Under the pieces are notes generated by a model. It was not told the DNA's origin, did no database searches, and saw nothing but the letters and a program-made list of their open reading frames with translations. From Candidatus Parcubacteria bacterium (lineage in GTDB: Bacteria > Patescibacteriota > Minisyncoccia > Minisyncoccales > JAGMDC01): a stretch of 64,000 nucleotides of DNA. Numbering within the stretch: the first letter of the stretch is position 1; each line of letters opens with the position of its first letter. Positions 1 through 64,000 of the stretch are shown here, piece after piece. Location: positions 43,364-107,363 of the forward strand of contig JAGLYZ010000002.1 in NCBI GenBank assembly GCA_023131895.1, given 5' to 3'. A program made the position numbers and the translations under genes.

Positions 1-1626
1 TTTTGTCAGCATTTCGGACAGTACTCAAGCGATGGGCAATAATAAAAGTTGTTCGATTTTTAATCAATTTTTCCAATGCGCCCTGAACTAATCTTTCTGA
101 TTCCATATCTAATGAAGAAGTGGCTTCATCTAAAATCAAAATTTTAGGATCACGAATTATGGCCCGAGCAATAGCCAGTCGCTGTTTTTGGCCAGTAGAA
201 AGCTTAATTCCCCGCTCTCCAACAATTTGGTCGTATTTTTTAGGAAATGTTTCAATGAAACCATGGGCATTGGCAGCTTTTGTTGCTTCTATAATTTCTT
301 TATCCGTGGCATTTGGTTTTCCATAAAGAATATTATTTTTAACAGTATCATTAAATAAAATTATTTCTTGAGGAACATAAGCAATAATACTTCTCAAAAA
401 TGAGAGATTCATTTTTTTTGTATCTACACCATCAAATAAAATTTTTCCCTGTGTAGGAATAAAATAAAGAGAAATTAAATCTACTAAAGTAGTTTTTCCT
501 TCGCCGCTTCCGCCAACAATAGCGATTTTTTTACCGGCTAGCGCAGTAAGATTGATATCTGCTAAAATCAGACGATTTCTTTTATAACCAAAACTAACAT
601 CTTTGAATTTTATTTCTCCTTTAACCTGCTCTAATATTTTACCATCTGGATTATAATTTTCCGGCTTAATTTCTAATAATTTTCTTACTCTTTTAATAGT
701 AGTTATTCCTGTTCTGAAATCTTGCCATAGCCAAGCTAAATTCATTAATGGATGGCGCAAAATAGTTAAATAGCCCAAACACATTACTAATTTTCCCGGG
801 GTAATTAAATTTTCTCTTAAAAGCAAGAGAGCAAATCCAAATACAGAGATAAAACCTAAAGAAAAGAAAAAATTCTGCCAAAGAGACAAAGAACTCCATG
901 CCCTGAAAAAATCCTTAAAGTCTGGTCCTAATGTTTGATTATAATCTTTATTTGTTCTTTGCCTTTGGAAATTTTCCCCAGCGCAGGATTTAATTGTTTG
1001 AATATTAAGAAAAGCATCGTAAAGATTTCCTGAAACCATTTCAGAGGTCTTATTTAATTTTTTCTGGCTTTCAATAATCGGCGTAGTTTTATAAAGAGTA
1101 ATCAAAATAAAACCCAAGCATAAAAAAATTATGCCTATTGCTAATTTCCATTCTATAAAAAACAAAATTAAAATTCCTGTAGAAACAGTTAAAAATTCTG
1201 GAAAAATCCAAAAAATAACATTACTTATAATTGTTTGAAGATACATTGCGGCTCTTTCAATCTTGGAAAAAATTGCTCCAATTTTTTTCTCTGTATGAAA
1301 CTTTAATGGAAGCTCCATAACATGATTAGAGCTCTCACACATTAAATTATTGTAAGCATCAGTCGCTAAAAAATTTCCTCTTAATCTTACAAACCTGTTA
1401 AATAAAGCAGTAACAATACTCATCAAAAGCCAAATTCCTAAAAGCGCGAAAATAAAACTTAATTCTGTTGTCTGTATTGATACTAAATCAACTAGCCTTC
1501 CATAAATATAAGGGATTACTGCAGTAATTGATGAAGTGATAATAGCCAAAACCGCGAGCCTTCTAACCTCTTTTTTATATTTCCTTAAATATTCCCAAAT
1601 GATTTTAAATTCCTGTATAATTTCCA
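1..1626 (-). CDS. ABC transporter permease/ATP-binding protein (type I exporter, MsbA/ABCB-like), 3' end cut by window edge
   Basis: Minus-strand ORF from ATG at 1626 running off the window start (absent from the ORF track because no stop lies in the window). Translation gives a 6-TM exporter domain, then an NBD with Walker A GGSGEGKTT, ABC signature LSTGQKQR and Walker B ILILDEATSSLD. Confidence 0.8.
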
Positions 1627-1737
1627 TATTTTTTAGAATTATTTTTTACTATATCAAATTAGATGCCAAAGATAAAGCCCCTGTTCCTGAATAAGGCATA
1701 CAAGGGCTTTAAAGATTCTTAATCAAAACATTCAAAT

Positions 1738-1872
1738 CTAAACTTCAGGAGTTGGAGGCGCTTGTGATGTTGGTCCTTGAGGCAGATTTTCTCCTTTCTT
1801 TTTTTTCATTAAAACAACTCCAGCGATTACTACTACAACAAGAATTAAAATTATCCAAGTAAGTATTTCCAT
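1738..1872 (-). CDS. small membrane protein (44 aa, single TM, MEILTWIILILVVVVIAGVVLMKKKK...)
   Basis: Short minus ORF with a hydrophobic N-terminal helix followed by basic residues; below the ORF-track size cutoff. Confidence 0.3.
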   Translation of the reverse strand: MEILTWIILILVVVVIAGVVLMKKKKGENLPQGPTSQAPPTPEV

Positions 1873-1943
1873 ATTATTAATAAATTATTAATAAAAGCCG
1901 CGACCTTTATTGAATTATCATATTATATCACTATACAAAGCAA

Positions 1944-3323
1944 CTATACAATAGCTATCTGTGGATAACTTAATTTATATATATCCCCTGCTCCCATTAT
2001 GATTAGAATTTCTTTATTCTTTAGATTTTGTTTCAAATAATTCTCTGCTTTTTTAATAGATGAGACATACTTGACTTTTTCTCCATATGGATATTTTTTC
2101 AAGTTTTTATTAATTTTTTTAACTAATTTCTCCGAATCTACTTTACTTTTAATCGCCTTGTCTTCTCTGCCGGCAACATCATAAATGTCGGTAATAATCA
2201 ATCTATCAATCCAGCCTTTATTCAATGCCTCTTTAAAAACCTTAACAAAATCATCAAACAAATAATAAGTTCGCTGATATTGATGCGGCTGAAAAACACA
2301 CCAAATTTTCTGTTTGGAAAACTTTTCCCTGCATGCTTTTAAAGTTGCTTTTACTTCTGTTGGATGATGAGCGTAATCAGATATAATTGTTATTTTCTGC
2401 GTAATTCCGCGTTTAGTTCTGTGTAACTCCGCGTGCGTGAGCTCAAAACGGCGCCATGTTCCTTTAAATTCTGACAATGCTTGATAGCTAACTTTATCTG
2501 CAATTTTTAAAGCTCTAGCTATGGTCAAAGCAGCTAAAGCATTATAAATATTATACTCCCCTGGAATTTTCAGAATTTTTCTTAATTTCTCCTTTTCTTT
2601 TTTTTGATTTAATGAAAATACACAGGTCTGACCTGTGTATTTTTTGACTTGGGATGTCAAGATTTGAGCAATATTCTTATCATCTTTGTTAATTACTAAT
2701 ACTCCATTTTTTGGCAAATGTGATATAAACTCGTCAAAAGCTTTTAAGATATTCTTTAAGTTTTTATAATAATCCAAATGCTCCTTTTCAATATTGGTAA
2801 TAACAATAATCTTAGGCCAATAATTTAAAAATGATTCTTCATGTTCGCAGGCCTCAATAATTAAGTATTTGCTTTTGCCCATTCGAAAATTTGAATTCCC
2901 AAATTCTTTTAATTTTGTTCCAACAATTACTGTCGGGTCAAACCCGGCTTTTATTAAAACCAAAGCAGCCATTGCTGTGGTTGTGCTTTTGCCATGGGTT
3001 CCAGTTATGGCAATGGTAGAATACTTTTTTGTTAATTCTCCTAATGCCTCTGGATAAGACAAACATTTAATGCCCAGATTTTTCGCTTCTTTTAATTCTG
3101 GATTATCTTCTTTTACTGCCGGACTATAAATAATTAAATCATGATTTTTGGTTATATTTTTTGCGTATTGACCTATGATAATTTTAATCCCTTTTCTTTT
3201 CAGTAATTTAGTAATTTCAGAAGATGCTAAATCAGAGCCAGAAACTTGCTCGCCTTTTGCTAAACAATATTGAGCTAAAGCAGAAACGCCAATTCCGCCA
3301 ATTCCGATAAAATGAATTTTCAT
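1944..3323 (-). CDS. murC: UDP-N-acetylmuramate--L-alanine ligase
   Basis: 459 aa; N-terminal IHFIGIGGIGVSALA Rossmann motif, Mur ligase central domain TGTHGKSTTT, typical MurC length. Confidence 0.9.
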   Translation of the reverse strand: MKIHFIGIGGIGVSALAQYCLAKGEQVSGSDLASSEITKLLKRKGIKIIIGQYAKNITKNHDLIIYSPAVKEDNPELKEAKNLGIKCLSYPEALGELTKKYSTIAITGTHGKSTTTAMAALVLIKAGFDPTVIVGTKLKEFGNSNFRMGKSKYLIIEACEHEESFLNYWPKIIVITNIEKEHLDYYKNLKNILKAFDEFISHLPKNGVLVINKDDKNIAQILTSQVKKYTGQTCVFSLNQKKEKEKLRKILKIPGEYNIYNALAALTIARALKIADKVSYQALSEFKGTWRRFELTHAELHRTKRGITQKITIISDYAHHPTEVKATLKACREKFSKQKIWCVFQPHQYQRTYYLFDDFVKVFKEALNKGWIDRLIITDIYDVAGREDKAIKSKVDSEKLVKKINKNLKKYPYGEKVKYVSSIKKAENYLKQNLKNKEILIIMGAGDIYKLSYPQIAIV

Positions 3324-3919
3324 TTTAATGATATTGATTCTAATATAGTATATTTAGGACCTGCGCGTTTTAATTCGCTTTCCATTACTTCAATTGAATT
3401 TACTAGAAAGTTTAAAGAAATTTCCTCATCTATCTCCGGTCTTTCTTCTGGTTCCATTTTTCTCCATTCCCAAGCTTTAATTCTACCTAAAGTAATATGC
3501 GGCTTGAATTCCCTGTTTTCTGAAATAAAATTTATTCCAGTATGAATTAAAGATTTTTCCAAATCCTGTTTTAGATTAGCTAATTCTTCTACTTTTTGTC
3601 CTTCTGCCCAGACCATTCTTGGGGGTATTTTTTTAGGAGGGGCGTAGCAAATTCTATCCAAATTTATTGAAAAAGATGAATTTCCTGAAACTGCTTCTTT
3701 TGTAATTTTACAAATTTCTAACAGTTCTTCATCGCGGATAGAACCAATAAAAACTAAAGTAATATGAAGATTATCCGGCTTTACCGATTTAATAGGTAAA
3801 TCTGGCCATTTTTCTTGATAAACTGAAAGTTTCCTTTTAATATCTTCAGGCAGATTTATAGCAATAAAAATTCTTTTCCTCATTAATTTTAGCATAGCAG
3901 AATATTGACTTTTTCTCAA
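3320..3919 (-). CDS. thpR: RNA 2',3'-cyclic phosphodiesterase (2H phosphoesterase, LigT/ThpR family)
   Basis: Two H-x-T-L motifs (HITLVF and HITLGR) characteristic of the 2H family; about 190 aa; overlaps the murC start by 4 nt. Confidence 0.75.
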   Translation of the reverse strand: MRKSQYSAMLKLMRKRIFIAINLPEDIKRKLSVYQEKWPDLPIKSVKPDNLHITLVFIGSIRDEELLEICKITKEAVSGNSSFSINLDRICYAPPKKIPPRMVWAEGQKVEELANLKQDLEKSLIHTGINFISENREFKPHITLGRIKAWEWRKMEPEERPEIDEEISLNFLVNSIEVMESELKRAGPKYTILESISLK

Positions 3920-3934
3920 GAAACTGATTAGATT
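3905..3934 (+). promoter_or_regulatory. sigma70-like promoter candidate for the TFB-like gene (-35 TTGACT, 18-nt spacer, -10 TAGATT)
   Basis: Hexamers read directly about 30-55 nt upstream of the ATG at 3961. Confidence 0.35.
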
Positions 3935-3960
3935 GATTAACAGTTATTTAAAAACTTGAA

Positions 3961-4893
3961 ATGGGAAAAATGAAAGAAAAAGAAGATAAAGAAGAAAATG
4001 ATTGTCCATTAAAAGCTGAACAAATAAAAAAATGTCCTGAGTGCGGTTCTAAGGGTCTGGTACGGAATTATGATAAAGCAGAAATTTTTTGCGAGGATTG
4101 CGGGTTAGTAATAACAGAAAATATCGTTGACCTTGGTCCTGAGTGGCGTGCTTTTGATTTAGAACAGAAGTCCAAACGGGAGAGGACTGGCGCGCCAATG
4201 ACTTACAGAATTTATGATAAAGGATTGAGTACGAGTACATCTGTAAATAAAATACCGGGACTCTATCGCCCGAGAGACTGGCAAATTCACGTTGCGAATA
4301 CAACCGAAAGGAGTTTCATCTTCGCCCTAACTGAGATTGAGCGGATGGCATCTGCGCTTAGACTGCCGGTGAATATCAGGGAGACAACGTCTATGTTATA
4401 CCGCAAAGCGATGAAGAAGCGGCTAATCCGTGGGCGTAGCATAGAAGCAATAACTTCTGCTCTCCTATATATTAGCTGCAGACAGTATAGTGTGCCGCGA
4501 ACATTGGATGAGATTACAGAAATATCAAAAGTCGGGCAGAAAGAGATAAGCCGGGCATATCGCTTCCTTTTACGAGAACTGGACTTGAAAGTTTCGCCTG
4601 CCTCTCCTGCTGATTTTGTGCCGCGTTTCTGTTCCTTGCTTGATTTGGGAGACGATATAAGATCAAAAGCAGTAGAGATAATCAAAAAAGCAGAAGAAGT
4701 GGAACTAACCAATGGAAGAGGACCTATAGGAATAGCAGGAGCTGCTATTTATATCGCTGCGATGATAAGTGGTAAGCATCGTACACAAAAAGAGTTATCG
4801 AATGTTACGGGTGTGACCGAGGTCACAATAAGAAATAGATACAAAGAAATGTCAAAAGAATTAGCGATAGAGGAAATAGATACATTCCTGTGA
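3961..4893 (+). CDS. tfb: transcription initiation factor IIB/TFB homolog (archaeal-type; N-terminal Zn ribbon plus two cyclin-fold repeats)
   Basis: 310 aa. Zn ribbon CPECGS...CEDCG, then near-diagnostic TFB blocks: [66 protein letters not shown]. Local GC about 45-52% versus about 30% in flanks. Confidence 0.9.
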
Positions 4894-4914
4894 CAATATT
4901 CTGGACAAAAGTAA

Positions 4915-4944
4915 GAATAGGGATTAATTTCCCTTATTTTTTTT
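4915..4944 (+). terminator. intrinsic terminator after the TFB-like gene
   Basis: Hairpin ATAGGGAttaatTTCCCTTAT followed by a T8 run. Confidence 0.5.
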
Positions 4945-5016
4945 GACGAAGCTATTCTTTTGTTGTAATATGTAAATATAGTCCTTTTCTAAAAAGGCGG
5001 AAAAGAGGTAAAAAAA

Positions 5017-5622
5017 ATGGTAGACTTTGAAAAGAGAAAAGAAATAGTAGAAAGATTGAGATTCTACGAGGAAGGTATAGTATATTTAATGGATCGTCCC
5101 CAGTACTATCGATTTATAAGATATAAACTAAGAAACGCATTATCTACAAGAAAAGAAGAATTAGAGAAAACAATAAAGAAATTTAACATAAGCAAACACC
5201 GCGAAGAAACTTTGATTGAATTATTGGAAGAATTGGTAGATTTGGCGATGATAGAAAAAATTGACCTGATTATTGGCAACAACAAAAACATAGAAAGAAA
5301 AGTGAAAAAAATACTGAATACCACTATTTCTTATATAAGAAATATGAAAGGCGTCAGGATAAATCTGAAAAATGAATTCGGAATAAATGTAGATGACTAT
5401 TTTGAAAAGTTTTTCAGGAACTGCCAAAATACTTTTGAGATGATTAGTATAAAACCAAAAATAGAAGTTTTGACAGAGAGAATAGAAAACGAGAAATTAT
5501 TACCAGAAATCGACAAAGACGAGGTTTTAAATCAAATCGCGAAAATAGAGACAAAAAGTCAACTCGAAAAATTCCGGAGAATAATGGAAGAAAGAATGGG
5601 GATAATAGTAAAGGTCTTTTAA
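5017..5622 (+). CDS. hypothetical protein (201 aa, K/E-rich)
   Basis: ORF with AGAGG-like RBS 8 nt upstream; no recognisable domain. Confidence 0.5.
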   Translation: MVDFEKRKEIVERLRFYEEGIVYLMDRPQYYRFIRYKLRNALSTRKEELEKTIKKFNISKHREETLIELLEELVDLAMIEKIDLIIGNNKNIERKVKKILNTTISYIRNMKGVRINLKNEFGINVDDYFEKFFRNCQNTFEMISIKPKIEVLTERIENEKLLPEIDKDEVLNQIAKIETKSQLEKFRRIMEERMGIIVKVF

Positions 5623-5685
5623 AAATTCGGTTCGCTTATGCGAGCCTCTTTTTATTTATCTAAAAAGTGATAAAATTAAAATATA

Positions 5686-6753
5686 ATGAAAGAAGCAATA
5701 TTATACAAAAAACTTGCGGACAAAAGAGTTTACCCTGTTAAATCCCCGACAAGTCGTGGTGCGAAGCAATTTAACAGGGTGAAATGCCAGAATTGCGCTC
5801 ATTATTGTGTTATTGAAGAAGGAAAGCGAGGGATTTGCGGTGTCCGAGAAAATATTAATGGAAAACTTTATGCCCTGAATTATGGCAAAGCAATTGCCTG
5901 TAATATTGACCCTATTGAGAAAAAACCTTTATTTCATTTTTTACCAGGCACTCAATCACTATCTATAGCTACGGTAGGATGTAATTTTAGATGTGCTAAT
6001 TGCCAAAATTGGGATATATCCCAAGGTCCAAAACCAAACAAACCAATTTTAGGAGAAGATTTGTCGCCAAGAGAAATTGTTAAAATCGCCAAAGAGAATA
6101 ACTTGCCCTCTATTGCTTATACATATACCTCCCCCACTATTTTTTCTGAATATGCCTTAAATACAATGAAATTGGCCAAAGAACAAGGAATAAAAAATAT
6201 ATGGATAAGCAATGGATTTTGGTCAAAAGAATTATTCGAAATGATTTCTCCTTTTTTAGATGCTGCCAATATTGATTTGAAGGGTTTTTCTGACGATTTT
6301 TATATTAAATACTGCGGCGGCCGTGTTCAGCCAGTTTTAGATACCTTAGAACGCATAAAAAAGAAAAAAATCTGGCTGGAAGTGACTACTTTAGTAATTC
6401 CTAGTTTAACTGATTCTAAAGAAATGTTTGAAAATATTGCTAATTTTATCAAAAACGAATTAGACGCTGAAACGCCCTGGCATATTTCTCAATTTTCCGG
6501 AGCAATTTCCTGGAAATTGCAGCACTTGCCTGATACACCGGTTAAAACATTAAAAATGGCTTATGAAATTGGTAAAAGGGCTGGGTTGAAGTATGTTTAT
6601 ACTGGCAATGTACCGGGATTAGAAAGCGAAAACACTTATTGCCCAAAATGCGGAACTTTGGCAATTGAGCGGCTCGGCTATGCCATAAAACGTTTTGACA
6701 AAAATGGAAAATGCTCAAAATGTAGAGGAGAATTAGATTTAATTTTAAATTAA
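5686..6753 (+). CDS. amrS: AmmeMemoRadiSam system radical SAM enzyme
   Basis: CNFRCANCQN (C-x3-C-x2-C) radical SAM cluster plus an N-terminal CQNCAHYC...ICG cysteine cluster typical of AmrS/PflA-like activases; 355 aa. Confidence 0.8.
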   Translation: MKEAILYKKLADKRVYPVKSPTSRGAKQFNRVKCQNCAHYCVIEEGKRGICGVRENINGKLYALNYGKAIACNIDPIEKKPLFHFLPGTQSLSIATVGCNFRCANCQNWDISQGPKPNKPILGEDLSPREIVKIAKENNLPSIAYTYTSPTIFSEYALNTMKLAKEQGIKNIWISNGFWSKELFEMISPFLDAANIDLKGFSDDFYIKYCGGRVQPVLDTLERIKKKKIWLEVTTLVIPSLTDSKEMFENIANFIKNELDAETPWHISQFSGAISWKLQHLPDTPVKTLKMAYEIGKRAGLKYVYTGNVPGLESENTYCPKCGTLAIERLGYAIKRFDKNGKCSKCRGELDLILN

Positions 6754-6768
6754 AATTTAGAAATTTTT

Positions 6769-7380
6769 ATGATTACCTTTGCCTGCTTTTCTCCTCATCC
6801 TCCCCTACTTTTGCCAGAAGTTGGCTCATCAGAGGATAGAGAAAAAGTTAAAAAAACAATTGAAAATTTGAAGTTTTTAGGAAAGAAATTAAAGGAATCT
6901 AATCCTAGTACTATTATTATTTCCTCTCCCCATCCTGATTGGGGTTTTAATGTTCCTCTTCATTTTTTAAACCCTAAACAAAATATTCCAAGCAGGCAAT
7001 TATTTATTCCTGACAAAACTCCTGATTTTTATTATCAACAAGGAAAAGAGTTTTATAATAAACTAGAAAAAGAAAAAAAATATGCCCTGATCGCCTCTGG
7101 TGATATGTCTCATTGCTTAAAAAAGGACGGCCCTTATGGCTTGAATCCTGACGGACCTAAATTTGATAAAGCATTGATTGAATATTTAAAGAATAAAGCT
7201 CTTGAAAACTTTTTAAAGCTAGACGAAATGTATCCAGAGGCCGGCGAATGCGGTCTTCGCTCTTTTTCTTTTATTTTAGGAATTTTAGATGCCTCAGGGC
7301 AAGCTTGGCAGCCGGAAATTCTTTCTTATGAATACCCATTCGGCGTCGGCTATCTTGTTGTAAATTTCAAATTGGGTTAA
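6769..7380 (+). CDS. amrB: AmrB-like protein (MEMO1/LigB-superfamily class III extradiol dioxygenase-like)
   Basis: N-terminal FACFSPHPPLLLPEVG matches the S/APH-x-P motif of LigB/MEMO family; position between amrS and the AMMECR1 gene; shorter (203 aa) than typical AmrB. Confidence 0.5.
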   Translation: MITFACFSPHPPLLLPEVGSSEDREKVKKTIENLKFLGKKLKESNPSTIIISSPHPDWGFNVPLHFLNPKQNIPSRQLFIPDKTPDFYYQQGKEFYNKLEKEKKYALIASGDMSHCLKKDGPYGLNPDGPKFDKALIEYLKNKALENFLKLDEMYPEAGECGLRSFSFILGILDASGQAWQPEILSYEYPFGVGYLVVNFKLG

Positions 7381-7424
7381 TTTTGTTTGACAAAGATAAC
7401 AAAAATTGCTATCCTTATATCGCT

Positions 7425-7505
7425 CGATGGTGTAAGCGCACGCTGCCCAACCAGGTAGAGGCCGGAGGATTATTCCTCCTTCGGGCATCGTATATCTTTT
7501 TATAG
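7425..7505 (+). promoter_or_regulatory. GC-rich structured 5' leader (possible riboswitch/attenuator or small RNA) upstream of a small membrane-protein gene
   Basis: Sequence GCTCGATGGTGTAAGCGCACGCTGCCCAACCAGGTAGAGGCCGGAGGATTATTCCTCCTTCGGGC is about 60% GC within AT-rich DNA, with hairpin GGAGGAttatTCCTCC, preceded by TTGACA (7387) and a TTATAT -10-like box. Confidence 0.3.
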
Positions 7506-7541
7506 CTGTTTTACAAAATATTTAGGAGGTGAAATAAAAAA

Positions 7542-7745
7542 ATGGACATGGATAGAGAATATTGGACAATGGGTTTGGTAGTTGGAATGATACTTTTAAT
7601 AATAGGAGTAATCGGAACAATCTTTTTAGATGATAAAGCAGGAATTTACCCCTATCTTTGTATAGCAGCTACGGCAGTTATGATTGTTCCTTCTATTATT
7701 CATTTATTTGTGTATCACCAATATCACCAAAACGAAATCTTATGA
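7542..7745 (+). CDS. small membrane protein (67 aa, 2 predicted TM helices)
   Basis: Strong RBS AGGAGGTG 8 nt upstream; hydrophobic segments LVVGMILLIIGVIGTIFL and CIAATAVMIVPSIIHLFV. Confidence 0.5.
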   Translation: MDMDREYWTMGLVVGMILLIIGVIGTIFLDDKAGIYPYLCIAATAVMIVPSIIHLFVYHQYHQNEIL

Positions 7746-7832
7746 GGAGACATCACTCCTCTTTTTTATTTACTAAAATCATTGTAGAATAAAACCAGAG
7801 GCAAGAATTTATAGGCATTTAATACACTTTTT

Positions 7833-8399
7833 ATGAACCAATATAGTTTACTTGCCAAAAATGCGGTGGAAATATATATTAAAGAAGCAAGGATTATTTC
7901 TGCTCCTGAAAATCTGATTAAAGAGTTTTTCACAAAAAAAGCTGGAGTTTTTGTTACTATTGAGGAAAAAGATGAATTGCGAGGATGTATTGGCACTTAT
8001 TTGCCAACTAAAAACAATATTGCTAAAGAAGTGATTCACAATGCCATTGCCGCTGCAACTGAGGATTATCGCTTCTCCCCTATCCAGAAAGAAGAACTTT
8101 CAGAGCTTTCTTATACTGTATATGTTTTAAACAAGCCAGAACCAATCAAGAGCATAAATGAATTAGATCCGAAAAAATACGGCATCCTTGTAAAATCGCA
8201 GTCCTTTTCTTCTGGCTCTGATGTTATCTTTGAACCTGCGCCAAGAGCTCATTATAAATCAGGATTACTTTTACCAGGATTAGACGGCGTGGATACTTCA
8301 GAAAAACAAATTTCTATTGCCTGCCAAAAAGGAAACATAAATCCAGAAACAGAAAAAATAATAATTTACAAATTTACAGTAGATAAATTTGAGCAATAG
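7833..8399 (+). CDS. amrA: AmmeMemoRadiSam system protein A (AMMECR1 domain)
   Basis: AMMECR1 signature LRGCIGT and LLLPG motif; 188 aa. Confidence 0.8.
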   Translation: MNQYSLLAKNAVEIYIKEARIISAPENLIKEFFTKKAGVFVTIEEKDELRGCIGTYLPTKNNIAKEVIHNAIAAATEDYRFSPIQKEELSELSYTVYVLNKPEPIKSINELDPKKYGILVKSQSFSSGSDVIFEPAPRAHYKSGLLLPGLDGVDTSEKQISIACQKGNINPETEKIIIYKFTVDKFEQ

Positions 8400-9069
8400 C
8401 ATGACTAATAAAAAAATCGCTAAAATATTATACGAAATAGAAGAATTGTTGAAAATAAAAGGAGTGTCTTTTAAGCCAAGAGCTTACCATAAAGCCGCTT
8501 TAACTCTGGACAATTTAGAGAAAGATATTGCTGATGTTTATAAGGAAAGAGGCATTAAGGGCTTGAAGGAAATCCAAGGCGTGGGAAAAAGCATTGCTGA
8601 TAAAATTGAAGAATATCTGAAAAAGGGAAAGATTAAATATTACGAGAAGTTAAAACAAGAAACTGCTGTCCGCCAGATTGTTACTTATTATTTTCAAACA
8701 AAAGGTTTGAGTTTGGAAAACTTAAAAAGAGATGCTAAAAAGAGAAAAATAGTTTATTCCAGGTTTACCAAACCGGCTAAACAGCTTTTGGAACTTGCTG
8801 GCTCAATAGAAAAAGCAAAAAAAGCCATGTCTACGGTTGCTGAATGGGCAAAATCCAGAAACCTGGATTATGCTATTGAAACAGTTTTTAAAAAATGGCT
8901 GGAATTAGACAGGTTAAAACCAAAAGAGATTGTTAAAAAACCGTTTTATAGAAACGATCCAATGGTTTGGTCAAAGGCAAAAAGAAAATGGTATGTTATT
9001 GACAAAAACGGCCAATGGCTGGAATTTGCTGACAAAGAATCAAAAATTGAGTGGAAAATCGTAAAGTAA
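8389..9069 (+). CDS. PolX-family N-terminal (8-kDa lyase-like plus helix-hairpin-helix) domain protein lacking a polymerase palm
   Basis: N-terminal IAKILYEIEELLKIKGVSFKPRAYHKAALTLDNLEKDI...GVGKSIADKIEEYL matches the Pol beta/PolX N-terminal HhH pattern; C-terminal 100 aa unrelated to the palm (no DxD). Confidence 0.5.
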   Translation: MSNSMTNKKIAKILYEIEELLKIKGVSFKPRAYHKAALTLDNLEKDIADVYKERGIKGLKEIQGVGKSIADKIEEYLKKGKIKYYEKLKQETAVRQIVTYYFQTKGLSLENLKRDAKKRKIVYSRFTKPAKQLLELAGSIEKAKKAMSTVAEWAKSRNLDYAIETVFKKWLELDRLKPKEIVKKPFYRNDPMVWSKAKRKWYVIDKNGQWLEFADKESKIEWKIVK

Positions 9070-9076
9070 TCTATCT

Positions 9077-9649
9077 ATGCTTGATTTTAAAGAATTAGAC
9101 AAAGGGATAACAATTATTATAGATAAGCAGCCGTATGAAATTTTAGAGGCCTCCCGCCTATTTAAAGGAAGAGGCCATTCTGTTCTGCAGGTAAAAATAA
9201 AAAATCTAATTACTGGAGCTGTTGTTTCAAAAACATTTCATCCTTCCGATAGCTTTGAAGAAGCAGAGATTAAAAAATTTAAAGCAAAATTTTTGTATTT
9301 TCATCGTAGCCAATTTTTCTTTTCAAAAGCAAATGATCCTTCATTTAGGTTTTCTCTGCTGGAAAAAAATATTGGAGCAAGCAGTAAATTTTTAAAACAA
9401 AATTTAATAGTTGATGCCATATTGTTTCAAGATAAAGTTATTAATATCTCTTTGCCGATAAAACTGAATTTAAAAGTAATTGAGGCGCCGCCAGGAGTCC
9501 AAGGCAACCGCTCACAACCAGGATTAAAAAATGTTGTCTTAGAAACCAAAGCAAGAATAAATACTCCTTTATTTATCAAAGAAAACGATATAATAGAAAT
9601 AAACACTGAAACAAGTGAATATGTCCGTAGGATACAGTCCACAGATTGA
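9077..9649 (+). CDS. efp: elongation factor P
   Basis: KOW-like N domain and conserved C-terminal KVIEAPPGVQG...TPLFIKENDIIEINTETSEYV; the modified-loop residue is Arg (FKGRGHS) rather than Lys. Confidence 0.85.
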   Translation: MLDFKELDKGITIIIDKQPYEILEASRLFKGRGHSVLQVKIKNLITGAVVSKTFHPSDSFEEAEIKKFKAKFLYFHRSQFFFSKANDPSFRFSLLEKNIGASSKFLKQNLIVDAILFQDKVINISLPIKLNLKVIEAPPGVQGNRSQPGLKNVVLETKARINTPLFIKENDIIEINTETSEYVRRIQSTD

Positions 9650-9798
9650 CTTTTTATTATAATAGTTTATAATTCAATTTAGATGTAAGTTATCTCAATA
9701 AATTTTTTCTTTCCTTATACGAATATTTAGGAAAAAAAATTAAAATGAGAAAAGGTCGTCTTACATAAATAAATTCATATATTCATATAAGGAAACAG

Positions 9799-10125
9799 AT
9801 GAACAAAAAATTATATATTGGCGGTTTGTCTTACGATACTACCGAAGATGGGTTAAAAGATGCTTTTTCTAAAGCCGGAACTGTTGAGTCAGCAACTATT
9901 ATCATTGATAAGGTTTCTGGCCGTTCAAAAGGATTTGGCTTTGTGGAGATGGCTTCTGAAGAAGATGCTCAAAAAGCAATGGAAATGTTGAATGGAAAAG
10001 AACTTGATGGTCGCACTCTCACTGTAAATGAAGCTCGTCCTATGGAGGCTCGTCCTCAAAGGAGAGATTTCAACCGTGGCGGCGATCGGGATTCTAGAAA
10101 AGACAACCGCAGTGACCGTTGGTAA
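9799..10125 (+). CDS. RNA-binding protein with one RRM domain and an RGG/RD-rich tail
   Basis: RNP-2 LYIGGL and RNP-1 KGFGFVEM motifs; GC-richer than flanks. Confidence 0.85.
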   Translation: MNKKLYIGGLSYDTTEDGLKDAFSKAGTVESATIIIDKVSGRSKGFGFVEMASEEDAQKAMEMLNGKELDGRTLTVNEARPMEARPQRRDFNRGGDRDSRKDNRSDRW

Positions 10126-10144
10126 AAACAACCGTCATTTAAAG

Positions 10145-10181
10145 CAAAAAAAACAGCTGCTTGGATTCAAGCAGCTGTTTT
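10145..10181. terminator. bidirectional intrinsic terminator between convergent RRM and xseB genes
   Basis: A6 - AACAGCTGCTTggattcAAGCAGCTGTT - T5: perfect 11-bp stem flanked by A-run and T-run. Confidence 0.6.
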
Positions 10182-10405
10182 TAATTGTTTTCTTCAATAT
10201 CCGCTTCTTTTTTTATTTCCTCAAATTCATTTTCAATCTCTTTAAGCCGCTCTTTGCTCGCCCTAATAAGCGCTATTGCCTCTTTTACTTTTTTCAACCC
10301 TTGCTCAATGTCAATCTCCTTTTGGCTGTCAAACCAATCAGCAATTTCAGATAAATTTTTTAGATTATTGTTTAAATTTTTAGCATCTAGCTTTTCTTTA
10401 GTCAT
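10181..10405 (-). CDS. xseB: exodeoxyribonuclease VII small subunit
   Basis: 74-aa helical protein immediately downstream of xseA; sequence pattern (EIADWFDSQ...LEEGLKKVKEA) consistent with XseB. Confidence 0.65.
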   Translation of the reverse strand: MTKEKLDAKNLNNNLKNLSEIADWFDSQKEIDIEQGLKKVKEAIALIRASKERLKEIENEFEEIKKEADIEENN

Positions 10406-10452
10406 TTTTATTTTTGTTATTTTTATTTACCATATTAAATTCGCAAAAGCGA

Positions 10453-11580
10453 TTATTTAACAGGGTGAATATTTTTAACTTCTGAAATAATTTTTCCATC
10501 TATCACTCTTAAATCTATGTTTTCTCCTATTTTAGCGTCATCTACTCGCTTAATTATCTTTCCATAATGGCTGGCGATGCTGTAACCAAGACGAAGCTGG
10601 CGCTCCGGATTATTAAGCTCAATGATTTTAACAGAATGTTCAAGTCGCTGGCTGATTGTTGACAATAATGATTTAAATCCAAATACGGATTTTTCCCACG
10701 AGTTCTTTATGCTAATATTAACATTTTCCAAAACATTTCCATAGAAGCCGATAGTGTCTCTTTCATGCTTTTCTAATAAAAGCATAGCATGCTTCCATGA
10801 TTCATTAAGAAGATTCGCAGCAGCAGTAGGAGTAGAAACTGAAACATCTGCCGCTAAAGCAGCAAGCGGTTCATTTTTATGGTGCCCTATTCCAAGAACT
10901 ACTGGAACCGGGAAATTAACTATTTCCATAACTAACAATTCATTATTAAATGCCATCATTGACTCTAATGATCCTCCGCCGCGAATTATAACAAGAACGT
11001 CAATATCCTGTTTTACGAATGTCCTTATTGACGATAAAAGATCTGCTACTGCCACTTGGCCCTCAACGCGAGAATCAATCATCTTAATTTTAAAGCCAAA
11101 TTTTCCTAAATTATTTAAAAAATCCGCTAAAACAGCACCTTGGCGCGAGGTAATCACACCGATTTTCTGCGGATACTTTAGGATCGGCCGCTTTCTAATT
11201 TCAGCAAAAGCGCCTTGCTCGGTTAGTTTTTTCTTTAATCTCTTATACTCTTTTTCTAAAGTCCCCTCTCCTGCATATTCAATTGTTTCCGCTATAAAAG
11301 AAAATCCATATAACGGATGCATGCTTGGAGAGCCAAAAGCAATAATTTTATCCCCTATCTTTAATTTAATGCCATAAATACTATATATAGATTTCCAAAT
11401 TATGCATTTTATTATACTTCCATCTTTTTCGTCTTTTAAAGAAAAATAGACATGGCCTGTTGGTCCAAAACTAATCTCGCTTACTTCTCCTATAATTTTT
11501 GCTCTATATTTTTTTAATTCTGTATTAAGAATATCAATGTATTCAGAAACAGAAAAAATTTTGTCTTTGCTATACTCCAT
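10453..11580 (-). CDS. xseA: exodeoxyribonuclease VII large subunit
   Basis: 375 aa; N-terminal OB fold (VSEISFGPTGHVYFSLKDEKDGSIIKCIIWK) and catalytic core (VIIRGGGS) typical of XseA. Confidence 0.85.
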   Translation of the reverse strand: MEYSKDKIFSVSEYIDILNTELKKYRAKIIGEVSEISFGPTGHVYFSLKDEKDGSIIKCIIWKSIYSIYGIKLKIGDKIIAFGSPSMHPLYGFSFIAETIEYAGEGTLEKEYKRLKKKLTEQGAFAEIRKRPILKYPQKIGVITSRQGAVLADFLNNLGKFGFKIKMIDSRVEGQVAVADLLSSIRTFVKQDIDVLVIIRGGGSLESMMAFNNELLVMEIVNFPVPVVLGIGHHKNEPLAALAADVSVSTPTAAANLLNESWKHAMLLLEKHERDTIGFYGNVLENVNISIKNSWEKSVFGFKSLLSTISQRLEHSVKIIELNNPERQLRLGYSIASHYGKIIKRVDDAKIGENIDLRVIDGKIISEVKNIHPVK

Positions 11581-11585
11581 AAAAA

Positions 11586-12605
11586 TTATCCGAAATAATG
11601 AAAATATAACCAGATTATTAAAAACAATAAAATTGTGCGAAAAACAAATAACAGTTTTAAGGTTATACGATGTCTATCTGCTTTGAATATAGCATACCAG
11701 TTCATAGCATTTACGAAAAGCAAAGACCGGCAACAAAATTTCAAGGTTTCCCATCTGCTAAATTTTCTGGATTGCTCTACCCAATTATATTTAAGTTTTA
11801 TAGCTTCTTTTGCAAAATTAAAATTCAATAATTTTTGATAATCAAAATTTAATACTAAATCAATTTCCATGGTTCCTAAGAGACTATGCTTATATCTAAC
11901 TTTTCTCTTTATTTCTTTTTTTATTTTTTCTGTAGCTTTTTTTATGCCCCCTCCAATTGGTTTATCTAAAAAGAACAAAACAGATTCTATAGAATAAATA
12001 GCTGCTTTATCAGCCATTTTCAAACAAATTTTTGGAACAAACAAAGCTCCTAAAACAGAAGAAAGAGCGATATAGTATGGTATTAAAATGGCTTTGAATT
12101 TCTCCCACCAGTTTGCTTTAGCCCGAATTGTTTTTCTTATATCCCTTCCCCATAAAATCCTGCCCTCGTATTTCATTTTCTTAAAGAGCATAGATTGGGA
12201 AGCCACTAGTATTGCTCCCAATAATAAATCCTTTCTCTTTATTTTGCCTTCTACCCAATCTATGTCTGTTGGTCCGAAAACTTCATAGGGCACATAAAGT
12301 TTGGTCTTGGCTAAAACCTTTTTAACTTCATCTTTTTTATCACCAACAGAGCAGGATTCTTTGAGTTTTGTATCATATTTCTCATCTAATCTCCAAAATA
12401 TCTTGTCTGTATATTCTTTTACCTCTTTCACTAATTCCGGCCTTTTAACCTGAATTATCAAATCTACATCGCTTATTCCTCTTTTCCATTCCCCTCTTGC
12501 CGCACTGCCAAACAGCAAAATAAAATCCAAATCTTCCTTAAATCTCTCTGCTAATTTTTTAGAAAATTCCTGTAAAAACCTTTGAATTCTTTGTTGCTCT
12601 TCCAT
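11586..12605 (-). CDS. nucleotidyltransferase-domain protein (Pol beta/MNT superfamily) with a long C-terminal extension
   Basis: NTase signature LFGSAARGEWKRGISDVDLII (GS-x9-13-DxD); C-terminal 200 aa uncharacterised with a hydrophobic end. Confidence 0.6.
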   Translation of the reverse strand: MEEQQRIQRFLQEFSKKLAERFKEDLDFILLFGSAARGEWKRGISDVDLIIQVKRPELVKEVKEYTDKIFWRLDEKYDTKLKESCSVGDKKDEVKKVLAKTKLYVPYEVFGPTDIDWVEGKIKRKDLLLGAILVASQSMLFKKMKYEGRILWGRDIRKTIRAKANWWEKFKAILIPYYIALSSVLGALFVPKICLKMADKAAIYSIESVLFFLDKPIGGGIKKATEKIKKEIKRKVRYKHSLLGTMEIDLVLNFDYQKLLNFNFAKEAIKLKYNWVEQSRKFSRWETLKFCCRSLLFVNAMNWYAIFKADRHRITLKLLFVFRTILLFLIIWLYFHYFG

Positions 12606-12607
12606 AA

Positions 12608-13459
12608 TTATACTTCAAATAAAATTTTAGCTTCTTTTATTAAAGAATTTAAGTTTTTTTCCGAAATTCCTGTTTGCTTTGAGAATTTCCGAGGATTAAT
12701 TTTTAGAACATCTTTTGCTAAAATCACCTTTCTTTTAATAAAAACCTCAGCCAAGCCTTCCTTTAAAGAAGGCAAAATAGTTATAGGATAAAAACCGTTT
12801 TTATCAATTATATATTCCAGACCTCCTGATTTAGGGCATTTCCAGCCCAGAAGCTCAATCCCTGCGCATCTTGAATATTCAGCCGCTGCTTTGGTAAATT
12901 TAGCATTAGTAACCAAAATAGGCCTTACATTAAAGCCATTAAGCTCTTTTCTTTCAAATACATTTCCTTTTCTTATATCTAAAGTCTTAGCCCGATAAGC
13001 CAAAGCGGTTTCTGAATGAATACGTCCTTCTTCTAATAAAGATCTAAACTTACACTCGCCGACATAAACCAGATTTCCTTTTTTGGCCAAAAAATCGATT
13101 TCATATTTCAAGCAATCGCCCTGAAGATATTGATTTAATCTAACCTTATATCCTTGTCTGAAGAAAATTTCTCCAATAAATTTCTCAAAGGGAAAACCGC
13201 TGGGCCCCAATTTTTTCATTCCTTCTTTCAAAGAAAATTTTATTCCTAATTTAAGAGACTCTCGATTTAAAAGTTCTTTTATTCTTTTAAAAATCTCTGA
13301 TGTTTTGATGCCAGGATAGGCTTCCATTTGAATAACTTGGCTAATCTCTCGGGCCAATTTCTTTGAAGCGCCCGCTTTCCTGGCGCTCCGATAAACTTTC
13401 CTTAAAGAAAACGGCTTTCTTTCCCCTCTGAAATTAATTACATAAATAGATTTTTCCAT
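12608..13459 (-). CDS. ATP-cone domain protein fused to an Mrr/PD-(D/E)xK restriction-endonuclease-like domain
   Basis: N-terminal about 90 aa match the ATP-cone pattern (VINFRGERKPFSLRKVYRSARKAG...); central GYKV...EIDFLAKKGNLVYVGECK matches the Mrr-cat D-x(n)-E-x-K core. Confidence 0.45.
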   Translation of the reverse strand: MEKSIYVINFRGERKPFSLRKVYRSARKAGASKKLAREISQVIQMEAYPGIKTSEIFKRIKELLNRESLKLGIKFSLKEGMKKLGPSGFPFEKFIGEIFFRQGYKVRLNQYLQGDCLKYEIDFLAKKGNLVYVGECKFRSLLEEGRIHSETALAYRAKTLDIRKGNVFERKELNGFNVRPILVTNAKFTKAAAEYSRCAGIELLGWKCPKSGGLEYIIDKNGFYPITILPSLKEGLAEVFIKRKVILAKDVLKINPRKFSKQTGISEKNLNSLIKEAKILFEV

Positions 13460-13468
13460 AAAAATAGA

Positions 13469-13690
13469 TTATTGATTAACTTCAAAAATTTTATTTCGTT
13501 GTTCAAACCCTTTAACCAATTTTATCTTTGAGTGTGAAATATTAAAATATGAAGCCAAAGCATCTCTTACTGCTCTATTTGCTAAACCCTTTACTGGCTT
13601 CGCCTTAACCTTAATCTCAAAACTATCTTCTGATTTTTTAATTATCTCTTTCTTTTTTGAATTTGGAAAAACTTTAACCTTAATCAACAT
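13469..13690 (-). CDS. DUF167/YggU-family protein
   Basis: 73 aa with YggU-like pattern (KVKAKPVKGLANRAVRDALASYFNISHSKIKLVKGFEQRNK). Confidence 0.7.
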   Translation of the reverse strand: MLIKVKVFPNSKKKEIIKKSEDSFEIKVKAKPVKGLANRAVRDALASYFNISHSKIKLVKGFEQRNKIFEVNQ

Positions 13691-13699
13691 TTTTCCGGG

Positions 13700-14245
13700 T
13701 TAATCAAATATTCTTGTTTGGCGATAAAATTTTATCTTTAACTTAGCCAAATCAGAATTTTCTGAAACTTCAAAAATTTTGGCAAACTCTTTTCCCGTAT
13801 CAGGAAGAATGCTTCCGCTAAACTTCTCTTCTTCCGATAGCCAGTAATTGGCTTTATAGGAAGAAGTAAATTTTCTTCCTTCTACATCAATAAAATAAAC
13901 GGTTGAAAGGTTAATTGAATCTTTTCTTTTGTTCAATGCTTTTATTTTTACTTTCACGAACTTTCCCTCTGTTTCCAAATCCTTTATTCTTTTTAATTCC
14001 TCTTCATTAACAGGAGGAGACGCTATTTCTGCTGCTTTTAAGATATTTCCCATTTCCTCAACTTCTAAAATCTCGCAGCTAATGTTTTTTGACTCAACTG
14101 ATTTTTCAGGCAGACAATTAATTTGAATGGTGTGAAATTTTTCCATTGAAACAAAAAACAAAAAAATTCCTCCAAAAACCAAAAGCACTCCCATTATTCC
14201 CCCTAAAATTCCGATTAGAAAAATTCTTTTTTCTTGATTTTCCAT
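13700..14245 (-). CDS. membrane-anchored hypothetical protein (181 aa)
   Basis: N-terminal TM helix (IFLIGILGGIMGVLLVFGGIFLFFV), then a soluble domain. Confidence 0.4.
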   Translation of the reverse strand: MENQEKRIFLIGILGGIMGVLLVFGGIFLFFVSMEKFHTIQINCLPEKSVESKNISCEILEVEEMGNILKAAEIASPPVNEEELKRIKDLETEGKFVKVKIKALNKRKDSINLSTVYFIDVEGRKFTSSYKANYWLSEEEKFSGSILPDTGKEFAKIFEVSENSDLAKLKIKFYRQTRIFD

Positions 14246-14249
14246 AATT

Positions 14250-15281
14250 TTAATTCTTAATCTGTGCTCGTTTAATCATAAATAGCACATTTTCATTAGC
14301 GTTTTTATACCTAATATCGATCTCTAGATGATGACTTTGCCAAACTCTAAAAACTTCATCAGCAAAGGATTGACCAATGGTATTAATATTCTTAAAATCA
14401 ATAATTATTGTTCTAAATTTGTCCAATCCGCTAAGAACTCTTCGTGCTTGAGAACGCGAAATAAAAACATTATTCATCTGATAAAGGTCAACCGTCACTT
14501 CGGTTTTACTAAATTCAAATGTATTTCCGGCAAATTTCTTAAATATAGCATTTAAATTTTGCATAGCTTTTTTGCCAATTTCAAATCGTACTTTTGTCCC
14601 TTTAATTGCTTTTATGTCTTTAATAAAAATATCATTGAGCTGGTTGTCAATAATTAATTTTTTGGTTGAACTATTAATAATTAATTTATCAGCTACTTTT
14701 GAAGTAAAAAAAATGCCCTCGCCTGTATGTTCTTTAGGGACAGTGGTTTGTTTTCCTTTTAAAAGGTCCTGAATTGCTTCTAATTCGTTTTTTAATCCTC
14801 TTTTTTCCATCAAATTATTAAAAATACCTATTCCAAAATCAATCACTTCAAAATTGACGCTAAATTTATCTTTTTCCATTATAACAACTATTTCTTTTGA
14901 ATTAGAGTGTTCAATAGCATTGTTTAACATCTCAGTAAAAGCGTAATCCAAAATAGAAACGATATTTTTTGGTAAATCCAAAAATATCCCGCAATCTTCC
15001 TTTATTTGATCTAAAATGTCAGATTCAGAAAGATTTTTGTTTTTAAGGATCCGCTTAATACTTAAAATTTCTCTTTTTGTTTTTCGGACAACACTCTTTC
15101 TTGCTTCAATATAGTGAGCCTGATTTGCTTTTCCAATTAAAGCAATTTTTTCCTGATTTACTAATTCCCTAAAGGATCTATTGATATAGGCGCGCGAAAA
15201 CCCAGTTGCTTTAACTACATCAGCAACCTTAACTTTCTTATTCTTTTTTAGGTGTTTTAATATTAATGCTTTTATATCCAT
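14250..15281 (-). CDS. wHTH - GHKL (HATPase_c, RsbW-like) - DUF4325/STAS-like three-domain regulator
   Basis: N-terminal winged-HTH (KVADVVKATGFSRAYINRSFREL), Bergerat N-box LNNAIEHS and G1 box IDFGIGI, C-terminal 90 aa resembling DUF4325. Confidence 0.5.
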   Translation of the reverse strand: MDIKALILKHLKKNKKVKVADVVKATGFSRAYINRSFRELVNQEKIALIGKANQAHYIEARKSVVRKTKREILSIKRILKNKNLSESDILDQIKEDCGIFLDLPKNIVSILDYAFTEMLNNAIEHSNSKEIVVIMEKDKFSVNFEVIDFGIGIFNNLMEKRGLKNELEAIQDLLKGKQTTVPKEHTGEGIFFTSKVADKLIINSSTKKLIIDNQLNDIFIKDIKAIKGTKVRFEIGKKAMQNLNAIFKKFAGNTFEFSKTEVTVDLYQMNNVFISRSQARRVLSGLDKFRTIIIDFKNINTIGQSFADEVFRVWQSHHLEIDIRYKNANENVLFMIKRAQIKN

Positions 15282-15302
15282 ATTTTTTTAACTTTCTTGT
15301 CA

Positions 15303-15344
15303 GTTGACAACTTTATTGTATCCCCAAAATTCAAAGTTGTCAAC
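15303..15344 (-). promoter_or_regulatory. promoter (-35 TTGACA / 17 nt / -10 TACAAT on minus strand) embedded in a 12-bp inverted repeat GTTGACAACTTT-N18-AAAGTTGTCAAC: candidate autoregulatory operator of the wHTH-GHKL gene
   Basis: Inverted repeat and hexamers read directly 22-63 nt upstream of the ATG at 15281. Confidence 0.45.
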
Positions 15345-15453
15345 AAGTTGTATACAATTTTAGTTGCTCCATAATCCATATTTCAATTCTACCAGAAAAC
15401 TGCTTTCTTGGCGATAGGGCCTGTTAGGCACTCAATATCTAACACACACCAAT

Positions 15454-15906
15454 CTATCCGATGTCAATCACCTTGTATTTTTTCTTGCCTTGAGGAGCAT
15501 CAACTTCAATAATATCTCCTTTCTTTTTACCTAAAAGAGCTCCACCTAAAGGAGAATTAAATGAGATTTTACCTTTTAAAATATCTACTTCTTCTGTCTC
15601 GACAATCTGGAATTTTTCTTTTCTTCCTTCTAATTTTAAAGAAACAAAAGAACCTATTTGGCTTCTACCATTTTCTTTCTTTTCTATCACTTTAGCTTGG
15701 GCAATAATTTCTCTTAACTCTTTTATTTTTCCCTCAACAAATCCCTGTTTTTCTTTAGCTATATGATATCCAGCATTTTCTTTCAAATCGCCCTGAGAAG
15801 AAGTATGTTTTAGATCCTCTGAAACCTCTTTTCTTATAACTTTCTCTAGGTACTCCAGCTCTTTTTTTATTTTCTTCAAACCTTCCTGTGTTAAATATTT
15901 TGTCAT
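15454..15906 (-). CDS. greA: transcription elongation factor GreA
   Basis: 150 aa; N-terminal coiled coil (TQEGLKKIKKELEYLEKV...DLKENAGYH) and C-terminal FKBP-like domain (GSFVSL...SPLGGALLGKKKGDIIEV). Confidence 0.9.
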   Translation of the reverse strand: MTKYLTQEGLKKIKKELEYLEKVIRKEVSEDLKHTSSQGDLKENAGYHIAKEKQGFVEGKIKELREIIAQAKVIEKKENGRSQIGSFVSLKLEGRKEKFQIVETEEVDILKGKISFNSPLGGALLGKKKGDIIEVDAPQGKKKYKVIDIG

Positions 15907-16002
15907 ATTTTTTCTTTATTATTCTAATTTAACTCATTTTTGGGATTTTAGCAATAAAAAAAATTGTTGAAGTTATGCCTCAACAATTAAATATGTTCTT
16001 TT

Positions 16003-18924
16003 TTATCTTCGCGCAAAGTCGCAGATGTCTTTGAAATCGCAAAAAGAGCATTGCCAGCCGGGTGTTGCTTTAAAATCGCTCTTTTTTATTTCCTCAATTT
16101 CCTTGATTATTTTCTCTTTCAACCGGTTTTTTTCTTTTTCAGAGCCCAGAAAAAATGTTTTCTTGTTGTCGTTTAGATAATAATAAATCAGTTCTTTTGG
16201 ATCTATTTTGAAAATCTCTTCAGCCGCTATTTGATAAATTAATAATTGCTCTTTATCGTCTAATGATAATTTCTCTTTTGAACTTCCTGTTTTGTAATCA
16301 ATAATCGCGGCTCCGCCTTGTTTCTCATCAATCCTGTCTATCCTGCCGCGCAAACTATTATCCCCTATTTTCAAGCTAAACGGAATTTCCAAAGCTAAAA
16401 CATTGTTGATTTTTAAAATCTTTGGCTGTTTTTTTGAAAATTCGCTGTAAAAATCTTTAATTATTTTTTTACCGAGCTTGTAATACTCCTCTTTTTGTTT
16501 TTTATTTTCATACCATTCATCAATCCAGTTTTTCTCGTAAATTTTAACTAAATAGTCAAAATTTACGAGCCCTTCCGAAGTTTTTTCCCCATCAAAGCCA
16601 AATAAATTGCTTTGGTTTTTTATATTATTCTCATTGGCGTATTTTAAAAAGTCATATAAAGTGTTGTGCATTGCCTTTCCGAATGAAAACACTGCCTTGC
16701 CTTTTATTGGAATTTTTAAAATAAAAGCAAATTTGTACTGCAAAGGACATTTGCTGAAAGCCGCTAATTGCGAGAAAGAAAAATGTTCAGGCAGATAATC
16801 AGGACTTATTCTTGTCCTGCCAGCAGAAGCAACAGGTTTTACTTTTAATAACCCATTAACAGTTTCTCCGTCTTTCTCTTCTTTTTTATAGCCCATTTCT
16901 ATTAAAAAACGCGACAATTTCTTTTTTCTCATGCCGCCGTAATCTTCGGCTGAAAAGAAATAAAGCTCTTTTTTAGCCCTGGTCATTGCCACATAGCAGA
17001 TGCGCCTTTCTTCCTGCAAATGGATGTCGCCAGTCGGTTTTATGTCTTTAATCAATTCTTCGGGAAGTTCTATTAAATCTTTTCTTTCAATGGTCGGAAA
17101 TCTTTTATCTACCATATTAACTAAAAAGACATACTTGAATTCCAAGCCCTTGGCTCCGTGAATGGTCATTATTTTTATCATATCAGGACCCTGTTCCGGA
17201 TCAAATTCAAGCTTTCCCTCTTCACCAGATTCTATTTCCAAATTTATTTCCAGCATGAAATTACTCAAGCTTGGCTCAATTGTTGTTTCTTCAAAATTCT
17301 TTACTTTTTTATAAAATTGATTGAGCAAATCAAGCTGTTCTTTGGCTTCTAGCTTTATTAAATATTTCAGATAGCCTGAATCTTCAAGAAAAGCCACCAG
17401 TATTTCTGAAACTGTTTTTTCTTGCGCAAGGACGCTGTGTCTTTTAATCAAACTCAAAACAAAAGCGATTTTCTCCTGCGTTTTTTGGGAAACTCCTTGA
17501 ATCAAAGCAAGCTCTTCCATTGCTTCATAAAGCGATTTTGTCCTTTTATGGCTGTATTGCGTAAGCTTTATTATGTCTTGCAAGGGAATTTCCAAAAACG
17601 GCATATTTAAAATCCTGTAAACAGCCGTGCTTTCATGATAATTGTCCAAAAGCTTAAAATATGAAATAATATCCAAAACCACGGGCTTTGAATAAAGCCC
17701 CTTTGAAGCTAAAAATTGATAAGGCAAACCAGCGCGTTCCAGCGCTTTGGTAAAAAGATTTGCCGCATCATTTGCCCTTACTAAAATCGCAAAATCATTA
17801 TAAACGGCATCCTTATCCCTTTTAAGAATCTCTAAAATTTTCTTTATTGTTTTCCCGACTTCTTCATCTAAACTCTTGGCGAAAATATGTTCAATTATCC
17901 CGCTTCCTTTTTTCTGGGCAAGCAGTTTTTTATTAATTTTATTTACATATTCAAGCCGGTTTGGGTCGTTGGCTTTTATAAATTTGTAGGCTAAATCCAA
18001 AATATTCTGGCTAGACCTGTAATTTTTAACCAAAGAAATTTCTTTTGCCTTGGGAAAATCCTTTTTGAATTGTATGATATTTGAAAAAGACGCGCCCCTC
18101 CACTTATAAATTGATTGATCGTCGTCGGCGCAGACTGTCAGATTATTCTTTGGCTTTGCCAAAATCTTTATAAGTTCATACTGCGCCCAGTTTGTGTCCT
18201 GAAACTCATCAACTAAAATGTACTTGAATTTCCCCCTGTATTTTTTTAAAATCATGGGTCTTTTTTGAAAAAGTTTCAAACAATAATTAATTAAATCGCC
18301 AAAATCCAATGAGCTGTTTTCCAAAAGCAAGCGCTGATAAACATGATATGCGTTAGCGACTTCTTTTATTCTTTCTGATTCATTGCTTTCCGGCAAGTCA
18401 GTAAGATTGGTTTTCAGCTTATCCGCGTATTTTAAATAATCCTCGGGATAAATTGCCTGGTCTTTGCAATGAGAAAAATGCGAAATCAGAGCCTGGATAA
18501 ATTTTGTCGGGTTGCCCAAGGGTTTGTAATAATCAAGTTCAAACTTGTCTAAATTCCGATAAACCAAAAGCCAGCCAGCAGTATTATCTAAAATTTTGAA
18601 ATCAGCAGGCAAACCTATATCTAAGGCATAATCCCTTAAAATTCTTTCGCAGAAAGAATGAAAAGTGGAAATCCATAAATCCACATAACCAAAAGGTAAA
18701 AGCTTGTCAACCCTTTCCTCCATTTCTTCGGCTGCTTTTTCAGTAAAAGTAACAGCCAGGATTTCCTCTGTTTTAGCCTCTCCTCTTTCTATTAGATAAA
18801 CGATTCTCTGAGTGATAACCGTTGTTTTTCCGGTCCCGGCGCCAGCGACAATTAAAAGCGGCCCATTGCCATAAACTACAGCTTTTCTTTGTTCTTCATT
18901 TAGTTTTTTTAAATCCAATGCCAT
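16003..18924 (-). CDS. UvrD/PcrA-family SF1 helicase fused to a C-terminal Cas4/AddB-type PD-(D/E)xK nuclease with a 4-Cys Fe-S cluster
   Basis: Helicase motifs (AGAGTGKT, VDEFQDTN, VGDDDQSIYKWRGA, TIHGAKGLEF, VAMTRAK). C-terminal: C-x(n) SKCP..., GRIDRID, IIDYKTG (D/ExK), LLIYQ (QxxxY), CSFCDFKDIC. Confidence 0.8.
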   Translation of the reverse strand: MALDLKKLNEEQRKAVVYGNGPLLIVAGAGTGKTTVITQRIVYLIERGEAKTEEILAVTFTEKAAEEMEERVDKLLPFGYVDLWISTFHSFCERILRDYALDIGLPADFKILDNTAGWLLVYRNLDKFELDYYKPLGNPTKFIQALISHFSHCKDQAIYPEDYLKYADKLKTNLTDLPESNESERIKEVANAYHVYQRLLLENSSLDFGDLINYCLKLFQKRPMILKKYRGKFKYILVDEFQDTNWAQYELIKILAKPKNNLTVCADDDQSIYKWRGASFSNIIQFKKDFPKAKEISLVKNYRSSQNILDLAYKFIKANDPNRLEYVNKINKKLLAQKKGSGIIEHIFAKSLDEEVGKTIKKILEILKRDKDAVYNDFAILVRANDAANLFTKALERAGLPYQFLASKGLYSKPVVLDIISYFKLLDNYHESTAVYRILNMPFLEIPLQDIIKLTQYSHKRTKSLYEAMEELALIQGVSQKTQEKIAFVLSLIKRHSVLAQEKTVSEILVAFLEDSGYLKYLIKLEAKEQLDLLNQFYKKVKNFEETTIEPSLSNFMLEINLEIESGEEGKLEFDPEQGPDMIKIMTIHGAKGLEFKYVFLVNMVDKRFPTIERKDLIELPEELIKDIKPTGDIHLQEERRICYVAMTRAKKELYFFSAEDYGGMRKKKLSRFLIEMGYKKEEKDGETVNGLLKVKPVASAGRTRISPDYLPEHFSFSQLAAFSKCPLQYKFAFILKIPIKGKAVFSFGKAMHNTLYDFLKYANENNIKNQSNLFGFDGEKTSEGLVNFDYLVKIYEKNWIDEWYENKKQKEEYYKLGKKIIKDFYSEFSKKQPKILKINNVLALEIPFSLKIGDNSLRGRIDRIDEKQGGAAIIDYKTGSSKEKLSLDDKEQLLIYQIAAEEIFKIDPKELIYYYLNDNKKTFFLGSEKEKNRLKEKIIKEIEEIKKSDFKATPGWQCSFCDFKDICDFARR

Positions 18925-18995
18925 TTTTTTTCCTTATTATTTTAATTTAACTCATTTTTGGAGTTTTATCAATCTTTCTCTCATTTATCAACAAT

Positions 18996-20552
18996 CTATT
19001 TATTTGAATAGAGATAATCTTTATAATTCCCTAAATATGCTTTTAATTTCTTATTTTTAATTTCCCAAATATTATTACATACTTTATTGAGAATATAACG
19101 GTCATGGGAAACTAAAAGAATCGTACCCTTGTATTCTTTAAGCATATTAGTCACAACTTCTTTACTTGGAAGGTCTAAATGATTTGTTGGCTCGTCTAAT
19201 ACAAGAAAATTTGATTTTTGCAGTATTAATTCAGCCAAGGCAACTCTTGCCCGCTCTCCGCCGCTTAATTGATGAATTTTTTTAGCTGTCTGGTTTTGGG
19301 CAAACAAAAGACAGCCCAAAACATTTCTGATTTTTTCTTCATCGGATATTGTTTTAAACGCTACTTCTTCTAATATGCTTTTTTCCAGATCTAATTCTTC
19401 ATGCGCTTGAGCGTAATAACCTATTTTTATTCCTTGCGTTATTTTTACTTTTCCAGCGACGCTCGGGCTCTCGCCAATAATGGTTTTTAACAAACTTGAT
19501 TTTCCTGCTCCATTATTCCCTATAATGCCGATTTTATCTCCCCAATTTACTTCTATTCTGCCTTGTATTTCAAACAAAGGCGATTGCTCGTCTCCAACTA
19601 TTAAATTATTAATTTCTAAAACCCTTGTGCAAGTTTTTTCTGCAATATCAAAATTGATTTTGATATCGCTGCTTGTTTTCGGTTTTTCTACTCGCTCTAC
19701 TTTTGCTAATTGCTTAATCCTGCCCTGAACCTGTCCTGCTATTGCCGCCTTATATCTAAAACGGTCAATAAATTCCTGCTGCTTCTTGAAATACTTTTGC
19801 TGATTTTTATAATTCTTTTCTTGTATTCCAATACGTTTCTCTTTTTCTTTTATGTATTCGGAATAAGGGCAATAATATTTTTGCAATCCCTGCTTAGTTA
19901 ATTCAAATGTCTTATCGCACATTTTATCCAAAAATAATCTATCGTGAGATACGCATATCATCGTTTTATTCCAATTTAATAAAAATTGTTCCAGCCATTC
20001 TATTGTTTTTAAGTCAAGATGATTAGTCGGCTCGTCTAAAATCAACAAATTAGGCTTAGACGCTAAAATTTTAGCCAACGCCAGCCTTGTCCTTTCTCCA
20101 CCGCTTAATGTTTTAATTTTCCTTTGCAGATATTGTTCTGAAAAACCAAAATTTTCTAAAAGATTTTTTATCAATCCTTCGTAGCGAAGGCTGTCCAGTT
20201 TTAACATTTCCGCGCTTACTGAACGTATTTCCTCTAAAAGCGTGTTTTGAAGAGATTTCCAAAGGGTTTCTTGCGGCAAATATCCTATTTTGAGATTTTT
20301 ATTTTTACTGATATCCCCTTCATCTGCTTCCTCTGTTCCTATAATTATTTTTAAAAGAGTGCTTTTGCCTATTCCATTTGCGCCTACAATAGCGATTCTG
20401 TCATTAGAATTTATTGTTAAATCAATATCAGAAAACAGATCCTCCTCTCTATAGGATTTTGAAATACCATGCAGAATCAATAAAGGATTTTTAATTTTTT
20501 CTGATTGGTTTTCGTAAAAAAATTTTGGAATTTTTATGTTATTTTTGTCCAT
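18996..20552 (-). CDS. ABC-F family ATPase (two tandem NBDs, no TM domain; Uup/EttA-like)
   Basis: Two Walker A motifs (GANGIGKST, GNNGAGKSS), two signatures (LSGGERTRLALA, LSGGERARVALA), two Walker B motifs (LILDEPTNHLD, LVLDEPTNHLD) and an inter-domain linker. Confidence 0.85.
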   Translation of the reverse strand: MDKNNIKIPKFFYENQSEKIKNPLLILHGISKSYREEDLFSDIDLTINSNDRIAIVGANGIGKSTLLKIIIGTEEADEGDISKNKNLKIGYLPQETLWKSLQNTLLEEIRSVSAEMLKLDSLRYEGLIKNLLENFGFSEQYLQRKIKTLSGGERTRLALAKILASKPNLLILDEPTNHLDLKTIEWLEQFLLNWNKTMICVSHDRLFLDKMCDKTFELTKQGLQKYYCPYSEYIKEKEKRIGIQEKNYKNQQKYFKKQQEFIDRFRYKAAIAGQVQGRIKQLAKVERVEKPKTSSDIKINFDIAEKTCTRVLEINNLIVGDEQSPLFEIQGRIEVNWGDKIGIIGNNGAGKSSLLKTIIGESPSVAGKVKITQGIKIGYYAQAHEELDLEKSILEEVAFKTISDEEKIRNVLGCLLFAQNQTAKKIHQLSGGERARVALAELILQKSNFLVLDEPTNHLDLPSKEVVTNMLKEYKGTILLVSHDRYILNKVCNNIWEIKNKKLKAYLGNYKDYLYSNK

Positions 20553-20711
20553 AAAAAAACAGGGATTAAATAATTCAATACAATAGACGAATATATTAGT
20601 CGTTTTCGGCTATTTGCAATCAATTATTTCCCTGTTAAATCGCTCTCGTATATTCTATTGTTTGGATAAAAACTTTCATCATTGTTTATAATATACAAAT
20701 TAAAAATTATG

Positions 20712-22547
20712 TCAATGTTTTTCTTCTCGAGCCGCTCGTTTCGCGCTGTTTTCGTCCAAAAATACTTTTCTTATCCGGATATTTTTGGGAGTAATTTCCA
20801 CAAGCTCGTCATCGTTGATATAAACCAAGGCGTCTTCTAAATCCATGATTTTCGGTTCGTTAAAATGCTCGGTGACGCCATCGCCACGTGAACGCATATT
20901 AGAAAGCTGTTTTTCTTTGCAGACATTCACCCTGATATCTTCGCTTCTTGAATTCTGACCGACCACCTGGCCTTCATAAACTTTGATGCCAGGCCCCAAA
21001 AACAAAAACCCCCGGCTTTGAACGTTTCTCAATCCGTATAAATTGGTCATACCAGTTTCGTGAGCTACCAAAGAACCATGATTTCTTTCTTTCCAGCCGC
21101 CGGAATCCTTTTGATATTGATAAAAATTAGTATTAATAATACCCATGCCTTTAGTGTCAGTTAGAAATTCGCTCCTGTATCCAAAAAGGCCTCTGGTCGG
21201 AATGATAAATTCCAAAAAAACAATGCCGTCAATATTCTTCATATCAACCAACTCCCCTTTTCGGCTATTTAACTTTTGTATAACAGAACCATGGAATTTT
21301 TCCGGCACTTCAATGTAAACTTTTTCAAACGGAACCATTTTCTGTCCATCAATTTCCTTAACAATCACCTGAGGTCTGGAAACCTGCAATTCATAGCCCT
21401 CGCGGCGTATTCTTTCAATGAGAATAGCTAAATGCAGCTCTCCCCGTCCGGAAACCGTCCAACTGACGCTCGTTAATTCTTCAATTCTTAAAGCCACGTC
21501 GGTTTCCAATTCTTTATAGATCCTTGCTTTTACTTGGCGCGAAGTTGAAAACTGTCCTTCTTTGCCGGCAAACGGAGAATTATTGACCAAAAATGTCATT
21601 TTAACAGTCGGCTCTTCTATATTAATTATTGGCAGAGCTTTTGGATCTATAGGATCGGCAATTGTTTCCCCGATAGTCACGTCCGGTATTCCGGCTAAAG
21701 CCGCGATATCGCCTGCTGAAACCTCGGCTGCCTCCTTTCTGTTTAAGCCAGAAAAGGTCATTAAAGAAATTAAACGGTGTTTCTTTACCTGGCCGCGCTT
21801 GTTAATGTAGGTTATTTCCTGCCCGGATTTAATAACGCCGTTATGAACTCTGCCGATGCAAATTCTTCCCTTAAAATCGTCTCCAGAAATTGAAGTAACA
21901 AGCATCTGCAACGGCTTTTGCGGATCGCCTAATGGCGACGGAATATGCTTGAGAATCGCATCAAAAAGAGGGATAATATCAGTCATTTTATTAAGGTCGG
22001 GATCTATCCCCGCTTTGCCTTCTCTCCCAGAAGCATAAATTACAGGGAAATTCAAAGCGTTTTCGTCCGCGCTCAATTCTAAAAACAAATCAAGCGTCGC
22101 GTTTAAAGCAAAATCTATTCTCGCGCCGGCTTTATCTATTTTATTGATCACCACGATAATTTTATGGCCCATTTCAAGCGCTTTTTTCAAAACAAATCTG
22201 GTCTGATGCATGGGGCCGTCTTTTGCGTCAATTAACAGCAAACAACCATCCGCCATATTTAAAACTCTTTCCACCTCTCCGCCAAAATCCGCGTGGCCCG
22301 GAGTGTCAATGATATTGATTTTAGTCCCATTATAGTGAATCGCCGCATTTTTAGAAAAAATAGTGATACCTCTTTCCTTTTCCAACTCATTACTGTCCAT
22401 TATGCATACTTGATTAGCCAAATCTTTCCCCAAGTCGCTTTTGGACTGGCGCAATAAAGCGTCAACCAGCGTGGTTTTTCCGTGGTCAACATGGGCAATA
22501 ATAGCGATATTTCTGATATTAATTTTATCCATAATATTATTCAACAA
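20712..22547 (-). CDS. typA: translational GTPase TypA/BipA
   Basis: G1 AHVDHGKTT, G3 DTPGHADF, G4 NKID, EF-G-like domains; 611 aa. Confidence 0.9.
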   Translation of the reverse strand: MLNNIMDKINIRNIAIIAHVDHGKTTLVDALLRQSKSDLGKDLANQVCIMDSNELEKERGITIFSKNAAIHYNGTKINIIDTPGHADFGGEVERVLNMADGCLLLIDAKDGPMHQTRFVLKKALEMGHKIIVVINKIDKAGARIDFALNATLDLFLELSADENALNFPVIYASGREGKAGIDPDLNKMTDIIPLFDAILKHIPSPLGDPQKPLQMLVTSISGDDFKGRICIGRVHNGVIKSGQEITYINKRGQVKKHRLISLMTFSGLNRKEAAEVSAGDIAALAGIPDVTIGETIADPIDPKALPIINIEEPTVKMTFLVNNSPFAGKEGQFSTSRQVKARIYKELETDVALRIEELTSVSWTVSGRGELHLAILIERIRREGYELQVSRPQVIVKEIDGQKMVPFEKVYIEVPEKFHGSVIQKLNSRKGELVDMKNIDGIVFLEFIIPTRGLFGYRSEFLTDTKGMGIINTNFYQYQKDSGGWKERNHGSLVAHETGMTNLYGLRNVQSRGFLFLGPGIKVYEGQVVGQNSRSEDIRVNVCKEKQLSNMRSRGDGVTEHFNEPKIMDLEDALVYINDDELVEITPKNIRIRKVFLDENSAKRAAREEKH

Positions 22548-23757
22548 ATGTTAAGGCAACGCCTCTTTTATTGATACGGCCTGTTCTGCCGATGCGGTGC
22601 ACGTAATCTTCGTAAGTTGCGGGCACGTCGTAATTAATCACATGGCTCACATCAGGGATATCAAGCCCCCGAGCCGCCACATCTGTTGCCACTAAAATAC
22701 TGATATTGTCTTCCTTAAACGATTTTAAGGATCTAAGGCGGCTGGCATAGTTCTTGTCTCCGTGGATTGAATCAGCTTTAAAACCGTATCTCGCTAGATT
22801 GTTAGATAATCTTTCCACGCCGTACTTGGTTCTGCCAAAAATAAGCACTTTGCGGAATTCGTCTTTCGCCAATAAATTACAAAGTGTCCCTATCTTTCCT
22901 CTGCTTGAAACTCTAACTATGTCTTGATAAATGTTTTCCGGCGTATCTCCGGTTTTAACAAACACGGTAACAGGTTTGTTGAGAAATTCGTTAATGAGCA
23001 GCTCAGCTTCTCGGGTCATAGTCGCTAAAAAGCAAAGCGCGTGGCGCTTTGGAGGCATTAGAGACGTAATAAATTTTATATCCGCGATAAACCCCATATC
23101 CAGCATTCGGTCGGCTTCGTCTAAAATAATTGTGGAAAAAGCGGAAAGATTTATAAATCTCCGTTGGATCAAATCCTTTAATCTCCCCGGAGTGCCGATA
23201 ATAAAATGATTGCGGTAATTTTTCAATTCGGAAATTTGGCTACGGATGGAAGTTCCGCCAACGCAGCAGGCGGAATAAATATTAATGCCGCGCGAAAAAC
23301 TCTTAAACTCCTGGTTGATTTGTGTCGCCAGCTCGCGAGTAGGCGCGATAATCAGCACTTTTTCTCGAGGATTTAACAATACTTTCTGTATCAAAGGGAT
23401 TAAAAAAGCGCCGGTTTTGCCAGTACCTGTATTGGCAATGCCCACCACGTCAAGGCCTTGTAAAACATGCTCAATGATTTTATCTTGAATGGGAGTGGGC
23501 GTTTTAAATCCTTTAGCCAGAATATTGGCTCTCAAACGCTGATCAATATTAAAATCTTGGAACTGGTGAGTCGGCGCGAAAACTTTCGCTTTTTGAGCAA
23601 CAACGTTTTTGTTAATAAACCGATCAATGCTGATTTCCTTAGCAAAACCCGAGCGTCTTTTGCGAACGCCGAAGTTGGAATATTTGCGGAATGAATGTTT
23701 GTCAAAATGTCTTGTTACCATAAATAAAATAAAATGCCGCACAAAGTCTCGCGACAT
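22537..23757 (-). CDS. DEAD-box ATP-dependent RNA helicase
   Basis: Q motif (GFKTPTPIQ), motif I (NTGTGKT), DEAD (ILDEADRMLDMGF), SAT-like (ATMT), motif VI (HRIGRTGR); overlaps the typA start by 11 nt. Confidence 0.9.
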   Translation of the reverse strand: MSRDFVRHFILFMVTRHFDKHSFRKYSNFGVRKRRSGFAKEISIDRFINKNVVAQKAKVFAPTHQFQDFNIDQRLRANILAKGFKTPTPIQDKIIEHVLQGLDVVGIANTGTGKTGAFLIPLIQKVLLNPREKVLIIAPTRELATQINQEFKSFSRGINIYSACCVGGTSIRSQISELKNYRNHFIIGTPGRLKDLIQRRFINLSAFSTIILDEADRMLDMGFIADIKFITSLMPPKRHALCFLATMTREAELLINEFLNKPVTVFVKTGDTPENIYQDIVRVSSRGKIGTLCNLLAKDEFRKVLIFGRTKYGVERLSNNLARYGFKADSIHGDKNYASRLRSLKSFKEDNISILVATDVAARGLDIPDVSHVINYDVPATYEDYVHRIGRTGRINKRGVALTFVE

Positions 23758-23922
23758 TACCCTTTCATCATACTAAATATACAACCTTTTGTCAATAAAA
23801 ATCGTCCAACGATGGACTCTTTTATTTACTAGACCTCTCAGTGGCCTGCACTGAGCTTGTCGAAGTGCTGGCAACATCGGTCTAGAACTCGTATTTTAAG
23901 GGGAAAATTGGGGCTTTTTAGA

Positions 23923-24012
23923 GTGTCTCATTGACGTGTCTCAGTCAGGGCGTTTTGTTCAGGAAATGAGACAAATGAGACACTACTTAAGGGTATATTT
24001 GAGTGTCTCAAA
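23923..24012. repeat. cluster of five TGAGACAC/GTGTCTCA half-sites, including the 38-bp palindromic unit AAATGAGACACTACTTAAGGGTATATTTGAGTGTCTCAAA (copy 1)
   Basis: GTGTCTCA at about 23923, 23936 and 24003; TGAGACA(C) at about 23967 and 23976; lies in an unusually long (about 500 bp) intergenic region. Confidence 0.6.
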
Positions 24013-24259
24013 ATCTATGATTGTCCAAGTCCTGAAGAATTTTAAGGTCCGCCTTACCAATCCTAAATTTCGGGGGAGTTTTACTCCTCTCAAATTTTTT
24101 AAATTTATGTTTCAGTGTTTGGGTTTATTTTCTAAAATTACTGTGTCGTAATCTTTACTTAAATCGTCCACCTCAAAAGACAGCCCTACATCAAAATTAT
24201 CCTTTCTTATTTCAGCTCCGTTTCTGTTAATTATCTTTTTTACTGGCAACGTTCAGTTC

Positions 24260-24502
24260 TTAACCCTTATATTTTCTCGGATCTGCTCCGTAAGTATGTT
24301 CTGTCTGAATTTTGCCAGTTCTTCCGTGTATTTTTATCTGGCTTGGTTCTTGCTTTCTTGCAATTCCCCGGGCTTTTTTAATTGCTTTTTCTTTATTTTC
24401 AAACACAGCAATCGGTTGTTTGTTTCCTTCTTTGGTTATCTTCCAGTCTTTTACCCCTCCTTTTTTATTTGGAGTAATATGAATTACTAGCCTTTTAGAC
24501 AT
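24260..24502 (-). CDS. DUF2188-family protein
   Basis: 80 aa; pattern LVIHITP..GG.WKI.KEG...PIAVFENKEKAIKKARGIARKQEPSQIKIHGRTGKIQTEHTYGADP matches the DUF2188 consensus (hVvP..gGW.v....a.ra...f.tq.eAi..A..lA......l.iHgrdGrIr...syG.DP). Confidence 0.6.
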   Translation of the reverse strand: MSKRLVIHITPNKKGGVKDWKITKEGNKQPIAVFENKEKAIKKARGIARKQEPSQIKIHGRTGKIQTEHTYGADPRKYKG

Positions 24503-24598
24503 AATAATTATTTCCTTTGATTAAGATTATTTGAGGTCGACCTTTATAAATTATCTTTAGCAAAATATCTCAATTCACTAAACTGAGATATCTTTAAT

Positions 24599-25762
24599 CT
24601 ACTTAATAATCCCTCCTTCTTTTTCTATTGTTTTCATTTTATCCTTTATCCCCTCCTCTAATTTTTTATATTTATCCCAAGTAAGCAACCAAACCAAGGC
24701 AATGGAATCAATGGCATCAGCCAAAATATAAATACTAATTTTATCAAGTTTATCTTTATACTCTGAATCTTCTAAAATTTTCATTTTTTCATATTCTTGT
24801 TTCTTAATGCCTTCCGGAATAAAATCAGTGGAAATTAAATAAGAAACAAAACAAACCGCTTTGACATAATCATATATCTTTTTGTTCCCCTTGCCTAAAA
24901 TTTTCTTATCAGCAAGTTTTCCTTTAACTTTTTCTATTTCCCACTTTCTTTTACTTAATTCATCTATTACTCCATAGAGAAAAGATTCTTTGAACTTTTC
25001 TTTCAGCTTTTTATTTTTAATAAACTCAGGCGCACCATCAATATCATAATCAAAAACATCTCTTTTTTTATCAAATTCGTAAAATTTTATTATTTCTTTA
25101 TCCCAGTATTTCTCCATATCTGGATGAATAGTTGAGGGTCCATAAAAGTCTCTATCATCGCAATGCGGCGGCACATGAGCGTCAGATAAATAATGACTTA
25201 ACATTAAGAAATAAAGCGCTATTTGATTATCATTGAACATAATATTGGAACCTTTTGGCTCCTTTTTTTGAATCAAAACCATATCTCTAATAGCGTGAGA
25301 TAGGGCCTCACATCTATCAGGAAGCACATATTTAGACTTTCTGCAGACTTTTTCTTTAAGTCTGGATTCATTAATTCCAAGTTTTCTCAACGAACACAAA
25401 TGATTCGGTGTTCGATTCTTGAATTCTTTAGCTTCTTTTCTTTCTTTCCTTGTTGACGGTTTTTTAAGTTTAAAGGTATGCCCGCCAGTGAGGTTATCAG
25501 AAATAACGTTGTCCGGAAACCAAGCCCCTTTAAGAAATGCATCTTTGTGTTTATCAAAAAATTTCACAAAGCTTTCAGCTTGTTTTTTAAAATGATCGTC
25601 AAAATCGTCGCCGAGAAAATAGCCCCTGAAATTTTTACCAAGAAAACTCCGCCTAAAAGATTTATATCTTTTAGGCCCCTTTAATCTTTCTAGGGCCATT
25701 AAGGCTAGCCAAGCATGAGCTATTTTTTTCATGTTTATTAATATCCTACCATCTATCTCCAC
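24599..25762 (-). CDS. Zn-dependent phospholipase C / S1-P1 nuclease superfamily-like protein
   Basis: LSHYLSDAHVPPHCDD matches the PLC/P1 zinc-binding block (L-H-Y-x-x-D-x-x-x-P-x-H); N-terminal HAW...; 387 aa. Confidence 0.45.
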   Translation of the reverse strand: MEIDGRILINMKKIAHAWLALMALERLKGPKRYKSFRRSFLGKNFRGYFLGDDFDDHFKKQAESFVKFFDKHKDAFLKGAWFPDNVISDNLTGGHTFKLKKPSTRKERKEAKEFKNRTPNHLCSLRKLGINESRLKEKVCRKSKYVLPDRCEALSHAIRDMVLIQKKEPKGSNIMFNDNQIALYFLMLSHYLSDAHVPPHCDDRDFYGPSTIHPDMEKYWDKEIIKFYEFDKKRDVFDYDIDGAPEFIKNKKLKEKFKESFLYGVIDELSKRKWEIEKVKGKLADKKILGKGNKKIYDYVKAVCFVSYLISTDFIPEGIKKQEYEKMKILEDSEYKDKLDKISIYILADAIDSIALVWLLTWDKYKKLEEGIKDKMKTIEKEGGIIK

Positions 25763-25998
25763 AACTTAATACATAGTAGTAAATTGTAGTAAATTTTCAG
25801 GATTTTTTAGTTTGATATATTAATAATGGAGTTGGCAATAATACCTTCTGAGATACCACTTATGGGTTCCACTTGCGGGTGTGGTAAATACACCTTAGAA
25901 CCTAAAATAGAGATATTTTGAGAGGTTTTTGTATATTTTTAGAAATTCCTAATGCCTCTATGTCAGTCTTTATGCTTTATATCAAAATTATAGCACAA

Positions 25999-26036
25999 AT
26001 GAGACACTACTTAAGGGTATATTTTCGTGTCTCAAA
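25999..26036. repeat. copy 2 of the 38-bp palindromic unit (AAATGAGACACTACTTAAGGGTATATTTTCGTGTCTCAAA; 36/38 identity with copy 1)
   Basis: Direct comparison with 23975-24012; lies between the helicase gene stop (26068) and the PLC-like gene start (25762). Confidence 0.6.
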
Positions 26037-26067
26037 TGCACCAGCGTGTAATCTTACGAAACATTGA

Positions 26068-27909
26068 TTATTTGAAATTATCCTTGGTAATTCTTTCGAT
26101 CCTCAAATGGCTACTAATCTTTTTTAAAAATGGCGACATCGCTTCGGTTCTCAGATATCTAGACTTTTCATATCTTTCATGAAAAGACAAAATAACATCT
26201 TGTTTTGCTCTGGTTAGGGCAACATATAAAACCCTGAGTTCTTCTTTTATATCATGATTACGCGCAGGTATAAAAGTATCATTTAGCCATAGCACAAAAA
26301 CAAATTCTGCCTCTATCCCTTTAGCTGAATACATTGTTGTTACCAGAATTTTATCTTCTTTTGGAATCTCATCTTCTGAATCTAAAAGGCCAAATTTTTC
26401 ATGAATAAATTTGATGACCGAGCCAATGGAATAAAGTTTCTGTGTTTCTTCGTTAAGTGTAATATTCGCTTGAGAAAATAATGTTTCATCAACTAGTAAG
26501 TGGGGGAAAGCTTTTAACTCCTTCTGAAATTCGTTGATATTATCAATAACTCCGTGAAGCTTATTAAGACTAGTAAAGATTTCTTTTATAATTGGGGTTT
26601 CTAAGGTAGAGCAATAATCGTAAAGGGATTTTCCGACTTTCATAGCCTTTCGTCTTATATCAGTAATCTCCTTCGCTTTTAGTCCAACTATTTTTAACCA
26701 TTGTCTAAGGGCAAGACTATCAGAAGAATTTAACATTTTTAATACCAACAGAAGTCGCCAATAATTATCAGGAATATGAGCTTTTTCTTTTAGTTTTGTA
26801 GGTAAGGAAAATTCCGTTTCTAAAGTAGACGCTACTGTTTTTACAAATTTTGAAATAGGACAAAGAACCATAAAATCATTATAATTAAGCGACTCCCCGT
26901 TTCTATTGGTCTTTTTTCCCATTATCTCTTTTATTAACGAGGCAACTTTTTTAATTTGGATACCACTTTTTGTACATTGTAAAGTTAAAATCTTTTGTCC
27001 GTTATCAGCTGGAATATTAACTTTTCCACCAAGATAATTTTCACCCAAAATTAAGGATTGTGATGCTCGTAGAATATGGGGTGGTAATCTGTGAGAATCG
27101 GGAAAATATACTTTCTCCCATTTTTCTGATCCCAAACGTTCTCGTATTCCTTGGGGATATGCATGGCGAAAACCATAAATACTTTGGGCATCATCGCCCA
27201 CAATTATAACTTCGCTTCCCCATTTAAAACTTAATAAATCAATTAATTTTTGATCCATTGGATTCAAATCTTGATATTCATCAATTTGTAAAAATGCTGA
27301 CGGAAAATTAACTTGTTCTTTTTCCAGAATATCGCATGCGTATTTAACAATTCCGTCTAAATCAAAAGTATTATAAAACTTAAATAAGCAATCAAGGTGT
27401 CTTAAAACTTCTTGTCGTCTATCTTCAGGTATGGGACAATCTGTCCGAAAAGAACGAGTGCATTGATAATAATTAATATCTAAATCCAAACGATCTACAG
27501 AAACCTCAAGTTTAAGATCGTCAATTAATTCATTCAATAAAATCTTATGTTCGTTTCGGTCTTTTATTAAGATCGAGAATTTTGAATCTCGTTCAATTAG
27601 AGATGCATATTTATGAACTATGCTCTTAGCATAGGTATGTAAGGTACTAATCCTTGGAAACTCAAAATGAACTTTTACTCCATCGAAAGCATCCTCGCCA
27701 ACCTCTTTTCTTACTTTTTTATCGGTATCTCTACGACTTGTCCGAGTAAATGTAATAAATGATACTTCACGATTAGGATCGTCAATAAGTAGTCCTATCA
27801 TCCGTTCTACTATAGTACTAGTTTTTCCCGTGCCAGGCGCAGCGATAACAATAAGGGGTTTTCCCTTATGATCAATCACTGTTTTTTGTTCTTTACTTGG
27901 AAAACCCAT
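26068..27909 (-). CDS. SF1 UvrD/Rep-like DNA helicase (no nuclease domain)
   Basis: Motifs AAPGTGKT, IDEYQDLN, VGDDAQSIYGFR, TTMYSAKGIEAEFVFV, VALTRAK; 613 aa. Confidence 0.8.
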   Translation of the reverse strand: MGFPSKEQKTVIDHKGKPLIVIAAPGTGKTSTIVERMIGLLIDDPNREVSFITFTRTSRRDTDKKVRKEVGEDAFDGVKVHFEFPRISTLHTYAKSIVHKYASLIERDSKFSILIKDRNEHKILLNELIDDLKLEVSVDRLDLDINYYQCTRSFRTDCPIPEDRRQEVLRHLDCLFKFYNTFDLDGIVKYACDILEKEQVNFPSAFLQIDEYQDLNPMDQKLIDLLSFKWGSEVIIVGDDAQSIYGFRHAYPQGIRERLGSEKWEKVYFPDSHRLPPHILRASQSLILGENYLGGKVNIPADNGQKILTLQCTKSGIQIKKVASLIKEIMGKKTNRNGESLNYNDFMVLCPISKFVKTVASTLETEFSLPTKLKEKAHIPDNYWRLLLVLKMLNSSDSLALRQWLKIVGLKAKEITDIRRKAMKVGKSLYDYCSTLETPIIKEIFTSLNKLHGVIDNINEFQKELKAFPHLLVDETLFSQANITLNEETQKLYSIGSVIKFIHEKFGLLDSEDEIPKEDKILVTTMYSAKGIEAEFVFVLWLNDTFIPARNHDIKEELRVLYVALTRAKQDVILSFHERYEKSRYLRTEAMSPFLKKISSHLRIERITKDNFK

Positions 27910-27935
27910 AAAAAATTATTTACTAGTCAACTTGA

Positions 27936-28118
27936 TTAGATCTTCTTCTTTGATTTATATCTTTGAGAATTTACTCTCCTATCAATTTTGAAGAGTAAAT
28001 CAAAAAATCCGACAAGATTATTGGCTGCTTCAAAAGTTTCTTGTCTGCTTAACTTTTTACCATAATCTTTTTCAAATATTTTCTGAAATCTTTTAATGGT
28101 TTCTTCTGAAATTTGCAT
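27936..28118 (-). CDS. hypothetical small protein (60 aa)
   Basis: ORF sandwiched with small spacers in an apparent operon 28722->26068. Confidence 0.3.
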   Translation of the reverse strand: MQISEETIKRFQKIFEKDYGKKLSRQETFEAANNLVGFFDLLFKIDRRVNSQRYKSKKKI

Positions 28119-28143
28119 GGATTATTTTTTCCCTTTCTAAAAA

Positions 28144-28722
28144 TCATATTTTTAATAAAAGAGGTTTTCGACTTCTGTCGGTCGTGATTTTAATGATTGC
28201 TTTCTGTAATAATTGTTCATATGTTTTAGGTACTTTTATCTCCTCTTTTTTAAAAGAAATAGGTCTCCAATAACTAAAAAATATCCGTTTATATGTTTTT
28301 AATAAAAAATCAACTCGAATAAACTTTTCTGATTGATGTTTTAAGAAAATTGGTAAAAATATAGGTTTTCTTTCTAAACTTTTCTTTTCATCAATAAGTT
28401 GATCGACAATCATCGCTTCATTTTTTTTATTTTCTTGAATTGCTTCACAAATTTTTACATAATTAGATTTACATCTATAATTATCTTTCCCTATCCATTC
28501 TGCTTGAATATTCTCAATTATTAAATTTTCCTTTGAAGCATTAACTAACTTTAAAGTCATAAACCAATCAAGCATAGAGAATCTATCAATAGGTATAGTT
28601 AAATCAAACCCTGCAGCACTCACAGTAGCCGGCACAATACTTACCGAAAACTGCCCGAATGAGACTGGTTTTACTTTGTTTATATCTATTATTTTATCTA
28701 TTTTTACTAAATTTACATCCAT
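28144..28722 (-). CDS. hypothetical protein (192 aa)
   Basis: First gene of the apparent three-gene operon with the SF1 helicase; no recognisable motif. Confidence 0.4.
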   Translation of the reverse strand: MDVNLVKIDKIIDINKVKPVSFGQFSVSIVPATVSAAGFDLTIPIDRFSMLDWFMTLKLVNASKENLIIENIQAEWIGKDNYRCKSNYVKICEAIQENKKNEAMIVDQLIDEKKSLERKPIFLPIFLKHQSEKFIRVDFLLKTYKRIFFSYWRPISFKKEEIKVPKTYEQLLQKAIIKITTDRSRKPLLLKI

Positions 28723-28903
28723 TTTAATTTTTCTTTTTTATGTTTCCTTTGTTTTTTCTGTACCTAGACTCCCAACTCTGATTTAATTTTTTCTCGTATT
28801 TGATATGTAAATACCTCTGTTAAGGGAATAACCTGGAGACAATTTGGACATTTTATTGTTTGTTCTAGAATAGGTTCTTTTTTCAATTAATTTTAACTAT
28901 TAA

Positions 28904-31261
28904 TTATATTTCTAGATCTCCTAATGCAGTTATCATTGGAAGTAAGGTTGGGGAAATCGCTCTTGAAAATTGTGAAATTTTCTCAAAAACCGACATAGCA
29001 CCAACTTTTGCGTCTTTAAAGGTTTTTTCTTTTTCAGCTTTTTTGTCAAAATCAAGGAAAGATATACCCAAAAGAACCATACCATACTTAAATCTTGCTT
29101 CTAAAATTTTAGGGTCAGTTTTTATATTTCCTTTTATCTCCATTTGAAGATAAATATTATCCATATTTATGTAAAAATCGTATCCTGCCTCCTCTCCCGC
29201 ATCTAATACATACAAAGCGCTTTTTTCATCGAACTTATATTTTTCCCACTCGTTTCTTCTCACCTCACAGATGTTAGGAATATCAAGATGAGCCGAGTCT
29301 TGTCTATCTGAACCTTTTTTCTTACCGGGAGACTTTTTCTTTTTATTCTCTCCATTATTATTTCCTTCGTTTTCCTGCGGTTGATCTATAATTATGCAAA
29401 ATTCATTTAAAAATGGTTCAACCCGGGTTATATCAGACACTTCTGATTGAAAGTATAGCTTGTCCCCGATTTTTACATCGGACAGCATTTCGATTGTTAA
29501 CGTGGCAATACCATTCCACAAATTTATAGAATGGTTTTTGGTAGCTATATTGTTAATTTTAATGATTAACTCGCCAGGTTCTTTGTCGCGATTAAAATAA
29601 TCATTTTCAGCATCGGTTTCATATTGGACACGAAATTTTGTATTACTTATGGGACACACTTTTGGCTTTGATTTTGTATATTCTTTATCTAATTTGAAAT
29701 AAGTAGGAAATTCCTTGCCTTTAAATTTCCCTTTCCCTGATACCCCCGTAAGCTTAAACGGATTTTTAATTCTTATACCTTTTGTAAAAAGGCTTGATAA
29801 TGATGGGGATTTTTTTATTATATTCTCTAAGATATCCGCTAACGGTTTTGAATCCTGCAACTTGTTTTCAATATCTTCTCTTCTCCTTTTTTCCCTCAAG
29901 TCTCTAAGTCCTTGGTGATTTTTAATAATATCTTCAAGGGACGCTTCGATTTCATCTTGCATCGGTCCACCGCTCAACCTGTCACGACTATTCATAAACA
30001 AATCTTCTTGCATTCTTCTATTAATTTTTGAACAATCTACCATAACCAAAATACTATCTACGAGGTAACCCATACGAACTGACTGCCGTTCAAAGAATGA
30101 CTTTAACAAAAAACCGTGCGTTTGGCCATTAACTGTAAAAATAATTCCTTCTTGGCCGGCATAAGTTTCTCTTTTTCCGGACTTAAATGCAAAAATTGAA
30201 TAATCCATTTTTTGTCCCCTGATAACAAGTTCACCAGAGCTTGGAAAGTTATCTTCAAGATTTTCTCGTTTATCTTCATCAAGTCTAACACTCAATCCGG
30301 AAAGTATTTTCAAGGGGCTTTTCTCATATCTAACATCGGCCACTTTTATAGGAAGAGCAATATTTGGCATCAAAAGTGAAAGTCTATTATGCAAGTGACG
30401 TGTGGCATCAGATCTTAAGCGACCTGTCCCTATTTGGTATTCATAAACTTTTACAAAAGTTCCGTGAGTTATAGGTTTTTTGTATGGCCGTATATCCTCT
30501 CCGGGCAATAACGGCAGAGACGATGAATTAAAAGAAAGAATTTTACCACCGGGAGCGAGATAAATAAAAACAGAACTTCTCATTTGACCAACTGGACTTT
30601 TCCTTCTAATAATTGTCATACCCCATTTATCATCTATATTTTCTTCTTTTATTCCAGGGTCTCTCTTTGATATGATTAGCTGTAAATTATGTTCCGGACT
30701 ACCAAATCTAAAAACTCCCGTTCCGCCCATTCCAAATTTACCTTGCACAAACTGAATTTTACTTTTATTACCCCTATTAAGAGAAAGAAAAGTATTAAGA
30801 AAAGATTTTGGTGACTGTCCTTCGCCTAAATCAACTATTGAATATGAAGGGTTTGCATTAGTCCCTTTTTCACCAGATGCAATTAAAAAAATATTTTCAG
30901 CAATTTTCGATCTTGTACTAGCGTCAATTAAAGATAACTTACCATTATAAATACCAAAATACTTTTTTTGGGCTTCGGCTATGTTTTTTGGTGCAGCGTC
31001 ACTTTCGGGCTTGATCCCGCTCCTCAAACATTCTCGCATTAATACCGCATCTACAGAATTAATAATTTTTTCAACGAGAGCAGTATCTGGTGCGCTCTGC
31101 TGATTACCGATAGTTGACCAATTTCCCTGACTCTCGTCAATTTCCTTCCACGTATTCTCGTCTTTCCATAAATTAAAACTATTTAATACTCCGATAACTT
31201 CTTTTTCTGTTTCTGCTTTTGCTAATAAAAGCGTTAGATTTTTGATATCTTCATTTACCAT
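28904..31261 (-). CDS. GHKL/Bergerat-fold ATPase domain protein (HATPase_c_3-like, MORC/Hsp90-like ATP-binding site) with about 550-aa uncharacterised C-terminal region
   Basis: N-box EKIINSVDAVL (E-x3-N-x2-DA), G1 box IVDLGEGQSP (D-x-G-x-G), G2 box GKFGMGGTGVF in the N-terminal 200 aa; 785 aa. Confidence 0.6.
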   Translation of the reverse strand: MVNEDIKNLTLLLAKAETEKEVIGVLNSFNLWKDENTWKEIDESQGNWSTIGNQQSAPDTALVEKIINSVDAVLMRECLRSGIKPESDAAPKNIAEAQKKYFGIYNGKLSLIDASTRSKIAENIFLIASGEKGTNANPSYSIVDLGEGQSPKSFLNTFLSLNRGNKSKIQFVQGKFGMGGTGVFRFGSPEHNLQLIISKRDPGIKEENIDDKWGMTIIRRKSPVGQMRSSVFIYLAPGGKILSFNSSSLPLLPGEDIRPYKKPITHGTFVKVYEYQIGTGRLRSDATRHLHNRLSLLMPNIALPIKVADVRYEKSPLKILSGLSVRLDEDKRENLEDNFPSSGELVIRGQKMDYSIFAFKSGKRETYAGQEGIIFTVNGQTHGFLLKSFFERQSVRMGYLVDSILVMVDCSKINRRMQEDLFMNSRDRLSGGPMQDEIEASLEDIIKNHQGLRDLREKRRREDIENKLQDSKPLADILENIIKKSPSLSSLFTKGIRIKNPFKLTGVSGKGKFKGKEFPTYFKLDKEYTKSKPKVCPISNTKFRVQYETDAENDYFNRDKEPGELIIKINNIATKNHSINLWNGIATLTIEMLSDVKIGDKLYFQSEVSDITRVEPFLNEFCIIIDQPQENEGNNNGENKKKKSPGKKKGSDRQDSAHLDIPNICEVRRNEWEKYKFDEKSALYVLDAGEEAGYDFYINMDNIYLQMEIKGNIKTDPKILEARFKYGMVLLGISFLDFDKKAEKEKTFKDAKVGAMSVFEKISQFSRAISPTLLPMITALGDLEI

Positions 31262-31265
31262 ATTT

Positions 31266-31487
31266 CTATAATTTAAATTTTTTATGTTTAGGGAAGTGAA
31301 ATTTTCCTTTTACTTCTCTCAATTTAAAATCAATTACATTAAAAATCTTTTTAATTTCTTCTTCATTATATTGGTAGGCACTTCTATTGGCACAGTTACC
31401 AAGAACCTTAAGTCTTTTTAGAACCTCATTAGTCCTATATGTGGCTAGTCTTTTAAACCTTTCTCTTTTTTCGTTTTGTTTAGTCAT
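31266..31487 (-). CDS. hypothetical basic protein (73 aa), first gene of the operon with the GHKL ATPase
   Basis: ORF 4 nt upstream of the GHKL gene. Confidence 0.4.
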   Translation of the reverse strand: MTKQNEKRERFKRLATYRTNEVLKRLKVLGNCANRSAYQYNEEEIKKIFNVIDFKLREVKGKFHFPKHKKFKL

Positions 31488-31521
31488 AATTTTTATTGTT
31501 TATTTAGCAAATAATAACCTT

Positions 31522-31552
31522 ATACGATAAGGATATGATATCCTTATCGTAT
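31522..31552. promoter_or_regulatory. perfect 31-bp palindrome ATACGATAAGGATAT-g-ATATCCTTATCGTAT (15-bp arms), candidate operator about 35 nt upstream of the 73-aa gene
   Basis: Arms read directly; perfect complementarity. Confidence 0.5.
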
Positions 31553-31622
31553 TGTCAATAGTCTTGCCTGTGGATAACTTTTAGTTGATTTTTTTGGCAA
31601 TTTTTGGCAGAAAATAAAAACT

Positions 31623-31645
31623 GCCCAGCTCATTGCTGGGCGGCT
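31623..31645 (-). terminator. intrinsic terminator downstream of tRNA-Gln
   Basis: On the minus strand GCCCAGCaatgaGCTGGGC followed by AGTTTTT. Confidence 0.5.
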
Positions 31646-31668
31646 CAGTCACCTGACTTAGCATGTGA

Positions 31669-31742
31669 TGGCTGCCGGGTTAGGATTCGAACCTAAATAG
31701 ACAGCTCCAAGGGCTGTTGTCCTACCGTTAGACGACCCGGCA
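31669..31742 (-). tRNA. tRNA-Gln (anticodon TTG), CCA encoded
   Basis: Cloverleaf folded by hand: acceptor UGCCGGG/CCCGGCA (U1:A72, G73 as in bacterial tRNA-Gln), anticodon stem ACAGC/GCUGU with loop CCUUGGA (unusual C33), T-arm AGGUUCGAAUCCUA. Confidence 0.75.
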
Positions 31743-31753
31743 ATCTTTTATTT

Positions 31754-32866
31754 TTACTTTCCTACAATTATCTCCACAATCGCCAATTCTAAGGGCAATT
31801 GCGGTATTGATGAATATTTGATTCTGTTTTCTGCTTGTAGAAAAAGGTTTATGATTTTTTGAAGTTCCAGTTCTGTAAATTTCTCTGTTTGCTTTTCAAG
31901 ATGCTGGACCTCTTCTTTAGTTAAGCCGGTAATTAGCGGATTATCCTCTCCTGCTCCTCCGCTTATTTTTAAAAGCAATGCCTGCCTTAAATAATTTACT
32001 AATGCCTTGCTCAATTCCTGAACATCCTGGCCTTTATCAATTATATTATTTAAAAAATCAATGGTTTCCGCTGGTTTTTTTTGAATAATCAAATCAGTAA
32101 ATTTGCTTACCTGATTTATTTCTACCAAACCTAATATGTCTTTAATATCCTCTGCTTTTATTTCTTTTTTTCTGTCTAAACTAAAAGCGGAAACTCTGTC
32201 TAATAAACTTTCTGCGTCTCTTACTGCTCCGCCAGCATTCAAAGCAATTAATTCTAAAGCTGGTTTTTCAATCTTAATGCCTTCTTTTCCGCAAATAAAT
32301 TCTAATCTTTTGATAATTTCCTCTAATGTTAACTTGCGGAAATCAAATCTCTGGCAGCGGGAAAGAATAGTAGAAATCATTTTATGGATTTCAGTAGTGG
32401 CTAAAATAAATATGGCATAGGATGGCGGTTCTTCTAATGTTTTTAATAAAGCATTTGACGCTTCTTTGGTTAATTGATGGCATTCGTCAATAATAAATAC
32501 CTTGTATTTTGATTTAGTGGGCCCGAACCTAATGCCGTCCCTTAAATCTCTCATTTCATCAATCCCTCTGTGCGAAGCGGCATCAATCTCAATTAAATCT
32601 ATTGCTCTGCCCTGCTTGATTTCCAAACAGGAAGAGCATTCATTGCAAGGTTCAAAACTATCTTGTTTTCTTTTTTCACAATTTACCGCTTTTGCTAAAA
32701 TCCTGGCAATGGAAGTCTTTCCAGAACCGCGCGGCCCGGAAAATAAATATGCATGGGAAACCATTCCTGAAGCAAGAGCGTTAGTCAGGGTTTTAACGAT
32801 ATACTCCTGGCCAACAATCTCTTTAAATGTCTGGGGCCTGTATTTTCGATATAAAGCTAAGCTCAT
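31754..32866 (-). CDS. dnaX: DNA polymerase III subunit gamma/tau (short form)
   Basis: AAA+ clamp-loader motifs: LFSGPRGSGKTS, Zn module CxxC...CxxC (CNECSSC), DEC box IIDECHQL, sensor motifs; 370 aa. Confidence 0.9.
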   Translation of the reverse strand: MSLALYRKYRPQTFKEIVGQEYIVKTLTNALASGMVSHAYLFSGPRGSGKTSIARILAKAVNCEKRKQDSFEPCNECSSCLEIKQGRAIDLIEIDAASHRGIDEMRDLRDGIRFGPTKSKYKVFIIDECHQLTKEASNALLKTLEEPPSYAIFILATTEIHKMISTILSRCQRFDFRKLTLEEIIKRLEFICGKEGIKIEKPALELIALNAGGAVRDAESLLDRVSAFSLDRKKEIKAEDIKDILGLVEINQVSKFTDLIIQKKPAETIDFLNNIIDKGQDVQELSKALVNYLRQALLLKISGGAGEDNPLITGLTKEEVQHLEKQTEKFTELELQKIINLFLQAENRIKYSSIPQLPLELAIVEIIVGK

Positions 32867-32867
32867 T

Positions 32868-33464
32868 TTATTTTTTGAAGACGATAAATTTATAGCCGAG
32901 GAAATTCCAAGTTAAGCCGACAAAAGAAGCAGTAATTGCCCCAAAATTTGCCCATTGAGCTAGATTCAAATTAAATTGAGGATCAACTAAATTTACTATT
33001 ATAGAAGCAGTTCCAACATTTATTGCAAAACCAATAGCGCTAATAACAAAAAACTGCAAAAATTCTTTTTTCGGCTTAACTGCTTTTTTCTTTTCAAATG
33101 TCCAGAATTTATTCCAAAAATAACTGTTGGTTGTGGCTGCTACAAAAGAAATTCCCTTAAAGAAAGAGTAATATGGGCCTAAAACAACTCCTGAAAATAA
33201 CATTAATAGATTTAAAATCCCTAAATCAATAATTGTGTTTAATACTCCTACTAAAACAAATTTAGCCAATTGCCAGAATACTTTTATTTTCTGGCTTAAA
33301 ATGTGAGCTATATAAAGACAGGTTAAACAAAAAACAGGCAGGAAAACAGGCCAAATCCAATATAACAGCTTTGCCTCCAAGCCGAGATTCTTTAAAATCC
33401 CAAAGCTTAATAAAGCAATTAGCTCTCCAATAACAAGAGCTACGATAATATCTGTCTTTTTCAT
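32868..33464 (-). CDS. GtrA-family membrane protein (duplicated GtrA-like repeat)
   Basis: 4+ TM helices; GtrA-type motifs (KFVLVGVLNTIIDLGILNLL; NSYFWNKFWTFEKK; NFLGYKFIVF). Confidence 0.65.
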   Translation of the reverse strand: MKKTDIIVALVIGELIALLSFGILKNLGLEAKLLYWIWPVFLPVFCLTCLYIAHILSQKIKVFWQLAKFVLVGVLNTIIDLGILNLLMLFSGVVLGPYYSFFKGISFVAATTNSYFWNKFWTFEKKKAVKPKKEFLQFFVISAIGFAINVGTASIIVNLVDPQFNLNLAQWANFGAITASFVGLTWNFLGYKFIVFKK

Positions 33465-33593
33465 ATTGTTTTATTCTATCAAAACTAACAATACTTGACA
33501 AGGTTTGATGGTTTGCTATTCTATATAAATAGCTTATGTTATACTGTGAAAATCATTTAATTCAATTTTGCGCTTGCTGCGCATGTTGTTGCG

Positions 33594-33672
33594 CCTCTTT
33601 CACAAGAGGTTAGTTGATGATTATTCATTGTTAATTGCTTATTCTTAACTGGCCTCTAAAAGAGGTTTTTTT
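33594..33672 (+). promoter_or_regulatory. cysK leader: two CCTCT...AGAGG SD-sequestering hairpins bracketing a 5-codon uORF (MIIHC-stop, ATG at about 33617) and a U-run
   Basis: Hairpin 1 CCTCTTtcacAAGAGG (33594-33609) occludes the uORF RBS; hairpin 2 GGCCTCTaaaAGAGGT (33651-33666) plus T7 occludes the cysK RBS-like AGAGG. Confidence 0.35.
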
Positions 33673-33678
33673 ATTGAT

Positions 33679-34521
33679 ATGACTATCTTAGATTTTATTG
33701 GCAATACTCCATTAGTAAAAATTGGAAATATCTTTGCTAAGTTAGAAGGGTTTAACCCTACTGGTTCTGTAAAAGACAGAATTGCTTTGGCAATGCTCGT
33801 GAAAGCTGAGAAAGAAGGTATTTTAACAAAAGGCAAAACAATTATTGAACCAACAAGCGGAAATACTGGGATTAGCTTGGCGATGTTCGGAGCGATAAAG
33901 GGATATAAGGTAAAAGTTGTAATGCCGGAATCAATGAAAATTATAAAAAGAGCTATGATAAAGGTTTTTGGCGGAGAGATAATTTTAGTTAAAGACAAGG
34001 ACTGGCGGGATAATGCCATAAAATTTACTAAGGGTTTAGCCGAAAAAGACAAAAACCTAGTGATGCTTAATCAATATGAAAATGAAATAAATGTAAAAGT
34101 CCACTATGAGAATACGGCAAAAGAAATTTTAGAACAGATAAACAACAGATCAATTGATTATTTTATTGCAGGCATTGGCACTGGCGGCACAATTACTGGA
34201 ATTGGAAAGCGGTTAAAAGAGAAATATCCGAATATAAAAATTATTGGAATTGAGCCGAAAAAGGGCTCAAATATTGAGGGATTAAAATCTTTAAAAGAAG
34301 GTTATGTGCCGCCAATTTTAGATTTAAAAGTTATTGACAAAATAATTGAAGTTGAAGAAAAAGATGCTTTATTTTGGCAAAAAAAATTAGCCAAAGAATA
34401 TGGCATTTTTGTTGGTATCTCATCTGGCGCGGCAATGTTTCTTAGCCAAAAATTTGCCCAAAAAAATCCTAACGGAACGATTGTCACAATTTTTCCTGAC
34501 AGAGGTGAAAAATATTTGTAA
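33679..34521 (+). CDS. cysK: cysteine synthase (PLP-dependent, CysK/CysM family)
   Basis: PLP-lysine motif PTGSVKDR, glycine-rich GNTG and GIGTGGT loops; 280 aa. Confidence 0.85.
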   Translation: MTILDFIGNTPLVKIGNIFAKLEGFNPTGSVKDRIALAMLVKAEKEGILTKGKTIIEPTSGNTGISLAMFGAIKGYKVKVVMPESMKIIKRAMIKVFGGEIILVKDKDWRDNAIKFTKGLAEKDKNLVMLNQYENEINVKVHYENTAKEILEQINNRSIDYFIAGIGTGGTITGIGKRLKEKYPNIKIIGIEPKKGSNIEGLKSLKEGYVPPILDLKVIDKIIEVEEKDALFWQKKLAKEYGIFVGISSGAAMFLSQKFAQKNPNGTIVTIFPDRGEKYL

Positions 34522-34567
34522 AAAAATAGAGGAGCAAACTAAATTTACTCCCATTTTTGGAAACTTT

Positions 34568-34897
34568 TTATTGTATTTTTGCTCCATTTAGAAATCGCTG
34601 GAACTCTAAGACATCTTTTGCCTTTTTGAGTTCTTTCTCTATGTCTACCAACTCTGTTATCTCTATAGTGTTAGTATTCACTATTGGAGCCTTACTGGCA
34701 TCGCTCGGTTTTTCAACCATCCAACTTCCACTTTTCACTTTCCTAAATCGCAATCCCTGTTTGTGTCCCTTTTTATCAATAAGTTCAAGACCAAGATGGT
34801 CAAAGTTTCTCTCTATCATGTGTAAAAAGCTTCTGATCTTTTTCCTGGCTCTCCTGACTTTTTTCGGCTCTGTTATCTCTTCTAGTTGTACTTTCAT
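34568..34897 (-). CDS. hypothetical basic protein (109 aa)
   Basis: ORF in a locally GC-richer segment; the overlapping 177-aa plus-strand ORF is low-complexity antisense. Confidence 0.4.
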   Translation of the reverse strand: MKVQLEEITEPKKVRRARKKIRSFLHMIERNFDHLGLELIDKKGHKQGLRFRKVKSGSWMVEKPSDASKAPIVNTNTIEITELVDIEKELKKAKDVLEFQRFLNGAKIQ

Positions 34898-34903
34898 TTT
34901 TTT

Positions 34904-35056
34904 TCACCTCCCGATTTTGCAAATCCTGTTTATATGCTTCTCGCTTGTGAAAATTTCACCTTTTCCACCCGGGAAAAATATAGCTCCGATATACATTCCT
35001 TTATCTGCTTTTTTTGCGGTCTTTACTATCCTTCTTACAGTTTCTTCTCTTCCCAT
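34904..35056 (-). CDS. hypothetical small protein (about 50 aa; likely start at internal Met of the 93-aa ORF, MGREETVRRIVKTAKK...)
   Basis: GGAGG RBS 8 nt upstream of the internal ATG; the upstream part of the ORF is hydrophobic, low-complexity and lacks an RBS. Confidence 0.3.
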   Translation of the reverse strand: MGREETVRRIVKTAKKADKGMYIGAIFFPGGKGEIFTSEKHINRICKIGR

Positions 35057-35123
35057 TTTTTCTACCTCCCTTTTTTTGCTTTTTGTATAAATACTACATA
35101 TAACATAGCATATCAATAAAATT

Positions 35124-36569
35124 TTGTCAAGGTTGCTTGATGTAAATATATGGGTTAAGATTAAATATATGTTAAAGCTATACAATACTTTATCGCGGAA
35201 AAAAGAGGTTTTTAAACCAATAAAGAAAAAGCAAGTTGGACTTTATACCTGCGGACCAACGGTTTATTTTTATGCCCATATAGGTAATTTGAAAACTTAT
35301 ATTTTTGAAGATATTTTAAAAAAAATATTAGAGTATAACAGCTATAAAGTAAACCATGTAATGAATATCACTGATGTAGGCCATTTAACTTCTGACGCTG
35401 ATACTGGCGAAGATAAACTGGAAAAAGGCGCAAAAAGAGAAAAGAAAACTGTTTGGCAAATCGCTGAATTCTATACCAAGGCGTTTAAGAAAGATATAAA
35501 AGATTTAAACATTGAAGAACCAGATATTTGGATAAAAGCAACTGACACTATTAAAGACCAGATAAATTTAATCAAAATTTTGGAGAAAAAAGGATTTACT
35601 TATAAAATTGACGACGGCATTTATTTTAATACAGCAAAACTTAAAACTTATGGCCGATTATGGGGCAGAAAAAAGATATCAATGAAACCAGAAGCAAGAA
35701 TAAAAATGGCTGCTGGCAAAAAAAATCCTACTGACTTTGCTTTGTGGAAATTCAGCCCAAAAGGAGCTAAAAGGCAAATGGAATGGAAATCGCCTTGGGG
35801 GATTGGATTTCCTGGCTGGCATACAGAATGCGTGGTAATGGGAATTAAAAATTTAGGTGTTCCATTTGATATTCACTGCGGCGGAATTGATCATATTCTT
35901 ATTCACCATACTAATGAAATCGCCCAGGCAGAAGCTGCTTATGGAAAAATTTTAGCAAATTTCTGGCTGCATAGTGAATTTCTCGTTTTAGGCAAGGAAA
36001 AAATGGCAAAATCTAAGGGCAATATTGCTATTTTGGATGAGGTTATCAAAAAAGCATTTAATCCTCTTGCCTATCGCTATTTATGCCTTGGCGCGCATTA
36101 CCGCTCAAAACTAAACTTTTCATGGAAGGCATTAGAAGGAGCCCAAAATTCTTTAAATAATCTTTATCAAAAAGTAGCCGAATACTCCGAGAACCGTTCT
36201 CGCTCTGGAAGAATCAAGAACGATTCTTCCAAAATCAAAAATTATCAAAACAAATTTCTGGAATTTGTTAATGACGATTTGAATACGCCAAAAGCTTTAG
36301 CTTTACTCTGGCAAATAGTCAAAGCTCAAGAAATATCAAACAGAGAAAAGTATAAACTTTTATTAGATTTTGACAAAGTTTTTAGCTTGGACTTAGACAA
36401 AGTTAAAAAACTGCGAATACCTCAACAAGTTAAAAAACTTGTAGAAGAAAGAGAAAAATTTCGTGAGCAGAAAAACTGGAAAAAAGCAGATGAAGCTCGC
36501 AAAAAAGTTGAAAAAATTGGATATCAAATTGAAGATACTGAAAAAGGATATAAAATCTTGAAAAAATAA
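35124..36569 (+). CDS. cysS: cysteine--tRNA ligase
   Basis: Class I motifs HIGN (HIGH) and KMAKSKGN (KMSKS); Zn-binding Cys/His; DALR-like C-terminus; true start probably at Met 35169. Confidence 0.9.
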
Positions 36570-36599
36570 TAAAAATTATATAATTTAAAGTATAACAAT

Positions 36600-37994
36600 A
36601 TGCCGGAAAACAATTCATTAAATAAAGAACTGCCTGAAAAACTTCCGCCTCAAAATATAGAAGCAGAAAAATCCCTGCTCGGCTCTTTGATGATTGATAA
36701 AAACGCTATCGTTAAAGTCGTTGACTTTTTACAGTCAAAAGATTTCTATCAAGGCATACACCAGCAGATTTACGAGACAATGGCAGAACTATTTGAAAAA
36801 AAAGAGCCAGTTGATTTGCTTTCTGTCTCCAACCGGCTTAAAGAAAAAGAGCAATTGGAAGCAATCGGAGGAAACAGTTATCTAACTGAATTAATAAACT
36901 CTGTGCCTAATGCGCTTCATGTTCTTAACTATGCTAAAATCGCCCAAAGAAAAAGAATTTTAAGGGATTTAATAAGCGCTTCTTATGAAATCGGTTTAAT
37001 GGGCTATAATGAAACAGACGATGTAGATGTTTTATTGGATAACGCGGAAAAAAGAATTTTTAGCATTGCCCAAAAATCACTTTCTCAAAAATTTGTTCCG
37101 GTAAAAGACACATTGGAAGAGGCATTTGAGCGCCTTGACGCTTTATCAAAGCAGAAAGAAGGCATAAGAGGAGTGCCAACTGGTTTTATTGATTTAGACA
37201 ATAAGTTATCCGGCCTTCAAAAATCTGATCTTATTATTTTAGCTTCCCGGCCATCTTTGGGGAAAAGCAGTTTAGCGCTTGACATCGCGCGTAATGCAGC
37301 TATTCACCATAAAATTGCAGTTGGAATATTCAGTTTAGAAATGTCAAAAGACCAGGTAGTAGACAGGATTATTGCCAGTACGGCTAATGTTGATTTATGG
37401 CGTTTTAGAACAGGCCGTTTGTCAAGCGAAGGAGAAAACAATGATTTTTCCAAAATCCAGCAGTCATTGGGCATATTGTCTGAAGCGCCAATTTATATTG
37501 ATGATGCCGCCACTTCTAATATTCTTCAAATGAGAGCAATGGCGCGCCGTTTGCAAGCAGATAAAGGATTGGGTTTGGTTATTGTTGATTATCTCCAGCT
37601 CATGGAGCCAAGAACTGCCAGCGCCAATATTGTTCAGCAAATGACTGAAATTTCCCGTTCCTTAAAAGGACTTGCTCGAGAGCTTAATGTTCCAGTTTTA
37701 GCTCTTTCGCAATTATCAAGAGCAGTAGAACAGCGCTCTCCGCAGATTCCGCGTTTATCAGACTTGCGTGACACAGGAGCTCTTGAACAGGATGCTGATG
37801 TGGTTTTGTTTATCCATCGGGAAGATAAATACAGGCCTGATACAGCGCGCAAAAATATCGCTGATATTATTATAGCCAAGCACCGTAATGGCCCGCCTGG
37901 AAAAGTGGAATTATATTTTAACGAACAAAAAGTCAGTTTTAGGAGTTTAGAAAAAACTGAAAAAGAAGAATTCGGCGAATCAGAGTATGAATAA
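36600..37994 (+). CDS. dnaB: replicative DNA helicase DnaB
   Basis: N-terminal DnaB domain (PPQNIEAEKSLLGSLM), RecA-like C-domain with Walker A ASRPSLGKSS, Walker B LVIVDYLQLM, arginine finger region; 464 aa. Confidence 0.9.
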   Translation: MPENNSLNKELPEKLPPQNIEAEKSLLGSLMIDKNAIVKVVDFLQSKDFYQGIHQQIYETMAELFEKKEPVDLLSVSNRLKEKEQLEAIGGNSYLTELINSVPNALHVLNYAKIAQRKRILRDLISASYEIGLMGYNETDDVDVLLDNAEKRIFSIAQKSLSQKFVPVKDTLEEAFERLDALSKQKEGIRGVPTGFIDLDNKLSGLQKSDLIILASRPSLGKSSLALDIARNAAIHHKIAVGIFSLEMSKDQVVDRIIASTANVDLWRFRTGRLSSEGENNDFSKIQQSLGILSEAPIYIDDAATSNILQMRAMARRLQADKGLGLVIVDYLQLMEPRTASANIVQQMTEISRSLKGLARELNVPVLALSQLSRAVEQRSPQIPRLSDLRDTGALEQDADVVLFIHREDKYRPDTARKNIADIIIAKHRNGPPGKVELYFNEQKVSFRSLEKTEKEEFGESEYE

Positions 37995-38619
37995 TTATCC
38001 TCCTTCAATCCAAAAACTTATTGATATATTTTCCAGTTTTCCTACTGTTGGCCCGCGAACTGCGGCTCGTTTTGTTTTTTATCTAATGCGGCTACCGGAA
38101 GAAAAGATAAAAGAAATCTTAGATTCTGTTTCCAATTTAAAAAAGACCATAAAAATTTGCTCTTTTTGTTTTAGTCCTTTTCAAGCAGCAGACACTGAAG
38201 AAACTCTTTGCCCGATTTGCCAAAATAAGACCCGGAATAGAAATCTGCTTTGCATTATTGAAAAAGAAACTGATTTAGTTGCTCTTGAAAAAACTAAAAA
38301 ATACAATGGGCTTTATTTTATATTAGGCGGAACTGTTTCTAAACTAAAAGAAGATGAGATTAGAAAGCTAAGAGCTGAAGCATTAATAGAAAGAATAAAA
38401 AATCCAGAAAAATTTGGAATTTCTGGAGCTGATTTTCAAGAAATCATTATTGCTTTTAATCCTACTGCTGAAAGCGAAGCTACTGCTTTATATTTAAAAC
38501 GGCTCTTAAAGCCGCTTGGCAAGAAGATAACGCAGCTGGGCCGTGGCTTACCCATAGGCGGTGAATTAGAATACGCTGACCAAGAAACCCTGTCATCTGC
38601 ACTTGAAAGCAGAAGATAA
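37987..38619 (+). CDS. recR: recombination protein RecR
   Basis: HhH N-terminus, C4 zinc finger (CSFCFS...CPICQ), Toprim domain (LCIIEKETD...GG); 210 aa. Confidence 0.9.
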   Translation: MNNYPPSIQKLIDIFSSFPTVGPRTAARFVFYLMRLPEEKIKEILDSVSNLKKTIKICSFCFSPFQAADTEETLCPICQNKTRNRNLLCIIEKETDLVALEKTKKYNGLYFILGGTVSKLKEDEIRKLRAEALIERIKNPEKFGISGADFQEIIIAFNPTAESEATALYLKRLLKPLGKKITQLGRGLPIGGELEYADQETLSSALESRR

Positions 38620-38640
38620 AATAATTTTTTGCCAAATATT

Positions 38641-38668
38641 AAAAACACCATTTAAGGTGTTTTTTAGA
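38641..38668. terminator. bidirectional intrinsic terminator between recR and rplU
   Basis: AAAAACACCatttaaGGTGTTTTTT: 7-bp stem flanked by A-run and T-run. Confidence 0.55.
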
Positions 38669-38746
38669 TTCTCTTTCTAAAACAAAATTAGTAATAATAT
38701 TGCGACCGTAAGATTATTACTAATAGAAAAAATTGATATTTTTAAA

Positions 38747-39109
38747 TTATTCTGTTTCAATTTTTAGGATTTCAACCTCTGTAAATAGCTGGCGATGGCC
38801 GGTTTTTTTTCTATATCTTTTCTTTGCCTTGTATTTAAAAATAATTACTTTTTTTTCTTTGCCCTGCTTTAAAACTTTTCCAATAACTTTAGCTCCCTTC
38901 ACTAAAGGAGTTCCAATTTCCAGTTTTTTATTCTTTTCTAAAAGCAAAACTTCGGAAAATTTTATCTCTTTTTCCTCTTTTGCGTCAAGTTTCTCTATTT
39001 TTAATTTAGTTCCTGGCTCAACAATATACTGTTTTCCGCCAGTTTTAATTACGGCCAGTGTCATATTAGCATATAAACATTTAAACATATTAACATAACT
39101 CAAAATCAA
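38747..39109 (-). CDS. rplU: 50S ribosomal protein bL21
   Basis: MTLAVIKTGGKQYIVEPGTKLKIEKL matches the bL21 N-terminus; likely true start at the internal Met (about 39061), giving 104 aa. Confidence 0.85.
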   Translation of the reverse strand: MILSYVNMFKCLYANMTLAVIKTGGKQYIVEPGTKLKIEKLDAKEEKEIKFSEVLLLEKNKKLEIGTPLVKGAKVIGKVLKQGKEKKVIIFKYKAKKRYRKKTGHRQLFTEVEILKIETE

Positions 39110-39120
39110 AAAATTTTGCT

Positions 39121-39160
39121 GGAATGCTGGAATGCTAAAATGTTAGAATGTTAGAATGAT
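39121..39160 (+). repeat. tandem 8-bp repeat x5 (GGAATGCT GGAATGCT AAAATGTT AGAATGTT AGAATGAT)
   Basis: Read directly; abuts the rmuC stop codon and lies in the rplU upstream region. Confidence 0.6.
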
Positions 39161-40209
39161 TATTGCTCTGGTTTTTCTATTTGTAATGGTTCAACTTTTT
39201 TCTCTCCTTTAGTTATCTTAGCCACATCTTTATCTATTTTGCCAAATTCCTTATATGCCTGATTATAAGTATTTACTGTTGTGCTAATATTATTTCCTAA
39301 CCTCTGCAGAAAACTATCGTAATTCAGCAAATGTTTTTGAAGATTTTCTACTTGCTTTCCAATTTGCTTGGCTGATTCTTCTATCTGCAGAGCGCGCAAG
39401 CCCTGAAGCACGGTTTGCAAATAGGCATAAAAAGAAGTCGGAGAAACAATAATAACATGCTTTTCTTTAAAGGCATATTCAATTAAGTCGTAAGTAGTTA
39501 TCTTTATAGCACCAATTTGATTAATTAGCAAGTCATAATAAATGCCTTCAGAAGGAATGAACATAAAAGCAAAATCCATTGTTCCTTCGTCTGGCCTGAT
39601 ATATTTGGCTGTTTCCTCAATTCTCGTTTTTATATCCTGTTTAAATATTTTTTCTAATTTCTCCCTTTTCTCCGGCTCTTTTTCCTCTAAAATTTTATTG
39701 TAGTTTTCTAAAGAAAACTTGGAATCAATTGGAACAATTTTATCTTTTATAAAAATTACTGCGTCAACAATCTCGCCATCCTTGAATTGATACTGAAGCT
39801 TGTATTGATTTGGCTGAAAAACATTTTTTAGCAGGGTTTCTAAAAAATACTCGCCTAAAATCCCTCTTTGTTTTGGATTAGCCAAAACATCAGTCAATTT
39901 ACCCAGTTGCGATTTAACATCTAAAACATGCTGGTGGTCGCTGTGGATTTTCTCCAACTGGCTGGTTACGTCTCTTACAATCTTACCGCTTTCATTAAGT
40001 TGTTTTTGTAATGACTCTATATTCTTTTCGCTTGTTTTTTCTATTTTTTCCCGGATTTCTTTTAATTCCTGCTGGAACAAATTAAAAACCGGCTCATCTT
40101 CTTTTCTTTCTTTTAATAATCTTAGCTCTTTTCTAATTAAAAAAACTGAGAGCACCACTCCCCCGCTAACAACTAAAACTATTATTAAAACAAAAAACAA
40201 CTCAGCCAT
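39160..40209 (-). CDS. rmuC: DNA recombination protein RmuC
   Basis: N-terminal TM helix, long coiled coil, conserved RmuC block KQRGILGEYFLETLL and C-terminal PD-(D/E)xK-like region; 349 aa. Confidence 0.8.
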   Translation of the reverse strand: MAELFFVLIIVLVVSGGVVLSVFLIRKELRLLKERKEDEPVFNLFQQELKEIREKIEKTSEKNIESLQKQLNESGKIVRDVTSQLEKIHSDHQHVLDVKSQLGKLTDVLANPKQRGILGEYFLETLLKNVFQPNQYKLQYQFKDGEIVDAVIFIKDKIVPIDSKFSLENYNKILEEKEPEKREKLEKIFKQDIKTRIEETAKYIRPDEGTMDFAFMFIPSEGIYYDLLINQIGAIKITTYDLIEYAFKEKHVIIVSPTSFYAYLQTVLQGLRALQIEESAKQIGKQVENLQKHLLNYDSFLQRLGNNISTTVNTYNQAYKEFGKIDKDVAKITKGEKKVEPLQIEKPEQ

Positions 40210-40240
40210 AATAAAAATGCCTCATTCTAAAATGAAAAAT

Positions 40241-40462
40241 CTATTCTTTTATTCCTTTAACTGCTTCTTCTTTTTCTGTGTCAAGCAAAATGATATCCTT
40301 TAAAGTTTTCAAAAGACCAATCCTTTCTTTTTCATCTAAATAAGGCAATCTATCTAAAAATTCCTTTCTTTGTTCTTCTGTTATTAATGGAGTTTCTTTA
40401 ATAAGGCCTTTCAAAGATTTATTTGTGAGAAGAATATTAGTCATAAGTTTATATTTCTCCAA
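40241..40462 (-). CDS. hypothetical small protein (73 aa)
   Basis: ORF overlapping the upstream E/K-rich gene end by 14 nt. Confidence 0.35.
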   Translation of the reverse strand: MEKYKLMTNILLTNKSLKGLIKETPLITEEQRKEFLDRLPYLDEKERIGLLKTLKDIILLDTEKEEAVKGIKE

Positions 40463-42158
40463 AAATAATTGCTAAAATCCAATCTATTAGACCATACTTT
40501 TTTTCTGAGAATTCTTTATAAACTTCTTTCTGCTCGTCTGTAAGTTTTTCTGGCTCAATCCCCCAACTTTCAAGAGTTTCTCTCAAACCTTCCTCATCTT
40601 CTTCCCATTCTCCTTCTAATTCTTCATCTTTTTTTATTAATTTAGTAAATTCTTTTTTTATATTTTCTTTCCCTTCTTTGCCTTTTCCAAATTCTTTTTC
40701 TATTTTCGCTTTTCTTTTAGAATCTTTGTCAATTTCTTTTGATAATTCTCGTGCCGCTACATCTCTTCCCATTTTTTCATAACATTTCTCTATTATTTCA
40801 TCTGTGGTTTTTTCCACTTCCTCTTTAAGAATATCATTCTTTTTTTCTTCAAATTTTATATTCCATTCCTCTCCCAATTCCTCTTTTTTGGTATTAATTT
40901 CTCCATTTTTTATTTCATTACCTATTTCAATAATTTTTTCAAATCTTGTCATTTTTATCTTCCCACCTATTTGCTTCCCTGTTATATTAACTTTATCCTC
41001 ACCAAAAGGATTAATTTTTCTTGCTTTTTTTATTTTTCCAATCTCCTCTGGAGAAATTTCCTGTTTTAGAAAAGCAAGAACATCACTTTCTTCTATTTCC
41101 TTCAATCCTTTCAAATTCTTATTTAAAGTTTCCTGCAGATAATCTACTCTTGACTTAGCATAATCATCAATACTTCCCGCTGCTTTTTGCTTCACAGGCG
41201 ATAATCTGTCCCATTCCTCCTGAAAAAATTTATTTATTTCTTCAATTTTAAAAGTTTCTATTCCTTTTTCTACATAATCATTTTTTTCTCCTATACCTGC
41301 TTCAGTTTTTGTTTTCTTATCTAAATTTTCTCCAACAAGCTTTTCCCAAACTTTTTCTTTAATTGGACCCTCGGGAAGACGTTTGAAAATTGCTGTTTTT
41401 ATATCCGGAGGGAGATCTTCTCCAAAATATTCTATTTCTTCTCTTAAATTTTCAGCGTATTTCCATTCTTTATTCTCTTTATCAAGTAAACCCCAAAATT
41501 CATTCTTATCCCTGACACAATCCATTACTCTGCTTTCATCAAACTCATCTATGTCTTGCCCTGCCAATTCCGAATAATCATCTGGGTAATTTTCTATTTG
41601 CTCTTTTAACCATTCTTTACCTTGACTAACTAAAATATCTTTCATTTGCTCCTCAAGAATGCCTTGAATACTTTTAATAGTATCTTTATCTACGCTAAAT
41701 CTTTCTTTGTCGTAAAATCTTCTATAAATTTCACTTTTTCTATCCTCTGTTTTCTTTCTTTTTTCCTCTTCCAATTTTTCTCCCAATTCAGGAGATTTTT
41801 TCTTCTTTTTTCTCTCTACTTTTTCTTCCTTTTCCTTTTTTTCTTTTTCTTCTTCTCCTTTTCCCGCTTCTTTTTTTCTCGCTTCCAGTATTTTTTCAAT
41901 CTCTTCCTTTGACATACTATCTTTATCTATTTCTTTATCCGCTATTTTTTCTCCTTTTTCTTGTTTTCCCACATTTTTTTTGTTATTATTTTCATCTTTT
42001 AGTTCCGACCTTTTTATTTTTTCTTTTGTTTCGTTTGTAAAATCATCCTCTTTCACTTCCTCCTCTTCTTCAACTGAAAAATTCCAGCCCGTCTCTTTGC
42101 CCGTTTCTTTCATCTCTTTGAGAATTTTTTTTCCTAATCCTCTTTCTCTTTTTCTCAT
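40449..42158 (-). CDS. lysine/glutamate-rich low-complexity protein (569 aa) with hydrophobic C-terminal tail
   Basis: About 45% K+E, coiled-coil character, ends in LIDWILAIIFGEI; immediately downstream of the VirD4-like gene. Confidence 0.5.
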   Translation of the reverse strand: MRKRERGLGKKILKEMKETGKETGWNFSVEEEEEVKEDDFTNETKEKIKRSELKDENNNKKNVGKQEKGEKIADKEIDKDSMSKEEIEKILEARKKEAGKGEEEKEKKEKEEKVERKKKKKSPELGEKLEEEKRKKTEDRKSEIYRRFYDKERFSVDKDTIKSIQGILEEQMKDILVSQGKEWLKEQIENYPDDYSELAGQDIDEFDESRVMDCVRDKNEFWGLLDKENKEWKYAENLREEIEYFGEDLPPDIKTAIFKRLPEGPIKEKVWEKLVGENLDKKTKTEAGIGEKNDYVEKGIETFKIEEINKFFQEEWDRLSPVKQKAAGSIDDYAKSRVDYLQETLNKNLKGLKEIEESDVLAFLKQEISPEEIGKIKKARKINPFGEDKVNITGKQIGGKIKMTRFEKIIEIGNEIKNGEINTKKEELGEEWNIKFEEKKNDILKEEVEKTTDEIIEKCYEKMGRDVAARELSKEIDKDSKRKAKIEKEFGKGKEGKENIKKEFTKLIKKDEELEGEWEEDEEGLRETLESWGIEPEKLTDEQKEVYKEFSEKKYGLIDWILAIIFGEI

Positions 42159-42181
42159 GTTTTTTACCCTGTTAAATAATT

Positions 42182-44626
42182 TTATCCAAGTCTTGACCTT
42201 TCCATTATTTCTCTTTCAACAAGTGCTCTTGGTCTGCCATATTTTAGCTTGGAGATTTTCTTGACTGGTTCTACAATTTTTGGATTACCTCCAACTGGTT
42301 TAATGGTTTTTACCTTAAATGGAGAAGAAACCTTGTTGTCTATTATCATCTTAACAATAAACTGAAAATTATCAAGATTAACTAAGTCATAACGGGAGAA
42401 TTCCGGCTCAAGGACATTTTCCAAAAATTCAGCATCAGTGGCGCCAATTCTGAAGGCAGCAATTGTTCCCACGTTTCCAATCACAGCGTTTCTAATCTCA
42501 TCGGTTAATTGAGGAATAAACTGGTGTGCTAAAATTAAATCCAAACGGTATTTTCTCGCCTCTGATAAAATAGTAGCAATGGTATCAGTGGTGAAGTTTT
42601 GAAATTCATCAATATATAAGTAAAAATCTTTTCTCTGTTCTTCAGGCAGTTTCCCTCTTTTCATTGCAGCTAACTGCATTTTTGAGACCAAAATCAAACC
42701 CAATAAAGAACTATTCATTTCGCCTGTTTGTCCTTTTGACAAATTGGCTAAAAATATTTTTCCTTCATCCATAATCTTTGCCAAATCAAACCCAGAAAAG
42801 GACTGGCCAATAATATTCCTCATCATTTCATTCTCAACAAATCTGCCAACTTTGGAAACAACATAACCAAGCATATCTGACTTTGTTTCGCCAGTTGTTT
42901 GAGCCCATTCTTTCAGCCAGAACTGCTTTACTAAAGGATCTTTGACTTTTTCTAACCGTTCCTTCATAAAATCATCATCTGTAAAAATTCTTGGAATTTC
43001 CACTAATGTTCCTGGGTTTTCTTTATCTGCCATTAAAGCAAGCATTGCGTTTCTCATATAATGCTCAAACATAGGACCAATGATTTCTGGAGGAAAAAGC
43101 TTGGAGAAAATAGCAATCATTTCAGAAACAGCAAAATCTTTTTGTTCAGGCGTATCCCATTCCAGCATATTTAATCCGCATGGTCTTTCTAAATCAAATG
43201 GTTCAAACAAAACCACATCTTCAGCCCTTTCTTTTGGAATATTTGCTAAAGTGTCTTCAATCAAATCACCGTGAGGGTCAATTACAGCTACCCCTCTTCC
43301 TTGTTCTATATCCTGACGGATCATTTCTCTTAACAAGGATGACTTACCAGTTCCGGTTTGACCAATAATATAACAATGGCGGCGCCTGTCGTTTTCTGAA
43401 GCAAAATAAACATCTTTTTCTTCATTGCGAAAAACTGCCTTACCTATTAAATTAAGTCCAGTAGAGGGCAATTCAGTAGGCGGCGCTGTTTCTTTTGTTT
43501 TGACCCACTTGATTTGAGGGCTTTCAATATTAGATAAAGGGAAATGATAAATACTTGTAAGTTCTTCTAAATTTAGAATACTCCTCTGGTTTTTATTGAA
43601 AACACGAAAACTGAAATTATAAATAAACTGCTTGAGTTTGTTCGCTTTTATTCTTACTGCCTTAAATTCATTGAAATTATTATAAAACTGGGAAAAACCG
43701 CTTTCTAAGTGGTCTAAAATTTCCTCTGCCCTTGATTGTTCCGGTGCTACACTTACTAAACGGATATTTATATCAAAAACCGGCTTTTGGATTTTTGTTT
43801 TAATTGCTTCAAAGCTCGGTTCTTCAAATGGTTTGTCTTTTTCTTTATCTAATAGTCCTTTCTTCTCTTCTTCTTTTTTTGGAGATACTGCTTCAAAAAA
43901 TGATTCAAAAAACTTCATTATTCCGCTTTTCTCTGCTTCAGTAATAGCTGATGAGGCAGATTTTCCTTCTCTGATTTTATAAAGAACCTTTTCTCCCTTA
44001 TACTTCAAATCTATTGGACAAGGCCTAAGAATTATTTGAACTGCCGCTCCTTCGTCAGGATTAATCTTGCTTAAAGTATTAGTAATGCTTGCCAAAGGAT
44101 CTCTATCCAAATTTTTATAAGTATTAATCGGATAATAAATTGCTTTTTTTAATTTTAGATAACAACCAGATACTTTTCCTTCTGGTTCAAATACAGTATA
44201 ATCTTCAGGAACTTTTTCTACTTGAGCGCCTGGATATAATCCCTGAATATTTTTTTCTAATCTGGTTGCCAAATCAGTTGGAACAGCAACATAAAAAGAA
44301 ATATCACTGCCGCCTGTTTGTGAAGCAATTTCTAAAGCAATTCTTGGCGAGCCTTGCAAAAATCTTTTAATAAAATTCGGCTTTTCTAAATACAAAAAAT
44401 TAGAATATATCTGCTCCATTATTCCAATCACTGATTTTATGTCCTGTTTCTCTTTTTCTTCTTTCTTTTCGTATTTCGGTAATCTCACCAAAAACAAAAC
44501 CATATCCAATGATTTTGTTAATTGCTTAATTTTTCTTTTCTTAATAACTAAAAACCAACCTGTTCCAGCAAGAATAAAAGCTATAAAAATTAAAATCGTA
44601 AATAAAAAATACATAAATAGTATCAA
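42182..44626 (-). CDS. TraG/VirD4/TrwB-like coupling-protein ATPase (FtsK/HerA superfamily) with N-terminal membrane anchor
   Basis: N-terminal TM helices (ILFMYFLFTILIFIAFILAGTGWFLVI), Walker A IIGQTGTGKSS followed by VIDPHGD (cf. DPKGE of VirD4/VirB4), Walker B LYIDEFQNF, C-terminal LILAHQFIPQL (cf. VirD4 ...TQS..QL); 814 aa. Confidence 0.55.
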   Translation of the reverse strand: MILFMYFLFTILIFIAFILAGTGWFLVIKKRKIKQLTKSLDMVLFLVRLPKYEKKEEKEKQDIKSVIGIMEQIYSNFLYLEKPNFIKRFLQGSPRIALEIASQTGGSDISFYVAVPTDLATRLEKNIQGLYPGAQVEKVPEDYTVFEPEGKVSGCYLKLKKAIYYPINTYKNLDRDPLASITNTLSKINPDEGAAVQIILRPCPIDLKYKGEKVLYKIREGKSASSAITEAEKSGIMKFFESFFEAVSPKKEEEKKGLLDKEKDKPFEEPSFEAIKTKIQKPVFDINIRLVSVAPEQSRAEEILDHLESGFSQFYNNFNEFKAVRIKANKLKQFIYNFSFRVFNKNQRSILNLEELTSIYHFPLSNIESPQIKWVKTKETAPPTELPSTGLNLIGKAVFRNEEKDVYFASENDRRRHCYIIGQTGTGKSSLLREMIRQDIEQGRGVAVIDPHGDLIEDTLANIPKERAEDVVLFEPFDLERPCGLNMLEWDTPEQKDFAVSEMIAIFSKLFPPEIIGPMFEHYMRNAMLALMADKENPGTLVEIPRIFTDDDFMKERLEKVKDPLVKQFWLKEWAQTTGETKSDMLGYVVSKVGRFVENEMMRNIIGQSFSGFDLAKIMDEGKIFLANLSKGQTGEMNSSLLGLILVSKMQLAAMKRGKLPEEQRKDFYLYIDEFQNFTTDTIATILSEARKYRLDLILAHQFIPQLTDEIRNAVIGNVGTIAAFRIGATDAEFLENVLEPEFSRYDLVNLDNFQFIVKMIIDNKVSSPFKVKTIKPVGGNPKIVEPVKKISKLKYGRPRALVEREIMERSRLG

Positions 44627-44641
44627 TAGTATTTCACTGTT

Positions 44642-45364
44642 TTATTTTCTTCCAAACAATCTTTTTATTATTCCCAGCCTACCTTTCTCTTCCTCTTCTT
44701 TCTCTTTCCCTTCTGGTATTCCTGTTTCTTCTCCACTAATTTTTTCTTCATCTTTTTCTGACTCTGTCTTTTTCACAAGCTCTCCTCTTCGTTCTAATTC
44801 TTGTAATTCTTCCTTTAATTGATTATAATTTTCTTCCAATTTCTTCATTTCTTTTTCTCTTTCTTCTAAATCTATCAGAGGATTTTGCCATTTTTCTTCT
44901 GGTATTCTACGAATTCCACCTTTGTCAAATTCACCTTTTTCTATTCTTATTTTAAATCTTTCCGCATTCTCCTTCGCCATAGTTAACATCTTATATTTCT
45001 GGTCTATTTCTAAAATTACTCCTTCTAAGTTATTAAAAATCTCCTCGGCTTTTTCTGTTAACAATCCATTTCTTTGCAACTCTTTCCAATTTTCCATTTC
45101 TCGCATTTTTTCCATAGCTTCTTCTATTTTTTCTTTCTCTTCTTCTATTATTTCCCTTTCTTCTGGTGTTAATTCGTCTTTTAACTCTTTCCTTGTTTCT
45201 TTAATCTTTCTTTTGTCTTCGGCTTCAATCTCGGCTTCTTGTTCCTCAATTTCCTCTTCTGACACTTCTTCAATTTTTTCTTCTTTAACTGCCCCTTCTT
45301 CTTTCCTTTTTTCTGCTCTTGTTCTGCCCTCATATTCAATTTTAGGTTTTTCTTGTTTTGGCAT
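44642..45364 (-). CDS. E/K-rich coiled-coil protein (240 aa) with N-terminal PKIEYEG motif
   Basis: Low-complexity charged heptad-like sequence; shares its N-terminal motif with the genes at 47346-48254 and 46652-47248. Confidence 0.5.
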   Translation of the reverse strand: MPKQEKPKIEYEGRTRAEKRKEEGAVKEEKIEEVSEEEIEEQEAEIEAEDKRKIKETRKELKDELTPEEREIIEEEKEKIEEAMEKMREMENWKELQRNGLLTEKAEEIFNNLEGVILEIDQKYKMLTMAKENAERFKIRIEKGEFDKGGIRRIPEEKWQNPLIDLEEREKEMKKLEENYNQLKEELQELERRGELVKKTESEKDEEKISGEETGIPEGKEKEEEEKGRLGIIKRLFGRK

Positions 45365-45417
45365 AAATTTAAATTTTGAATTTTTTTTATTAAACTCGAC
45401 CTTTTTATTTTTCTAAT

Positions 45418-45807
45418 TTATTTTTCTAAAAATTTCTTGAAACGGCCTTCTTCTGCTAAAGTGTCGTGGAATAAATCTAAAAGATATGGGTCGTTCATTT
45501 TCCGAACCACTTCTACCGCATAAGCCAAACCCTGGGTTTGAGCCAAATCTAAAAGATGCTGGATCTTCCCTTGAACCGTTCCTTTTTTTATATCATCGGC
45601 TTGCTTTTGGGCTTGGACTTTTGTTTGAGGAGATAACTTAACCTTTTCAATCTCTTTTTCTATTTCTTTCCTTGCTTCTTTTTCCTGCTCGGTTAATTCT
45701 TTCTTTTCTAAAATCTCCTCCCTTTCTTCTAGGGTTTCTTTGGGAAAAACCTCTTCTCTGTATTCCTTTCCCGGTGCCTTTTCAATTTTTTTATTTGTTT
45801 CTTCCAT
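45418..45807 (-). CDS. E/K-rich small protein (129 aa)
   Basis: Charged N-terminal half, conserved-looking C-terminal helical region (LLDLAQTQGLAYAVEVVRKMNDPYLLDLFHD). Confidence 0.45.
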   Translation of the reverse strand: MEETNKKIEKAPGKEYREEVFPKETLEEREEILEKKELTEQEKEARKEIEKEIEKVKLSPQTKVQAQKQADDIKKGTVQGKIQHLLDLAQTQGLAYAVEVVRKMNDPYLLDLFHDTLAEEGRFKKFLEK

Positions 45808-45808
45808 A

Positions 45809-46648
45809 TTATTTTTGATTTACGATACTAAAATAAAAGTTTAAAACATCATTCATACATTCAACAATAAAACTCAAAAAATCGCTTCCATCGTGCTGGA
45901 CAGATGCTTTTTCTAAAGCATTAATATATATACCTCTTTTTTCTAAAGGAATAATAGTAATCGGATAACTGTCTCGCAAAAGCATTAAATTCATTAAAAG
46001 CCGGGCTGCTCTGCCATTGCCATCAGTAAAAGGATGAATATGAGTAAAGCAGAAATGAAATAAAACAGCTCTTTTTATAGGATGAATATCAATATCGTTC
46101 ATAATCTTTACAAATTCTTCCATTAATTCAGGAACTTTTTCTGGTCGAGGCAGAACATGACGAGAACCTTTAATAAATCGCTGGTTTTTTCTATAAAATC
46201 CAATGCCATATTCATATTCTTTTTCTAAATTTTCCATTGGTTTAAACAAAATTTTATGAACTTCTTTCATTAAATCTTCGTTTAAAGGATATTTTTCTTT
46301 TTCTTTAACAATTTCTTTGATAAACTTCAACGCCTTATTATATCCTAAAACCTCTAAATGATCTTTTAAGGGCTTGCCAGAGATAGTAATTCCTTTTTCT
46401 ATTACTAATGCGGTCTCACCCAAAGTTAAAGTGTTCCCTTCTATCGCCGTGGAATTATGAATTTCATCAATAGCAAGTTTTTCTTCAAGCGATTTTAACG
46501 ACCCTGCTGGCAAAGGCCTTAAAGAATTTAATTCCTTGTTTCGCTTTTCAATCTCTCTCAAATCCACCTTTTCAAAACTCGTCAGTACTTTATCCATTAT
46601 TTCCTTAAAATCCGCGACATAACTTTGTAATTGATTTTGATTAGACAT
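45809..46648 (-). CDS. Fic/Doc-family protein (probable AMPylase) with intramolecular inhibitory helix (class II)
   Basis: Canonical Fic motif HPFTDGNGRAAR (HxFx[DE]GNGRxxR) and upstream inhibitory motif STAIEGN ([ST]xxxE[GN]); 279 aa. Confidence 0.85.
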   Translation of the reverse strand: MSNQNQLQSYVADFKEIMDKVLTSFEKVDLREIEKRNKELNSLRPLPAGSLKSLEEKLAIDEIHNSTAIEGNTLTLGETALVIEKGITISGKPLKDHLEVLGYNKALKFIKEIVKEKEKYPLNEDLMKEVHKILFKPMENLEKEYEYGIGFYRKNQRFIKGSRHVLPRPEKVPELMEEFVKIMNDIDIHPIKRAVLFHFCFTHIHPFTDGNGRAARLLMNLMLLRDSYPITIIPLEKRGIYINALEKASVQHDGSDFLSFIVECMNDVLNFYFSIVNQK

Positions 46649-46651
46649 AGT

Positions 46652-47248
46652 CTATTTCTTTTCGCCTTGAAAATATTTTTCTTTCAAAAATTTACTAAAT
46701 TCTTGCATCTCTTTTTGGTAAACCAATATTCCCTCTTCTTGCTTGGCTTGAGGCAAATCCTCAACCACATCCGCTCCTTGATTAGTGATGGCAAAAGCCC
46801 CATAAATTCCCCGTGATTCTATATGAAGCCGAATATCAAAAGCAACTTCTCTATCTTTGTAAAACTCATCTAATAATTCAATCATTCTTGATTGGTGTTT
46901 TAGATTTTCTTTTTTCCATTCTTTTTGAACTGATTCACTCTCTTTTAAATTTTTTGGTTCAGGAGATTTAATCCAAACCCAAGGAGCCCTTGATTGATGT
47001 CCTTTTACCTCTATTTCTTCGGGGCGCTTGGCGGGATGTCCTTCACAAGATTGATATGTTGGAAATTCTAAAGCTTTTAGGGTAATTACAGTTTCTTTAA
47101 TCCCAGGATCAATAGGCCTTCCTTCGGCATCTGCTATTTTTTTAACTTCTTTCTCTATTTCTTTTAAGCGCTTTTCTTTTAAGGGTAACTTTAATTCTTG
47201 CGATTTCTCTTCGGCATTTTCAATTTTTGACTTGAATCTCTCTCGCAT
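46652..47248 (-). CDS. hypothetical charged protein (198 aa), N-terminus MRERFKSKIEN...
   Basis: ORF 4 nt from the Fic gene; N-terminal motif shared with neighbours. Confidence 0.45.
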   Translation of the reverse strand: MRERFKSKIENAEEKSQELKLPLKEKRLKEIEKEVKKIADAEGRPIDPGIKETVITLKALEFPTYQSCEGHPAKRPEEIEVKGHQSRAPWVWIKSPEPKNLKESESVQKEWKKENLKHQSRMIELLDEFYKDREVAFDIRLHIESRGIYGAFAITNQGADVVEDLPQAKQEEGILVYQKEMQEFSKFLKEKYFQGEKK

Positions 47249-47316
47249 AATTCTACTATATTTTTATTTCACTATTTGTTCTATTCTATCATAATTGAAC
47301 TAAAAATAAAGAGTTA

Positions 47317-47349
47317 TAACACATCGAGGACAGTTCTCGATGTATTTAT
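47317..47349. repeat. REP-like palindromic element AACACATCGAGGACAGTTCTCGATGTATTTATT overlapping the stop codon of the HExxH gene
   Basis: 8-bp stem ACATCGAG/CTCGATGT; near-identical copy at 48261-48293. Confidence 0.5.
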
Positions 47350-48254
47350 TTCTCTATATCTAAATATTCTTTAGCTTTTAACATATCTTTTTCAAAACTA
47401 TCTTGTAAAACATCAATCTCTTTATTATAAACATTTCTAACAGCTTCGGTTATAGTCTTTTTATTTTTAAACATTTCTTGCCAAAGTTCTTGTAATTTCC
47501 TTAATCCGTATTTTTTCTCAAGCCAAGGATAAACAAATCCCTCCCAACTTTTGATTTCATCTTCCCAATCTTTCCCGGTTCCTTCCCACGAAAAACTTTC
47601 GCTCTTTTTTTCTAATTCCTTTAATTCTTTTTGAGCTTGTTTAAATTGATATTTTCTAAAACGCTTATTGCCAAAATTTGTTCTAATTTTTTCTCCAATG
47701 AAAATAGAGACCATTTCTTGCTCCCATTTACTCTCTGATTCCTCATTACCAACTCCGCCAAAAAAAGGATGCAGATGCCCAAGTTCATGACCCACTCCGG
47801 AAAATATACCGCTACGAGCAGTGTTTTCAATCTCTTTTAAAAAAATTCCCTTTTTTTGTAATAAATCCTTATATTCTTCTATTTCCTCTTTAGTTAGAAC
47901 AGATACATACTTAAAAACACTTTTTGTCTCTTTATCAAAAGTTGCCGATTCCGGGGATATATTTGGAAAATTTTCCTTTAAGAATTTGGAATATTTTTCT
48001 TTATCTGAAAATAAATAGATTTTTGATTTCTCGCTTGCCATATCTCTTTTTGAACCCAATATCTTATCAACAAATTCTTTCACTTCATCAAATTTTTTCT
48101 CATCACCATCTTCTAAAATGTTTTTTATTTCATTATTATAATAAATCTCAAAATTTTCAGATGTTAACGGCCCTTCTTCAAAAATATCTTCTTTTTTTTC
48201 TGTCATTTCTTTTTCTTTTCCATATTCAATTTTTGGCGTAAATTTTTCCCTCAT
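47346..48254 (-). CDS. putative zinc metallopeptidase-like protein (HExxH), N-terminus MREKFTPKIEYGKEKE...
   Basis: Single HELGH motif within GVGHELGHLHPFFGG; otherwise charged and uncharacterised; 302 aa. Confidence 0.45.
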   Translation of the reverse strand: MREKFTPKIEYGKEKEMTEKKEDIFEEGPLTSENFEIYYNNEIKNILEDGDEKKFDEVKEFVDKILGSKRDMASEKSKIYLFSDKEKYSKFLKENFPNISPESATFDKETKSVFKYVSVLTKEEIEEYKDLLQKKGIFLKEIENTARSGIFSGVGHELGHLHPFFGGVGNEESESKWEQEMVSIFIGEKIRTNFGNKRFRKYQFKQAQKELKELEKKSESFSWEGTGKDWEDEIKSWEGFVYPWLEKKYGLRKLQELWQEMFKNKKTITEAVRNVYNKEIDVLQDSFEKDMLKAKEYLDIEK

Positions 48255-48260
48255 AAATCT

Positions 48261-48293
48261 AACACATCGAGGTCTGTCCTCGATGTGTTTATT
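48261..48293. repeat. REP-like palindromic element AACACATCGAGGTCTGTCCTCGATGTGTTTATT overlapping the RAYT stop codon
   Basis: 11-bp perfect stem ACACATCGAGG/CCTCGATGTGT. Confidence 0.5.
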
Positions 48294-49014
48294 AATTTAT
48301 TAATATTTCTTTAAAATTGGAATCGGCCATTTGTTTTTTGAGCAAAAGCCATTGTTTAATAAAATGACGGCTATTATCTACACTGCCCATTAAGTTAGCT
48401 AATAACTCTCTGTTTGTTAATGAAGGATAATTTTTCCTGCCTAAATAATCAGGATAACTTGACCATTTATAACTTTCTAAAAACTCAATAATTTCTTCCA
48501 AATTTTTAATTTTAATTCCTTGTTCTTTCCATTTAGGAGCTATAATGGCCACTGGATTCGTATGGATATAAACAAATAATGTTTTTAATTGCTCATCATT
48601 TTTCACAAGAACTGCTCTAAATTTTCCCCCGAAAACATGACCCTTTCTTTCGTATTTCTTATTATAATAGATTCCATAACCTGCTCCAATTTTTCTCATA
48701 AACTTACTAATTCCGCTGTCGCTAATTTGTTTGACTAATAAATGAACATGATTTGGCATCAAACAAAACGCCAAAATCTGTATCAATATCTCTCTTTTCT
48801 TTCTTATAACTTTGCCGAGAACTGTTCTCGGCAAAGTTTTAGCAGTCTTGTGACGATAACCTGAATCAATTGGATTTTCGTCGTTGAATTCAAATAAATT
48901 ATGAAGAAAACGAAAATAATCCTTTTCATTCCTAAAAAGATTCATTCCTTCAACTGCTCGAATAACAATATGGTATATTTCTTCATTTACTAACGGTGGC
49001 CTTTTAATTGGCAT
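48292..49014 (-). CDS. IS200/IS605-like HUH tyrosine transposase of the REP-associated (RAYT / TnpA_REP) type
   Basis: Y1-transposase fold signatures: YHIVIRAVEG, HUH motif LMPNHVHLLV, catalytic-Tyr helix (IYYNKKYERKGHVFGGKFRA); 240 aa; flanked by palindromic REP-like elements. Confidence 0.8.
   Translation of the reverse strand: MPIKRPPLVNEEIYHIVIRAVEGMNLFRNEKDYFRFLHNLFEFNDENPIDSGYRHKTAKTLPRTVLGKVIRKKREILIQILAFCLMPNHVHLLVKQISDSGISKFMRKIGAGYGIYYNKKYERKGHVFGGKFRAVLVKNDEQLKTLFVYIHTNPVAIIAPKWKEQGIKIKNLEEIIEFLESYKWSSYPDYLGRKNYPSLTNRELLANLMGSVDNSRHFIKQWLLLKKQMADSNFKEILIN
48808..48838. repeat. perfect 14+2+14 palindrome AACTTTGCCGAGAAC-TG-TTCTCGGCAAAGTT inside the RAYT coding sequence
   Basis: Read directly; encodes ...KTLPRTVLGKV... 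in frame; shares the CCGAGAAC..GTTCTCGG core with elements at 49025 and 53949. Confidence 0.5.
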
Positions 49015-49024
49015 ATTATTTTTA

Positions 49025-49051
49025 ACTGTCCGAGAACGGTTCTCGGACAGT
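49025..49051. repeat. REP-like palindrome ACTGTCCGAGAAC-g-GTTCTCGGACAGT between the RAYT start and the CaCA stop
   Basis: 13-bp perfect arms; ends 2 nt before the CaCA stop codon. Confidence 0.5.
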
Positions 49052-49052
49052 G

Positions 49053-50006
49053 TTATTTTACGAGGATCTCGGTGATGATGAAAAGGATGTAAACTCCTAA
49101 TAGAAATAGTCCTTCTTTTTTGGTAATTTTTCTGTCAGAACGGACAAATATTAAAAAGAATAAAGCAGCCATAATTAAGAAAAACCGAGCAACAGCGTAA
49201 GGAGAAAAACTAACGATTTCAATCGGACAAATAATAGCTACAATGCCTAAAACTAAGGTAGAGGCGACTATAACAACACCCATTAAATCGCCTAAAAGCA
49301 TCCAATTCTGGCCTTGCCGGGCTGAAAGCATGGTAAAATACGCTTCTGGAAAAGCATTGCCAATGGCAATAATAAACATTCCAATAAAAACCAAAGAGAA
49401 ATGAAAGGTCTCTGCAAAATAATAAGCTGATTCTACCATTCCTTTAGAGGCTGCGAGTAAAATAATTATTCCAAAGGCTACTTTCCCCAAGCCCTTAAAA
49501 AAATCTTTAAAACTTTTTGCGCTAATTTTATTCCCATTATATGTCTTGCTGAATCTTTCTTTTTTAGAGAAAAGCCAAAGAGCATAAAATATAAAAGCAG
49601 AAATCAAAACCATTCCATCGCCTCTTGATAAAACGCCGTCAAAAATTAGAAAAAGAGGCAAAAGAGCAATAATGAAAGTAAAGACCGCTGATGACTGAAC
49701 CATCTTGCTCCTAGCTGGTATTCCCTTGCTAATAAAAGCAGACAAGGCAACAATAACTGTTAAGTCAAGAAGATTGCCGCCAAGCGTATCTCCAAAAGAA
49801 AGCTGAGGAACTCCTTTAAAAGCAGATAGAATGCCAAAGAAAAAATTAGGCGCAGAGCCGGCAACAGCCACTATAAAAAAAGCAATGACAAATTCCCTTA
49901 ATTTTAAAAAACAAGCCATTTTTACTAATCCATCAACAAGCCACTTTCCAGACAAGAAAAGCAAGAAACAAGAAACAAGAAAAAGTAAAATATAAAAATA
50001 AAACAT
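49053..50006 (-). CDS. Ca2+/cation antiporter (CaCA family, YrbG-like), paralog 1
   Basis: 10-TM architecture with two alpha-repeats (GDTLGGNLLDL, GNAFPE); 317 aa; about 50% identical to the next gene. Confidence 0.8.
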   Translation of the reverse strand: MFYFYILLFLVSCFLLFLSGKWLVDGLVKMACFLKLREFVIAFFIVAVAGSAPNFFFGILSAFKGVPQLSFGDTLGGNLLDLTVIVALSAFISKGIPARSKMVQSSAVFTFIIALLPLFLIFDGVLSRGDGMVLISAFIFYALWLFSKKERFSKTYNGNKISAKSFKDFFKGLGKVAFGIIILLAASKGMVESAYYFAETFHFSLVFIGMFIIAIGNAFPEAYFTMLSARQGQNWMLLGDLMGVVIVASTLVLGIVAIICPIEIVSFSPYAVARFFLIMAALFFLIFVRSDRKITKKEGLFLLGVYILFIITEILVK

Positions 50007-50009
50007 AGA

Positions 50010-50981
50010 TTATTGAGTTAATAATTCACAAAATACAAAAGTAATATAAATGCCTAATAGAAACAGAGCTTCTTTTTTAGTAATTTTGCTATCAGTCCGA
50101 ACGCAGAAGAAAAAGAACAAGGCTGAAAGAATTAAGAAAAATCGAGCAACAGCAAAAGAAGAAAAATTAATTATTTCAATCGGACAGATAAAAGCAACAA
50201 TTCCTAAGACCAAAGTAGCAGGCACCATGATTGAGCCCATTAAATTGCCTAAAATCATTCCAGTCTCCCCCCTTTTAGCAGAGATAATAGCAAAATGTAT
50301 TTCAGGCAAAGCGTTTCCAAGGCCGACAATTAAAATACCGATTAAAGGCAAAGATAAATTCCAGTTCTGCGCGAAAAAAGAAGCTGACCTCACTATTCCT
50401 TCTGCTGCTACTAACAGTAAAACCAGGGATAAAATGACTGTAGTCAAGCTCTTTATAAAAAGCTTAAATCCTATAATAGTATCTTTTTTTTCTTCTTTTT
50501 CTTCTTCTTTATAAACTTTTTTAAATCTTTCTTTTTTAGAAAAGAGCCAGAAAACATAAAACATAAAAGCAAAAATTAACAAAATTCCGTCTCCCCTGCC
50601 TAATGTCCCGTCTAAAATTAAAACTATTGGCAAAATAGCTACAGCAATTGTAAAAATTGAAGAAGTTTGAATAAGCTGGCCTTTTGCAGGGATAAACGTT
50701 TTTGAAATTAAGACAACCAAAGCCACTGCTAATGTTAAATCAATAACATTGCCTCCCACTACATCTCCAAAAGAAAGCTCAGGAATTTTGTAAAGAGCTG
50801 AATTAATTCCGACAAAAAGATTTGGAACAGAGCCGGCAAAAGCCATAACAAAAAAAGCAACCACAAATTCCTTCCATTTTAAAAACCTGGCTATTCTAAT
50901 CAATCCTTCAACTAATAGCCTTCCTGACCAAAGAAGAATTATACAAGAAAAAACAAAAATAAAAGTATAAAAACCAATCAT
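50010..50981 (-). CDS. Ca2+/cation antiporter (CaCA family, YrbG-like), paralog 2
   Basis: Same architecture (GDVVGGNVIDL, GNALPE); 323 aa; tandem duplicate. Confidence 0.8.
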   Translation of the reverse strand: MIGFYTFIFVFSCIILLWSGRLLVEGLIRIARFLKWKEFVVAFFVMAFAGSVPNLFVGINSALYKIPELSFGDVVGGNVIDLTLAVALVVLISKTFIPAKGQLIQTSSIFTIAVAILPIVLILDGTLGRGDGILLIFAFMFYVFWLFSKKERFKKVYKEEEKEEKKDTIIGFKLFIKSLTTVILSLVLLLVAAEGIVRSASFFAQNWNLSLPLIGILIVGLGNALPEIHFAIISAKRGETGMILGNLMGSIMVPATLVLGIVAFICPIEIINFSSFAVARFFLILSALFFFFCVRTDSKITKKEALFLLGIYITFVFCELLTQ

Positions 50982-53635
50982 GCTTTTTTAGTTATAAAAT
51001 ACCATTTCGTTGCCTCAATCAAGATTAAATTAGAAATTCCTATTCCTAAAATCAATTTCCAGTCATACCAATTTAACGGCACAGTCTTTAAAAGCGTTTG
51101 TAAAGCCGGAACATATAAAGCAGCCACCAAAGCTGTTAACCCAACAATCCAGCTCAAAATTAAAAGCTTATTAGAAAAAAGATTTATATGCCAAATATTT
51201 CTTCTTAAACTCTTGCAGGAAAAAATATAAAAAAGAGAATCAATAGCTAAAGCTGCAAAAATTATTGATTGAATATGCGTATGGCTATAACCAGAATATC
51301 TTAAAAGCCAAAAAAACAGCGTTAAAAGCAAAATATCTGTAATAATTCCAATAATAAAAATCAAGGCCTTCATCTCATTTGTTAAAAGAGAACTGCCTTT
51401 TTCCTGCGGTTTTCGCTTCATTAAGTCCTTTTCTTTCGGCTCAAAAGTTAAAGCTATGCTGGGCAAACCATCTTCAATTAAATTTATCCATAATATTTGA
51501 ACAGCAATAACAGGCAATGGCAGGCCTAAAACAATACTTACTCCAATTAAAATGGTCTCTGTGAAAGAACCTGAAAGCAGATAAGTAATGACTTTTCTAA
51601 TATTATCCATTATCGCCCTTCCTTCTTCTATTGTAGCTACAATAATATTAAAATTATCTGTTAATAAAATTAGATCTGAAACTTCTTTTGCTACATCAGT
51701 GCCTGAACCTAAGGCTATGCCAATATCAGCTTTTTTAAGAGCTGGAGCATCATTAATTCCGTCTCCTGTCATTGCCACCACTTCCCCTTTTCTCTGCCAT
51801 GCCTGAATTATTCTCAATTTATGTTTTGGTTCAACTCGGGCATAAACTTGAATGTCTTTGATTCTTCTTTCAAATTCTTCATCTGAAAGCTCATCTAATT
51901 CTTTGCCTTCTATAATATTTTTTTCTTTTATTCTAAAGCCTATCTCCTTAGCTACTGCTTTAGCAGTTAGTTTATGGTCTCCAGTGACAATCATTGGCCT
52001 CATACCCGCCTTTTTACAAATCCTTATTGCTTCTTTTGCCTCTTTTCTAACAGGATCTTTAAGAGCAATAAACCCTAAAAAAGTTAAATCCTTGACTTCC
52101 TCTTCCAAACTTTTTCCTTTTTCATTTTTACTTTTTACTTTTTTCTGTGCTGTTGCTACCACTCTTAGCCCTTTTTCAGTTAATTCTTCTAATTGTTTAT
52201 TTAATTTCTGTTTTAATCTATCATTTAACAGTCTATTTCTGTTTTTAATTAATAAATGAGAAGAAAGAGAAATTATTTTTTCAGGCGCGCCTGAAACATA
52301 CAAAATATTCCCTTTTTTGTTTTCCTGGCGCAAACTGGCAATAAATTTGTTTTCAGGATTAAAAGTAATCTCGTCAATTTCTAAATACTCTTTCTCCAAG
52401 CTTGGCTTTTCAAGACCAAGTTTTGCGCCAGCTGAAATAAACGCTTTATCAGTGGGCTCGCCCTGAATCTGCCAAACAGGATAAAGATCTTCAGGATTTT
52501 CTATAAATGCCTCACTGCATAAAACAGCGGCTTTTAAAGACAATGCCTTTGTTTTTTTATCAGAACTAATAATTTCTGCCACTTCCATCCTCCCCTCAGT
52601 CAGAGTCAATGTTTTGTCAGTGGCAATAATAGAAGTGCTCCCTAATGTTTCTGCCGCTACTAACTTCCTTACAAGGCCTTTTCTTTTCAGAATTCTCATC
52701 ATTCCAAGGGCTAAAATCACAGTTACAGCAATCGGAAGCCCTTCTGGAATAGCAGCCACAGCCACAGCCACAGCCACTTCAAACATCTCTAAAGCGCCTT
52801 GACCCTTAAGCAAACCTGCTAAAAAAATATAGACAGCAAAAATAGTAACAATCAGCCCGATTTTCTTACTCAAAACAGCTATCCTTTTCTGGAGAGGCGT
52901 TTTTTCTTCTTTAGTTTCTTTTATTAAATCAGCTACCCTGCCTATTTCTGTATCTTTGCCAATTTCAGTAATTACTGCTTTGCCTTTCCCGCCTTCTATC
53001 ACGCAACCCATATATACCATATTATCCCTGTCAGCTACTGAAGTTTTTTTAGGCAAAATATCTGTTGTTTTTTTAGCTCGCAGCCACTCGCCAGTTAAGG
53101 GCGATTCATTTATTTTGAGTCCGTAATTCTGGATTAAACGGCCGTCAGCCGGCACCTTGTCTCCAGCAGACAAAACAATAATATCTCCTGGCACAAGATA
53201 TTCAGCGTCAAGCCTTCTTTCTCTGCCTTCTCTGATTACTTTGGCTTTTATCTTAACTATTTTTTTCAATTCTCTTAACGCTTTAGACGCCTTGTTTTCC
53301 TGAAAATAGCCGATAACAGTATTAAAAATAATAGCAGCCATAATAACAATACTGTCAGTATAAAGTTTGAAAACAGCAGTGCCAATTCCAGCAAACACTA
53401 AAATATAAATTAAAGGGCTTTTAAACTGCTCAAAAAATATCCCTGCCTTAGATAGATGTTTTTCTTCAGGAAGCCTGTTTAGTCCAATTTTTTTTCGCCT
53501 CTCAACTACTTCTTCATTAGACAGACCTGTCTCTTCATCAGTTTCTAAAATTTTAACAACTTCCTGGATAGAAAAATTATGCCAGCTTTTTTTAGACATT
53601 ACTCTATTATAACAAACTTTAGTTTGATATACCAA
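50978..53635 (-). CDS. cation-transporting P-type ATPase (P2-type, Ca2+-ATPase-like) with atypical phosphorylation-site motif DKTLTLT
   Basis: TGEW/PADG actuator motifs, PEGLP, phosphorylation loop IATDKTLTLTEG (Gly of DKTGT replaced by Leu, codon TTG), KGAPE-like, MTGDGINDAPALKKADIGIALG hinge; 10 TM; 885 aa. Confidence 0.9.
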   Translation of the reverse strand: MVYQTKVCYNRVMSKKSWHNFSIQEVVKILETDEETGLSNEEVVERRKKIGLNRLPEEKHLSKAGIFFEQFKSPLIYILVFAGIGTAVFKLYTDSIVIMAAIIFNTVIGYFQENKASKALRELKKIVKIKAKVIREGRERRLDAEYLVPGDIIVLSAGDKVPADGRLIQNYGLKINESPLTGEWLRAKKTTDILPKKTSVADRDNMVYMGCVIEGGKGKAVITEIGKDTEIGRVADLIKETKEEKTPLQKRIAVLSKKIGLIVTIFAVYIFLAGLLKGQGALEMFEVAVAVAVAAIPEGLPIAVTVILALGMMRILKRKGLVRKLVAAETLGSTSIIATDKTLTLTEGRMEVAEIISSDKKTKALSLKAAVLCSEAFIENPEDLYPVWQIQGEPTDKAFISAGAKLGLEKPSLEKEYLEIDEITFNPENKFIASLRQENKKGNILYVSGAPEKIISLSSHLLIKNRNRLLNDRLKQKLNKQLEELTEKGLRVVATAQKKVKSKNEKGKSLEEEVKDLTFLGFIALKDPVRKEAKEAIRICKKAGMRPMIVTGDHKLTAKAVAKEIGFRIKEKNIIEGKELDELSDEEFERRIKDIQVYARVEPKHKLRIIQAWQRKGEVVAMTGDGINDAPALKKADIGIALGSGTDVAKEVSDLILLTDNFNIIVATIEEGRAIMDNIRKVITYLLSGSFTETILIGVSIVLGLPLPVIAVQILWINLIEDGLPSIALTFEPKEKDLMKRKPQEKGSSLLTNEMKALIFIIGIITDILLLTLFFWLLRYSGYSHTHIQSIIFAALAIDSLFYIFSCKSLRRNIWHINLFSNKLLILSWIVGLTALVAALYVPALQTLLKTVPLNWYDWKLILGIGISNLILIEATKWYFITKKA

Positions 53636-53676
53636 ATTTCTGATTTGCTATAGCAATTTATATTTAGAAATAAAGT

Positions 53677-53714
53677 AAAGAAAAAGAGGGATTGATTAAT
53701 CCCTCTTTTTCTTT
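53677..53714. terminator. perfect 15-bp-stem hairpin AAAGAAAAAGAGGGA-ttgattaa-TCCCTCTTTTTCTTT between a small acidic ORF and the P-type ATPase promoter region
   Basis: Read directly; also a perfect 12-bp palindrome TTGCTATAGCAA at 53645-53656 just upstream of the ATPase start. Confidence 0.4.
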
Positions 53715-53721
53715 AATTATT

Positions 53722-53820
53722 TTACTCTTCAGATTCTTCTTTTTTTTCTTCTGTTCCTCCTTCTTTAGCTTCTCCTTCTTCTGTTTCTGTCTCTTCCTGC
53801 ATTAAAAATTCTGTTGTCAT
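53722..53820 (-). CDS. possible small acidic peptide (32 aa, MTTEFLMQEETETEEGEAKEGGTEEKKEESEE)
   Basis: Short ORF immediately followed by the perfect hairpin; could equally be non-coding. Confidence 0.2.
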   Translation of the reverse strand: MTTEFLMQEETETEEGEAKEGGTEEKKEESEE

Positions 53821-53948
53821 TTTTTTAATTAGTTTATTATTTTATCAGAGAGAAAACAAGCCGACTACCTTTGTAAAATCTCTCATAATCAAATGATAGA
53901 TTAAACAAAAAACTTGTCAATACCAGTTATCCACAGGACGAAATAACT

Positions 53949-53967
53949 ACCGAGAACAGTTCTCGGT
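53949..53967. repeat. REP-like palindrome ACCGAGAAC-AG-TTCTCGGT 8 nt downstream of tRNA-Glu
   Basis: 9-bp arms, same core as the RAYT-flanking elements. Confidence 0.45.
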
Positions 53968-53975
53968 GGCTCTTG

Positions 53976-54050
53976 TGGCCCTGACGGGATTTGAACCCGT
54001 GTTACCAGATTGAGAATCTGACGTCCTAGACCAAGCTAGACGACAGGGCC
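53976..54050 (-). tRNA. tRNA-Glu (anticodon CTC), CCA not encoded
   Basis: Hand fold: acceptor GGCCCUG/CAGGGCC, D-arm CGUC...GACG, anticodon stem UCAGA/UCUGG with loop UUCUCAA, T-arm ACGGGUUCAAAUCCCGU, discriminator A. Confidence 0.75.
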
Positions 54051-54094
54051 GTTTATATTTTCTTTTTATCACAAAATCTATTGAGGTTCAACTG

Positions 54095-55747
54095 CTATTC
54101 GTAATCAGGCGGGATTTCGTAATAATCAATAATATATTTTGCCAATTCTTGGAAAACAGGCACAGCAGAATACTCTGCTGTTTTTGTTTTAGGATTATCA
54201 AGCTTTACTAAAATAAGGAATCTGGGGTCAAAAGCAGGTCCAAATCCTACAAATGTCTGCCATGTCTTATCTGAATAACCCTTTTTATCAAAACCAAGAG
54301 ACGCCCAAGAGACCTGGGCAGTGCCTGTTTTTCCGCCAATATAATATCCTGGAACTCTGGCAGTTTTAGCATAACCATGCTCTACCACGCTCACTAACAT
54401 AGCTGTAGCCTTAGAAGAAGCATTAGAAGATATAATTTGCTTTCCATCACTTATTCTTTCTATAACGTAAGGATTTACTAGGTTCCCGCCATTAATAATA
54501 GCGCAGTAAGCCCTGACTATCTGAATAGGGGTCATTTCTATACCCTGGCCAAAAGAAGCAGTGGCAAAACCTATTTCATAACCTTTTTTCAACTCTTTGT
54601 TTTGGGAAAAAGTTTCTTCCTGCAAATCAATGCCTGTAAGTTCAAAAATGCCGAATTTTTCAATATACTTTAAAAAATCTTTATGCCCTATCTGCTCTTC
54701 AACAAATACAGCTCCAGTATTTATTGATTTCTCTAATACTTCTGTCATTGTTTTCTCGCCCCATACCCCTTTATCATAGTTATAAATAGTATAATCACTA
54801 ATTTCAAGCTGGCCCTTATCAATATAAGTGGTCTGTGGAGTTATTTTCCCTGCATCAAGAGCGGCTGACATAGTAATGGCTTTAAAAATTGAGCCCGGTT
54901 CAAAAAGCCAATAAATAGCGCTGTTTTGAAAACTTTCCTGCTCTTCCTGAAAATAGTAATTAGGATTAAATCCAGGCAAATTAGCCATAGCTAAAATCTC
55001 TCCTGAAAATGGCTCTATAACTATAATCTGACCTGATTCAATATCCAGTCCTTGTTTTGCGTCTCTCAACAATTTCTCTGCCATTGACTGGATATGATAA
55101 TCAATAGTTAAAACAATATCAGAACCCTTTTGCGGTTCGTCTCTTGAAGGTAAAAACAAATCAATCCACGCGTTTCTTCCTCCTTCTTGAAACTTCTCTT
55201 CTCCCCTTAAAGTGCTGTCATAATAACCTTCTAAACCGTATTGGCCTGTGCCCTGTCCGCCTAAAAAACCAACAACTTGAGAGGCTAATGATTCTTGGGG
55301 ATAATATCTTCCTAAAAATTCTTTAAGATAAATGCCTTTGATTTCTAATTCTTTTAACATAGACACTTCTTCTTCAGATAATTTATTTTTTATGAGCTGA
55401 AAAAAACTGTCTTCTTGATTTAGCTTTTCTAAAACTAATTCTGCCTCTAATCCAAGAATTTCCGCCAGTTTTTGAGATGTTTCTTGCTTTTCTTTTACTT
55501 CTGGAGGGCAGACATAAACCATTTGCCAGCTCTTATTAACAGCTAAAGGATATAAGGATCCTTTTCTGTCTTGGAGATAAATCTCTCCCCTTTCTCCTTC
55601 AATCTCGGCAAAAAACTTCTGCTGTCCCTGGGCCAATGCTTTATAAAAATCATGGTTTGAAATTTGGATATAAAACAAGCGGCCTATTACAACCGCTCCA
55701 AATAATAAAAAAAGAAAAAAAATTATATTTATACGCCAGTGTTTCAT
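54095..55747 (-). CDS. ftsI: peptidoglycan D,D-transpeptidase (class B PBP, FtsI/PBP2-like)
   Basis: N-terminal TM anchor, dimerisation domain, transpeptidase motifs SIFK (SxxK), SIN (SxN), KTGT (KTG); 550 aa; dcw cluster context. Confidence 0.9.
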   Translation of the reverse strand: MKHWRINIIFFLFLLFGAVVIGRLFYIQISNHDFYKALAQGQQKFFAEIEGERGEIYLQDRKGSLYPLAVNKSWQMVYVCPPEVKEKQETSQKLAEILGLEAELVLEKLNQEDSFFQLIKNKLSEEEVSMLKELEIKGIYLKEFLGRYYPQESLASQVVGFLGGQGTGQYGLEGYYDSTLRGEEKFQEGGRNAWIDLFLPSRDEPQKGSDIVLTIDYHIQSMAEKLLRDAKQGLDIESGQIIVIEPFSGEILAMANLPGFNPNYYFQEEQESFQNSAIYWLFEPGSIFKAITMSAALDAGKITPQTTYIDKGQLEISDYTIYNYDKGVWGEKTMTEVLEKSINTGAVFVEEQIGHKDFLKYIEKFGIFELTGIDLQEETFSQNKELKKGYEIGFATASFGQGIEMTPIQIVRAYCAIINGGNLVNPYVIERISDGKQIISSNASSKATAMLVSVVEHGYAKTARVPGYYIGGKTGTAQVSWASLGFDKKGYSDKTWQTFVGFGPAFDPRFLILVKLDNPKTKTAEYSAVPVFQELAKYIIDYYEIPPDYE

Positions 55748-55748
55748 T

Positions 55749-55790
55749 TTAACATTTTAACATTTAAGCATTTTAACATTTTGTTTATAT
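55749..55790 (-). repeat. tandem 8-bp repeat (AAAATGTT AAAATGCT TAAATGTT AAAATGTT on the minus strand) forming the entire ftsL-ftsI spacer up to the ftsI start codon
   Basis: Read directly; same unit family as 39121-39160; no Shine-Dalgarno present. Confidence 0.55.
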
Positions 55791-55801
55791 GTTAGTATGT
55801 T

Positions 55802-56107
55802 TCATTTGGCTATTGCTGTGCTTTCTAAAATCTTAATATAACCAATCCTTCCTACTTTCTCATAATTCAATTCTTTAGCTAATAATTCAATATTCTCTAA
55901 TGAATCGCCTTGGAAAAGCCCTATTTCCAAGTTTTTATTCTGCTGTGAAAGCTCTTTAATATCCTGCTGACAGTTTAAAATAAGATTGGACTCATTTGTT
56001 GTGCCATTAATCTGAATTATATAAGAAATACTTAAAGAAATCATTAGAATAATACAAAAAGACAAAAGTAATTTAGAAAATGTTATTAAATTAATTTTAC
56101 TGTTCAT
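55802..56107 (-). CDS. ftsL: cell division protein FtsL-like (single-TM coiled-coil protein)
   Basis: 101 aa, N-terminal TM (LLLSFCIILMISLSISYII) then coiled coil; located between rsmH and ftsI as in canonical dcw clusters. Confidence 0.55.
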   Translation of the reverse strand: MNSKINLITFSKLLLSFCIILMISLSISYIIQINGTTNESNLILNCQQDIKELSQQNKNLEIGLFQGDSLENIELLAKELNYEKVGRIGYIKILESTAIAK

Positions 56108-56967
56108 ATTTTTATTGCTGCCCGCAAGCGAGCCGACCTTGAACGAGGATTTATCCTTATTTCATCGTCTGTTGGTCTGATTGGTTTTTTAGTTAGTATT
56201 TTAATCCGGCCTTTTTTAGCTTTTTCTTTAAAAATTTTTTTAACTATTCTATCTTCCAAAGAATGAAAAGAAATAATTACTATCCTTCCTTCTGGTTGTA
56301 AAATTTCTAATGCTTGAGGTAAAACATTTCTGATGTTTTCTAATTCCTGATTAACTGCAATCCTTAACGCCTGAAAAGTTCTTGTGGCCGGGAAAATTCT
56401 TCCTTTCTCATAATTTTTAGGAACCGCTTTTATAATTATCTCTTTCAGCTGGAAAGTTGTTTTAATTGGTTCTATTTTTCTTGCTTTTGCTATTTCTTTA
56501 GCTATTCTCTTTGAAAATTTTTCTTCGCCATATTCCATTAATATCTTTTCAATCTCTTTCTCTGGCCATTTGTTCAAAATCTCTTGAGCAGTCAATCCTT
56601 TGCGCGAATCATAACGCATAATCAATGGTTCATCTTTCTGAAAAGAAAATCCTTTTCCTGATTCTTCTATATGCCAGGAAGAAAAGCCCAAGTCAAATAA
56701 AATTCCAGCAGGCTTAAATTTATATTTCTCAACGATCTTTTTCAAATTTACATAAGAATCATTAACTAAAACCAATCTATCTCTCTGTTTAACTGTTTCA
56801 AACAACCGTGTGTCTATTTCTATTCCTAATACTTTTCCATTGGGCTTATTTCTTTCCAAAATGGCTAAACTGTGACCAGCTCCCCCAAGTGTTGCGTCTA
56901 TAAAATTCTCATTCGTCTTCACTTGCAGATATTTGATAACTTCTTTTTGAAGAACAGGTATGTGCAT
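56104..56967 (-). CDS. rsmH: 16S rRNA (cytosine1402-N4)-methyltransferase RsmH (MraW)
   Basis: SAM motifs DATLGGAGHS, DLGFSS, conserved C-terminal ISFHSLEDRIVK; 287 aa. Confidence 0.9.
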   Translation of the reverse strand: MHIPVLQKEVIKYLQVKTNENFIDATLGGAGHSLAILERNKPNGKVLGIEIDTRLFETVKQRDRLVLVNDSYVNLKKIVEKYKFKPAGILFDLGFSSWHIEESGKGFSFQKDEPLIMRYDSRKGLTAQEILNKWPEKEIEKILMEYGEEKFSKRIAKEIAKARKIEPIKTTFQLKEIIIKAVPKNYEKGRIFPATRTFQALRIAVNQELENIRNVLPQALEILQPEGRIVIISFHSLEDRIVKKIFKEKAKKGRIKILTKKPIRPTDDEIRINPRSRSARLRAAIKI

Positions 56968-56985
56968 TGGTATTTAAATTGAAAA

Positions 56986-57417
56986 TTATAGTCCTAATTC
57001 TCCTAATCTTTCAGCAATATCGCCTATTCCAGCTTCTGTCTTTTGACTATATTCTTTCCATTTGCTTTCATCCCAAATCTCAATCCTGTTATATAGTCCT
57101 GCAATAACTATCTTTTTTTTAAAACAGGCATAGCTTTTTAAATAATCAGGAATAAGAATCCTGCCTAAACCATCTATTTTAACATCCATAGCTCCAACAA
57201 GCATTATCCTGGCAAATCCCCTGGCATCGGCCTGCGATAAAGGAAGCTTGCTTAGTTTTTCCGCTAACTTCTCCCATTCTTTTAAAGGATAAAGAAAAAG
57301 GCAGTTGTCCAGTCCTTTGGTGATAACTGCCTTTCTGCCTAAAATCTGCCGAAACTTTGTCGGAATAGCCAATCTCTTTTTTTCGTCTATTGAATATGTA
57401 TATTCGCCGATAAACAT
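56986..57417 (-). CDS. mraZ: transcriptional regulator MraZ
   Basis: Duplicated MraZ/SpoVT-AbrB-like halves (MFIGEYTYSIDEKKRLAIPTKFR... and ...DGLGRILIPDYLK); 143 aa. Confidence 0.9.
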   Translation of the reverse strand: MFIGEYTYSIDEKKRLAIPTKFRQILGRKAVITKGLDNCLFLYPLKEWEKLAEKLSKLPLSQADARGFARIMLVGAMDVKIDGLGRILIPDYLKSYACFKKKIVIAGLYNRIEIWDESKWKEYSQKTEAGIGDIAERLGELGL

Positions 57418-57419
57418 AG

Positions 57420-57469
57420 TTATCCACAGTTTTGGGTAGTTATCCCATAGTTATCCACAATCATCCACT
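57420..57469. promoter_or_regulatory. array of four (A)GTTATCCACA-like boxes (two perfect TTATCCACA, two imperfect) with 10-11/20-bp spacing immediately upstream of mraZ: MraZ operator and/or DnaA-box cluster
   Basis: Perfect boxes at 57420-57428 and 57451-57459; imperfect AGTTATCCCAT (57438) and TCATCCACT (57461). On the mraZ coding strand they read GTGGAT repeats phased about 10 bp apart. Confidence 0.5.
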
Positions 57470-57546
57470 ACACTTACTTTATACTCCACTTTAACATTGA
57501 TGTCAAATACATTAAAATATCCTAAATCCCTCTTAAAACCATTAAC

Positions 57547-57566
57547 TTTTCCACAGATAATCCACA
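57547..57566. promoter_or_regulatory. two further imperfect boxes (TTTTCCACAG, TAATCCACAG) in the same intergenic region
   Basis: Read directly. Confidence 0.3.
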
Positions 57567-57607
57567 GTTCAAAAAAAAGGAGGAAGTGTAAAAAACCACT
57601 TCCTATT

Positions 57608-57799
57608 TTATATTTTTTTCATTTTTCCTACTTCTTCGTATGGCAGTACTCTCACCAGTGCCACATATTTCTTGTCTCGAGAAATTTTTACCACCATACT
57701 TTTTGTCGCTCCGTCAGATAATATCATATCTCCTTCCTCTATTTCTACTTCAGTAGGCATCTTTTTTAAATCACCTCCTTTCTTTATTTTAAAGGTCAT
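57608..57799 (-). CDS. hypothetical small protein (63 aa)
   Basis: ORF; no motif. Confidence 0.35.
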   Translation of the reverse strand: MTFKIKKGGDLKKMPTEVEIEEGDMILSDGATKSMVVKISRDKKYVALVRVLPYEEVGKMKKI

Positions 57800-58136
57800 T
57801 TCTCATTTCCTGCATTTCATTTCTTATTTTCTCAATCCTTTTATCTCTTTCTATAAAATTCTTAATATTGTTGTATAGAAAATATTCAATTACTAATGTT
57901 AAAAGAAAAAACAAAACAGCTAATTCAAAGGCAACAATAAAAAATGTTGATATTCCTATCATTATAACAAAAACAAAAATACCAATGATTTTTAATTGTT
58001 CTTCGTGGCTGAAATATTCTTTAAAATCAAACCAAACAAGTTCTTGCGTCTTTCTTATCTTTTCCCTAATTTGCTCCTCAATAATATCAAGTTGTTTATC
58101 TATGCTTAAATAATAGATATTAAGTTTTGTTTTCAT
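57789..58136 (-). CDS. small membrane protein (115 aa, 2 TM)
   Basis: Two hydrophobic helices (IFVFVIMIGISTFFIVAFELAVLFFLLTLVI). Confidence 0.45.
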   Translation of the reverse strand: MKTKLNIYYLSIDKQLDIIEEQIREKIRKTQELVWFDFKEYFSHEEQLKIIGIFVFVIMIGISTFFIVAFELAVLFFLLTLVIEYFLYNNIKNFIERDKRIEKIRNEMQEMRNDL

Positions 58137-58154
58137 TACCAGTAATATAACATA

Positions 58155-59075
58155 CTACTGATAATTTGTCAATAGTTCATCTATGGTCTTAAAATTCTGT
58201 GGTGCTTCAATATTAGCTGTCTGGTTAAAATCAGACATTTCTATATTTAATTTAATATCTATTAATCCATCTTGGGTTTTGTCAAACTTGCTGATATCTA
58301 TTTCTTTCTTAAGCTTAATCCTATAGGGCAATTTATCTTTTTTGCCAATCCATATTTCAGCTGGTATTTCTCCTATTTCTCCAGTTTTTTCAAAAAAATC
58401 ATCTAAATCTAAAACCACCATATAATGATACGCTTTCTGGCCATTGATTTCTTCGTCTGCCAATTCCTCTTTCACTTTAAACATCTTTACTTTCTCTAAT
58501 ACTTCTTTTATCCCTACTATAAATTCTTCCATTTTTTCCTCTTCTTCTGGCGGCTGATATTCTTCTCCGGCTATTTTCTCCAAGCTTTCTTGATCTATCT
58601 TAATCCACTGATTTTTAAAATCCTCTAAATCCATACCAAGCATTGCTAAAAACGGCTCTAAGGCAGGAAAAGCTGGAATACTAGTAAGTTTAAAATAGTT
58701 AGTATCATCTATGGTTTTACTCTCGCCATCCAATGACAATTCCATTCCTTCAGCCGCAAAGAAAAATTTAAATTCTATTGCTGATTTTACATTCTCAGGG
58801 TTAGTAATATCTGCTTCTGCTTTAATATTTCCATTGATATTAAATTCTTGCTCTTTTTTTATTCCAATCTCAAAATCAACATCACTATGAAAAGTTTTTA
58901 CTTTAGCCAATTCAATGCCCATTTCAGTTATAACAACGCTTGGATCAGGCCTGAAAGGATTCCACGTTGGATCCCATGCTTGGATATAGAGTGAACTAAA
59001 CAATATTGATGCGGCTATAATAAGAGAGAAATAAATTGTTATAATTATTTTTTGAGACACAGATTTAATTTTCAA
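58155..59075 (-). CDS. secreted/membrane-anchored hypothetical protein (306 aa)
   Basis: N-terminal signal/anchor (IIITIYFSLIIAASILFSSLYIQA), acidic soluble domain. Confidence 0.45.
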   Translation of the reverse strand: MKIKSVSQKIIITIYFSLIIAASILFSSLYIQAWDPTWNPFRPDPSVVITEMGIELAKVKTFHSDVDFEIGIKKEQEFNINGNIKAEADITNPENVKSAIEFKFFFAAEGMELSLDGESKTIDDTNYFKLTSIPAFPALEPFLAMLGMDLEDFKNQWIKIDQESLEKIAGEEYQPPEEEEKMEEFIVGIKEVLEKVKMFKVKEELADEEINGQKAYHYMVVLDLDDFFEKTGEIGEIPAEIWIGKKDKLPYRIKLKKEIDISKFDKTQDGLIDIKLNIEMSDFNQTANIEAPQNFKTIDELLTNYQ

Positions 59076-59076
59076 T

Positions 59077-60354
59077 TTAATATGGTTTCAGTGCTTCAAT
59101 AGTGTACACATTCCACGGATTCCATAACAGCCAGCCAGAAACTCCAGCATCCTCGGTTGCTTTGATTTGCGCCCTAACTTTTTCAGCATTATAATAAATT
59201 CCTTTCTGGCTGTCTTTTTTTAAGTCAAAGTCCTGGAGCCATGGACGAATTTTGCTTTTGTTTTTTTTCTTTTCATCAAGAAAAATATTATACTCGGAAA
59301 ATAAATAATTCAAGAAAAACATAAAAGATTGGCTTTTTTTATATTGAGAAGGTCTTGCTGTTGGTTTAGGATAAAAAGAAGAGATATAGTCAGAAGCATT
59401 TAAAACCGTTCTGTGTACAACTTCATAAGGATAATTGGACGGCGAAGAAAAATAAAGAGCCGGCAGATTTCTTTTTAGATCTTTTTTAACAACAAAGCCA
59501 TGAAAAAAATGGCTGGGATAAAGCATAAATGAAATATAATCAAACTTGCCTAAAGTATCTGAAATATTCTGTCCTGTTCCTGAAATATTAAAATATTGAG
59601 CCACTAAGCCAAAAAGGTCAATGGAAATAATAATATCATTTTTATAATCTCTTATATCTTCTGAAAGAACTGAATAAAAATCATTGATTGATTCTCTCTT
59701 TTTTCTTTCCTTATTATGGCAAGGATAAACAATTTTTTCTAATGCTCCCCTGTCTGGAAAACGAAGATAATCAAACTGGATTTCATCAAAACCAGCATCA
59801 ATGGCTTTCCGGCTTACAGCAGAAATATAGCCCTGAACTTCAGGGCAGGCTGGATCCAGCCAAAAATAGCCAGCATCGTCCTGCCAAAGAGAGCTAGAAG
59901 AATTCTTAAGATACCATTCTGGTTTGATATTTATCATTGATGAATCACGGCACGCCACAACCCGAGCAATAACCCAAAAGTCATACTTATGAAGTTCATC
60001 TATGAACACTCCCAGTGTATCAGAAAAACGTATGCCTGAAACTTCTTTAACATCAATAACCACTCCATTAAGCTCTGTGTTAATTAAAAGTTCTTTTACT
60101 TCTTTTCGTTTGTTAACTGCCCAAGCAGATTTTGAGTTAGCTGTATATTGGGTCAAATAAATTCCTTTGATATCGCTTGATTTTTCTAACGCCTTCTGCC
60201 TTTTTTGAAAATCTTTATTATTAATTTCCTTAATTAAATTAAAAAAATCTTTAGCTTCATCTAAAAAATTTTTAGCAAATATATCCTGCGGAAAAATAAG
60301 GATTAGCAATAACAATAAAAAAATAAAAAAAATTCTAAAACTCTTATTCTCCAT
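59077..60354 (-). CDS. secreted TIM-barrel glycoside-hydrolase-like protein (GHL/DUF4015, YddW-like family)
   Basis: Signal peptide; blocks KGIYLTQYTANS, GVVIDVKEVSG, FDEIQFDYLRFPD resembling the GH-like DUF4015 family; 425 aa. Confidence 0.4.
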   Translation of the reverse strand: MENKSFRIFFIFLLLLLILIFPQDIFAKNFLDEAKDFFNLIKEINNKDFQKRQKALEKSSDIKGIYLTQYTANSKSAWAVNKRKEVKELLINTELNGVVIDVKEVSGIRFSDTLGVFIDELHKYDFWVIARVVACRDSSMINIKPEWYLKNSSSSLWQDDAGYFWLDPACPEVQGYISAVSRKAIDAGFDEIQFDYLRFPDRGALEKIVYPCHNKERKKRESINDFYSVLSEDIRDYKNDIIISIDLFGLVAQYFNISGTGQNISDTLGKFDYISFMLYPSHFFHGFVVKKDLKRNLPALYFSSPSNYPYEVVHRTVLNASDYISSFYPKPTARPSQYKKSQSFMFFLNYLFSEYNIFLDEKKKNKSKIRPWLQDFDLKKDSQKGIYYNAEKVRAQIKATEDAGVSGWLLWNPWNVYTIEALKPY

Positions 60355-60355
60355 A

Positions 60356-62929
60356 TTATTTCTGATGAACTATCTCAAAACCTTCATGGTCAATGCTTAT
60401 TTTATCCCCTCTTTTGATCTCTTTTTTTAACAATGAAATAGCCAAAAGATTTTCCACCATATCAGCAATTACCCGGCGCATTTCACGAGCTCCAAAAGCA
60501 GGGCTATAACCCAAATCAACAATCCTTTTCTTTAATTCATTTGTGATTACAAGGTCAATCCCCTTCTCTTCTTTGAGGTTCTTCTTTATTTTATTAAGCA
60601 TCAGCTCTGAAATGTCTAAAAGATTTTCTTTTGTTAGCGGCTTGAAAACAACCACAGCATCAAACCTATTAATAAACTCCGGCCTGAATTTCCTTCTTTT
60701 AAACAAAAGCGCTAATAGATCCTCTTTAATAATATTTAATTGCTTATCTTTTTTAATGTCTTTCCAAATAACTTCTGCGCCGGCATTACTTGTCGCAATA
60801 ATGATGCTGTTGGAAAAGAGAACTTTTCTTCCCAATCCGTCAGTAATATGCCCTTCATCTAAAACCTGTAAAAACAGATTTAAAATATTTGGATGGGCTT
60901 TTTCTATTTCATCTAAAAGGATTAAAGAAAACGGGTCTTCCCTCACCTTAGTGGTTAAAATGCCTTCCTGCTCTGCTGAACCGATTAAACGGGGAATATC
61001 TTTAATGGCTTGAAATTCAGACATATCCAAGCGGATCATTCTGTCTTCAGCGCCAAAATAAATCGCACTCAATGCTTTTGAGGTTTCTGTTTTGCCCACG
61101 CCAGTTGGGCCCAAAAACAAGAATGTGCCCATTGGCTTTTTTCTTTTGGTGATTTCAACTCTTGACCTGCGCAAAGCTGAAGAAACCTCTTTTACTGCTG
61201 TTTCCTGGTTAATAATCCGTTCATGGAGCAGGCTTTCTAAATTCAGCAGAATATTTCTTTCTTGAGCTTCAACTTTGCCTACTGGAATTTCCGTTTTATC
61301 AGAAACAACCTTAGCCGCATCTTCAGGAAGAACTAAAACCTTTTTGCGCTGGCTGGATGTATAAATCATAATTTCATCCAATAAATCAATGGCTTTTTTA
61401 GGAAAAGGCGCAGCTGGAAGATAACGGCTGGAATAAGAAACTATTGTTTTTAAAACCGGATAACTGATAAACTTCTTGTATTTTTTTTCTAAGAAAGGAA
61501 CCATCCTTTCCAAGACCGTAATGGTTTCTTTTTCTGAAATCTCTGAAACCTCAACTTTTTCAAAAAGGCCGATTAAAGAAGAATTTTTCTCAATGTTTTT
61601 ATGCAAGCCGGCAAAAGTAGTTATGGCTATAATCTGCAGCTGTGGCAGACGTAGAAACGGAGAAAGAATGCCTGAAATATCTATCACTCCAGGCTTGGAC
61701 TGGCTGCTGACAAAATTATGGAATTCGTCAATAATTAAAATAATATTGCCGGCAGAAACAACTTCTTCAAAAATTCTGTTTAAAACAAATTCTACTTCTT
61801 CAAAGCTGTCAATCCTGCTTAATAATGAAGGAAGATTTAATTCAACTACCCGCTTATAATTTATCTGAGGCAGGCTTTCGTTGAAAAAACTTTTTTTAGT
61901 TAATGCCTGAACAATGTTTTTTCTGCCGATGCCCGGCCTGCCTACCAATAAAGCATTATTAATTTCCAGGCGTGAAAGGATTCTTTCCAATCCAAACACT
62001 TCATTGCTATGGCCAACAATTTCTCCAAAGCCGTCTGCTGCCATTGCGCTTGTCCAGTCAAAAGAATACTTATCTAAAGTAATTGTATAACCAGCGCACC
62101 AGTCCTTGGCAAAAGACCCTTTTTTATTTAAATTTGTTAAATCCCAAAATCTTTTTCTTTTATTTGCTTTTCTTTCTATTCTTTCCAGCCAATCAGTTAA
62201 ATTCTCAATATCTTCTGATTTAAGCTCTGATTTTATCAAAATCTCCCGGAAAATAGGATTGGCTTTGCTTAAAGCGGTTGTTAAATCAAATATCTCTATT
62301 CTTTGATGCCCTCTTGCCTTGGCTATTTTTAAAGATTCAATAATAGTTTCTTGGAAATCATCTGAATAAAGCTCCTGCCTTGCTTTAAGTCTTTCCATTA
62401 AAGGAGCTTTAATTAAATCTTTCTGTAGATATTCTTTTAGCGCTTTTTTAACTTCTTTAATATTTATTAATGCTCTGTAAAAAATAAAATTTAAATTTTC
62501 ATTGCCAAGAATCAGATAATAAAAAAGAGCAGTAGAGTCCAGTTCAAATGTTTTTTTTCTTTTAGTCCATTTTAAGGCATTCCAAACCGCCCTAGCTGAT
62601 TCAAAACTTAAAAATTCTGCTAAATTATTTTTCCCCGGCCTTAAAGCAATTTTCTTCAGCTCTGCTTCCAATTCTGGCTGAGCCAGCTTTAAGTTAAAAA
62701 ATTCTTCAACAATTAAAAACCAAAAATAGAAAGAGAAGAAAATCAAAGACAAGCCAAGTAAAACATTATTAGATAAAAAAGTCGCTAAAAAGAGAAAAGC
62801 AAAACCGATAAAAAGAAACAAAAACAGTCTCTTCAAAAACCCAGACCATCCAAAAATCGGATGCCTTGCCCATTTGACTGCCTGAAAAATCTTTGCCTGT
62901 TTTAAATTAAAATAAAAGCTTGATGCCAT
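60356..62929 (-). CDS. membrane-anchored double-ring AAA+ ATPase of the ClpA/ClpB/ClpC family with a degenerate D1 Walker A
   Basis: N-terminal about 80 aa hydrophobic; D1 LLVGRPGIGRKNIVQAL (Lys->Arg, Thr->Lys relative to GxPGVGKT); D2 canonical (FLFLGPTGVGKTE, LLDEIEKAHPNILNLFLQVLDEG, sensor-2 GAREMRRVI); 857 aa. Confidence 0.75.
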   Translation of the reverse strand: MASSFYFNLKQAKIFQAVKWARHPIFGWSGFLKRLFLFLFIGFAFLFLATFLSNNVLLGLSLIFFSFYFWFLIVEEFFNLKLAQPELEAELKKIALRPGKNNLAEFLSFESARAVWNALKWTKRKKTFELDSTALFYYLILGNENLNFIFYRALINIKEVKKALKEYLQKDLIKAPLMERLKARQELYSDDFQETIIESLKIAKARGHQRIEIFDLTTALSKANPIFREILIKSELKSEDIENLTDWLERIERKANKRKRFWDLTNLNKKGSFAKDWCAGYTITLDKYSFDWTSAMAADGFGEIVGHSNEVFGLERILSRLEINNALLVGRPGIGRKNIVQALTKKSFFNESLPQINYKRVVELNLPSLLSRIDSFEEVEFVLNRIFEEVVSAGNIILIIDEFHNFVSSQSKPGVIDISGILSPFLRLPQLQIIAITTFAGLHKNIEKNSSLIGLFEKVEVSEISEKETITVLERMVPFLEKKYKKFISYPVLKTIVSYSSRYLPAAPFPKKAIDLLDEIMIYTSSQRKKVLVLPEDAAKVVSDKTEIPVGKVEAQERNILLNLESLLHERIINQETAVKEVSSALRRSRVEITKRKKPMGTFLFLGPTGVGKTETSKALSAIYFGAEDRMIRLDMSEFQAIKDIPRLIGSAEQEGILTTKVREDPFSLILLDEIEKAHPNILNLFLQVLDEGHITDGLGRKVLFSNSIIIATSNAGAEVIWKDIKKDKQLNIIKEDLLALLFKRRKFRPEFINRFDAVVVFKPLTKENLLDISELMLNKIKKNLKEEKGIDLVITNELKKRIVDLGYSPAFGAREMRRVIADMVENLLAISLLKKEIKRGDKISIDHEGFEIVHQK

Positions 62930-63287
62930 AGAAAAATAAAATAATTAAAATAACTGGCAAAAACAGCCAGAATAAAAGAATTAAAAAACCGGCGCAAAAA
63001 ATAAAAAATGCGGCTATAACGCCGATAATAATTAAAGCCGTTCTCATTATCATACCAATTACTCTGGAAATAGCATTAAAAGTTAAGGCATCAAAATATT
63101 TTCTCAAATCAAAAGCTTTTGGATAAGCGTATCTATATCTTCTCCATGGCGAACAAAAAGTTCTCAAAAGTAAAGAAATGGAAAAAAAGTTTAGACTAAA
63201 CCTCAAAAAATTCCTCCAAGCCCTTAAAATTGCTTTCACCTGGCCAACAAAATGCCATTGTAGATATTGAATAATAATATTAGACAT
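62907..63287 (-). CDS. small membrane protein (126 aa)
   Basis: Hydrophobic C-terminal half with about 3 TM helices. Confidence 0.4.
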   Translation of the reverse strand: MSNIIIQYLQWHFVGQVKAILRAWRNFLRFSLNFFSISLLLRTFCSPWRRYRYAYPKAFDLRKYFDALTFNAISRVIGMIMRTALIIIGVIAAFFIFCAGFLILLFWLFLPVILIILFFYGIKLLF

Positions 63288-63294
63288 ATAAAAT

Positions 63295-64000
63295 TTAAAA
63301 ATTATTTAATACTATTCCGCGCTTTTCCGCTCCTTCAGCATAATGCTTTTTGATTTCTGCAGAACTTAACGCTTCTTTATAAATCCTGACCTCGTCGATT
63401 GTGCCCTTAAACTTCCAATGGAACTGAGGATCCCTTCCAATATTTAAATTACGAGATGAAGTTCCAATAGGACCATTGAACGTCACAACATTCGGCGCTT
63501 GAATACTATCTATATACATTTTCTCTGTTTTTGAATCTATGTCCCATGTAAGGACAATATGATGCCATGCATTTTTACTAGGTGCGGGGTTTCTAAGTAT
63601 TGGCTGATGACAACCCTTACTTAATCTTGCTACTATTTCTGGATCAAACCAAGATAGATAATATCCATTTCCACACATATGCCATCCACCATTACTAAGA
63701 ATAACACCATTGCCATTGTAATAAACCCACGCCTCAATTGTGAGTGCATTAGTGATATCTAAACTTTCGTGGCTTCCGCAATCAACATAAGCACTGCCAT
63801 CAAAGAATAAAGAATCTCCTAAAACATTATTGTGGCTAACCTCTAACTGTCTTGCAGTGCCGTAATTTTCACAATGATTTCCATTTCCTGAAGAATCGCA
63901 GAAGTCGTTTCCGCCAGCATCAGGATTAGCGTTTGTGCAAGTATTATCTATCCCTTCATTAAAATTCCAAACACCTACTGCATAAGCTCCAAAGCCATGG
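63295..64000 (-). CDS. LamG/concanavalin-A-like lectin domain protein, 5' end beyond window
   Basis: Open frame continues upstream of the listed Met to the window end (...ALTIEAWVYYNGNGVILSNGGWHMCGNGYY...). Motifs WHHIVLTWD, YIDS, IDEVRIYKEALSSAEI typical of LamG jelly-roll. Confidence 0.6.
   Translation of the reverse strand, partial: HGFGAYAVGVWNFNEGIDNTCTNANPDAGGNDFCDSSGNGNHCENYGTARQLEVSHNNVLGDSLFFDGSAYVDCGSHESLDITNALTIEAWVYYNGNGVILSNGGWHMCGNGYYLSWFDPEIVARLSKGCHQPILRNPAPSKNAWHHIVLTWDIDSKTEKMYIDSIQAPNVVTFNGPIGTSSRNLNIGRDPQFHWKFKGTIDEVRIYKEALSSAEIKKHYAEGAEKRGIVLNNF

Follow-up and report, generated by a model that had tools for sequence, protein, structure and literature searches.

Some bacteria of the phylum Patescibacteria retain under selection a gene for the archaeal basal initiation factor TFB, and none of the obligate partners of this factor was seen nearby. 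Sequence comparison indicates that an ancestor of a cold-seep clade of Minisyncoccales/Nealsonbacteria-like Patescibacteria captured the gene from an ANME-1 (Methanophagales) lineage, and the pattern of substitutions indicates that it is maintained by purifying selection. We analyzed a stretch of 64,000 nucleotides from one of the carriers, a Candidatus Parcubacteria bacterium (hereafter the window), in which the open reading frame at 3961..4893 on the forward strand encodes a full-length archaeal TFB of 310 aa. The horizontal acquisition of an archaeal TFB by a CPR/Patescibacteria bacterium, as put forward in the original prediction, was supported, and the ANME-1/Methanophagales lineage can be identified as the donor.

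The TFB gene and its archaeal relatives

The gene, its signals and its neighbors are arranged in the window as follows.

3320..3883, reverse strand: LigT (2′,5′ RNA ligase/cyclic phosphodiesterase family; Pfam LigT_PEase)
3891..3919, reverse strand: divergent LigT promoter found by scan (TTGAGA, 17 nt, TATGCT with TG)
3905..3934, forward strand: sigma70-type promoter of TFB (−35 TTGACT at 3905-3910, 18 nt, −10 TAGATT at 3929-3934)
3943..3954, forward strand: 5′-leader block GTTATTTAAAAA, nearly invariant in six of seven lineages
3970..4893, forward strand: TFB coding sequence (307 aa from the ATG at 3970, 310 aa from the in-frame ATG at 3961; stop codon at 4891-4893)
4030..4110, forward strand: Zn-ribbon, from Pfam (residues 24-50; Cys25, Cys28, Cys44 and Cys47 in the 310-aa numbering)
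4111..4296, forward strand: B-reader and B-linker (residues 51-112; GPEWR.F, R.GAP and DKGLST motifs present)
4297..4584, forward strand: first cyclin repeat (residues 113-208; Pfam TFIIB repeat)
4585..4860, forward strand: second cyclin repeat (residues 209-300; Pfam TFIIB repeat at 212-299; BRE-reading helix-turn-helix at residues 284-296)
4919..4944, forward strand: terminator-like hairpin AGGGAttaattTCCCT (4919-4934, stem of 5 bp), then TATTTTTTTT
5017..5622, forward strand: fast-evolving ORF of 201 aa, 3′ of TFB, predicted to be all-helical
5686..8399, forward strand: AmmeMemoRadiSam-type genes, from Pfam (radical SAM 5686-6753, LigB/Memo-like 6769-7380, AMMECR1 7833-8399)

TFB thus sits in a slot bordered on one side by LigT, an invariant divergent neighbor that adjoins it in every carrier, and on the other by the AmmeMemoRadiSam genes; the order is MurC and LigT on the reverse strand, then TFB, the AmmeMemoRadiSam genes and, further on, EF-P. 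The second ATG, at 3970, is probably the true start of TFB, because the public gene calls (P0001) give the 307-aa form and an SD-like GGAG/GGTG motif is aligned just upstream of it in other lineages. The 307-aa protein P0001 was found in identical form on three separate contigs.

The identification as an archaeal TFB was confirmed by Pfam (Zn_Ribbon_TF, PF08271, 62.5 bits at residues 24-65; two matches to the TFIIB repeat, PF00382, 157 bits) and by the NCBIfam model NF001658, "transcription initiation factor IIB" (392.1 bits, above its cut-off of 384, residues 17-304). The top PDB matches, human TFIIB (3.8e-54) and Pyrococcus TFBc (5.5e-53), agreed with these assignments, the crystal sequence of the latter aligning to residues 111-303, and all of the motifs quoted in the original prediction were present.

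The elements of the protein are conserved to different degrees. In archaeal TFB the Zn-ribbon is the element that docks onto RNA polymerase (RNAP); its four Cys residues are invariant across 11 bacterial TFB copies, which keep 93% of the archaeal-invariant cells in the ribbon. The B-reader is the most conserved region, with 75% pairwise identity among the bacterial copies. The block beginning DLGpeWR.FD..Q is kept in 11 of them, and about 94% of the archaeal-invariant cells are kept in reader and linker; the distal B-linker (residues 92-112) is relaxed. The first cyclin repeat, the core that contacts TBP and DNA in canonical TFB, is gap-free against human TFIIB and Pyrococcus TFBc and keeps 90.5% of these cells. 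In the second repeat, the V-T-I-R of the helix-turn-helix corresponds to human V283/R286, which read the BRE; this helix matches the archaeal consensus in the window copy, but five of the other bacterial copies carry changes in it, among them R291 to G or V. Across the protein, 87-95% of 115 universally conserved archaeal TFB positions are kept, including the RNAP-contacting Zn-ribbon and B-reader.

The closest relatives are TFBs of ANME-1/Methanophagales, with 75-80% amino acid identity, and for each bacterial TFB the median identity to ANME-1 (65-73%) exceeds that to other archaea (53-58%). The ANME-1 GoMg1 gene shares 77.5% nucleotide identity with TFB (dS 0.81). The GoMg1 cluster is a genuine ANME-1 subclade, character counts lean toward it by only 3:1:1, and ANME-1 orthologues lie in a housekeeping context (RNase HII-TFB-Endo_dU). 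In a neighbor-joining tree of 120 TFBs, the bacterial copies were placed beside or inside the ANME-1 cluster with bootstraps of 25-55%, the long-branch sequences P0061 and P0054 floated, and the tree does not decide between one and several acquisitions. A scan of IMG/VR for a viral vector returned one 36-residue Zn-ribbon match only. The consensus of the bacterial clade differs from all ANME-1 at a single position, and the window copy, with 23 unique changes versus 18 in ANME-1, is not rate-accelerated; by these comparisons, TFB appears to have undergone no change of function at acquisition. Several other bacterial copies, those of L004, L075 and L092 among them, carry basic C-terminal tails, which the window copy lacks.

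The gene had also been described as compositionally foreign. A GC excess does exist, but it is modest: GC is 0.418 over the gene and 0.467 in its highest 300-nt window, below the 45-52% given originally, against an ORF mean of 0.337 (z = 2.3). Three native genes of the window (for an RRM protein, a DEAD-box helicase and BipA) are equally GC-rich, and composition was therefore dropped as proof of foreign origin. The excess lies mainly at codon positions 1 and 2 (GC3 is 0.36 vs 0.28 in the neighbors); it mostly reflects amino acid composition, and the synonymous sites are largely ameliorated. The 5′ end is AT-rich, as reported, and codes for a non-conserved, K/E-rich N-terminal tail that is 24% identical among bacterial copies. 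The remainder of the window proved bacterial, as expected, with greA, efp, dnaB, dnaX, recR, mraZ, rsmH, ftsI and murC confirmed alongside genes for LigT, XseA/B, an AddA-like helicase, BipA, CysRS and ClpB.

Possible action on an archaeal host or within the bacterium

We tentatively favor the reading that TFB is a host-mimicking factor acting on the archaeal RNAP/TBP of an ANME-1-type host, and put its chances somewhat short of even. The carriers would then live as surface parasites or epibionts on ANME-1-type archaea, and TFB would act on the transcription machinery of the host, not on that of the bacterium. Its retained Zn-ribbon and B-reader would insert into the archaeal RNAP, and its cyclin core would bind TBP-DNA. 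Since all of these elements are retained, TFB may compete with host TFB, or replace it, in pre-initiation complexes, and host transcription would be redirected or dampened. It is also possible, though we hold this with a little more doubt, that the cold-seep Patescibacteria clade as a whole consists of ANME-1 parasites or epibionts that deliver a copy of host TFB to hijack or throttle host transcription.

ANME-1 is suggested as the host by the shared habitat and by the known archaeal parasitism of the class. The carriers were recovered from the Site-F cold seep (PMC9357000) and from a global cold-seep catalogue (PMC10491686), and cold seeps are a habitat where ANME occur. Members of the class Minisyncoccia (Minisyncoccus, 'Ca. 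Nealsonbacteria') parasitize or attach to archaea (PMC13293708), and lowered rRNA-FISH activity has been reported in parasitized methanogens (PMC10936435). As a delivery route, the type IV secretion or pilus machinery that is widespread in the phylum is a candidate; T4SS components are near-universal there (PMC12102498), and the window contains a gene for a VirD4-like coupling ATPase at 42182-44626. In the literature searched, we found no report of TFB/TFIIB in Patescibacteria and no paper describing bacterial parasites of ANME-1. Two same-sample look-ups for ANME-1 TFB contigs returned other samples.

In keeping with a target outside the bacterium, Pfam families for TBP and TFE were absent from the called genes of seven carrier loci (about 20 kb each) and from the scanned ORFs of the window. 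A tblastn search of the window and all loci (about 1 Mb) with Pyrococcus and human TBP gave no match, a weak negative because the search had no positive control.

Several observations count against mimicry. No export signal has so far been recognized in TFB, and we know of no demonstrated delivery of a protein by Patescibacteria to an archaeal cell. The evolutionary rate of most bacterial copies is 2-5 times that of ANME-1 TFBs. The archaeal-invariant residues that read the BRE are lost in five copies, a change that a perfect mimic would not need and that a competitive inhibitor could tolerate. Finally, the same slot can hold sigma70-family genes, a hint that TFB may serve transcription in the bacterium itself.

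The main rival explanation is that TFB has been co-opted inside the bacterium, either as a sigma-like or anti-sigma-like modulator of RNAP working through ribbon and reader, or as a repressor or activator that binds DNA through the helix-turn-helix and might act on its own leader. We hold such a role to be somewhat less likely than mimicry. The sigma70-family genes lie in exactly the same slot and orientation (L143 and L120/L126); those of L143 and L120 are true sigma factors, scoring 45-64 bits per region, and the L143 locus has a similar −35 palindrome, TTGACTnnnnnnTCAA. In TFB itself, the helix-turn-helix has a weak similarity to Pfam Sigma70_r4, but at 16.6 bits it stays below the cut-off of 24.1, and no bacterial sigma70 region was recognized by Pfam. 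An internal role would also be in keeping with a TFB dN above that of the housekeeping neighbors, with the altered BRE-reading helix of some lineages, and with the fact that no export signal has so far been recognized.

The expression signals bear on the same explanation. As a motif, the sigma70-like −35/−10 pair of TFB proposed originally is unremarkable, being a 9/12 match of a kind found at chance frequency in the region (7 found vs 4.4 ± 2.3 expected), but it is kept in every carrier lineage. In alignment A1, TTGACTTT is invariant and the −10 element (TAgATT/TATGAT) is kept across seven lineages, and L092, L093 and L136 have the same promoter architecture. This cross-lineage conservation is far better evidence for bacterial expression signals than motif matches alone. 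The conserved promoter and SD-like motif are consistent with bacterial expression of TFB and would fit an internal role. The conserved leader block GTTATTTAAAAA could then be an operator; it resembles the TATA-box region 5′ of an ANME-1 tfb gene (CTTTATTTATATAT, L076 7960-7975), a likeness that may be a vestige or a product of chance in AT-rich DNA. On the opposite strand, the LigT promoter has its −35 element in the second arm of the palindrome TTGActttttcTCAA (3905-3919), both arms of which are invariant in alignment A1. The start of LigT, at 3883, follows this promoter directly, so that the LigT mRNA would be near-leaderless. Use of the ancestral rSAM promoter by TFB (promoter capture) was rejected, as the empty sites have a different, compact divergent promoter. 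The reported intrinsic terminator is present as a hairpin with a T run but is weak, with a 5-bp stem; terminator-like sites numbered 2 against 0.8 expected.

Several lines of evidence argue against an internal role. A switch to a bacterial partner should leave clade-wide derived substitutions, and only 1-4 exist. Even in copies whose divergence equals that of the housekeeping genes, the Zn-ribbon, B-reader and TBP-binding core are 90-95% conserved, and the window copy is about as conservative as the ANME-1 copies. The sigma genes may be a coincidence, because the slot also holds unrelated cargo, and no precedent was found in the literature searched. Among the functions listed in the original prediction, the sequences lean toward a weapon or tool against an archaeal host and put a role with the bacterium's own RNAP second, both of them predicted.

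Retention of TFB in a variable gene slot

The same slot holds TFB in three separately assembled strain-group contigs and in at least nine more diverged lineages; beyond the strain group, we located it there in L004, L066, L067-70, L071, L073, L075, L092, L093 and L136. In about 28 related loci the site is empty, with rSAM facing LigT directly across a gap of 43-223 nt, and in other relatives it is occupied by genes for PEPCK-like, HMG-CoA-synthase-like, membrane or Zn-finger proteins.

A hot spot with many alternative cargos and empty sites, together with the patchy distribution of the cassette on the host-gene tree, would fit a functionless passenger drifting at an insertion site, but we consider this very improbable. 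None of the ten or more lineages has a disrupted ORF, and dN/dS is 0.13-0.30 with dS up to about 2, similar to the dS of the neighbors. The 87-95% retention of invariant archaeal residues and the conservation of promoter and SD-like motif speak against drift as well, and six carriers form a clade with 100% bootstrap on host genes, which implies long vertical retention of TFB. Among the strain-group contigs (L001, L002 and L003) the TFB genes showed no nucleotide differences, so that a within-population dN/dS was unobtainable.

The ORF at 5017..5622 has counterparts of 206, 231 and 225 aa in L071, L073 and L075, respectively, which are 40-63% identical to each other and weakly similar to the window ORF (E = 3e-4); no counterpart was present in L004 and L067. 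It matched no Pfam or NCBIfam family. Its single-sequence AlphaFold model is all-helical with a pLDDT of 48.7, too low for a fold search, and on this low-confidence model the product does not resemble TBP. A fusion of TFB with this ORF in L067 was rejected: the 150-aa C-terminal extension there shows no similarity to the downstream ORF and resembles part of an additional cyclin/helix-turn-helix.

An assembly or binning artefact, in which a fragment of ANME-1 was mis-joined into a bacterial contig, might be suspected from the shared habitat and from TFB being more GC-rich than its flanks, but it can be practically dismissed: three contigs that were assembled separately (two named samples) share the same junctions although one of them has a different upstream context, the same synteny recurs in many diverged lineages drawn from NCBI, ENA, JGI and Logan assemblies, GC3 is largely ameliorated, and the upstream signals are bacterial and conserved. 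The chimeric contig against which the original prediction had cautioned is thereby ruled out.

Significance and comparison with known systems

Informational genes belonging to multi-protein machines are expected to transfer poorly between domains. If TFB is used to manipulate an archaeal host, as is possible, it hints at the identity of that host and provides a testable prediction, ANME-1, for the uncultured cold-seep Minisyncoccales. ANME-1 are globally important methane oxidizers. Should the carriers indeed be ANME-1 parasites, this would be a case of cross-domain molecular mimicry of a basal transcription factor, and the gene would be the first genomic marker for a bacterial symbiont of ANME-1. 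A TFB acting on host RNAP/TBP would be an inter-domain effector of a new class and could serve as a natural probe of archaeal initiation. One working with bacterial RNAP would bear directly on how sigma factors and TFB are related, which is a matter of debate.

The nearest known system is the housekeeping TFB of ANME-1/Methanophagales (GoMg1/ERB6 subclade, P0002), which has the same architecture and shares up to 80% amino acid and 77.5% nucleotide identity. The bacterial gene differs in having a sigma70-type promoter and SD-like motif, whereas ANME-1 genes have a TATA/BRE promoter, and in that no TBP was seen nearby in the carrier loci. The N-terminal tail of its product also differs, and several bacterial copies have an 'NCPLK' motif there. 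Evolution is faster in most of the bacterial copies, some of which no longer have the BRE-reading residues or have acquired C-terminal tails.

Legionella and other intracellular pathogens use host-derived mimic effectors, eukaryote-like proteins and nucleomodulins. As in those systems, a horizontally acquired gene, here from the putative host lineage, is kept under selection in a reduced, presumably host-dependent bacterium, with the residues for host machinery retained. Here, in contrast, the presumed host is archaeal, the mimicked protein is a basal initiation factor, and secretion and host association are predicted.

The virus ATV provides an RNAP-inhibitory protein of its own. In Sulfolobus, the paralogue TFS4 is reported to be a basal-factor-like inhibitor of archaeal RNAP (PMC5715097). 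Both are precedents for regulating or attacking archaeal transcription at the initiation-factor/RNAP step. They are, however, encoded by an archaeon or its virus, whereas the TFB reported here is encoded by a bacterium and its inhibitory action is only predicted, and TFS4 is derived from TFS, not from TFB.

Form III RuBisCO is an example of metabolic gene transfer from archaea to Patescibacteria (bioRxiv 10.64898/2026.05.13.725050; Wrighton et al. 2016, as cited in PMC13293708). It resembles the present case in the direction of transfer from archaea to CPR bacteria, in the recipient class Minisyncoccia and in long-term retention. RuBisCO is an enzyme that functions alone. TFB, by contrast, is an informational protein whose normal work depends on archaeal TBP and RNAP, and its retention in a bacterium is therefore unexpected.

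TFB in a bacterial locus

The gene singled out by the original prediction as an archaeal-type TFB/TFIIB encodes a protein of 310 aa and is followed in some lineages by a second ORF.

3961-4893, + strand: TFB ORF, 310 aa, with the start of the window protein (P0001) at the second ATG, 3970
5017-5622: downstream ORF, 201 aa, fast-evolving, present in some lineages only, without a family

Pfam assigned residues 24-65 to Zn_Ribbon_TF (62.5 bits) and recognised a pair of TFIIB cyclin repeats (157 bits). NF001658, the TFB model of NCBIfam, covered residues 17-304 at 392.1 bits against a cut-off of 384, and in the PDB the protein matched human TFIIB at 3.8e-54 and the core of Pyrococcus TFB at 5.5e-53. 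The product is therefore a full-length canonical TFB, more than a cyclin-fold protein, and the predicted identity is borne out. The bacterial character of the rest of the window was likewise confirmed by its gene content (MurC, LigT, EF-P, XseA/XseB, GreA, an AddA-type helicase-nuclease, BipA, DnaX, CysRS, DnaB, RecR, MraZ, RsmH, FtsI and ClpB), and its GC content of 33.5% is typical for Patescibacteria. Several regions further along the window were of separate interest.

40449-49014, - strand: block of unassigned ORFs (569, 240, 129, 198 and 302 aa), mostly without a family, containing the next three features
42182-44626, - strand: VirD4/TrwB-like coupling ATPase
45809-46648, - strand: Fic/DOC protein
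48292-49014, - strand: IS200-like Y1 transposase
24599-25762, - strand: large ORF without a Pfam family, 387 aa
28904-31261, - strand: large ORF without a Pfam family, 785 aa
58155-59075, - strand: large ORF without a Pfam family, 306 aa

The block is a candidate for a mobile island or one associated with a T4SS, and the three large ORFs could encode lineage-specific Patescibacteria surface or host-interaction proteins.

The identical TFB protein (P0001), with its context preserved, is present on three contigs that were assembled separately: NCBI DAOVNT010000003.1 (92.5 kb), an ENA scaffold from SAMN18200500 (14.5 kb), in which an inserted APH gene and an ORF of 174 aa set the upstream region apart, and a scaffold from SAMN18200499 (3.8 kb). 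Diverged TFBs occurred in the gene order MurC<-LigT<- ->TFB ->(small ORF) ->radical-SAM ->LigB/Memo ->AMMECR1 ... EF-P.

Table. Diverged carrier loci and amino acid identity of their TFB to that of the window
L071, ENA scaffold, 164.5 kb: 77%
L004, Minisyncoccales MAG GCA_049642725.1: 69%
L066, 'Ca. Nealsonbacteria' CSMAG_2411: 68%
L073, GCA_030643485.1: 66%
L067-L070, Saccharibacteria-labelled MAG and three contigs from other metagenomes: 65%
L075, ENA contig: 64%

Recurrence of the locus in three assemblies and in diverged lineages excludes a chimera, and the chance of an assembly artefact is negligible. A JGI metagenome scan with the adjacent LigT protein added L092, L093 and L136, three loci in which TFB identity to the window copy is 52-54%. 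In a host-gene tree of concatenated LigT and MurC, the six carriers with full data formed a clade with 100% bootstrap, and L092/L093 and L136 fell outside this main clade. Because gene order and the same tree place L006/L067 (GCA_964615205.1, titled 'Candidatus Saccharibacteria bacterium') inside Minisyncoccales-like carriers, that label looks wrong. Within the window's strain group, LigT of L001 and L003 differs by 10 amino-acid changes overall, and a 156-nt LigT patch (L001 9436-9591, window ~3405-3560) carries 23 nucleotide differences beside a TFB with none; the patch looks like local recombination.

Derivation from ANME-1 and composition

Among 8000 scored homologues, the best matches to the window TFB were ANME-1/Methanophagales TFBs, at 75-80% identity. 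Every bacterial copy showed a median identity of 65-73% to ANME-1 versus 53-58% to other archaeal TFBs, and the bacterial copies shared 59-66% with one another, below their identity to ANME-1. In ANME-1 the orthologues have conserved housekeeping neighbours (RNase HII-TFB-Endo_dU). The nearest cluster, that of the GoMg1 TFB (P0002), has 44 members, drawn from several MAGs of Methanophagales along with an 'ERB6' entry of ANME-1. The window and P0002 genes share 77.5% of nucleotides with a dS of 0.81, about that between two ANME-1 lineages. Together, these sequence comparisons show a TFB of ANME-1 derivation.

The derived residues V76T and R186T, common to the bacterial copies, and the homologous promoter region of the carriers argue for one founding insertion. 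A neighbor-joining protein tree was poorly resolved. The empty site, with LigT facing the radical-SAM gene (rSAM) across 43-223 nt, was present in ~28 related loci. Given the poor tree and the position of L092/L093/L136 outside the clade, later spread of the cassette between relatives, or multiple losses, must be assumed. One protein labelled 'Methanophagales archaeon' (P0033, NCBI MCK4731673.1), from a 1.4-kb contig, has T76 and T186, the signature residues of the bacterial clade, and groups among the bacterial copies. Its contig probably belongs to Patescibacteria and was placed in the bin of an ANME-1 MAG; this would in itself hint at co-varying abundance.

The compositional foreignness originally predicted was sustained in part. 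At 41.8% GC, TFB stands above the mean of the ORFs, 33.7% (z = 2.3), but three native genes, for an RRM protein, BipA and a DEAD-box helicase, match it in GC content, and the excess is mostly at codon positions 1 and 2.

Table. GC by codon position
Window TFB: GC1 0.48, GC2 0.41, GC3 0.36
Pooled neighbours: GC1 0.41, GC2 0.33, GC3 0.28
ANME-1 TFB genes: GC1 0.52-0.56, GC2 0.43-0.45, GC3 0.42-0.46

This pattern, together with a GC3 of 0.285 in the L067 copy, below that of its neighbours, indicates that the gene is largely ameliorated, its GC-rich appearance reflecting mainly the constrained archaeal-type amino-acid sequence. BipA/TypA and the adjacent DEAD-box helicase (20712-23757, - strand) have a GC3 of 0.42-0.43 (z ~3), above that of TFB; high expression, or a further acquisition, may lie behind this.

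Expression signals and the cargo slot

In a motif scan, the TFB promoter was a 9/12 match, of which there were 7 against 4.4 +/- 2.3 expected, and the terminator was a 5-bp hairpin; taken alone, the scan is unconvincing. Much stronger, as sequence evidence, was the alignment of the LigT-TFB intergenic region from seven lineages, in which an invariant TTGACTTT (-35) lies in a palindrome TTGA-N7-TCAA whose other arm is the divergent LigT -35, followed by a -10 (TAgATT/TATGAT) and, ahead of the ATG matching window 3970, a Shine-Dalgarno-like GGAG/GGTG.

3905-3919: palindrome TTGActttttcTCAA, back-to-back -35 hexamers of the divergent TFB and LigT promoters
3943-3954: leader block GTTATTTAAAAA, conserved in six of the seven lineages
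3884-5685: LigT/rSAM intergenic slot, a cargo hot spot among relatives (loci L091-L170)

The same architecture was found in L092, L093 and L136. Of the bacterial expression signals, the promoter and Shine-Dalgarno-like motif gain weight from conservation across lineages, while the 9/12 match and the hairpin are weak by themselves. TFB is fixed at a defined locus and preceded by bacterial expression signals that are conserved. Capture of the rSAM promoter by TFB was rejected, since the divergent promoter of empty sites is compact and differs from this one. With the LigT start (3883) very close to the LigT -10, the LigT mRNA would have almost no leader. The leader block resembles the TATA-box region (CTTTATTTATATAT) 5' of ANME-1 tfb (L076 7960-7975), and could be an archaeal promoter vestige, an operator, or chance in AT-rich DNA.

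Relatives carry other cargo in the slot: a multi-pass membrane protein of 162 aa, Zn-finger proteins of 185-250 aa, a PEPCK_ATP-like gene (GC 0.44), an HMG-CoA-synthase-like gene (GC 0.40) or, in L143 and L120/L126, sigma70-family factors oriented like TFB. These sigma genes and the conserved leader block keep in play the main rival reading, that TFB has been co-opted into the bacterium's own transcription. The adjacent rSAM gene is enlarged by an insertion in relatives (L141, L142, L154, L158, L099 and L102), with a length of 544-553 aa in several of them and 302 aa in the L102 ORF; the inserted segment lies behind the CxxxCxxC region and has the look of an intein or homing endonuclease. Neither the gene tables of seven carrier loci nor the window ORFs scanned contained a TBP or TFE family, and tblastn for TBP, run without a positive control, was negative. 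The 201-aa ORF was modelled as all-helical by single-sequence AlphaFold (pLDDT 48.7, low confidence), and would therefore be unlike TBP.

Constraint on the protein and its possible role

Pairwise dN/dS among the bacterial copies was 0.13-0.30. Pair for pair, their dS (0.7-2.3) lies within the values of the flanking genes, consistent with co-inheritance, and their dN exceeds that of most housekeeping neighbours. From 104 archaeal TFBs we took the 115 alignment positions with a conservation of 97% or more and scored them in 11 bacterial copies.

Table. Archaeal-invariant cells kept in bacterial copies
Zn-ribbon: 93%
B-reader: 94.5%
B-linker: 94%
Cyclin repeat 1: 90.5%
Cyclin repeat 2: 87%

Essentially no variation was seen at the four Zn cysteines or in the block starting DLGpeWR.FD..Q. 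The sole cluster of losses was the BRE-reading helix (residues 285-292), unchanged in the window copy and substituted in P0021, P0009, P0046, P0053 and P0061, including an arginine that we take to be the equivalent of human R286. These patterns show purifying selection that keeps the residues contacting RNAP, TBP and DNA in archaea, and a neutral passenger is effectively excluded. Separately, the L067 copy (P0054, L067 10001-11347) has 448 aa, with a C-terminal extension of ~150 aa that overlaps the rSAM start and resembles a partial extra cyclin/helix-turn-helix segment; short basic C-terminal tails occur in the L004, L075, L092 and L093 copies, and ANME-1 TFBs and the window copy have none.

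The consensus of the bacterial clade differs from all ANME-1 sequences at one site only, and the window copy is not accelerated (23 unique changes vs 18 for ANME-1), so no burst of change accompanied acquisition; the other bacterial copies evolve 2-5 times faster. Such a burst would be expected had TFB been refitted to a bacterial partner, and the near absence of clade-wide derived substitutions argues against co-option into the bacterium's own transcription, a rival only somewhat less probable than the reading favoured here. We tentatively favour constraint still exerted by the archaeal machinery of an ANME-1-type host. Carriers would live on such a host, and in its pre-initiation complexes the bacterial TFB would take the place of host TFB or compete with it; since a competitor need only occupy RNAP or TBP, loss of BRE residues in some lineages would be tolerable.

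The presence of TFB in bacterial carriers is real and robust and, as far as the accessible literature shows, unreported, no mention of TFB or TFIIB in these bacteria having been found in the literature searched. It should surprise specialists in archaeal transcription and CPR bacteria alike, and it yields directly testable predictions of host and mechanism. The window samples (SAMN18200499, SAMN18200500 and SAMN18200507) were taken at Site-F, a cold seep of the South China Sea with reported ANME (PMC9357000), and CSMAG genomes come from a global cold-seep catalogue (PMC10491686). Nearly all members of the phylum have T4SS components (PMC12102498), and the window carries the VirD4-like gene at 42182-44626. 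Among known systems, Minisyncoccus archaeiphilus (class Minisyncoccia) is an obligate parasite of Methanospirillum, and 'Ca. Nealsonbacteria' and 'Ca. Yanofskyibacterium' are associated with Methanothrix (PMC13293708, PMC12281837); methanogens under parasitism show lower rRNA-FISH activity (PMC10936435).

What the first reader, a model, noticed from the sequence alone, without database searches (positions are those of the whole stretch)
23758..26067. 38-bp palindromic unit present twice (36/38 identical) plus three extra half-sites, bracketing a DUF2188 and Zn-PLC/P1-nuclease-like two-gene cassette
AAATGAGACACTACTTAAGGGTATATTT(GA/TC)GTGTCTCAAA occurs at 23975-24012 and 25999-26036. Each copy is an 8-bp inverted repeat TGAGACAC...GTGTCTCA around a conserved 20-nt core. 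The first locus carries three more half-sites within 60 bp, inside an atypically long (about 500 bp) and partly GC-rich intergenic region that also contains a CAGTGgcctgCACTG hairpin. The copies are direct repeats flanking genes 24260-25762, as cassette boundaries, att-like sites or a shared operator for a dimeric regulator would be. Spacing of 2 kb and the absence of a repeat-spacer array exclude CRISPR.
Basis: seen in the sequence. Interest (0 to 1): 0.55.

Follow-up and report, generated by a model that had tools for sequence, protein, structure and literature searches.

The report
Conserved end-module of tRNA-inserted genomic islands
The twice-occurring 42-bp palindrome is real. It is the best-conserved core of a roughly 150-bp DNA module that marks one end of mobile genomic islands inserted next to tRNA genes throughout the Patescibacteria (CPR), not a boundary specific to the two genes it brackets.

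Summary
A 42-nt direct repeat (23971-24012 and 25995-26036, 40/42 identical) carries TGAGACAC-N19-GTGTCTCA, and three more half-sites lie upstream of copy 1.

The unit is not local. Public genome and metagenome scans found about 170 related sites, nearly all in Patescibacteria. They share the layout ATGAGACAAA-TGAGACAC-loop-GTGTCTCA, preceded by conserved blocks and a tRNA-3'-end-like piece.

One flank is housekeeping. The other recurrently carries mobile-element genes: large serine recombinases, an uncharacterised ~210-aa Zn-ribbon protein, ParB-methylase and terminase. That flank ends at an intact tRNA-Gln or tRNA-Ser, with a repeat of the tRNA 3' end beside the module in several loci.

In the window, 23.83-31.67 kb fits such an island at tRNA-Gln. 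It holds two module copies in tandem, the second decayed except for the unit.

Close homologues of the 377-aa gene (with DUF2188 in three of four loci) occur without any repeat, and relatives of the adjacent DEAD helicase lack the module.

The most likely function (inferred) is a protein-binding promoter/operator at the island's recombinase-proximal end. RNA hairpin/terminator and recombination-site readings remain possible. No Rfam family or paper describes it.

The parts
23804..23817 (.). Bidirectional terminator hairpin GTCCAACGATGGAC with T-runs on both sides. It marks the approximate host-side boundary, just upstream of the DEAD-helicase promoter (TTGACA-17-TATGAT, 23795-23767).
   Evidence: Relatives L248 and L251 have the same terminator-promoter arrangement directly upstream of their DEAD genes and no module.
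23837..23890 (-). Degenerate tRNA-Gln-like 3' fragment plus flank. It includes the T-loop-like GGTTCTAGACC motif (23878-23888 on the + strand) and the CAGTG..CACTG hairpin (23839-23853).
   Evidence: Weak local alignment to the 3' end and flank of the intact tRNA-Gln (34 nt; 5 of 300 shuffles reach the score). The homologous position in L184, L133, L079 and L159 carries clear tRNA 3'-end repeats.
23866..24011 (+). Island-end module, copy 1 (full). It runs from the tRNA-like motif through TTTTAAGGGG, two inverted boxes and the GTCTCAGTCAGGGC block to the tandem boxes and the palindromic unit.
   Evidence: An nhmmer profile built from 20 modules of other genomes hits here with E 2.3e-33.
23923..23943 (+). 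Two inverted boxes, GTGTCTCA (23923-23930) and GTGTCTCA (23936-23943). The second lies inside the conserved cGTCTCrGTCrGGG block.
23967..24010 (+). Core of copy 1: box1 TGAGACA (23967-23973), box2 TGAGACAC (23976-23983), 19-nt loop TACTTAAGGGTATATTTGA with a -10-like TATATT (23994-23999), and box3 GTGTCTCA (24003-24010).
   Evidence: The same layout is seen in about 170 loci.
23971..24012 (+). 42-nt direct repeat, copy 1.
24072..24100 (+). Terminator-like hairpin GGGGGAGTTTTACTCCTCT followed by a T-run on the + strand, about 60 nt after copy 1. It could end a short + strand transcript starting in the unit.
   Evidence: That such a transcript exists is inferred, not shown.
24260..25732 (-). Cargo block 1: DUF2188 (24260-24502) and the 377-aa Zn-PLC-related protein (24599-25732).
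   Evidence: The same genes occur without units in L255-L258.
25897..26034 (+). Island-end module, copy 2 (decayed). Remnants AGAACC, TTTTGAGAGG and CCTCTATGTCAG precede an intact box2-loop-box3; box1 is missing.
   Evidence: nhmmer E 1.4e-9 with the same profile. A match to the tRNA-Gln variable loop/T-arm, TCTATTTTAGGTTCTAA, lies just to its left. Most of the score comes from the unit itself.
25995..26036 (+). 42-nt direct repeat, copy 2. It starts 31 nt after the stop codon of the UvrD-like gene on the minus strand.
25987..25995 (-). Extended -10 TGCTATAAT directly abutting copy 2 on the gene strand; a candidate promoter for the 377-aa/DUF2188 operon.
   Evidence: Read from the sequence. 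The same TGCTATAAT or TGCTAGAAT element sits at this position in modules of L076, L033 and L085. Not tested.
26068..31487 (-). Cargo block 2: GajB-like UvrD helicase (26068-27909), 60-aa protein (27936-28118; homologous to the N-terminal domain of the ~210-aa family), 192-aa, 785-aa and 73-aa proteins.
   Evidence: The 192-aa + 60-aa pair lies next to a full module in L254.
31669..31742 (-). Intact tRNA-Gln(UUG); the far boundary of the island.
   Evidence: A tRNA-Gln or tRNA-Ser in this position and orientation recurs in 17 loci.

Best explanation
The unit (tandem TGAGACA boxes, TGAGACAC, a 19-nt loop with a -10-like TATATT, and inverted GTGTCTCA) is the conserved core of a roughly 150-200-bp module. 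The module sits at one end of integrative genomic islands and prophage-like elements that insert at the 3' end of tRNA-Gln or tRNA-Ser genes in Patescibacteria.

Shown:
- The module family exists phylum-wide.
- It lies between housekeeping DNA and variable, mobile-element DNA.
- The opposite end of the variable side is an intact tRNA, and a repeat of the tRNA 3' end lies beside the module in several loci.
- Modules occur in tandem, each with its own cargo.
- The window has two module copies and an intact tRNA-Gln 7.7 kb away.

Inferred:
- The window region 23.83-31.67 kb is a composite island. It was built by tandem accretion of two island segments, each keeping its end module. It no longer carries a recombinase of its own.
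- The unit works as double-stranded DNA. It is an array of binding sites for an island- or genome-encoded sequence-specific protein. The leading candidate is the ~210-aa Zn-ribbon/HTH-like family whose gene starts 30-40 nt after the unit in several relatives.
- The sites overlap outward-reading promoters: -10 TATATT inside the loop on the + strand, and TGCTATAAT abutting the unit on the - strand.
- The unit therefore acts as an operator controlling expression at the recombinase-proximal end of the island, and possibly recombination directionality.
- Its near-identity in two otherwise decayed modules reflects continued binding by the same factor.
For: Distribution:
- 66 of 120 genome hits to the bare palindrome are Patescibacteria and share the extended layout.

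The module is accessory:
- It is absent from 15-21 kb around the DEAD helicase in three relatives at 79-83% identity.
- The profile hits the window only at 23866-24011 and 25897-26034.

Mobile-element association, all on the box3 side (Pfam):
- large serine recombinase in 17 loci
- ~210-aa family in 19 loci
- ParB-methylase in 12, TerS-like in 7, TerL in 5
- housekeeping genes recur on the other side

tRNA boundary:
- 24 of 26 tRNAs on that side are on the reverse strand; 8 are Gln and 9 are Ser.
- Repeats of the tRNA 3' end: L133 38/40, L184 62 nt, L079 31/34, L159 21/22, each with 0 of 300 shuffles reaching the score.

Tandem modules: L159 has two 2.9-kb units of module + recombinase + different cargo, 83% identical over module and recombinase. 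L210 and L067 are similar. L254 has one full and one partial module 7.6 kb apart.

DNA-site reading:
- The blocks are conserved in sequence, and RNAalifold finds no covariation and no structure beyond the palindrome.
- The boxes are in 10-bp phasing.
- In parallel units the boxes change together: TGGGACA, TGGAACA, TGTTACA, TGGCACA, TCGGACA.

Promoter position:
- The ~210-aa gene starts 30-40 nt after box3 in L009, L174, L156 and L194.
- TATATT-like hexamers occupy a fixed loop position.
Against: - No protein has been shown to bind the unit. The ~210-aa family has only a sub-threshold HTH_17 hit (E 0.14), and the window encodes only a 60-aa N-terminal-domain homologue.
- The window island has no recombinase, and its tRNA-fragment repeat is weak (5 of 300 shuffles).
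- Island GC content is not distinctive.
- 68 of 167 loci have a gene on the opposite strand ending within 120 nt of the unit. The hairpin is moderately stable (-12.5 to -15 kcal/mol; z -3.5 and -4.5 on the gene strand) and is followed by a U-rich tract. This fits an RNA-level terminator role.
- Box3 variants GTGTCTTA (11) and GTGTCTCG (5) would keep G-U pairing on the + strand, although these sequences are not independent.
- The -35 region of the proposed + strand promoter does not match the consensus.
- About 40% of metagenome hits lack a recognisable box3.
Confidence: 0.55

Rival explanations
1. The unit is itself a recombination site: an attB/attP/attL/attR-type site for the large serine recombinases or an unknown recombinase. 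New segments would insert at the loop between box2 and box3, and the two copies in the window would be the products of such an insertion.
For: - Size and symmetry (11-19-11 bp in most loci) resemble serine-integrase att sites.
- Recombinase genes start 110-340 nt after the unit in L143, L159 and L146.
- Conservation often stops inside or just after the loop: 50 of 127 hits lack box3, and L224 breaks exactly at the loop end.
- The only two differences between the window copies lie at the loop/box3 junction.
- Box2-box3 spacing falls into two classes, about 10-12 and 18-20 nt.
- Tandem units bracket single cargo blocks.
Against: - In L159 the homology between tandem elements begins about 185 nt outside the unit, at the tRNA-like end, not in the unit.
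- Clear direct repeats of these islands are tRNA 3'-end copies 70-330 bp from the unit.
- The loop carries a conserved asymmetric sequence rather than a central dinucleotide with symmetric flanks.
- The tandem direct half-site (box1) and the two upstream inverted boxes are not features of serine-integrase sites.
- Most unit-bearing loci show no recombinase in the DNA available.
Confidence: 0.15
2. The unit acts as RNA. On the gene (minus) strand it would form an 8-bp hairpin followed by UUUGUCUCAUUU that terminates or processes the upstream cargo operon. Alternatively it would be part of a small RNA or attenuator in which the boxes form alternative hairpins (inverted boxes with box1/2, versus box2 with box3).
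For: - A reverse-strand gene ends within 120 nt of the unit in 68 of 167 loci, including the UvrD-like gene at copy 2.
- Hairpin energies are -12.9 and -15.0 kcal/mol with z -3.5 and -4.5 on the minus strand.
- The 231-nt region folds better than all 200 shuffles (z -3.8), pairing the inverted boxes with box1/2.
- A terminator follows the module on the same strand in many loci.
- Boxes covary between unit types, and G-U-compatible box3 variants exist.
- The left part of the module can be drawn as a tRNA-like acceptor/T-arm minihelix on that strand.
Against: - RNAalifold on 21 modules finds only the palindrome, with no compensatory changes and a weak consensus energy of -7 kcal/mol.
- A 19-nt loop and a 50% GC 8-bp stem are atypical for intrinsic terminators, and the terminator scan did not call it.
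- Terminators do not need a phylum-wide invariant sequence or a conserved loop.
- Three to five copies of the same box per module, including direct repeats at helical phasing, fit protein binding better than a single helix.
- No Rfam family matches even at E 10.
Confidence: 0.2
3. The repeats are a genome-specific repetitive extragenic palindrome (REP/MITE-like element), or a recent local duplication with no function.
For: The repeats are palindromic and intergenic, placed just downstream of genes, and flanking sequence similarity is negligible.
Against: - There are only two copies in 64 kb, and one or two per contig elsewhere.
- The same sequence is conserved across classes of a whole phylum, together with about 100 bp of adjacent conserved blocks.
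- It is absent from syntenic positions in close relatives.
- 40/42 identity inside otherwise decayed modules argues for constraint.
Confidence: 0.05

Closest known systems
tRNA-targeting genomic islands and prophages (direct repeat of the tRNA 3' end at the far junction; tandem accretion at one tRNA)
   Same: An intact tRNA-Gln or tRNA-Ser sits at one end, and a 20-60-bp repeat of the tRNA 3' end (plus flank) sits at the other end in L133, L184, L079 and L159. Cargo is variable and defence-like, the islands are absent from relatives, and elements occur in tandem.
   Different: The recurrent recombinase is a large serine recombinase rather than a tyrosine integrase. Many islands, including the window's, show no recombinase. 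The conserved box module next to the repeat has no described counterpart.
SCC elements of staphylococci (Ccr large serine recombinases, insertion at the 3' end of rlmH/orfX, composite islands separated by short direct repeats, recombinase-less pseudo-SCC elements). Recalled from general knowledge, not tested here.
   Same: Serine-recombinase-borne islands insert at the 3' end of a conserved gene without destroying it. They accumulate head-to-tail, some units lack the recombinase, and repeated boundary sequences separate cargo blocks.
   Different: The target is a tRNA gene. The repeated 42-bp unit is internal (70-330 bp from the junction repeat) and has a box-array architecture. The host phylum is different, and no experimental data exist.
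Integrase-promoter and attachment-arm control by excisionase/regulator proteins (KplE1 TorI at attL/intS, PMC2951348; P2 Cox and 186 Apl binding arrays of direct repeats, from general knowledge)
   Same: An array of short direct and inverted repeats at about one-turn phasing sits between the attachment repeat and the first element gene. It overlaps promoters, and a candidate small DNA-binding protein is encoded next to it.
   Different: No binding has been shown. The candidate protein (Zn-ribbon plus weak HTH_17) is unrelated in sequence. Serine recombinases are not known to use arm-type sites.
Integron attC sites and gene cassettes
   Same: An imperfect palindrome lies directly after a promoterless-looking ORF, with repeated copies between co-oriented cargo genes.
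   Different: There is no RYYYAAC/GTTRRRY core and no IntI. The unit sequence, including its loop, is conserved across a phylum. It belongs to a larger module with a tRNA-like piece.
Rho-independent (bidirectional) terminators
   Same: A hairpin followed by a U-rich tract lies immediately after stop codons, between convergent or co-oriented transcription units.
   Different: The loop is 19 nt, the stem GC is modest, the sequence is invariant across a phylum, the loop is conserved, and extra copies of the half-site are present.

Membership tests
CRISPR array | At least three regularly spaced identical repeats of 24-48 nt, separated by unique spacers of similar length | tested here: not met
   There are two copies 2024 bp apart with protein-coding genes between them. 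No CRISPR family was found in the Rfam scans.
Integron attC / gene cassette | R''/R' core sites (RYYYAAC ... GTTRRRY) at the ends of an imperfect palindrome | tested here: not met
   The unit ends are AAATGAGACAC ... GTGTCTCAAA; no GTTRRRY is present.
Integron attC / gene cassette | An IntI tyrosine recombinase with attI at the head of the array | tested here: not met
   No such gene lies in 14-36 kb of the window. The recurrent neighbours elsewhere are serine recombinases.
REP / BIME / REPIN elements | Tens to hundreds of dispersed copies per genome, specific to a species or genus | tested here: not met
   There are 2 copies in 64 kb and 1-2 per contig in other genomes. The sequence is conserved across classes of a phylum.
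tRNA-integrated genomic island | An intact tRNA gene at one boundary, oriented with its 3' end towards the island | tested here: met
   tRNA-Gln lies at 31669-31742 on the minus strand. The same arrangement is seen in 17 loci.
tRNA-integrated genomic island | A direct repeat of the tRNA 3' end at the distal boundary | tested here: inconclusive
   In the window there is only a weak 34-nt alignment at 23837-23870, reached by 5 of 300 shuffles. It is clearly met in L133 (38/40), L184 (62 nt), L079 (31/34) and L159 (21/22).
tRNA-integrated genomic island | A site-specific recombinase encoded in the island | tested here: not met
   None is found in the window island. Large serine recombinases are present in 17 related loci.
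tRNA-integrated genomic island | Absence from the corresponding site in related genomes | tested here: met
   Three relatives (DEAD helicase 79-83% identical) have neither the module nor this gene set upstream of the helicase. Synteny with DnaX/tRNA-Gln is not kept, so a clean empty site was not found.
Large-serine-recombinase att site | A 40-50-bp imperfect inverted repeat located exactly at the element boundary (the crossover point) | tested here: not met
   The size and symmetry fit. However, the unit lies 70-330 bp inside the tRNA-type repeat, and the homology between tandem L159 elements starts about 185 nt outside it.
Large-serine-recombinase att site | Recombination by the cognate enzyme | not testable with these tools
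   This needs an in vitro or in vivo assay.
Intrinsic terminator | A GC-rich stem, a loop of 3-8 nt and a U-tract | tested here: inconclusive
   A U-rich tail is present, but the loop is 19 nt and the stem is 8 bp at 50% GC. The consensus scan did not call it. The free energy is -12.5 to -15 kcal/mol.
Any Rfam RNA family | A covariance-model match | tested here: not met
   There is no hit at gathering threshold in the window or in 18 loci. There is nothing relevant at E up to 10 in 23700-24300.
Structured non-coding RNA (novel) | A conserved secondary structure supported by compensatory changes | tested here: not met
   RNAalifold on 21 modules predicts 11 pairs, none with changes on both sides. 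Covariation is seen only between different unit types.

The most novel reading that the evidence does not exclude
The box arrays may be the recognition sites of a previously unrecognised family of island-encoded DNA-binding regulators or recombination-directionality factors: the ~210-aa Zn-ribbon/wHTH proteins and their 60-aa relatives. Their specificity would be set by a 2-3-nt core inside a fixed TG-NN-ACA frame. That would explain why arrays of units with different cores (TGAGACA, TGGGACA, TGGAACA, TGTTACA, TGGCACA, TCGGACA) sit side by side. Together with the neighbouring large serine recombinases and the tRNA-end repeats, they would form a Patescibacteria-wide, modular integration and immunity system. 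Such a system would give the first defined att/recombinase/operator parts for genetics in these uncultivated bacteria.
Probability: 0.25. Interest if true: 0.7.

Novelty: new variant of a known kind. Interest (0 to 1): 0.55.

Why it matters
Patescibacteria (CPR) make up a large share of bacterial diversity, yet almost nothing is known about their mobile elements, gene regulation or genetic tools.

A short, phylum-wide sequence signature that flags one end of tRNA-inserted islands would have three uses. It could (i) delimit defence islands and prophage-like elements in fragmented MAGs. It could (ii) nominate serine recombinase/attachment-site pairs for engineering. It could (iii) identify a candidate operator and its binding protein in organisms with very few recognisable transcription factors.

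For this window specifically, it re-assigns a 'two-gene cassette with private boundaries' to a 7.9-kb composite island at tRNA-Gln. The island carries defence-like cargo: a GajB-like helicase, DUF2188/PDC-S16 and a Zn-PLC-related protein.

Tried and rejected
- **Known RNA families.** The Rfam gathering scan of the window and of 18 loci, and an E<=10 scan of 23700-24300, found nothing relevant. tmRNA, SRP, RNase P and 6S were considered from sequence resemblance and dropped. ARAGORN finds no tmRNA.
- **TIGR-Tas arrays.** The paper was read (PMC12045711). The architecture differs (36-nt units, 9-nt spacers, Nop-domain protein nearby) and no Tas gene is present.
- **LexA/SOS box.** lexA lies near the element in L067 and L053, but no TGAGACA box sits upstream of lexA in L067.
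- **HUH/rolling-circle origin with iterons.** No Rep gene recurs among the neighbours.
- **Host regulatory element of the DEAD-box helicase.** Rejected because relatives lack it.
- **A single conserved neighbouring gene.** The first clustering of the four nearest ORFs found none. Recurrent families emerged only with 168 loci and +/-5 kb.
- **Composition as evidence of foreign origin.** Not informative.
- **Viral contigs.** The palindrome with loop core gave 0 hits. The 18-mer gave 3 contigs.
- **Literature.** Searches for the motif strings and for CPR promoter, sRNA or prophage work gave no description of the element.
- **Clean empty site.** Searched through DEAD-helicase homologues; synteny is not conserved, so none was found.
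- **Sequence search of the 377-aa protein against PDB.** No hit.
Full report
**1.

TGAGACAC-N19-GTGTCTCA occurs exactly twice in the 64-kb window, at 23976-24010 and 26000-34. It occurs in none of 100 dinucleotide-preserving shuffles. With extension, the repeat is 42 nt: ACAAATGAGACACTACTTAAGGGTATATTT(GA/TC)GTGTCTCAAA, at 23971-24012 and 25995-26036, 40/42 identical, spaced 2024 bp.

Six of the seven TGAGACAC 8-mers in the window lie in these two loci, against 0.5 expected. The first locus adds GTGTCTCA at 23923-30 and 23936-43, and TGAGACA at 23967-73. The CAGTGGCCTGCACTG hairpin is at 23839-53.

All genes from 14 to 33 kb are on the minus strand. In order they are:
- DnaX
- tRNA-Gln (31669-31742)
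- 73-aa, 785-aa, 192-aa and 60-aa proteins
- a GajB-like UvrD helicase
- copy 2
- a 377/387-aa protein
- DUF2188
- copy 1 inside a ~500-bp spacer
- a DEAD-box helicase, TypA and an ABC-F protein

The source is a Nealsonbacteria-like MAG, GCA_030630045.1.

**2. The unit is not local**

Of these, 66 are Patescibacteria (Saccharibacteria, Paceibacterota, Nealson-, Andersen-, Kerfeld-, Nomurabacteria and others). They share much more than the pattern searched: aATGAGACAAA-TGAGACAC-loop-GTGTCTCAttt, and upstream blocks such as cGTCTCrGTCrGGGc, ttttgaAGGGg and cGGTCTaGAAC.

The loop is partly conserved (TAyTTAAGGGTATATTT in Paceibacteria-type modules, nGAAACGGCTATATT in Saccharibacteria), with a TATATT-like hexamer at a fixed position. 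A second sub-type has a 12-nt loop, TATAAAAAAGGA, followed by GATATAGTTTGATATAG.

Other units with the same layout use different box cores: TGGGACA, TGGAACA, TGTTACA, TGGCACA, TCGGACA, TGCGACA. They sometimes sit side by side with a TGAGACA unit (L014, L028, L067, L110).

No Rfam family matches, and no paper in the library contains the motif.

**3. What surrounds it**

I oriented 168 non-redundant loci on the unit and clustered all ORFs within 5 kb.

The side beyond box3 recurrently carries mobile-element genes, mostly on the forward strand:
- a ~210-aa protein with an N-terminal ~55-aa domain, a Zn-ribbon-like CxxC pair and a sub-threshold HTH_17 hit (19 loci)
- large serine recombinases with Resolvase + Recombinase + Zn_ribbon_recom domains (17 loci)
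- ParB-N6/N4 methylase fusions (12 loci)
- a small HTH, terminase-small-like protein (7 loci)
- terminase large subunit (5 loci)

The other side carries housekeeping genes (ABC-F, TypA, RF2, FtsX).

tRNA genes on the mobile side are almost always on the reverse strand (24 of 26). They are dominated by tRNA-Gln (8) and tRNA-Ser (9), 0.9-7.7 kb from the unit. The window's tRNA-Gln at +7.7 kb is one of them.

In several loci the DNA just outside the module is a direct repeat of that tRNA's 3' end plus its flank: L133 38/40, L184 62 nt at ~84%, L079 31/34, L159 21/22. In each case 0 of 300 shuffles reached the score.

These are therefore integrative islands or prophage-like elements inserted at the 3' end of tRNA-Gln or tRNA-Ser. 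The module is the island end distal to the intact tRNA. The 'GGTCTAGAAC ... GCCAGCCA' part of the module reads on the reverse strand as a T-loop-to-CCA tRNA-like 3' end. It is Gln-like (A72, G73) in W-type and Saccharibacteria modules, and Ser-like (..CTCCGCCA) in the other sub-type.

**4. The window in this frame**

A profile HMM built from 20 modules of other genomes hits the window at 23866-24011 (E 2e-33) and at 25897-26034 (E 1.4e-9), and nowhere else.

The second hit shows that copy 2 is preceded by decayed remnants of the same module (AGAACC, TTTTGAGAGG, CCTCTATGTCAG). A 17/18 match to the variable-loop/T-arm of tRNA-Gln lies just beside it. Much of that score comes from the unit itself.

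Left of module 1, the sequence aligns only weakly with the 3' end and flank of the intact tRNA-Gln (5 of 300 shuffles reach the score).

Three relatives whose DEAD helicase is 79-83% identical have the same terminator-promoter arrangement upstream of the helicase. They have no TGAGACA box in 15-21 kb. The module is therefore accessory DNA.

A complete Nealsonbacteria genome (L254) has the 192-aa + 62-aa gene pair, then one gene, then a full module. A partial module lies 7.6 kb away. This mirrors the window's block: 785-aa, 192-aa, 60-aa, UvrD, copy 2.

Tandem arrangements of 'module + cargo' are common:
- L159 has two 2.9-kb units (module + serine recombinase + different cargo), 83% identical over module and recombinase.
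- L210 has two full modules 850 nt apart with a 65-aa gene between them.
- L067 has a full module, a 185-aa gene and a solitary unit whose loop is almost the window's.
- L051 and L113 each carry two same-orientation units 3.6-4.5 kb apart.

I conclude that 23.83-31.67 kb is a composite island at tRNA-Gln. It is made of two accreted segments that each keep an end module and have lost their recombinase. This is inference; the weak points are the faint tRNA repeat, the lack of a recombinase, and the undistinctive GC content.

**5. The bracketed genes are cargo**

The 377-aa protein has close homologues (78-81%) in four other loci. In three of them (L255-L257) DUF2188 follows as in the window; in L258 the gene stands without it, beside tRNA-Arg and tRNA-Lys. 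No unit or module lies within 8 kb of any of them.

The family is spread over Patescibacteria, DPANN archaea, Phycisphaerae and Chloroflexota. Some remote members carry PF00882, Zn-dependent phospholipase C.

**6. How the unit probably works**

Several points favour a double-stranded-DNA, protein-binding role.

- The conserved blocks are conserved in sequence. RNAalifold on 21 modules predicts nothing beyond the palindrome, with no compensatory change.
- There are three to five copies of the same 7-mer per module, with two in direct repeat at a 10-bp period. That is typical of arrays bound by small winged-helix or ribbon-type regulators and excisionases (general knowledge). In parallel units all copies change together.
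- In L009, L174, L156 and L194 the ~210-aa gene starts 30-40 nt after box3. Its promoter must therefore lie in or on the unit, where the conserved TATATT-like hexamer sits between box2 and box3.
- On the other strand, an extended -10 (TGCTATAAT at 25995-25987 in the window; the same in L076, L033 and L085) abuts box1.
- The window's 60-aa protein is homologous to the N-terminal domain of the ~210-aa family (tblastn E 3e-10 to 8e-5).

I therefore propose that the unit is an operator overlapping divergent promoters at the recombinase-proximal island end. Its nearest analogues are the control of intS at attL by TorI in KplE1 (PMC2951348) and the Cox/Apl box arrays. No binding or transcription data exist, so I give this 0.55.

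**7. Rivals**

*RNA hairpin or terminator on the gene strand.* In 68 of 167 loci a reverse-strand gene ends within 120 nt of the unit. The hairpins have energies of -12.9 and -15.0 kcal/mol with z of -3.5 and -4.5, and are followed by a U-rich tract. Some box3 variants keep G-U pairing. Against this: the 19-nt conserved loop, the invariant sequence, the extra boxes and the lack of covariation.

*A recombination site in its own right.* The size and symmetry fit, recombinase genes lie close by, and conservation often breaks at the loop/box3 junction. The two window copies differ only there. Against this: the unit lies 70-330 bp inside the tRNA-type repeats, and the homology between tandem L159 elements starts about 185 nt outside it.

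*A REP-like repeat or neutral duplication.* This is unlikely given the copy number and the phylum-wide conservation.

**8. Novelty and value**

tRNA-inserted islands, tandem accretion and operator arrays at element ends are known kinds. New here is a sequence-defined, Patescibacteria-wide end module. It comes with a tRNA-like piece, a box array with interchangeable cores, an associated uncharacterised Zn-ribbon/HTH protein family, and large serine recombinases at tRNA targets. It is useful as a marker for island boundaries in CPR MAGs and as a source of candidate genetic parts.

I rate it moderately interesting (0.55), as a new variant of a known kind.

Noticed in passing
window 31522-31558 (minus strand): TTGACA is followed by a perfect 31-bp palindrome, ATACGATAAGGATATCATATCCTTATCGTAT. 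It lies upstream of the 73-aa gene that heads the island operon. This is a second, unrelated operator-like site overlapping a promoter.
   Followed up: no
window 31568-31586 (minus strand); L067 5921-5945: The 19-mer AACTAAAAGTTATCCACAG contains a perfect DnaA-box, TTATCCACA. It sits about 10 nt upstream of the -35 of the island operon promoter. The same 19-mer sits upstream of the lexA promoter in a Minisyncoccales genome.
   Followed up: no
window 26068-31487: The island cargo looks defence-like: a GajB-like UvrD helicase without GajA, and unknown 785-aa, 192-aa and 60-aa proteins. DUF2188 matches PADLOC candidate PDC-S16. The 192-aa + 60-aa pair recurs next to a module in a complete Nealsonbacteria genome (L254).
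   Followed up: partly
L127 (IMGVR_UViG_3300020195_001307): A 9117-bp unit is repeated head-to-tail (5363 of 5363 overlapping bases identical). It carries the module, a ParB-methylase, small and large terminase, a ribonucleotide reductase and NUDIX, but no capsid genes. It may be a small circular phage-like element or satellite assembled as a concatemer.
   Followed up: partly
L014 (minus-strand positions 3721-4034), L028 (6000-6260), L067 (3078-3110), L110, L151, L243: Runs of three to five units share the same box1-box2-loop-box3 layout but have different box cores (ATGTTACA, TGGCACA, TGGGACA/TCGGACA, TGGAACA, TGAGACA). The order is conserved between two genomes.
   Followed up: partly
L131 1760-1897; L180; L143: On the reverse strand, the left part of the module can be drawn as a tRNA-like acceptor/T-arm minihelix (7 bp + 4 bp, T-loop UUCNAGA, 3' GCCA). 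Its G-U pairs work only on that strand. In L131 it sits 5 nt upstream of a genuine tRNA-Ser.
   Followed up: partly
L011 742-857; L015 1682-1813: LOOT RNA (RF03000) matches above the gathering score lie 1.5-3.7 kb from the element in two Patescibacteria loci.
   Followed up: no
window 24599-25732 and homologues P0147-P0266: The 377-aa protein family is shared at 58-68% identity between Patescibacteria, DPANN archaea (Woesearchaeota, Nanoarchaeota) and Phycisphaerae, and at about 40% with Chloroflexota. This suggests cross-domain horizontal transfer among episymbionts.
   Followed up: no
L159 (minus-strand positions 2912-3070 versus 6038-6197): An inverted partial copy (160 nt, 76% identity) of the module's left end lies just upstream of the first of the two tandem recombinase-bearing elements. 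It may be a remnant of a further element in the opposite orientation.
   Followed up: no
L253 (ERZ23498665 scaffold_74409): In a sibling sample the UvrD-like gene following the 192-aa + 60-aa pair is called as only 168 aa, with a separate 281-aa gene after it. This points to a frameshift or population variation in the island.
   Followed up: no

Follow-up and report, generated by a model that had tools for sequence, protein, structure and literature searches.

A putative paraMORC-type GHKL ATPase cassette and a probably independent SF1 helicase beside tRNA-Gln in a Candidatus Parcubacteria bacterium

Introduction

The paraMORC proteins are prokaryotic families of ATPases that combine a GHKL domain with an S5 domain and are found in restriction-modification neighbourhoods (Iyer, Abhiman & Aravind 2008, PMC2292703). 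Members of these families carry different additional features, such as an ExxxH motif in the S5 domain of paraMORC2, an RE-fold domain in paraMORC3 and a TIR domain in paraMORC4 (Iyer et al. 2008, PMC2292703). In VcSduA, a Shedu protein of the paraMORC3 type, the GHKL ATPase is fused to a DUF4263 nuclease of the PD-(D/E)xK kind (PMC12137116).

In this paper we analyse a region next to a tRNA-Gln gene in a stretch of 64,000 nucleotides (the window) from a Candidatus Parcubacteria bacterium (GCA_023131895.1 JAGLYZ010000002.1:43364-107363). A sequence-only reading of the window had proposed that two adjacent operons in this region, one encoding a UvrD-like SF1 helicase and the other a GHKL ATPase, form a novel defence system. 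The observation behind the proposal, that is the genes, the motifs and the tRNA-Gln, is confirmed. Its interpretation is supported in part, and a single system of helicase and GHKL ATPase is the part that does not stand.

Genes and borders of the tRNA-Gln slot

The five open reading frames and the tRNA-Gln gene are all on the minus strand, at the coordinates originally read from the sequence. The features of the region are as follows.

31669-31742, minus strand: tRNA-Gln (anticodon ttg), detected by ARAGORN; upstream border of the variable slot
31623-31641, minus strand: terminator-like hairpin (GCCCAGC...GCTGGGC, then a T run) after tRNA-Gln, from a consensus scan and the sequence
31522-31558, minus strand: predicted promoter and operator of the GHKL cassette, from the sequence, a palindrome search and a promoter scan
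31266-31487, minus strand: gene of a 73-aa protein, open reading frame
28904-31261, minus strand: gene of a 785-aa GHKL ATPase, open reading frame
28144-28722, minus strand: gene of a 192-aa protein, open reading frame
27936-28118, minus strand: 60-aa open reading frame, as an open reading frame only
26068-27909, minus strand: gene of a 613-aa SF1 helicase, open reading frame and Pfam

The GC content of the region is 0.28-0.35, and its composition is not distinct from the remainder of the window. From the stop codon of the 73-aa gene to the start of the 785-aa gene there are 4 nt, and between the 785-aa and the 192-aa genes there is a spacer of 181 nt. The proposed layout of two operons is plausible, and it remains a prediction. 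The hairpin at 31623-31641 would shield the cassette from transcription coming from upstream.

Three loci of a close relative (L185-L187) keep the order GtrA-DnaX-tRNA-Gln and the 192-aa gene, but the genes inside this frame are others, namely SDH_protease, DUF6941 and an 89-aa gene, and no helicase is found downstream. Since a relative with the same frame carries different cargo, the site beside tRNA-Gln can be regarded as a variable hotspot, as had been suspected. Adjacency to a tRNA is not a rule for the ATPase family, with a tRNA within ~300 nt in only ~4 of 60 loci. We also looked at synteny with other GHKL loci: BipA is found within 10 kb of the cassette in two of them (L009 and L078), but on the opposite side, and we judged this not meaningful.

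The 192-aa family is rare, with 22 clusters among 1.84 billion representatives. Its homologue in the three loci of the close relative is 60% identical and lies downstream of tRNA-Gln and the different cargo, and none of the GHKL or helicase loci contains a homologue. Judged from this occurrence, the 192-aa gene is lineage-restricted and flanks the slot in synteny; it is neither part of the GHKL cassette nor a conserved partner of the helicase. The 60-aa open reading frame has no family match and no homologue near any relative of the helicase.

The 785-aa ATPase

The Bergerat motifs quoted in the first reading are present in the 785-aa protein. Motif I is E64-x3-N68-x2-D71-A, motif II is D144-L-G-E-G148 and motif III, the ATP lid, is G174-K-F-G-M-G-G-T-G182. 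In 46 homologues, and also in 57 more diverse sequences, these motifs show little or no variation. The protein has motifs I-III and the Bergerat fold of the GHKL superfamily, and its GHKL domain is joined to a C-terminal S5-fold (transducer), as in MORC and paraMORC proteins. Motifs and structure model agree in assigning it to the Bergerat-fold ATPases of the MORC/Hsp90/MutL type, as had been proposed, and the model confirms the combination of GHKL and S5/transducer domains that is seen in MORC, MutL, Hsp90 and Topo VI-B. By sequence, the protein itself has no match in Pfam, PADLOC, NCBIfam, PHROGs or PDB, and Pfam HATPase_c_3 matches are weak and found in 19 of 46 family members. The domain layout is as follows.

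N-terminal part: helices
~55-235: GHKL domain
to ~430: S5/transducer domain
433-493: helical linker
~520-626: Ig-like beta-sandwich, with motif YETDAENDYFNRD
~660-785: C-terminal alpha/beta and helical-hairpin domain, with motifs YDFYINMDN, ARFKYGMVLLG and AISPTLLPMI

About 550 residues had been described as of unknown function. This part can now be divided, to some extent, into the S5/transducer domain, the helical linker, the Ig-like domain and a C-terminal domain that matches no known fold. We recognised neither a nuclease nor any other effector domain in the protein. A D...ExK-like motif near the C-terminus lies in a predicted helix and is not strictly conserved, the isolated C-terminal domain has no nuclease-like structural neighbour, and RE-fold and TIR domains, for which we checked indirectly, are absent.

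Distribution and neighbours of the ATPase family

The ATPase family comprises more than 3,400 clusters and is found in 512 of 185,579 species (~0.3%). Its distribution over Bacteria and Archaea is patchy, with carriers in CPR, Bacteroidota, Bacillota, Chloroflexota, Planctomycetota, methanogens and Nanobdellati. Identity of the ATPase across phyla is 55-60%, compared with only 68% for DnaX of the close relative. The flanks of the ATPase gene differ between loci, and serine/tyrosine recombinases or rve transposases are found within ~6 kb in ~13 loci. From such comparisons we consider the 73-aa/GHKL cassette to be horizontally mobile. Many cassettes are flanked by plain housekeeping genes and not by obvious defence islands. 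Homologues on Hymenobacter and Ensifer plasmids adjoin genes for SIR2, DUF262, PAPS-reductase, VapBC and integrase, and distant relatives of the ATPase elsewhere lie in defence islands. Phage genome records contain no ATPase homologue; six IMG/VR contigs carry the ATPase.

Some members of the family occur together with DNA methylases. In ~19 loci of a sister clade with ATPases of 816-848 aa, the GHKL gene adjoins the gene of a ~400-aa protein; these proteins form one cluster, and its representative matches N6_N4_Mtase in Pfam and MTase_II in PADLOC. The methylase gene is mostly convergent and lies 17-107 nt past the GHKL stop. Three further loci have another N6_N4 methylase near the GHKL gene, and on the archaeal plasmid pHBOR02 of Halogeometricum borinquense DSM 11551 a site-specific methylase gene is divergent from the ATPase homologue. 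At the GHKL loci of the window's own clade we find no methylase or nuclease, and no linkage to an SF2 helicase or an endonuclease was seen at the loci of the family. There is no model for the 73-aa protein or the ATPase in PADLOC and PHROGs, and we found no paper on this ATPase family in the literature on GHKL, paraMORC, HATPase_c_3 and MORC proteins in defence.

The 73-aa partner and its predicted operator

The recurrent unit in the window's clade is a ~73-aa gene tightly coupled to the GHKL ATPase gene. A gene of this type immediately precedes the GHKL gene in ~30 of 87 loci, usually with an overlap of 4 nt, and a tblastn search with the window's proteins as queries found the 73-aa protein in 35 of 93 GHKL loci. 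More than half of the ATPase family members are without the small protein. Other clades have larger upstream partners (338-398, 227-233 and 126-144 aa), to which an HMM of the 73-aa family gives no match.

The 73-aa protein is basic and predicted to be helical. Its 699 homologues are all ~73 aa long, and the conserved pattern is R-F...R-T-N...L-G-N-C-x-N...Y-x-Y...K-I-F...F-K-L. We searched Pfam (with 36 members), a PDB profile library and PHROGs; no family was found in Pfam, PADLOC, NCBIfam or PDB. The candidates seen were coiled-coil matches at noise level only (DUF4145, ZapA, one JGI 'DUF1456' label and influenza HA2), and we did not accept any of them. There is no recognisable DNA-binding fold in the protein, with no RHH, HTH or AbrB signature.

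Upstream of the 73-aa gene, TTGACA, the predicted -35 hexamer, is found at 31558-31553 and is followed immediately by a perfect palindrome of 31 nt (31552-31522), ATACGATAAGGATAT-C-ATATCCTTATCGTAT. The core of this palindrome, TAAGG-N9-CCTTA, recurs in the 150 nt that precede the small gene at 5 of 27 loci; overall there are 7 matches in 1.37 Mb, and ~0.0008 are expected per upstream region. The promoter and the palindrome speak for an autonomous cassette. A small upstream gene coupled to the effector gene, with a palindromic predicted operator at the promoter, is a layout like that of type II toxin-antitoxin systems. A putative role of the 73-aa protein is autoregulation or gating of the ATPase.

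The 613-aa helicase

The 613-aa protein is a UvrD/Rep-type SF1A helicase in which the motifs GTGKT, DEYQD, GDDAQSIY, AKGxE and VALTRAK are intact. Pfam assigns UvrD-helicase (1.3e-35) and UvrD_C (8e-18) domains and no nuclease, which bears out the original description of a UvrD-like SF1 helicase without a nuclease domain. The protein aligns over its full length to the PADLOC GajB model PDLC00117 (2.8e-49). At E <= 1e-5 its matches in solved structures are confined to Rep, PcrA and UvrD, which are the nearest, and to AddA-type helicases; no chain named GajB is among them. We rejected the possibility of a Rep, PcrA or UvrD orthologue, as the scores are far under the NCBIfam equivalog cut-offs (124 bits vs 951 for Rep, 117 vs 911 for PcrA and 78 vs 1144 for UvrD). 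The window also encodes a separate 973-aa protein with UvrD and PD-(D/E)xK parts at 16003-18924.

There are ~1,970 homologues of the helicase, of ~611-624 aa, and their settings include mobile elements, defence islands and housekeeping genes. We find no conserved partner in eight distinct contexts, and the upstream genes vary in every relative. A metagenome scan with the helicase alignment was uninformative for context, since the matches listed were almost all UvrD-like helicases of 22-26% identity. Its neighbourhoods suggest that the 613-aa helicase is a solitary, independent accessory gene.

The proposal of one defence system of helicase and GHKL ATPase requires that the two be found together in other genomes. 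None of 87 GHKL loci carries this helicase (0/87), and clustering of the neighbours gave no helicase cluster. Conversely, none of 92 helicase loci (0/92), 13 of which are from close relatives, carries the GHKL, the 73-aa, the 192-aa or the 60-aa protein. A tblastn search over 93 GHKL loci gave a single helicase match (L050), which is 24% identical, lies at a distance of 6 kb and is the orthologue of the 973-aa UvrD-nuclease of the window. The proposal therefore fails on conserved co-occurrence, and as judged from these loci the position of the helicase next to the ATPase cassette is coincidental.

Discussion

On balance, we favour the view that the region next to tRNA-Gln is variable and holds independent modules, namely a mobile cassette of the 73-aa protein and a paraMORC-like ATPase, and a solitary helicase, and not one system. 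For the cassette, the best reading is by analogy that of a defence module of the paraMORC type, similar to restriction-modification or to toxin-antitoxin systems, for which we infer a possible mechanism. The first module (31558 to 28904) is self-contained and consists of a predicted sigma-70-type promoter with an overlapping palindromic operator, the ~73-aa protein and, 4 nt on, the ATPase. By analogy to MORC, MutL and Hsp90, the ATPase may be permanently dimeric, joined through its C-terminal helical hairpin, and ATP binding may close its N-terminal gates. It would then clamp DNA and act as the restriction-like arm of a module that distinguishes self from non-self. In the methylase-linked clade the methylase may supply immunity. 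In the clade without methylase, control may be exerted by the co-translated small protein, as an autorepressor that binds the operator, as a gating partner, or as both; type II toxin-antitoxin pairs and restriction-modification systems controlled by a C-protein would be the models. The effector step could be cleavage by a cryptic site, or else entrapment or compaction of the DNA, and we leave it between these because no nuclease is recognisable. Several results speak against this reading: besides the missing nuclease, the window's clade has no methylase, housekeeping genes flank many cassettes, the small protein shows no recognisable DNA-binding fold, only 5 of 27 loci share the operator, PADLOC and PHROGs model neither protein, and phage records are without the ATPase. 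A more specific version, which we regard as possible though rather unlikely, is that of a new, methylase-free immune module of Bacteria and Archaea in which a nuclease-less MORC-like clamp restricts DNA by entrapment or compaction, the small basic partner both gates and autoregulates, and the methylase-linked sister clade is the epigenetically controlled version.

Several other explanations of the region have to be considered. The operons of the helicase and the GHKL ATPase are adjacent, on the same strand and in a variable region flanked by a tRNA, and the best score of the helicase in PADLOC is with the GajB model. A single new defence system of helicase and ATPase, comparable to Gabija or Hachiman, is nevertheless very improbable, given that co-occurrence is zero in both directions, that the unrelated, syntenic 192-aa gene separates the helicase from the GHKL cassette, that PADLOC finds no GajA or HamA, and that the helicase is without a conserved neighbour in its eight contexts. 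Even less can be said for a housekeeping chaperone or repair factor of a small-genome bacterium, with a role like that of Hsp90, MutL or a topoisomerase. With zero NCBIfam matches to HtpG, MutL or GyrB (E <= 0.1) and a presence in only 512 species of those surveyed, the 785-aa protein is not a housekeeping enzyme of this kind, in agreement with the first reading; the close relative also lacks the ATPase at the same site, and wherever the protein occurs, variable small partners or methylases go with it.

The cassette might also be a purely selfish addiction module without a role in defence, in which the ATPase is toxic unless restrained by the small protein. We think this rather improbable. It would agree with the mobile and patchy occurrence of the cassette, with the small upstream gene, the 4-nt junction or overlap and the palindromic predicted operator, and with the VapBC pairs that adjoin in several loci; the methylase linkage elsewhere would then reflect shared residence in mobile DNA. 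However, an ATP-driven clamp of ~785 aa with 55-60% identity across phyla is unusual among simple addiction toxins, the tight linkage to methylases throughout a clade looks functional and not incidental, and the small protein is missing from more than half of the family. Alternatively, the 785-aa protein could be a true restriction enzyme with a cryptic nuclease in its Ig-like or C-terminal domain, which in this methylase-less clade would be type IV-like and modification-dependent or would work with an unlinked methylase. The methylases of the sister clade and of pHBOR02 point in this direction, as do the strongly conserved acidic and polar motifs YETDAENDYFNRD and YDFYINMDN..E.K, and there is precedent for a fusion of GHKL and nuclease in paraMORC3/VcSduA (PMC2292703, PMC12137116). 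We consider it unlikely.

Should the cassette prove to be a module of immunity or addiction, it would add to the defence repertoire a widespread family that is found in both prokaryotic domains and in many CPR/DPANN genomes, and that goes unrecognised by PADLOC (v2.0.0), Pfam, NCBIfam and PHROGs. It could also provide an experimentally tractable prokaryotic relative of the eukaryotic MORC ATPases and, if the entrapment or compaction reading is true, a prokaryotic counterpart of MORC-mediated silencing. The methylase-linked and the small-protein-linked versions of the family offer a natural comparison. For annotation, the region is a warning that adjacency in a tRNA hotspot is not the same as functional coupling, as the pairing of helicase and GHKL ATPase dissolves across related loci.

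Comparison with known systems

The first reading had stated that no named system is known to pair an SF1 helicase with a GHKL ATPase, and our PADLOC run likewise matched no system. Hachiman is ruled out, as the helicase is of the SF1 UvrD type and there is no PADLOC match to HamA (DUF1837) or HamB (SF2). Gabija combines GajA, an OLD-family nuclease with ATPase and Toprim, with GajB, a UvrD-like helicase to whose model the 613-aa protein aligns over its full length, but no GajA match was found by PADLOC among seven neighbouring proteins.

The cassette is similar to type II toxin-antitoxin systems and to restriction-modification systems controlled by a C-protein in its architecture only: a small gene comes first, and translation of the large effector gene behind it is coupled to it. 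As in both kinds of system, the predicted operator palindrome overlaps the promoter and differs between cassette variants. In contrast, the 73-aa protein is without an RHH, HTH or AbrB signature, and its autoregulation and the toxicity of the ATPase are putative.

Among solved structures, MORC3, the MutL N-terminal domain, Hsp90 (TRAP1/GRP94), GyrB 43K and Topo VI-B have 9-14% identity to the 785-aa protein, which is without the CW zinc finger, the C-terminal endonuclease of MutL, the C-terminal domain of Hsp90 and the Toprim domain. Like VcSduA, it is one large polypeptide that begins with a GHKL ATPase and has a clamp-like central region, it is encoded alone or nearly so, and its distribution is patchy; it differs from this protein and from Shedu type I-D in having no C-terminal DUF4263 PD-(D/E)xK nuclease.

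The comparison to the paraMORC families has two sides. The family of the 785-aa protein is without a linked SF2 helicase, Vsr, HNH or RE-fold endonuclease and we assign it to none of paraMORC1-5, it adds an Ig-like domain and the C-terminal domain of no known fold, and in the window's clade the 73-aa partner stands in place of restriction-modification genes. Like the paraMORC proteins, however, it combines a GHKL domain with intact ATP motifs, an S5/transducer domain and a family-specific C-terminal extension, it is sporadic and laterally mobile in Bacteria and Archaea, and part of the family is linked to methylases.

Layout of the tRNA-Gln interval

The interval, on a Candidatus Parcubacteria contig, holds five ORFs, all of which were found exactly at the positions given by the earlier sequence-only reading, and it is not set apart by its GC content. 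The called features are:

26068-27909, minus strand, 613-aa UvrD-type SF1 helicase
27936-28118, minus strand, 60-aa ORF
28144-28722, minus strand, 192-aa ORF
28904-31261, minus strand, 785-aa GHKL ATPase, identical to NCBI KAT95_01040
31266-31487, minus strand, 73-aa ORF
31669-31742, tRNA-Gln(ttg)

Between the 785-aa and 192-aa genes, the spacer (window about 28764-28886, minus strand) contains a 40-codon ORF with a TTG start (MKKEPILEQTIKCPNCLQVIPLTEVFTYQIREKIKSELGV) and half a zinc-ribbon motif (CPNC), which may be the remnant of an earlier gene at this site.

The helicase and the ATPase do not form one system

The sequence-only reading had suggested that the SF1 helicase and the GHKL ATPase belong to a single new defence system, and had named co-occurrence in other genomes as the check, which we ran in both directions. 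When the helicase was compared by tblastn with 87 loci encoding ATPase relatives, a single weak match was obtained (24% identity, 6 kb off, in locus L050), and this is an orthologue of a different window protein, a 973-aa UvrD-nuclease. The 192-aa protein had no tblastn match in the ATPase loci, and the 60-aa protein had one marginal match (E 0.001, 41 aa at 32% identity), which lies in locus L010 some 2.6 kb away from the cassette. In the other direction, no homologue of the GHKL, 73-aa, 192-aa or 60-aa protein is present in 92 loci with helicase relatives, including 13 with relatives that are 44-81% identical. As there is no co-occurrence in either direction, the proposed system is refuted. 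The GHKL assignment, the non-housekeeping status of the ATPase and the variable tRNA-adjacent island stand, and the point of interest that is left is the 73-aa/paraMORC-like cassette.

The 613-aa protein is confirmed as an SF1 helicase of the UvrD type that lacks a nuclease domain, and all of its SF1A motifs are intact. The solved structures nearest to it are Rep, PcrA and UvrD, and its NCBIfam scores for these three are far under the cut-offs. Its best PADLOC model is a GajB subfamily (2.8e-49, full length), but PADLOC finds no GajA, as Gabija would have. The family (about 1,970 relatives of around 611-624 aa) is found on its own in widely differing surroundings: in a defence island after SIR2-HerA (L095), with HsdR-RadC-RAMA on one side and a HerA-like gene on the other (L179), amid housekeeping genes (L097, L182, L184), and on a mobile element where an 81% identical relative adjoins a methylase C-terminal tail, Hypoth_Ymh, Replic_Relax and T4SS coupling-protein genes (L189). 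The description that fits it best is that of a solitary UvrD/Rep-like helicase that is often mobile. In L095 (2884-7875) SIR2_2, DUF87/HerA and a 624-aa helicase relative lie in an apparent three-gene operon with gaps of -8 and 9 nt, which may be a helicase-extended SIR2-HerA variant; this island also carries ResIII, a Schlafen/AlbA_2 protein, a Y1 transposase and ParE. The 973-aa protein of the window (16003-18924, minus strand, 7 kb away) is a UvrD-helicase fused to a PDDEXK_1 nuclease (AddA-like), so that the organism encodes, apart from the 613-aa helicase, a distinct helicase-nuclease of canonical appearance.

A variable site beside tRNA-Gln

The 192-aa family is rare, with 22 clusters among 1.84 billion representatives. 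A related genome, whose DnaX is 68% identical, carries a 60%-identical homologue in the frame known from the window, GtrA-DnaX-tRNA-Gln(ttg)-[cargo]-192-aa gene, and neither the 60-aa ORF nor the helicase follows it. Its cargo consists of an SDH-family (ClpP-like) protease, a DUF6941 protein and an 89-aa ORF (L185 3975-5871; L187 555-2451). Because the same frame carries other cargo and lacks the helicase, the site is a hotspot in which the GHKL cassette and the helicase have each been inserted as accessory elements around a flank gene specific to the lineage, which bears out the island-like character first noted. The cargo of the related genome has no meaningful PADLOC match and could be another unrecognised accessory module.

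What had been called a repeat-bracketed cassette consists of two 95% identical copies of a 42-nt direct repeat (window 23971-24012 and 25995-26036), which holds its own palindrome (TTTGAGACAC...GTGTCTCAAA), flanking a DUF2188 gene (24260-24502, minus strand) and a 387-aa gene (24599-25762). The 80-aa DUF2188 protein is matched over its full length (E 2e-18) by PDC-S16, a candidate-defence singleton of PADLOC; the 387-aa protein, previously read as PLC/P1-nuclease-like, gave no match in Pfam, PADLOC, NCBIfam or the PDB sequences. Elsewhere, window 40001-42000 shows extreme GC skew (about -0.5) and AT skew (-0.3 to -0.38) over a 569-aa ORF, in this setting:

39160-40209, RmuC
40449-42158, minus strand, 569-aa ORF, no Pfam match
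42182-44626, minus strand, adjacent 814-aa TrwB/VirD4/HerA-like ATPase

The ATPase family and its 73-aa partner

A word-indexed search found more than 3,400 relatives of the 785-aa protein, mostly of about 775-850 aa, and a scan of one genome per species placed the family in 512 of 185,579 species, among them several methanogens and members of many bacterial phyla. Six IMG/VR contigs carry it as well. Relatives with 55-60% identity come from CPR3, Marinimicrobia, Hydrogenedentota, 'Thioglobus' and one Nanobdellati archaeon. We found no paper on this family in a literature search. In the first three contexts looked at, the sole common neighbour was a 69-76-aa gene directly upstream, and the flanks were unrelated housekeeping genes. 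By tblastn and neighbour clustering the 73-aa family lies directly upstream in about 30 of the 87 distinct loci, typically with a 4-nt overlap at the start of the ATPase gene. All 699 homologues of the 73-aa protein are about 73 aa long, and no known domain was found in them.

The window ATPase has no match in Pfam, PADLOC, NCBIfam, PHROGs or PDB sequences. Its three Bergerat motifs are present and invariant among homologues, and 19 of 46 relatives match HATPase_c_3 weakly (best E 1.5e-4), in agreement with the GHKL assignment. A long helical linker (residues 433-493) precedes a C-terminal domain (residues about 660-785) with conserved YDFYINMDN..L..E.K, ARFKYGMVLLG and AISPTLLPMI. The D...ExK pattern of this domain led us to consider a PD-(D/E)xK nuclease, for which paraMORC3/VcSduA provide a precedent (PMC2292703, PMC12137116). 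Conservation at these positions is not strict, a search of PDB with a domain profile gave no match, and in a model of the isolated domain (pLDDT 80.6, beta-alpha-beta-beta-alpha-alpha-alpha topology) the ExK falls within a helix. We therefore see no recognisable nuclease in the 785-aa protein. The C-terminal helical hairpin is a candidate element for constitutive dimerisation.

Other partners of the family suggest a biology akin to restriction-modification. In 19 loci of the 816-848-aa sister clade, the ATPase gene adjoins a gene for a protein of about 400 aa from one cluster, mostly convergent and 17-107 nt past the ATPase stop, and the representative of this cluster matches N6_N4_Mtase (Pfam) and MTase_II (PADLOC). 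Another N6_N4 methylase is present in three further loci. At least 13 loci from clades other than that of the window have an overlapping upstream gene for a 338-398-aa protein (for example L036 8988-10004; L065 8787-9983), which by eye is ribbon-helix-helix-like at the N-terminus and winged-helix-like at the C-terminus. It is joined by the methylase in a three-gene arrangement in L065, L076 and L084, and by clustering in L077. Elsewhere the upstream partner is a 227-233-aa or 126-144-aa protein; none of these three types has a Pfam or PADLOC match. Around 13 loci have recombinases or transposases no more than about 6 kb away. More distant plasmid homologues (23-33% identity) also have suggestive neighbours: that of Halogeometricum pHBOR02 is divergent from a site-specific DNA methylase, that of a Hymenobacter plasmid has an integrase on one side and SIR2, DUF262 and PAPS-reductase genes on the other, and that of Ensifer pC is near PAPS-reductase, VapBC and integrase genes. 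A few other cassettes abut tRNA genes, with tRNA-Leu about 150-250 nt upstream or tRNA-Arg about 170 nt downstream (tRNA genes at L022 9441-9525; L026 9529-9613; L041 12525-12601), which hints at occasional tRNA-associated insertion and no general rule.

Control region and comparison with known systems

The region between tRNA-Gln and the 73-aa gene contains:

31641-31623, terminator hairpin after tRNA-Gln
31558-31553, TTGACA
31552-31522, perfect 31-nt palindrome directly after TTGACA, spanning the spacer and -10 region

In 5 of 27 cassettes, from different taxa, the palindrome core TAAGG-N9-CCTTA stands no more than 150 nt upstream of the small gene, whereas all loci together (1.37 Mb) contain it only 7 times. 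The palindrome near the promoter is a different one in several other cassettes. The 73-aa protein might bind the putative operator, or it might gate the ATPase.

The family behind the cassette is large, spans both prokaryotic domains and is uncharacterised; its sister clades are linked to restriction-modification, its control resembles that of toxin-antitoxin modules, and no effector domain can be recognised. We class it with the paraMORC-type GHKL modules; its role in defence and its mechanism are both putative. The cassette has a portable promoter, a diverging operator and translational coupling of the small gene, a layout also seen in type II toxin-antitoxin operons and in restriction-modification operons under C-protein control. 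Its ATPase family shows the same partner pattern as the paraMORC ATPases, although it is not placed in any of the five groups described for them (Iyer et al., PMC2292703).
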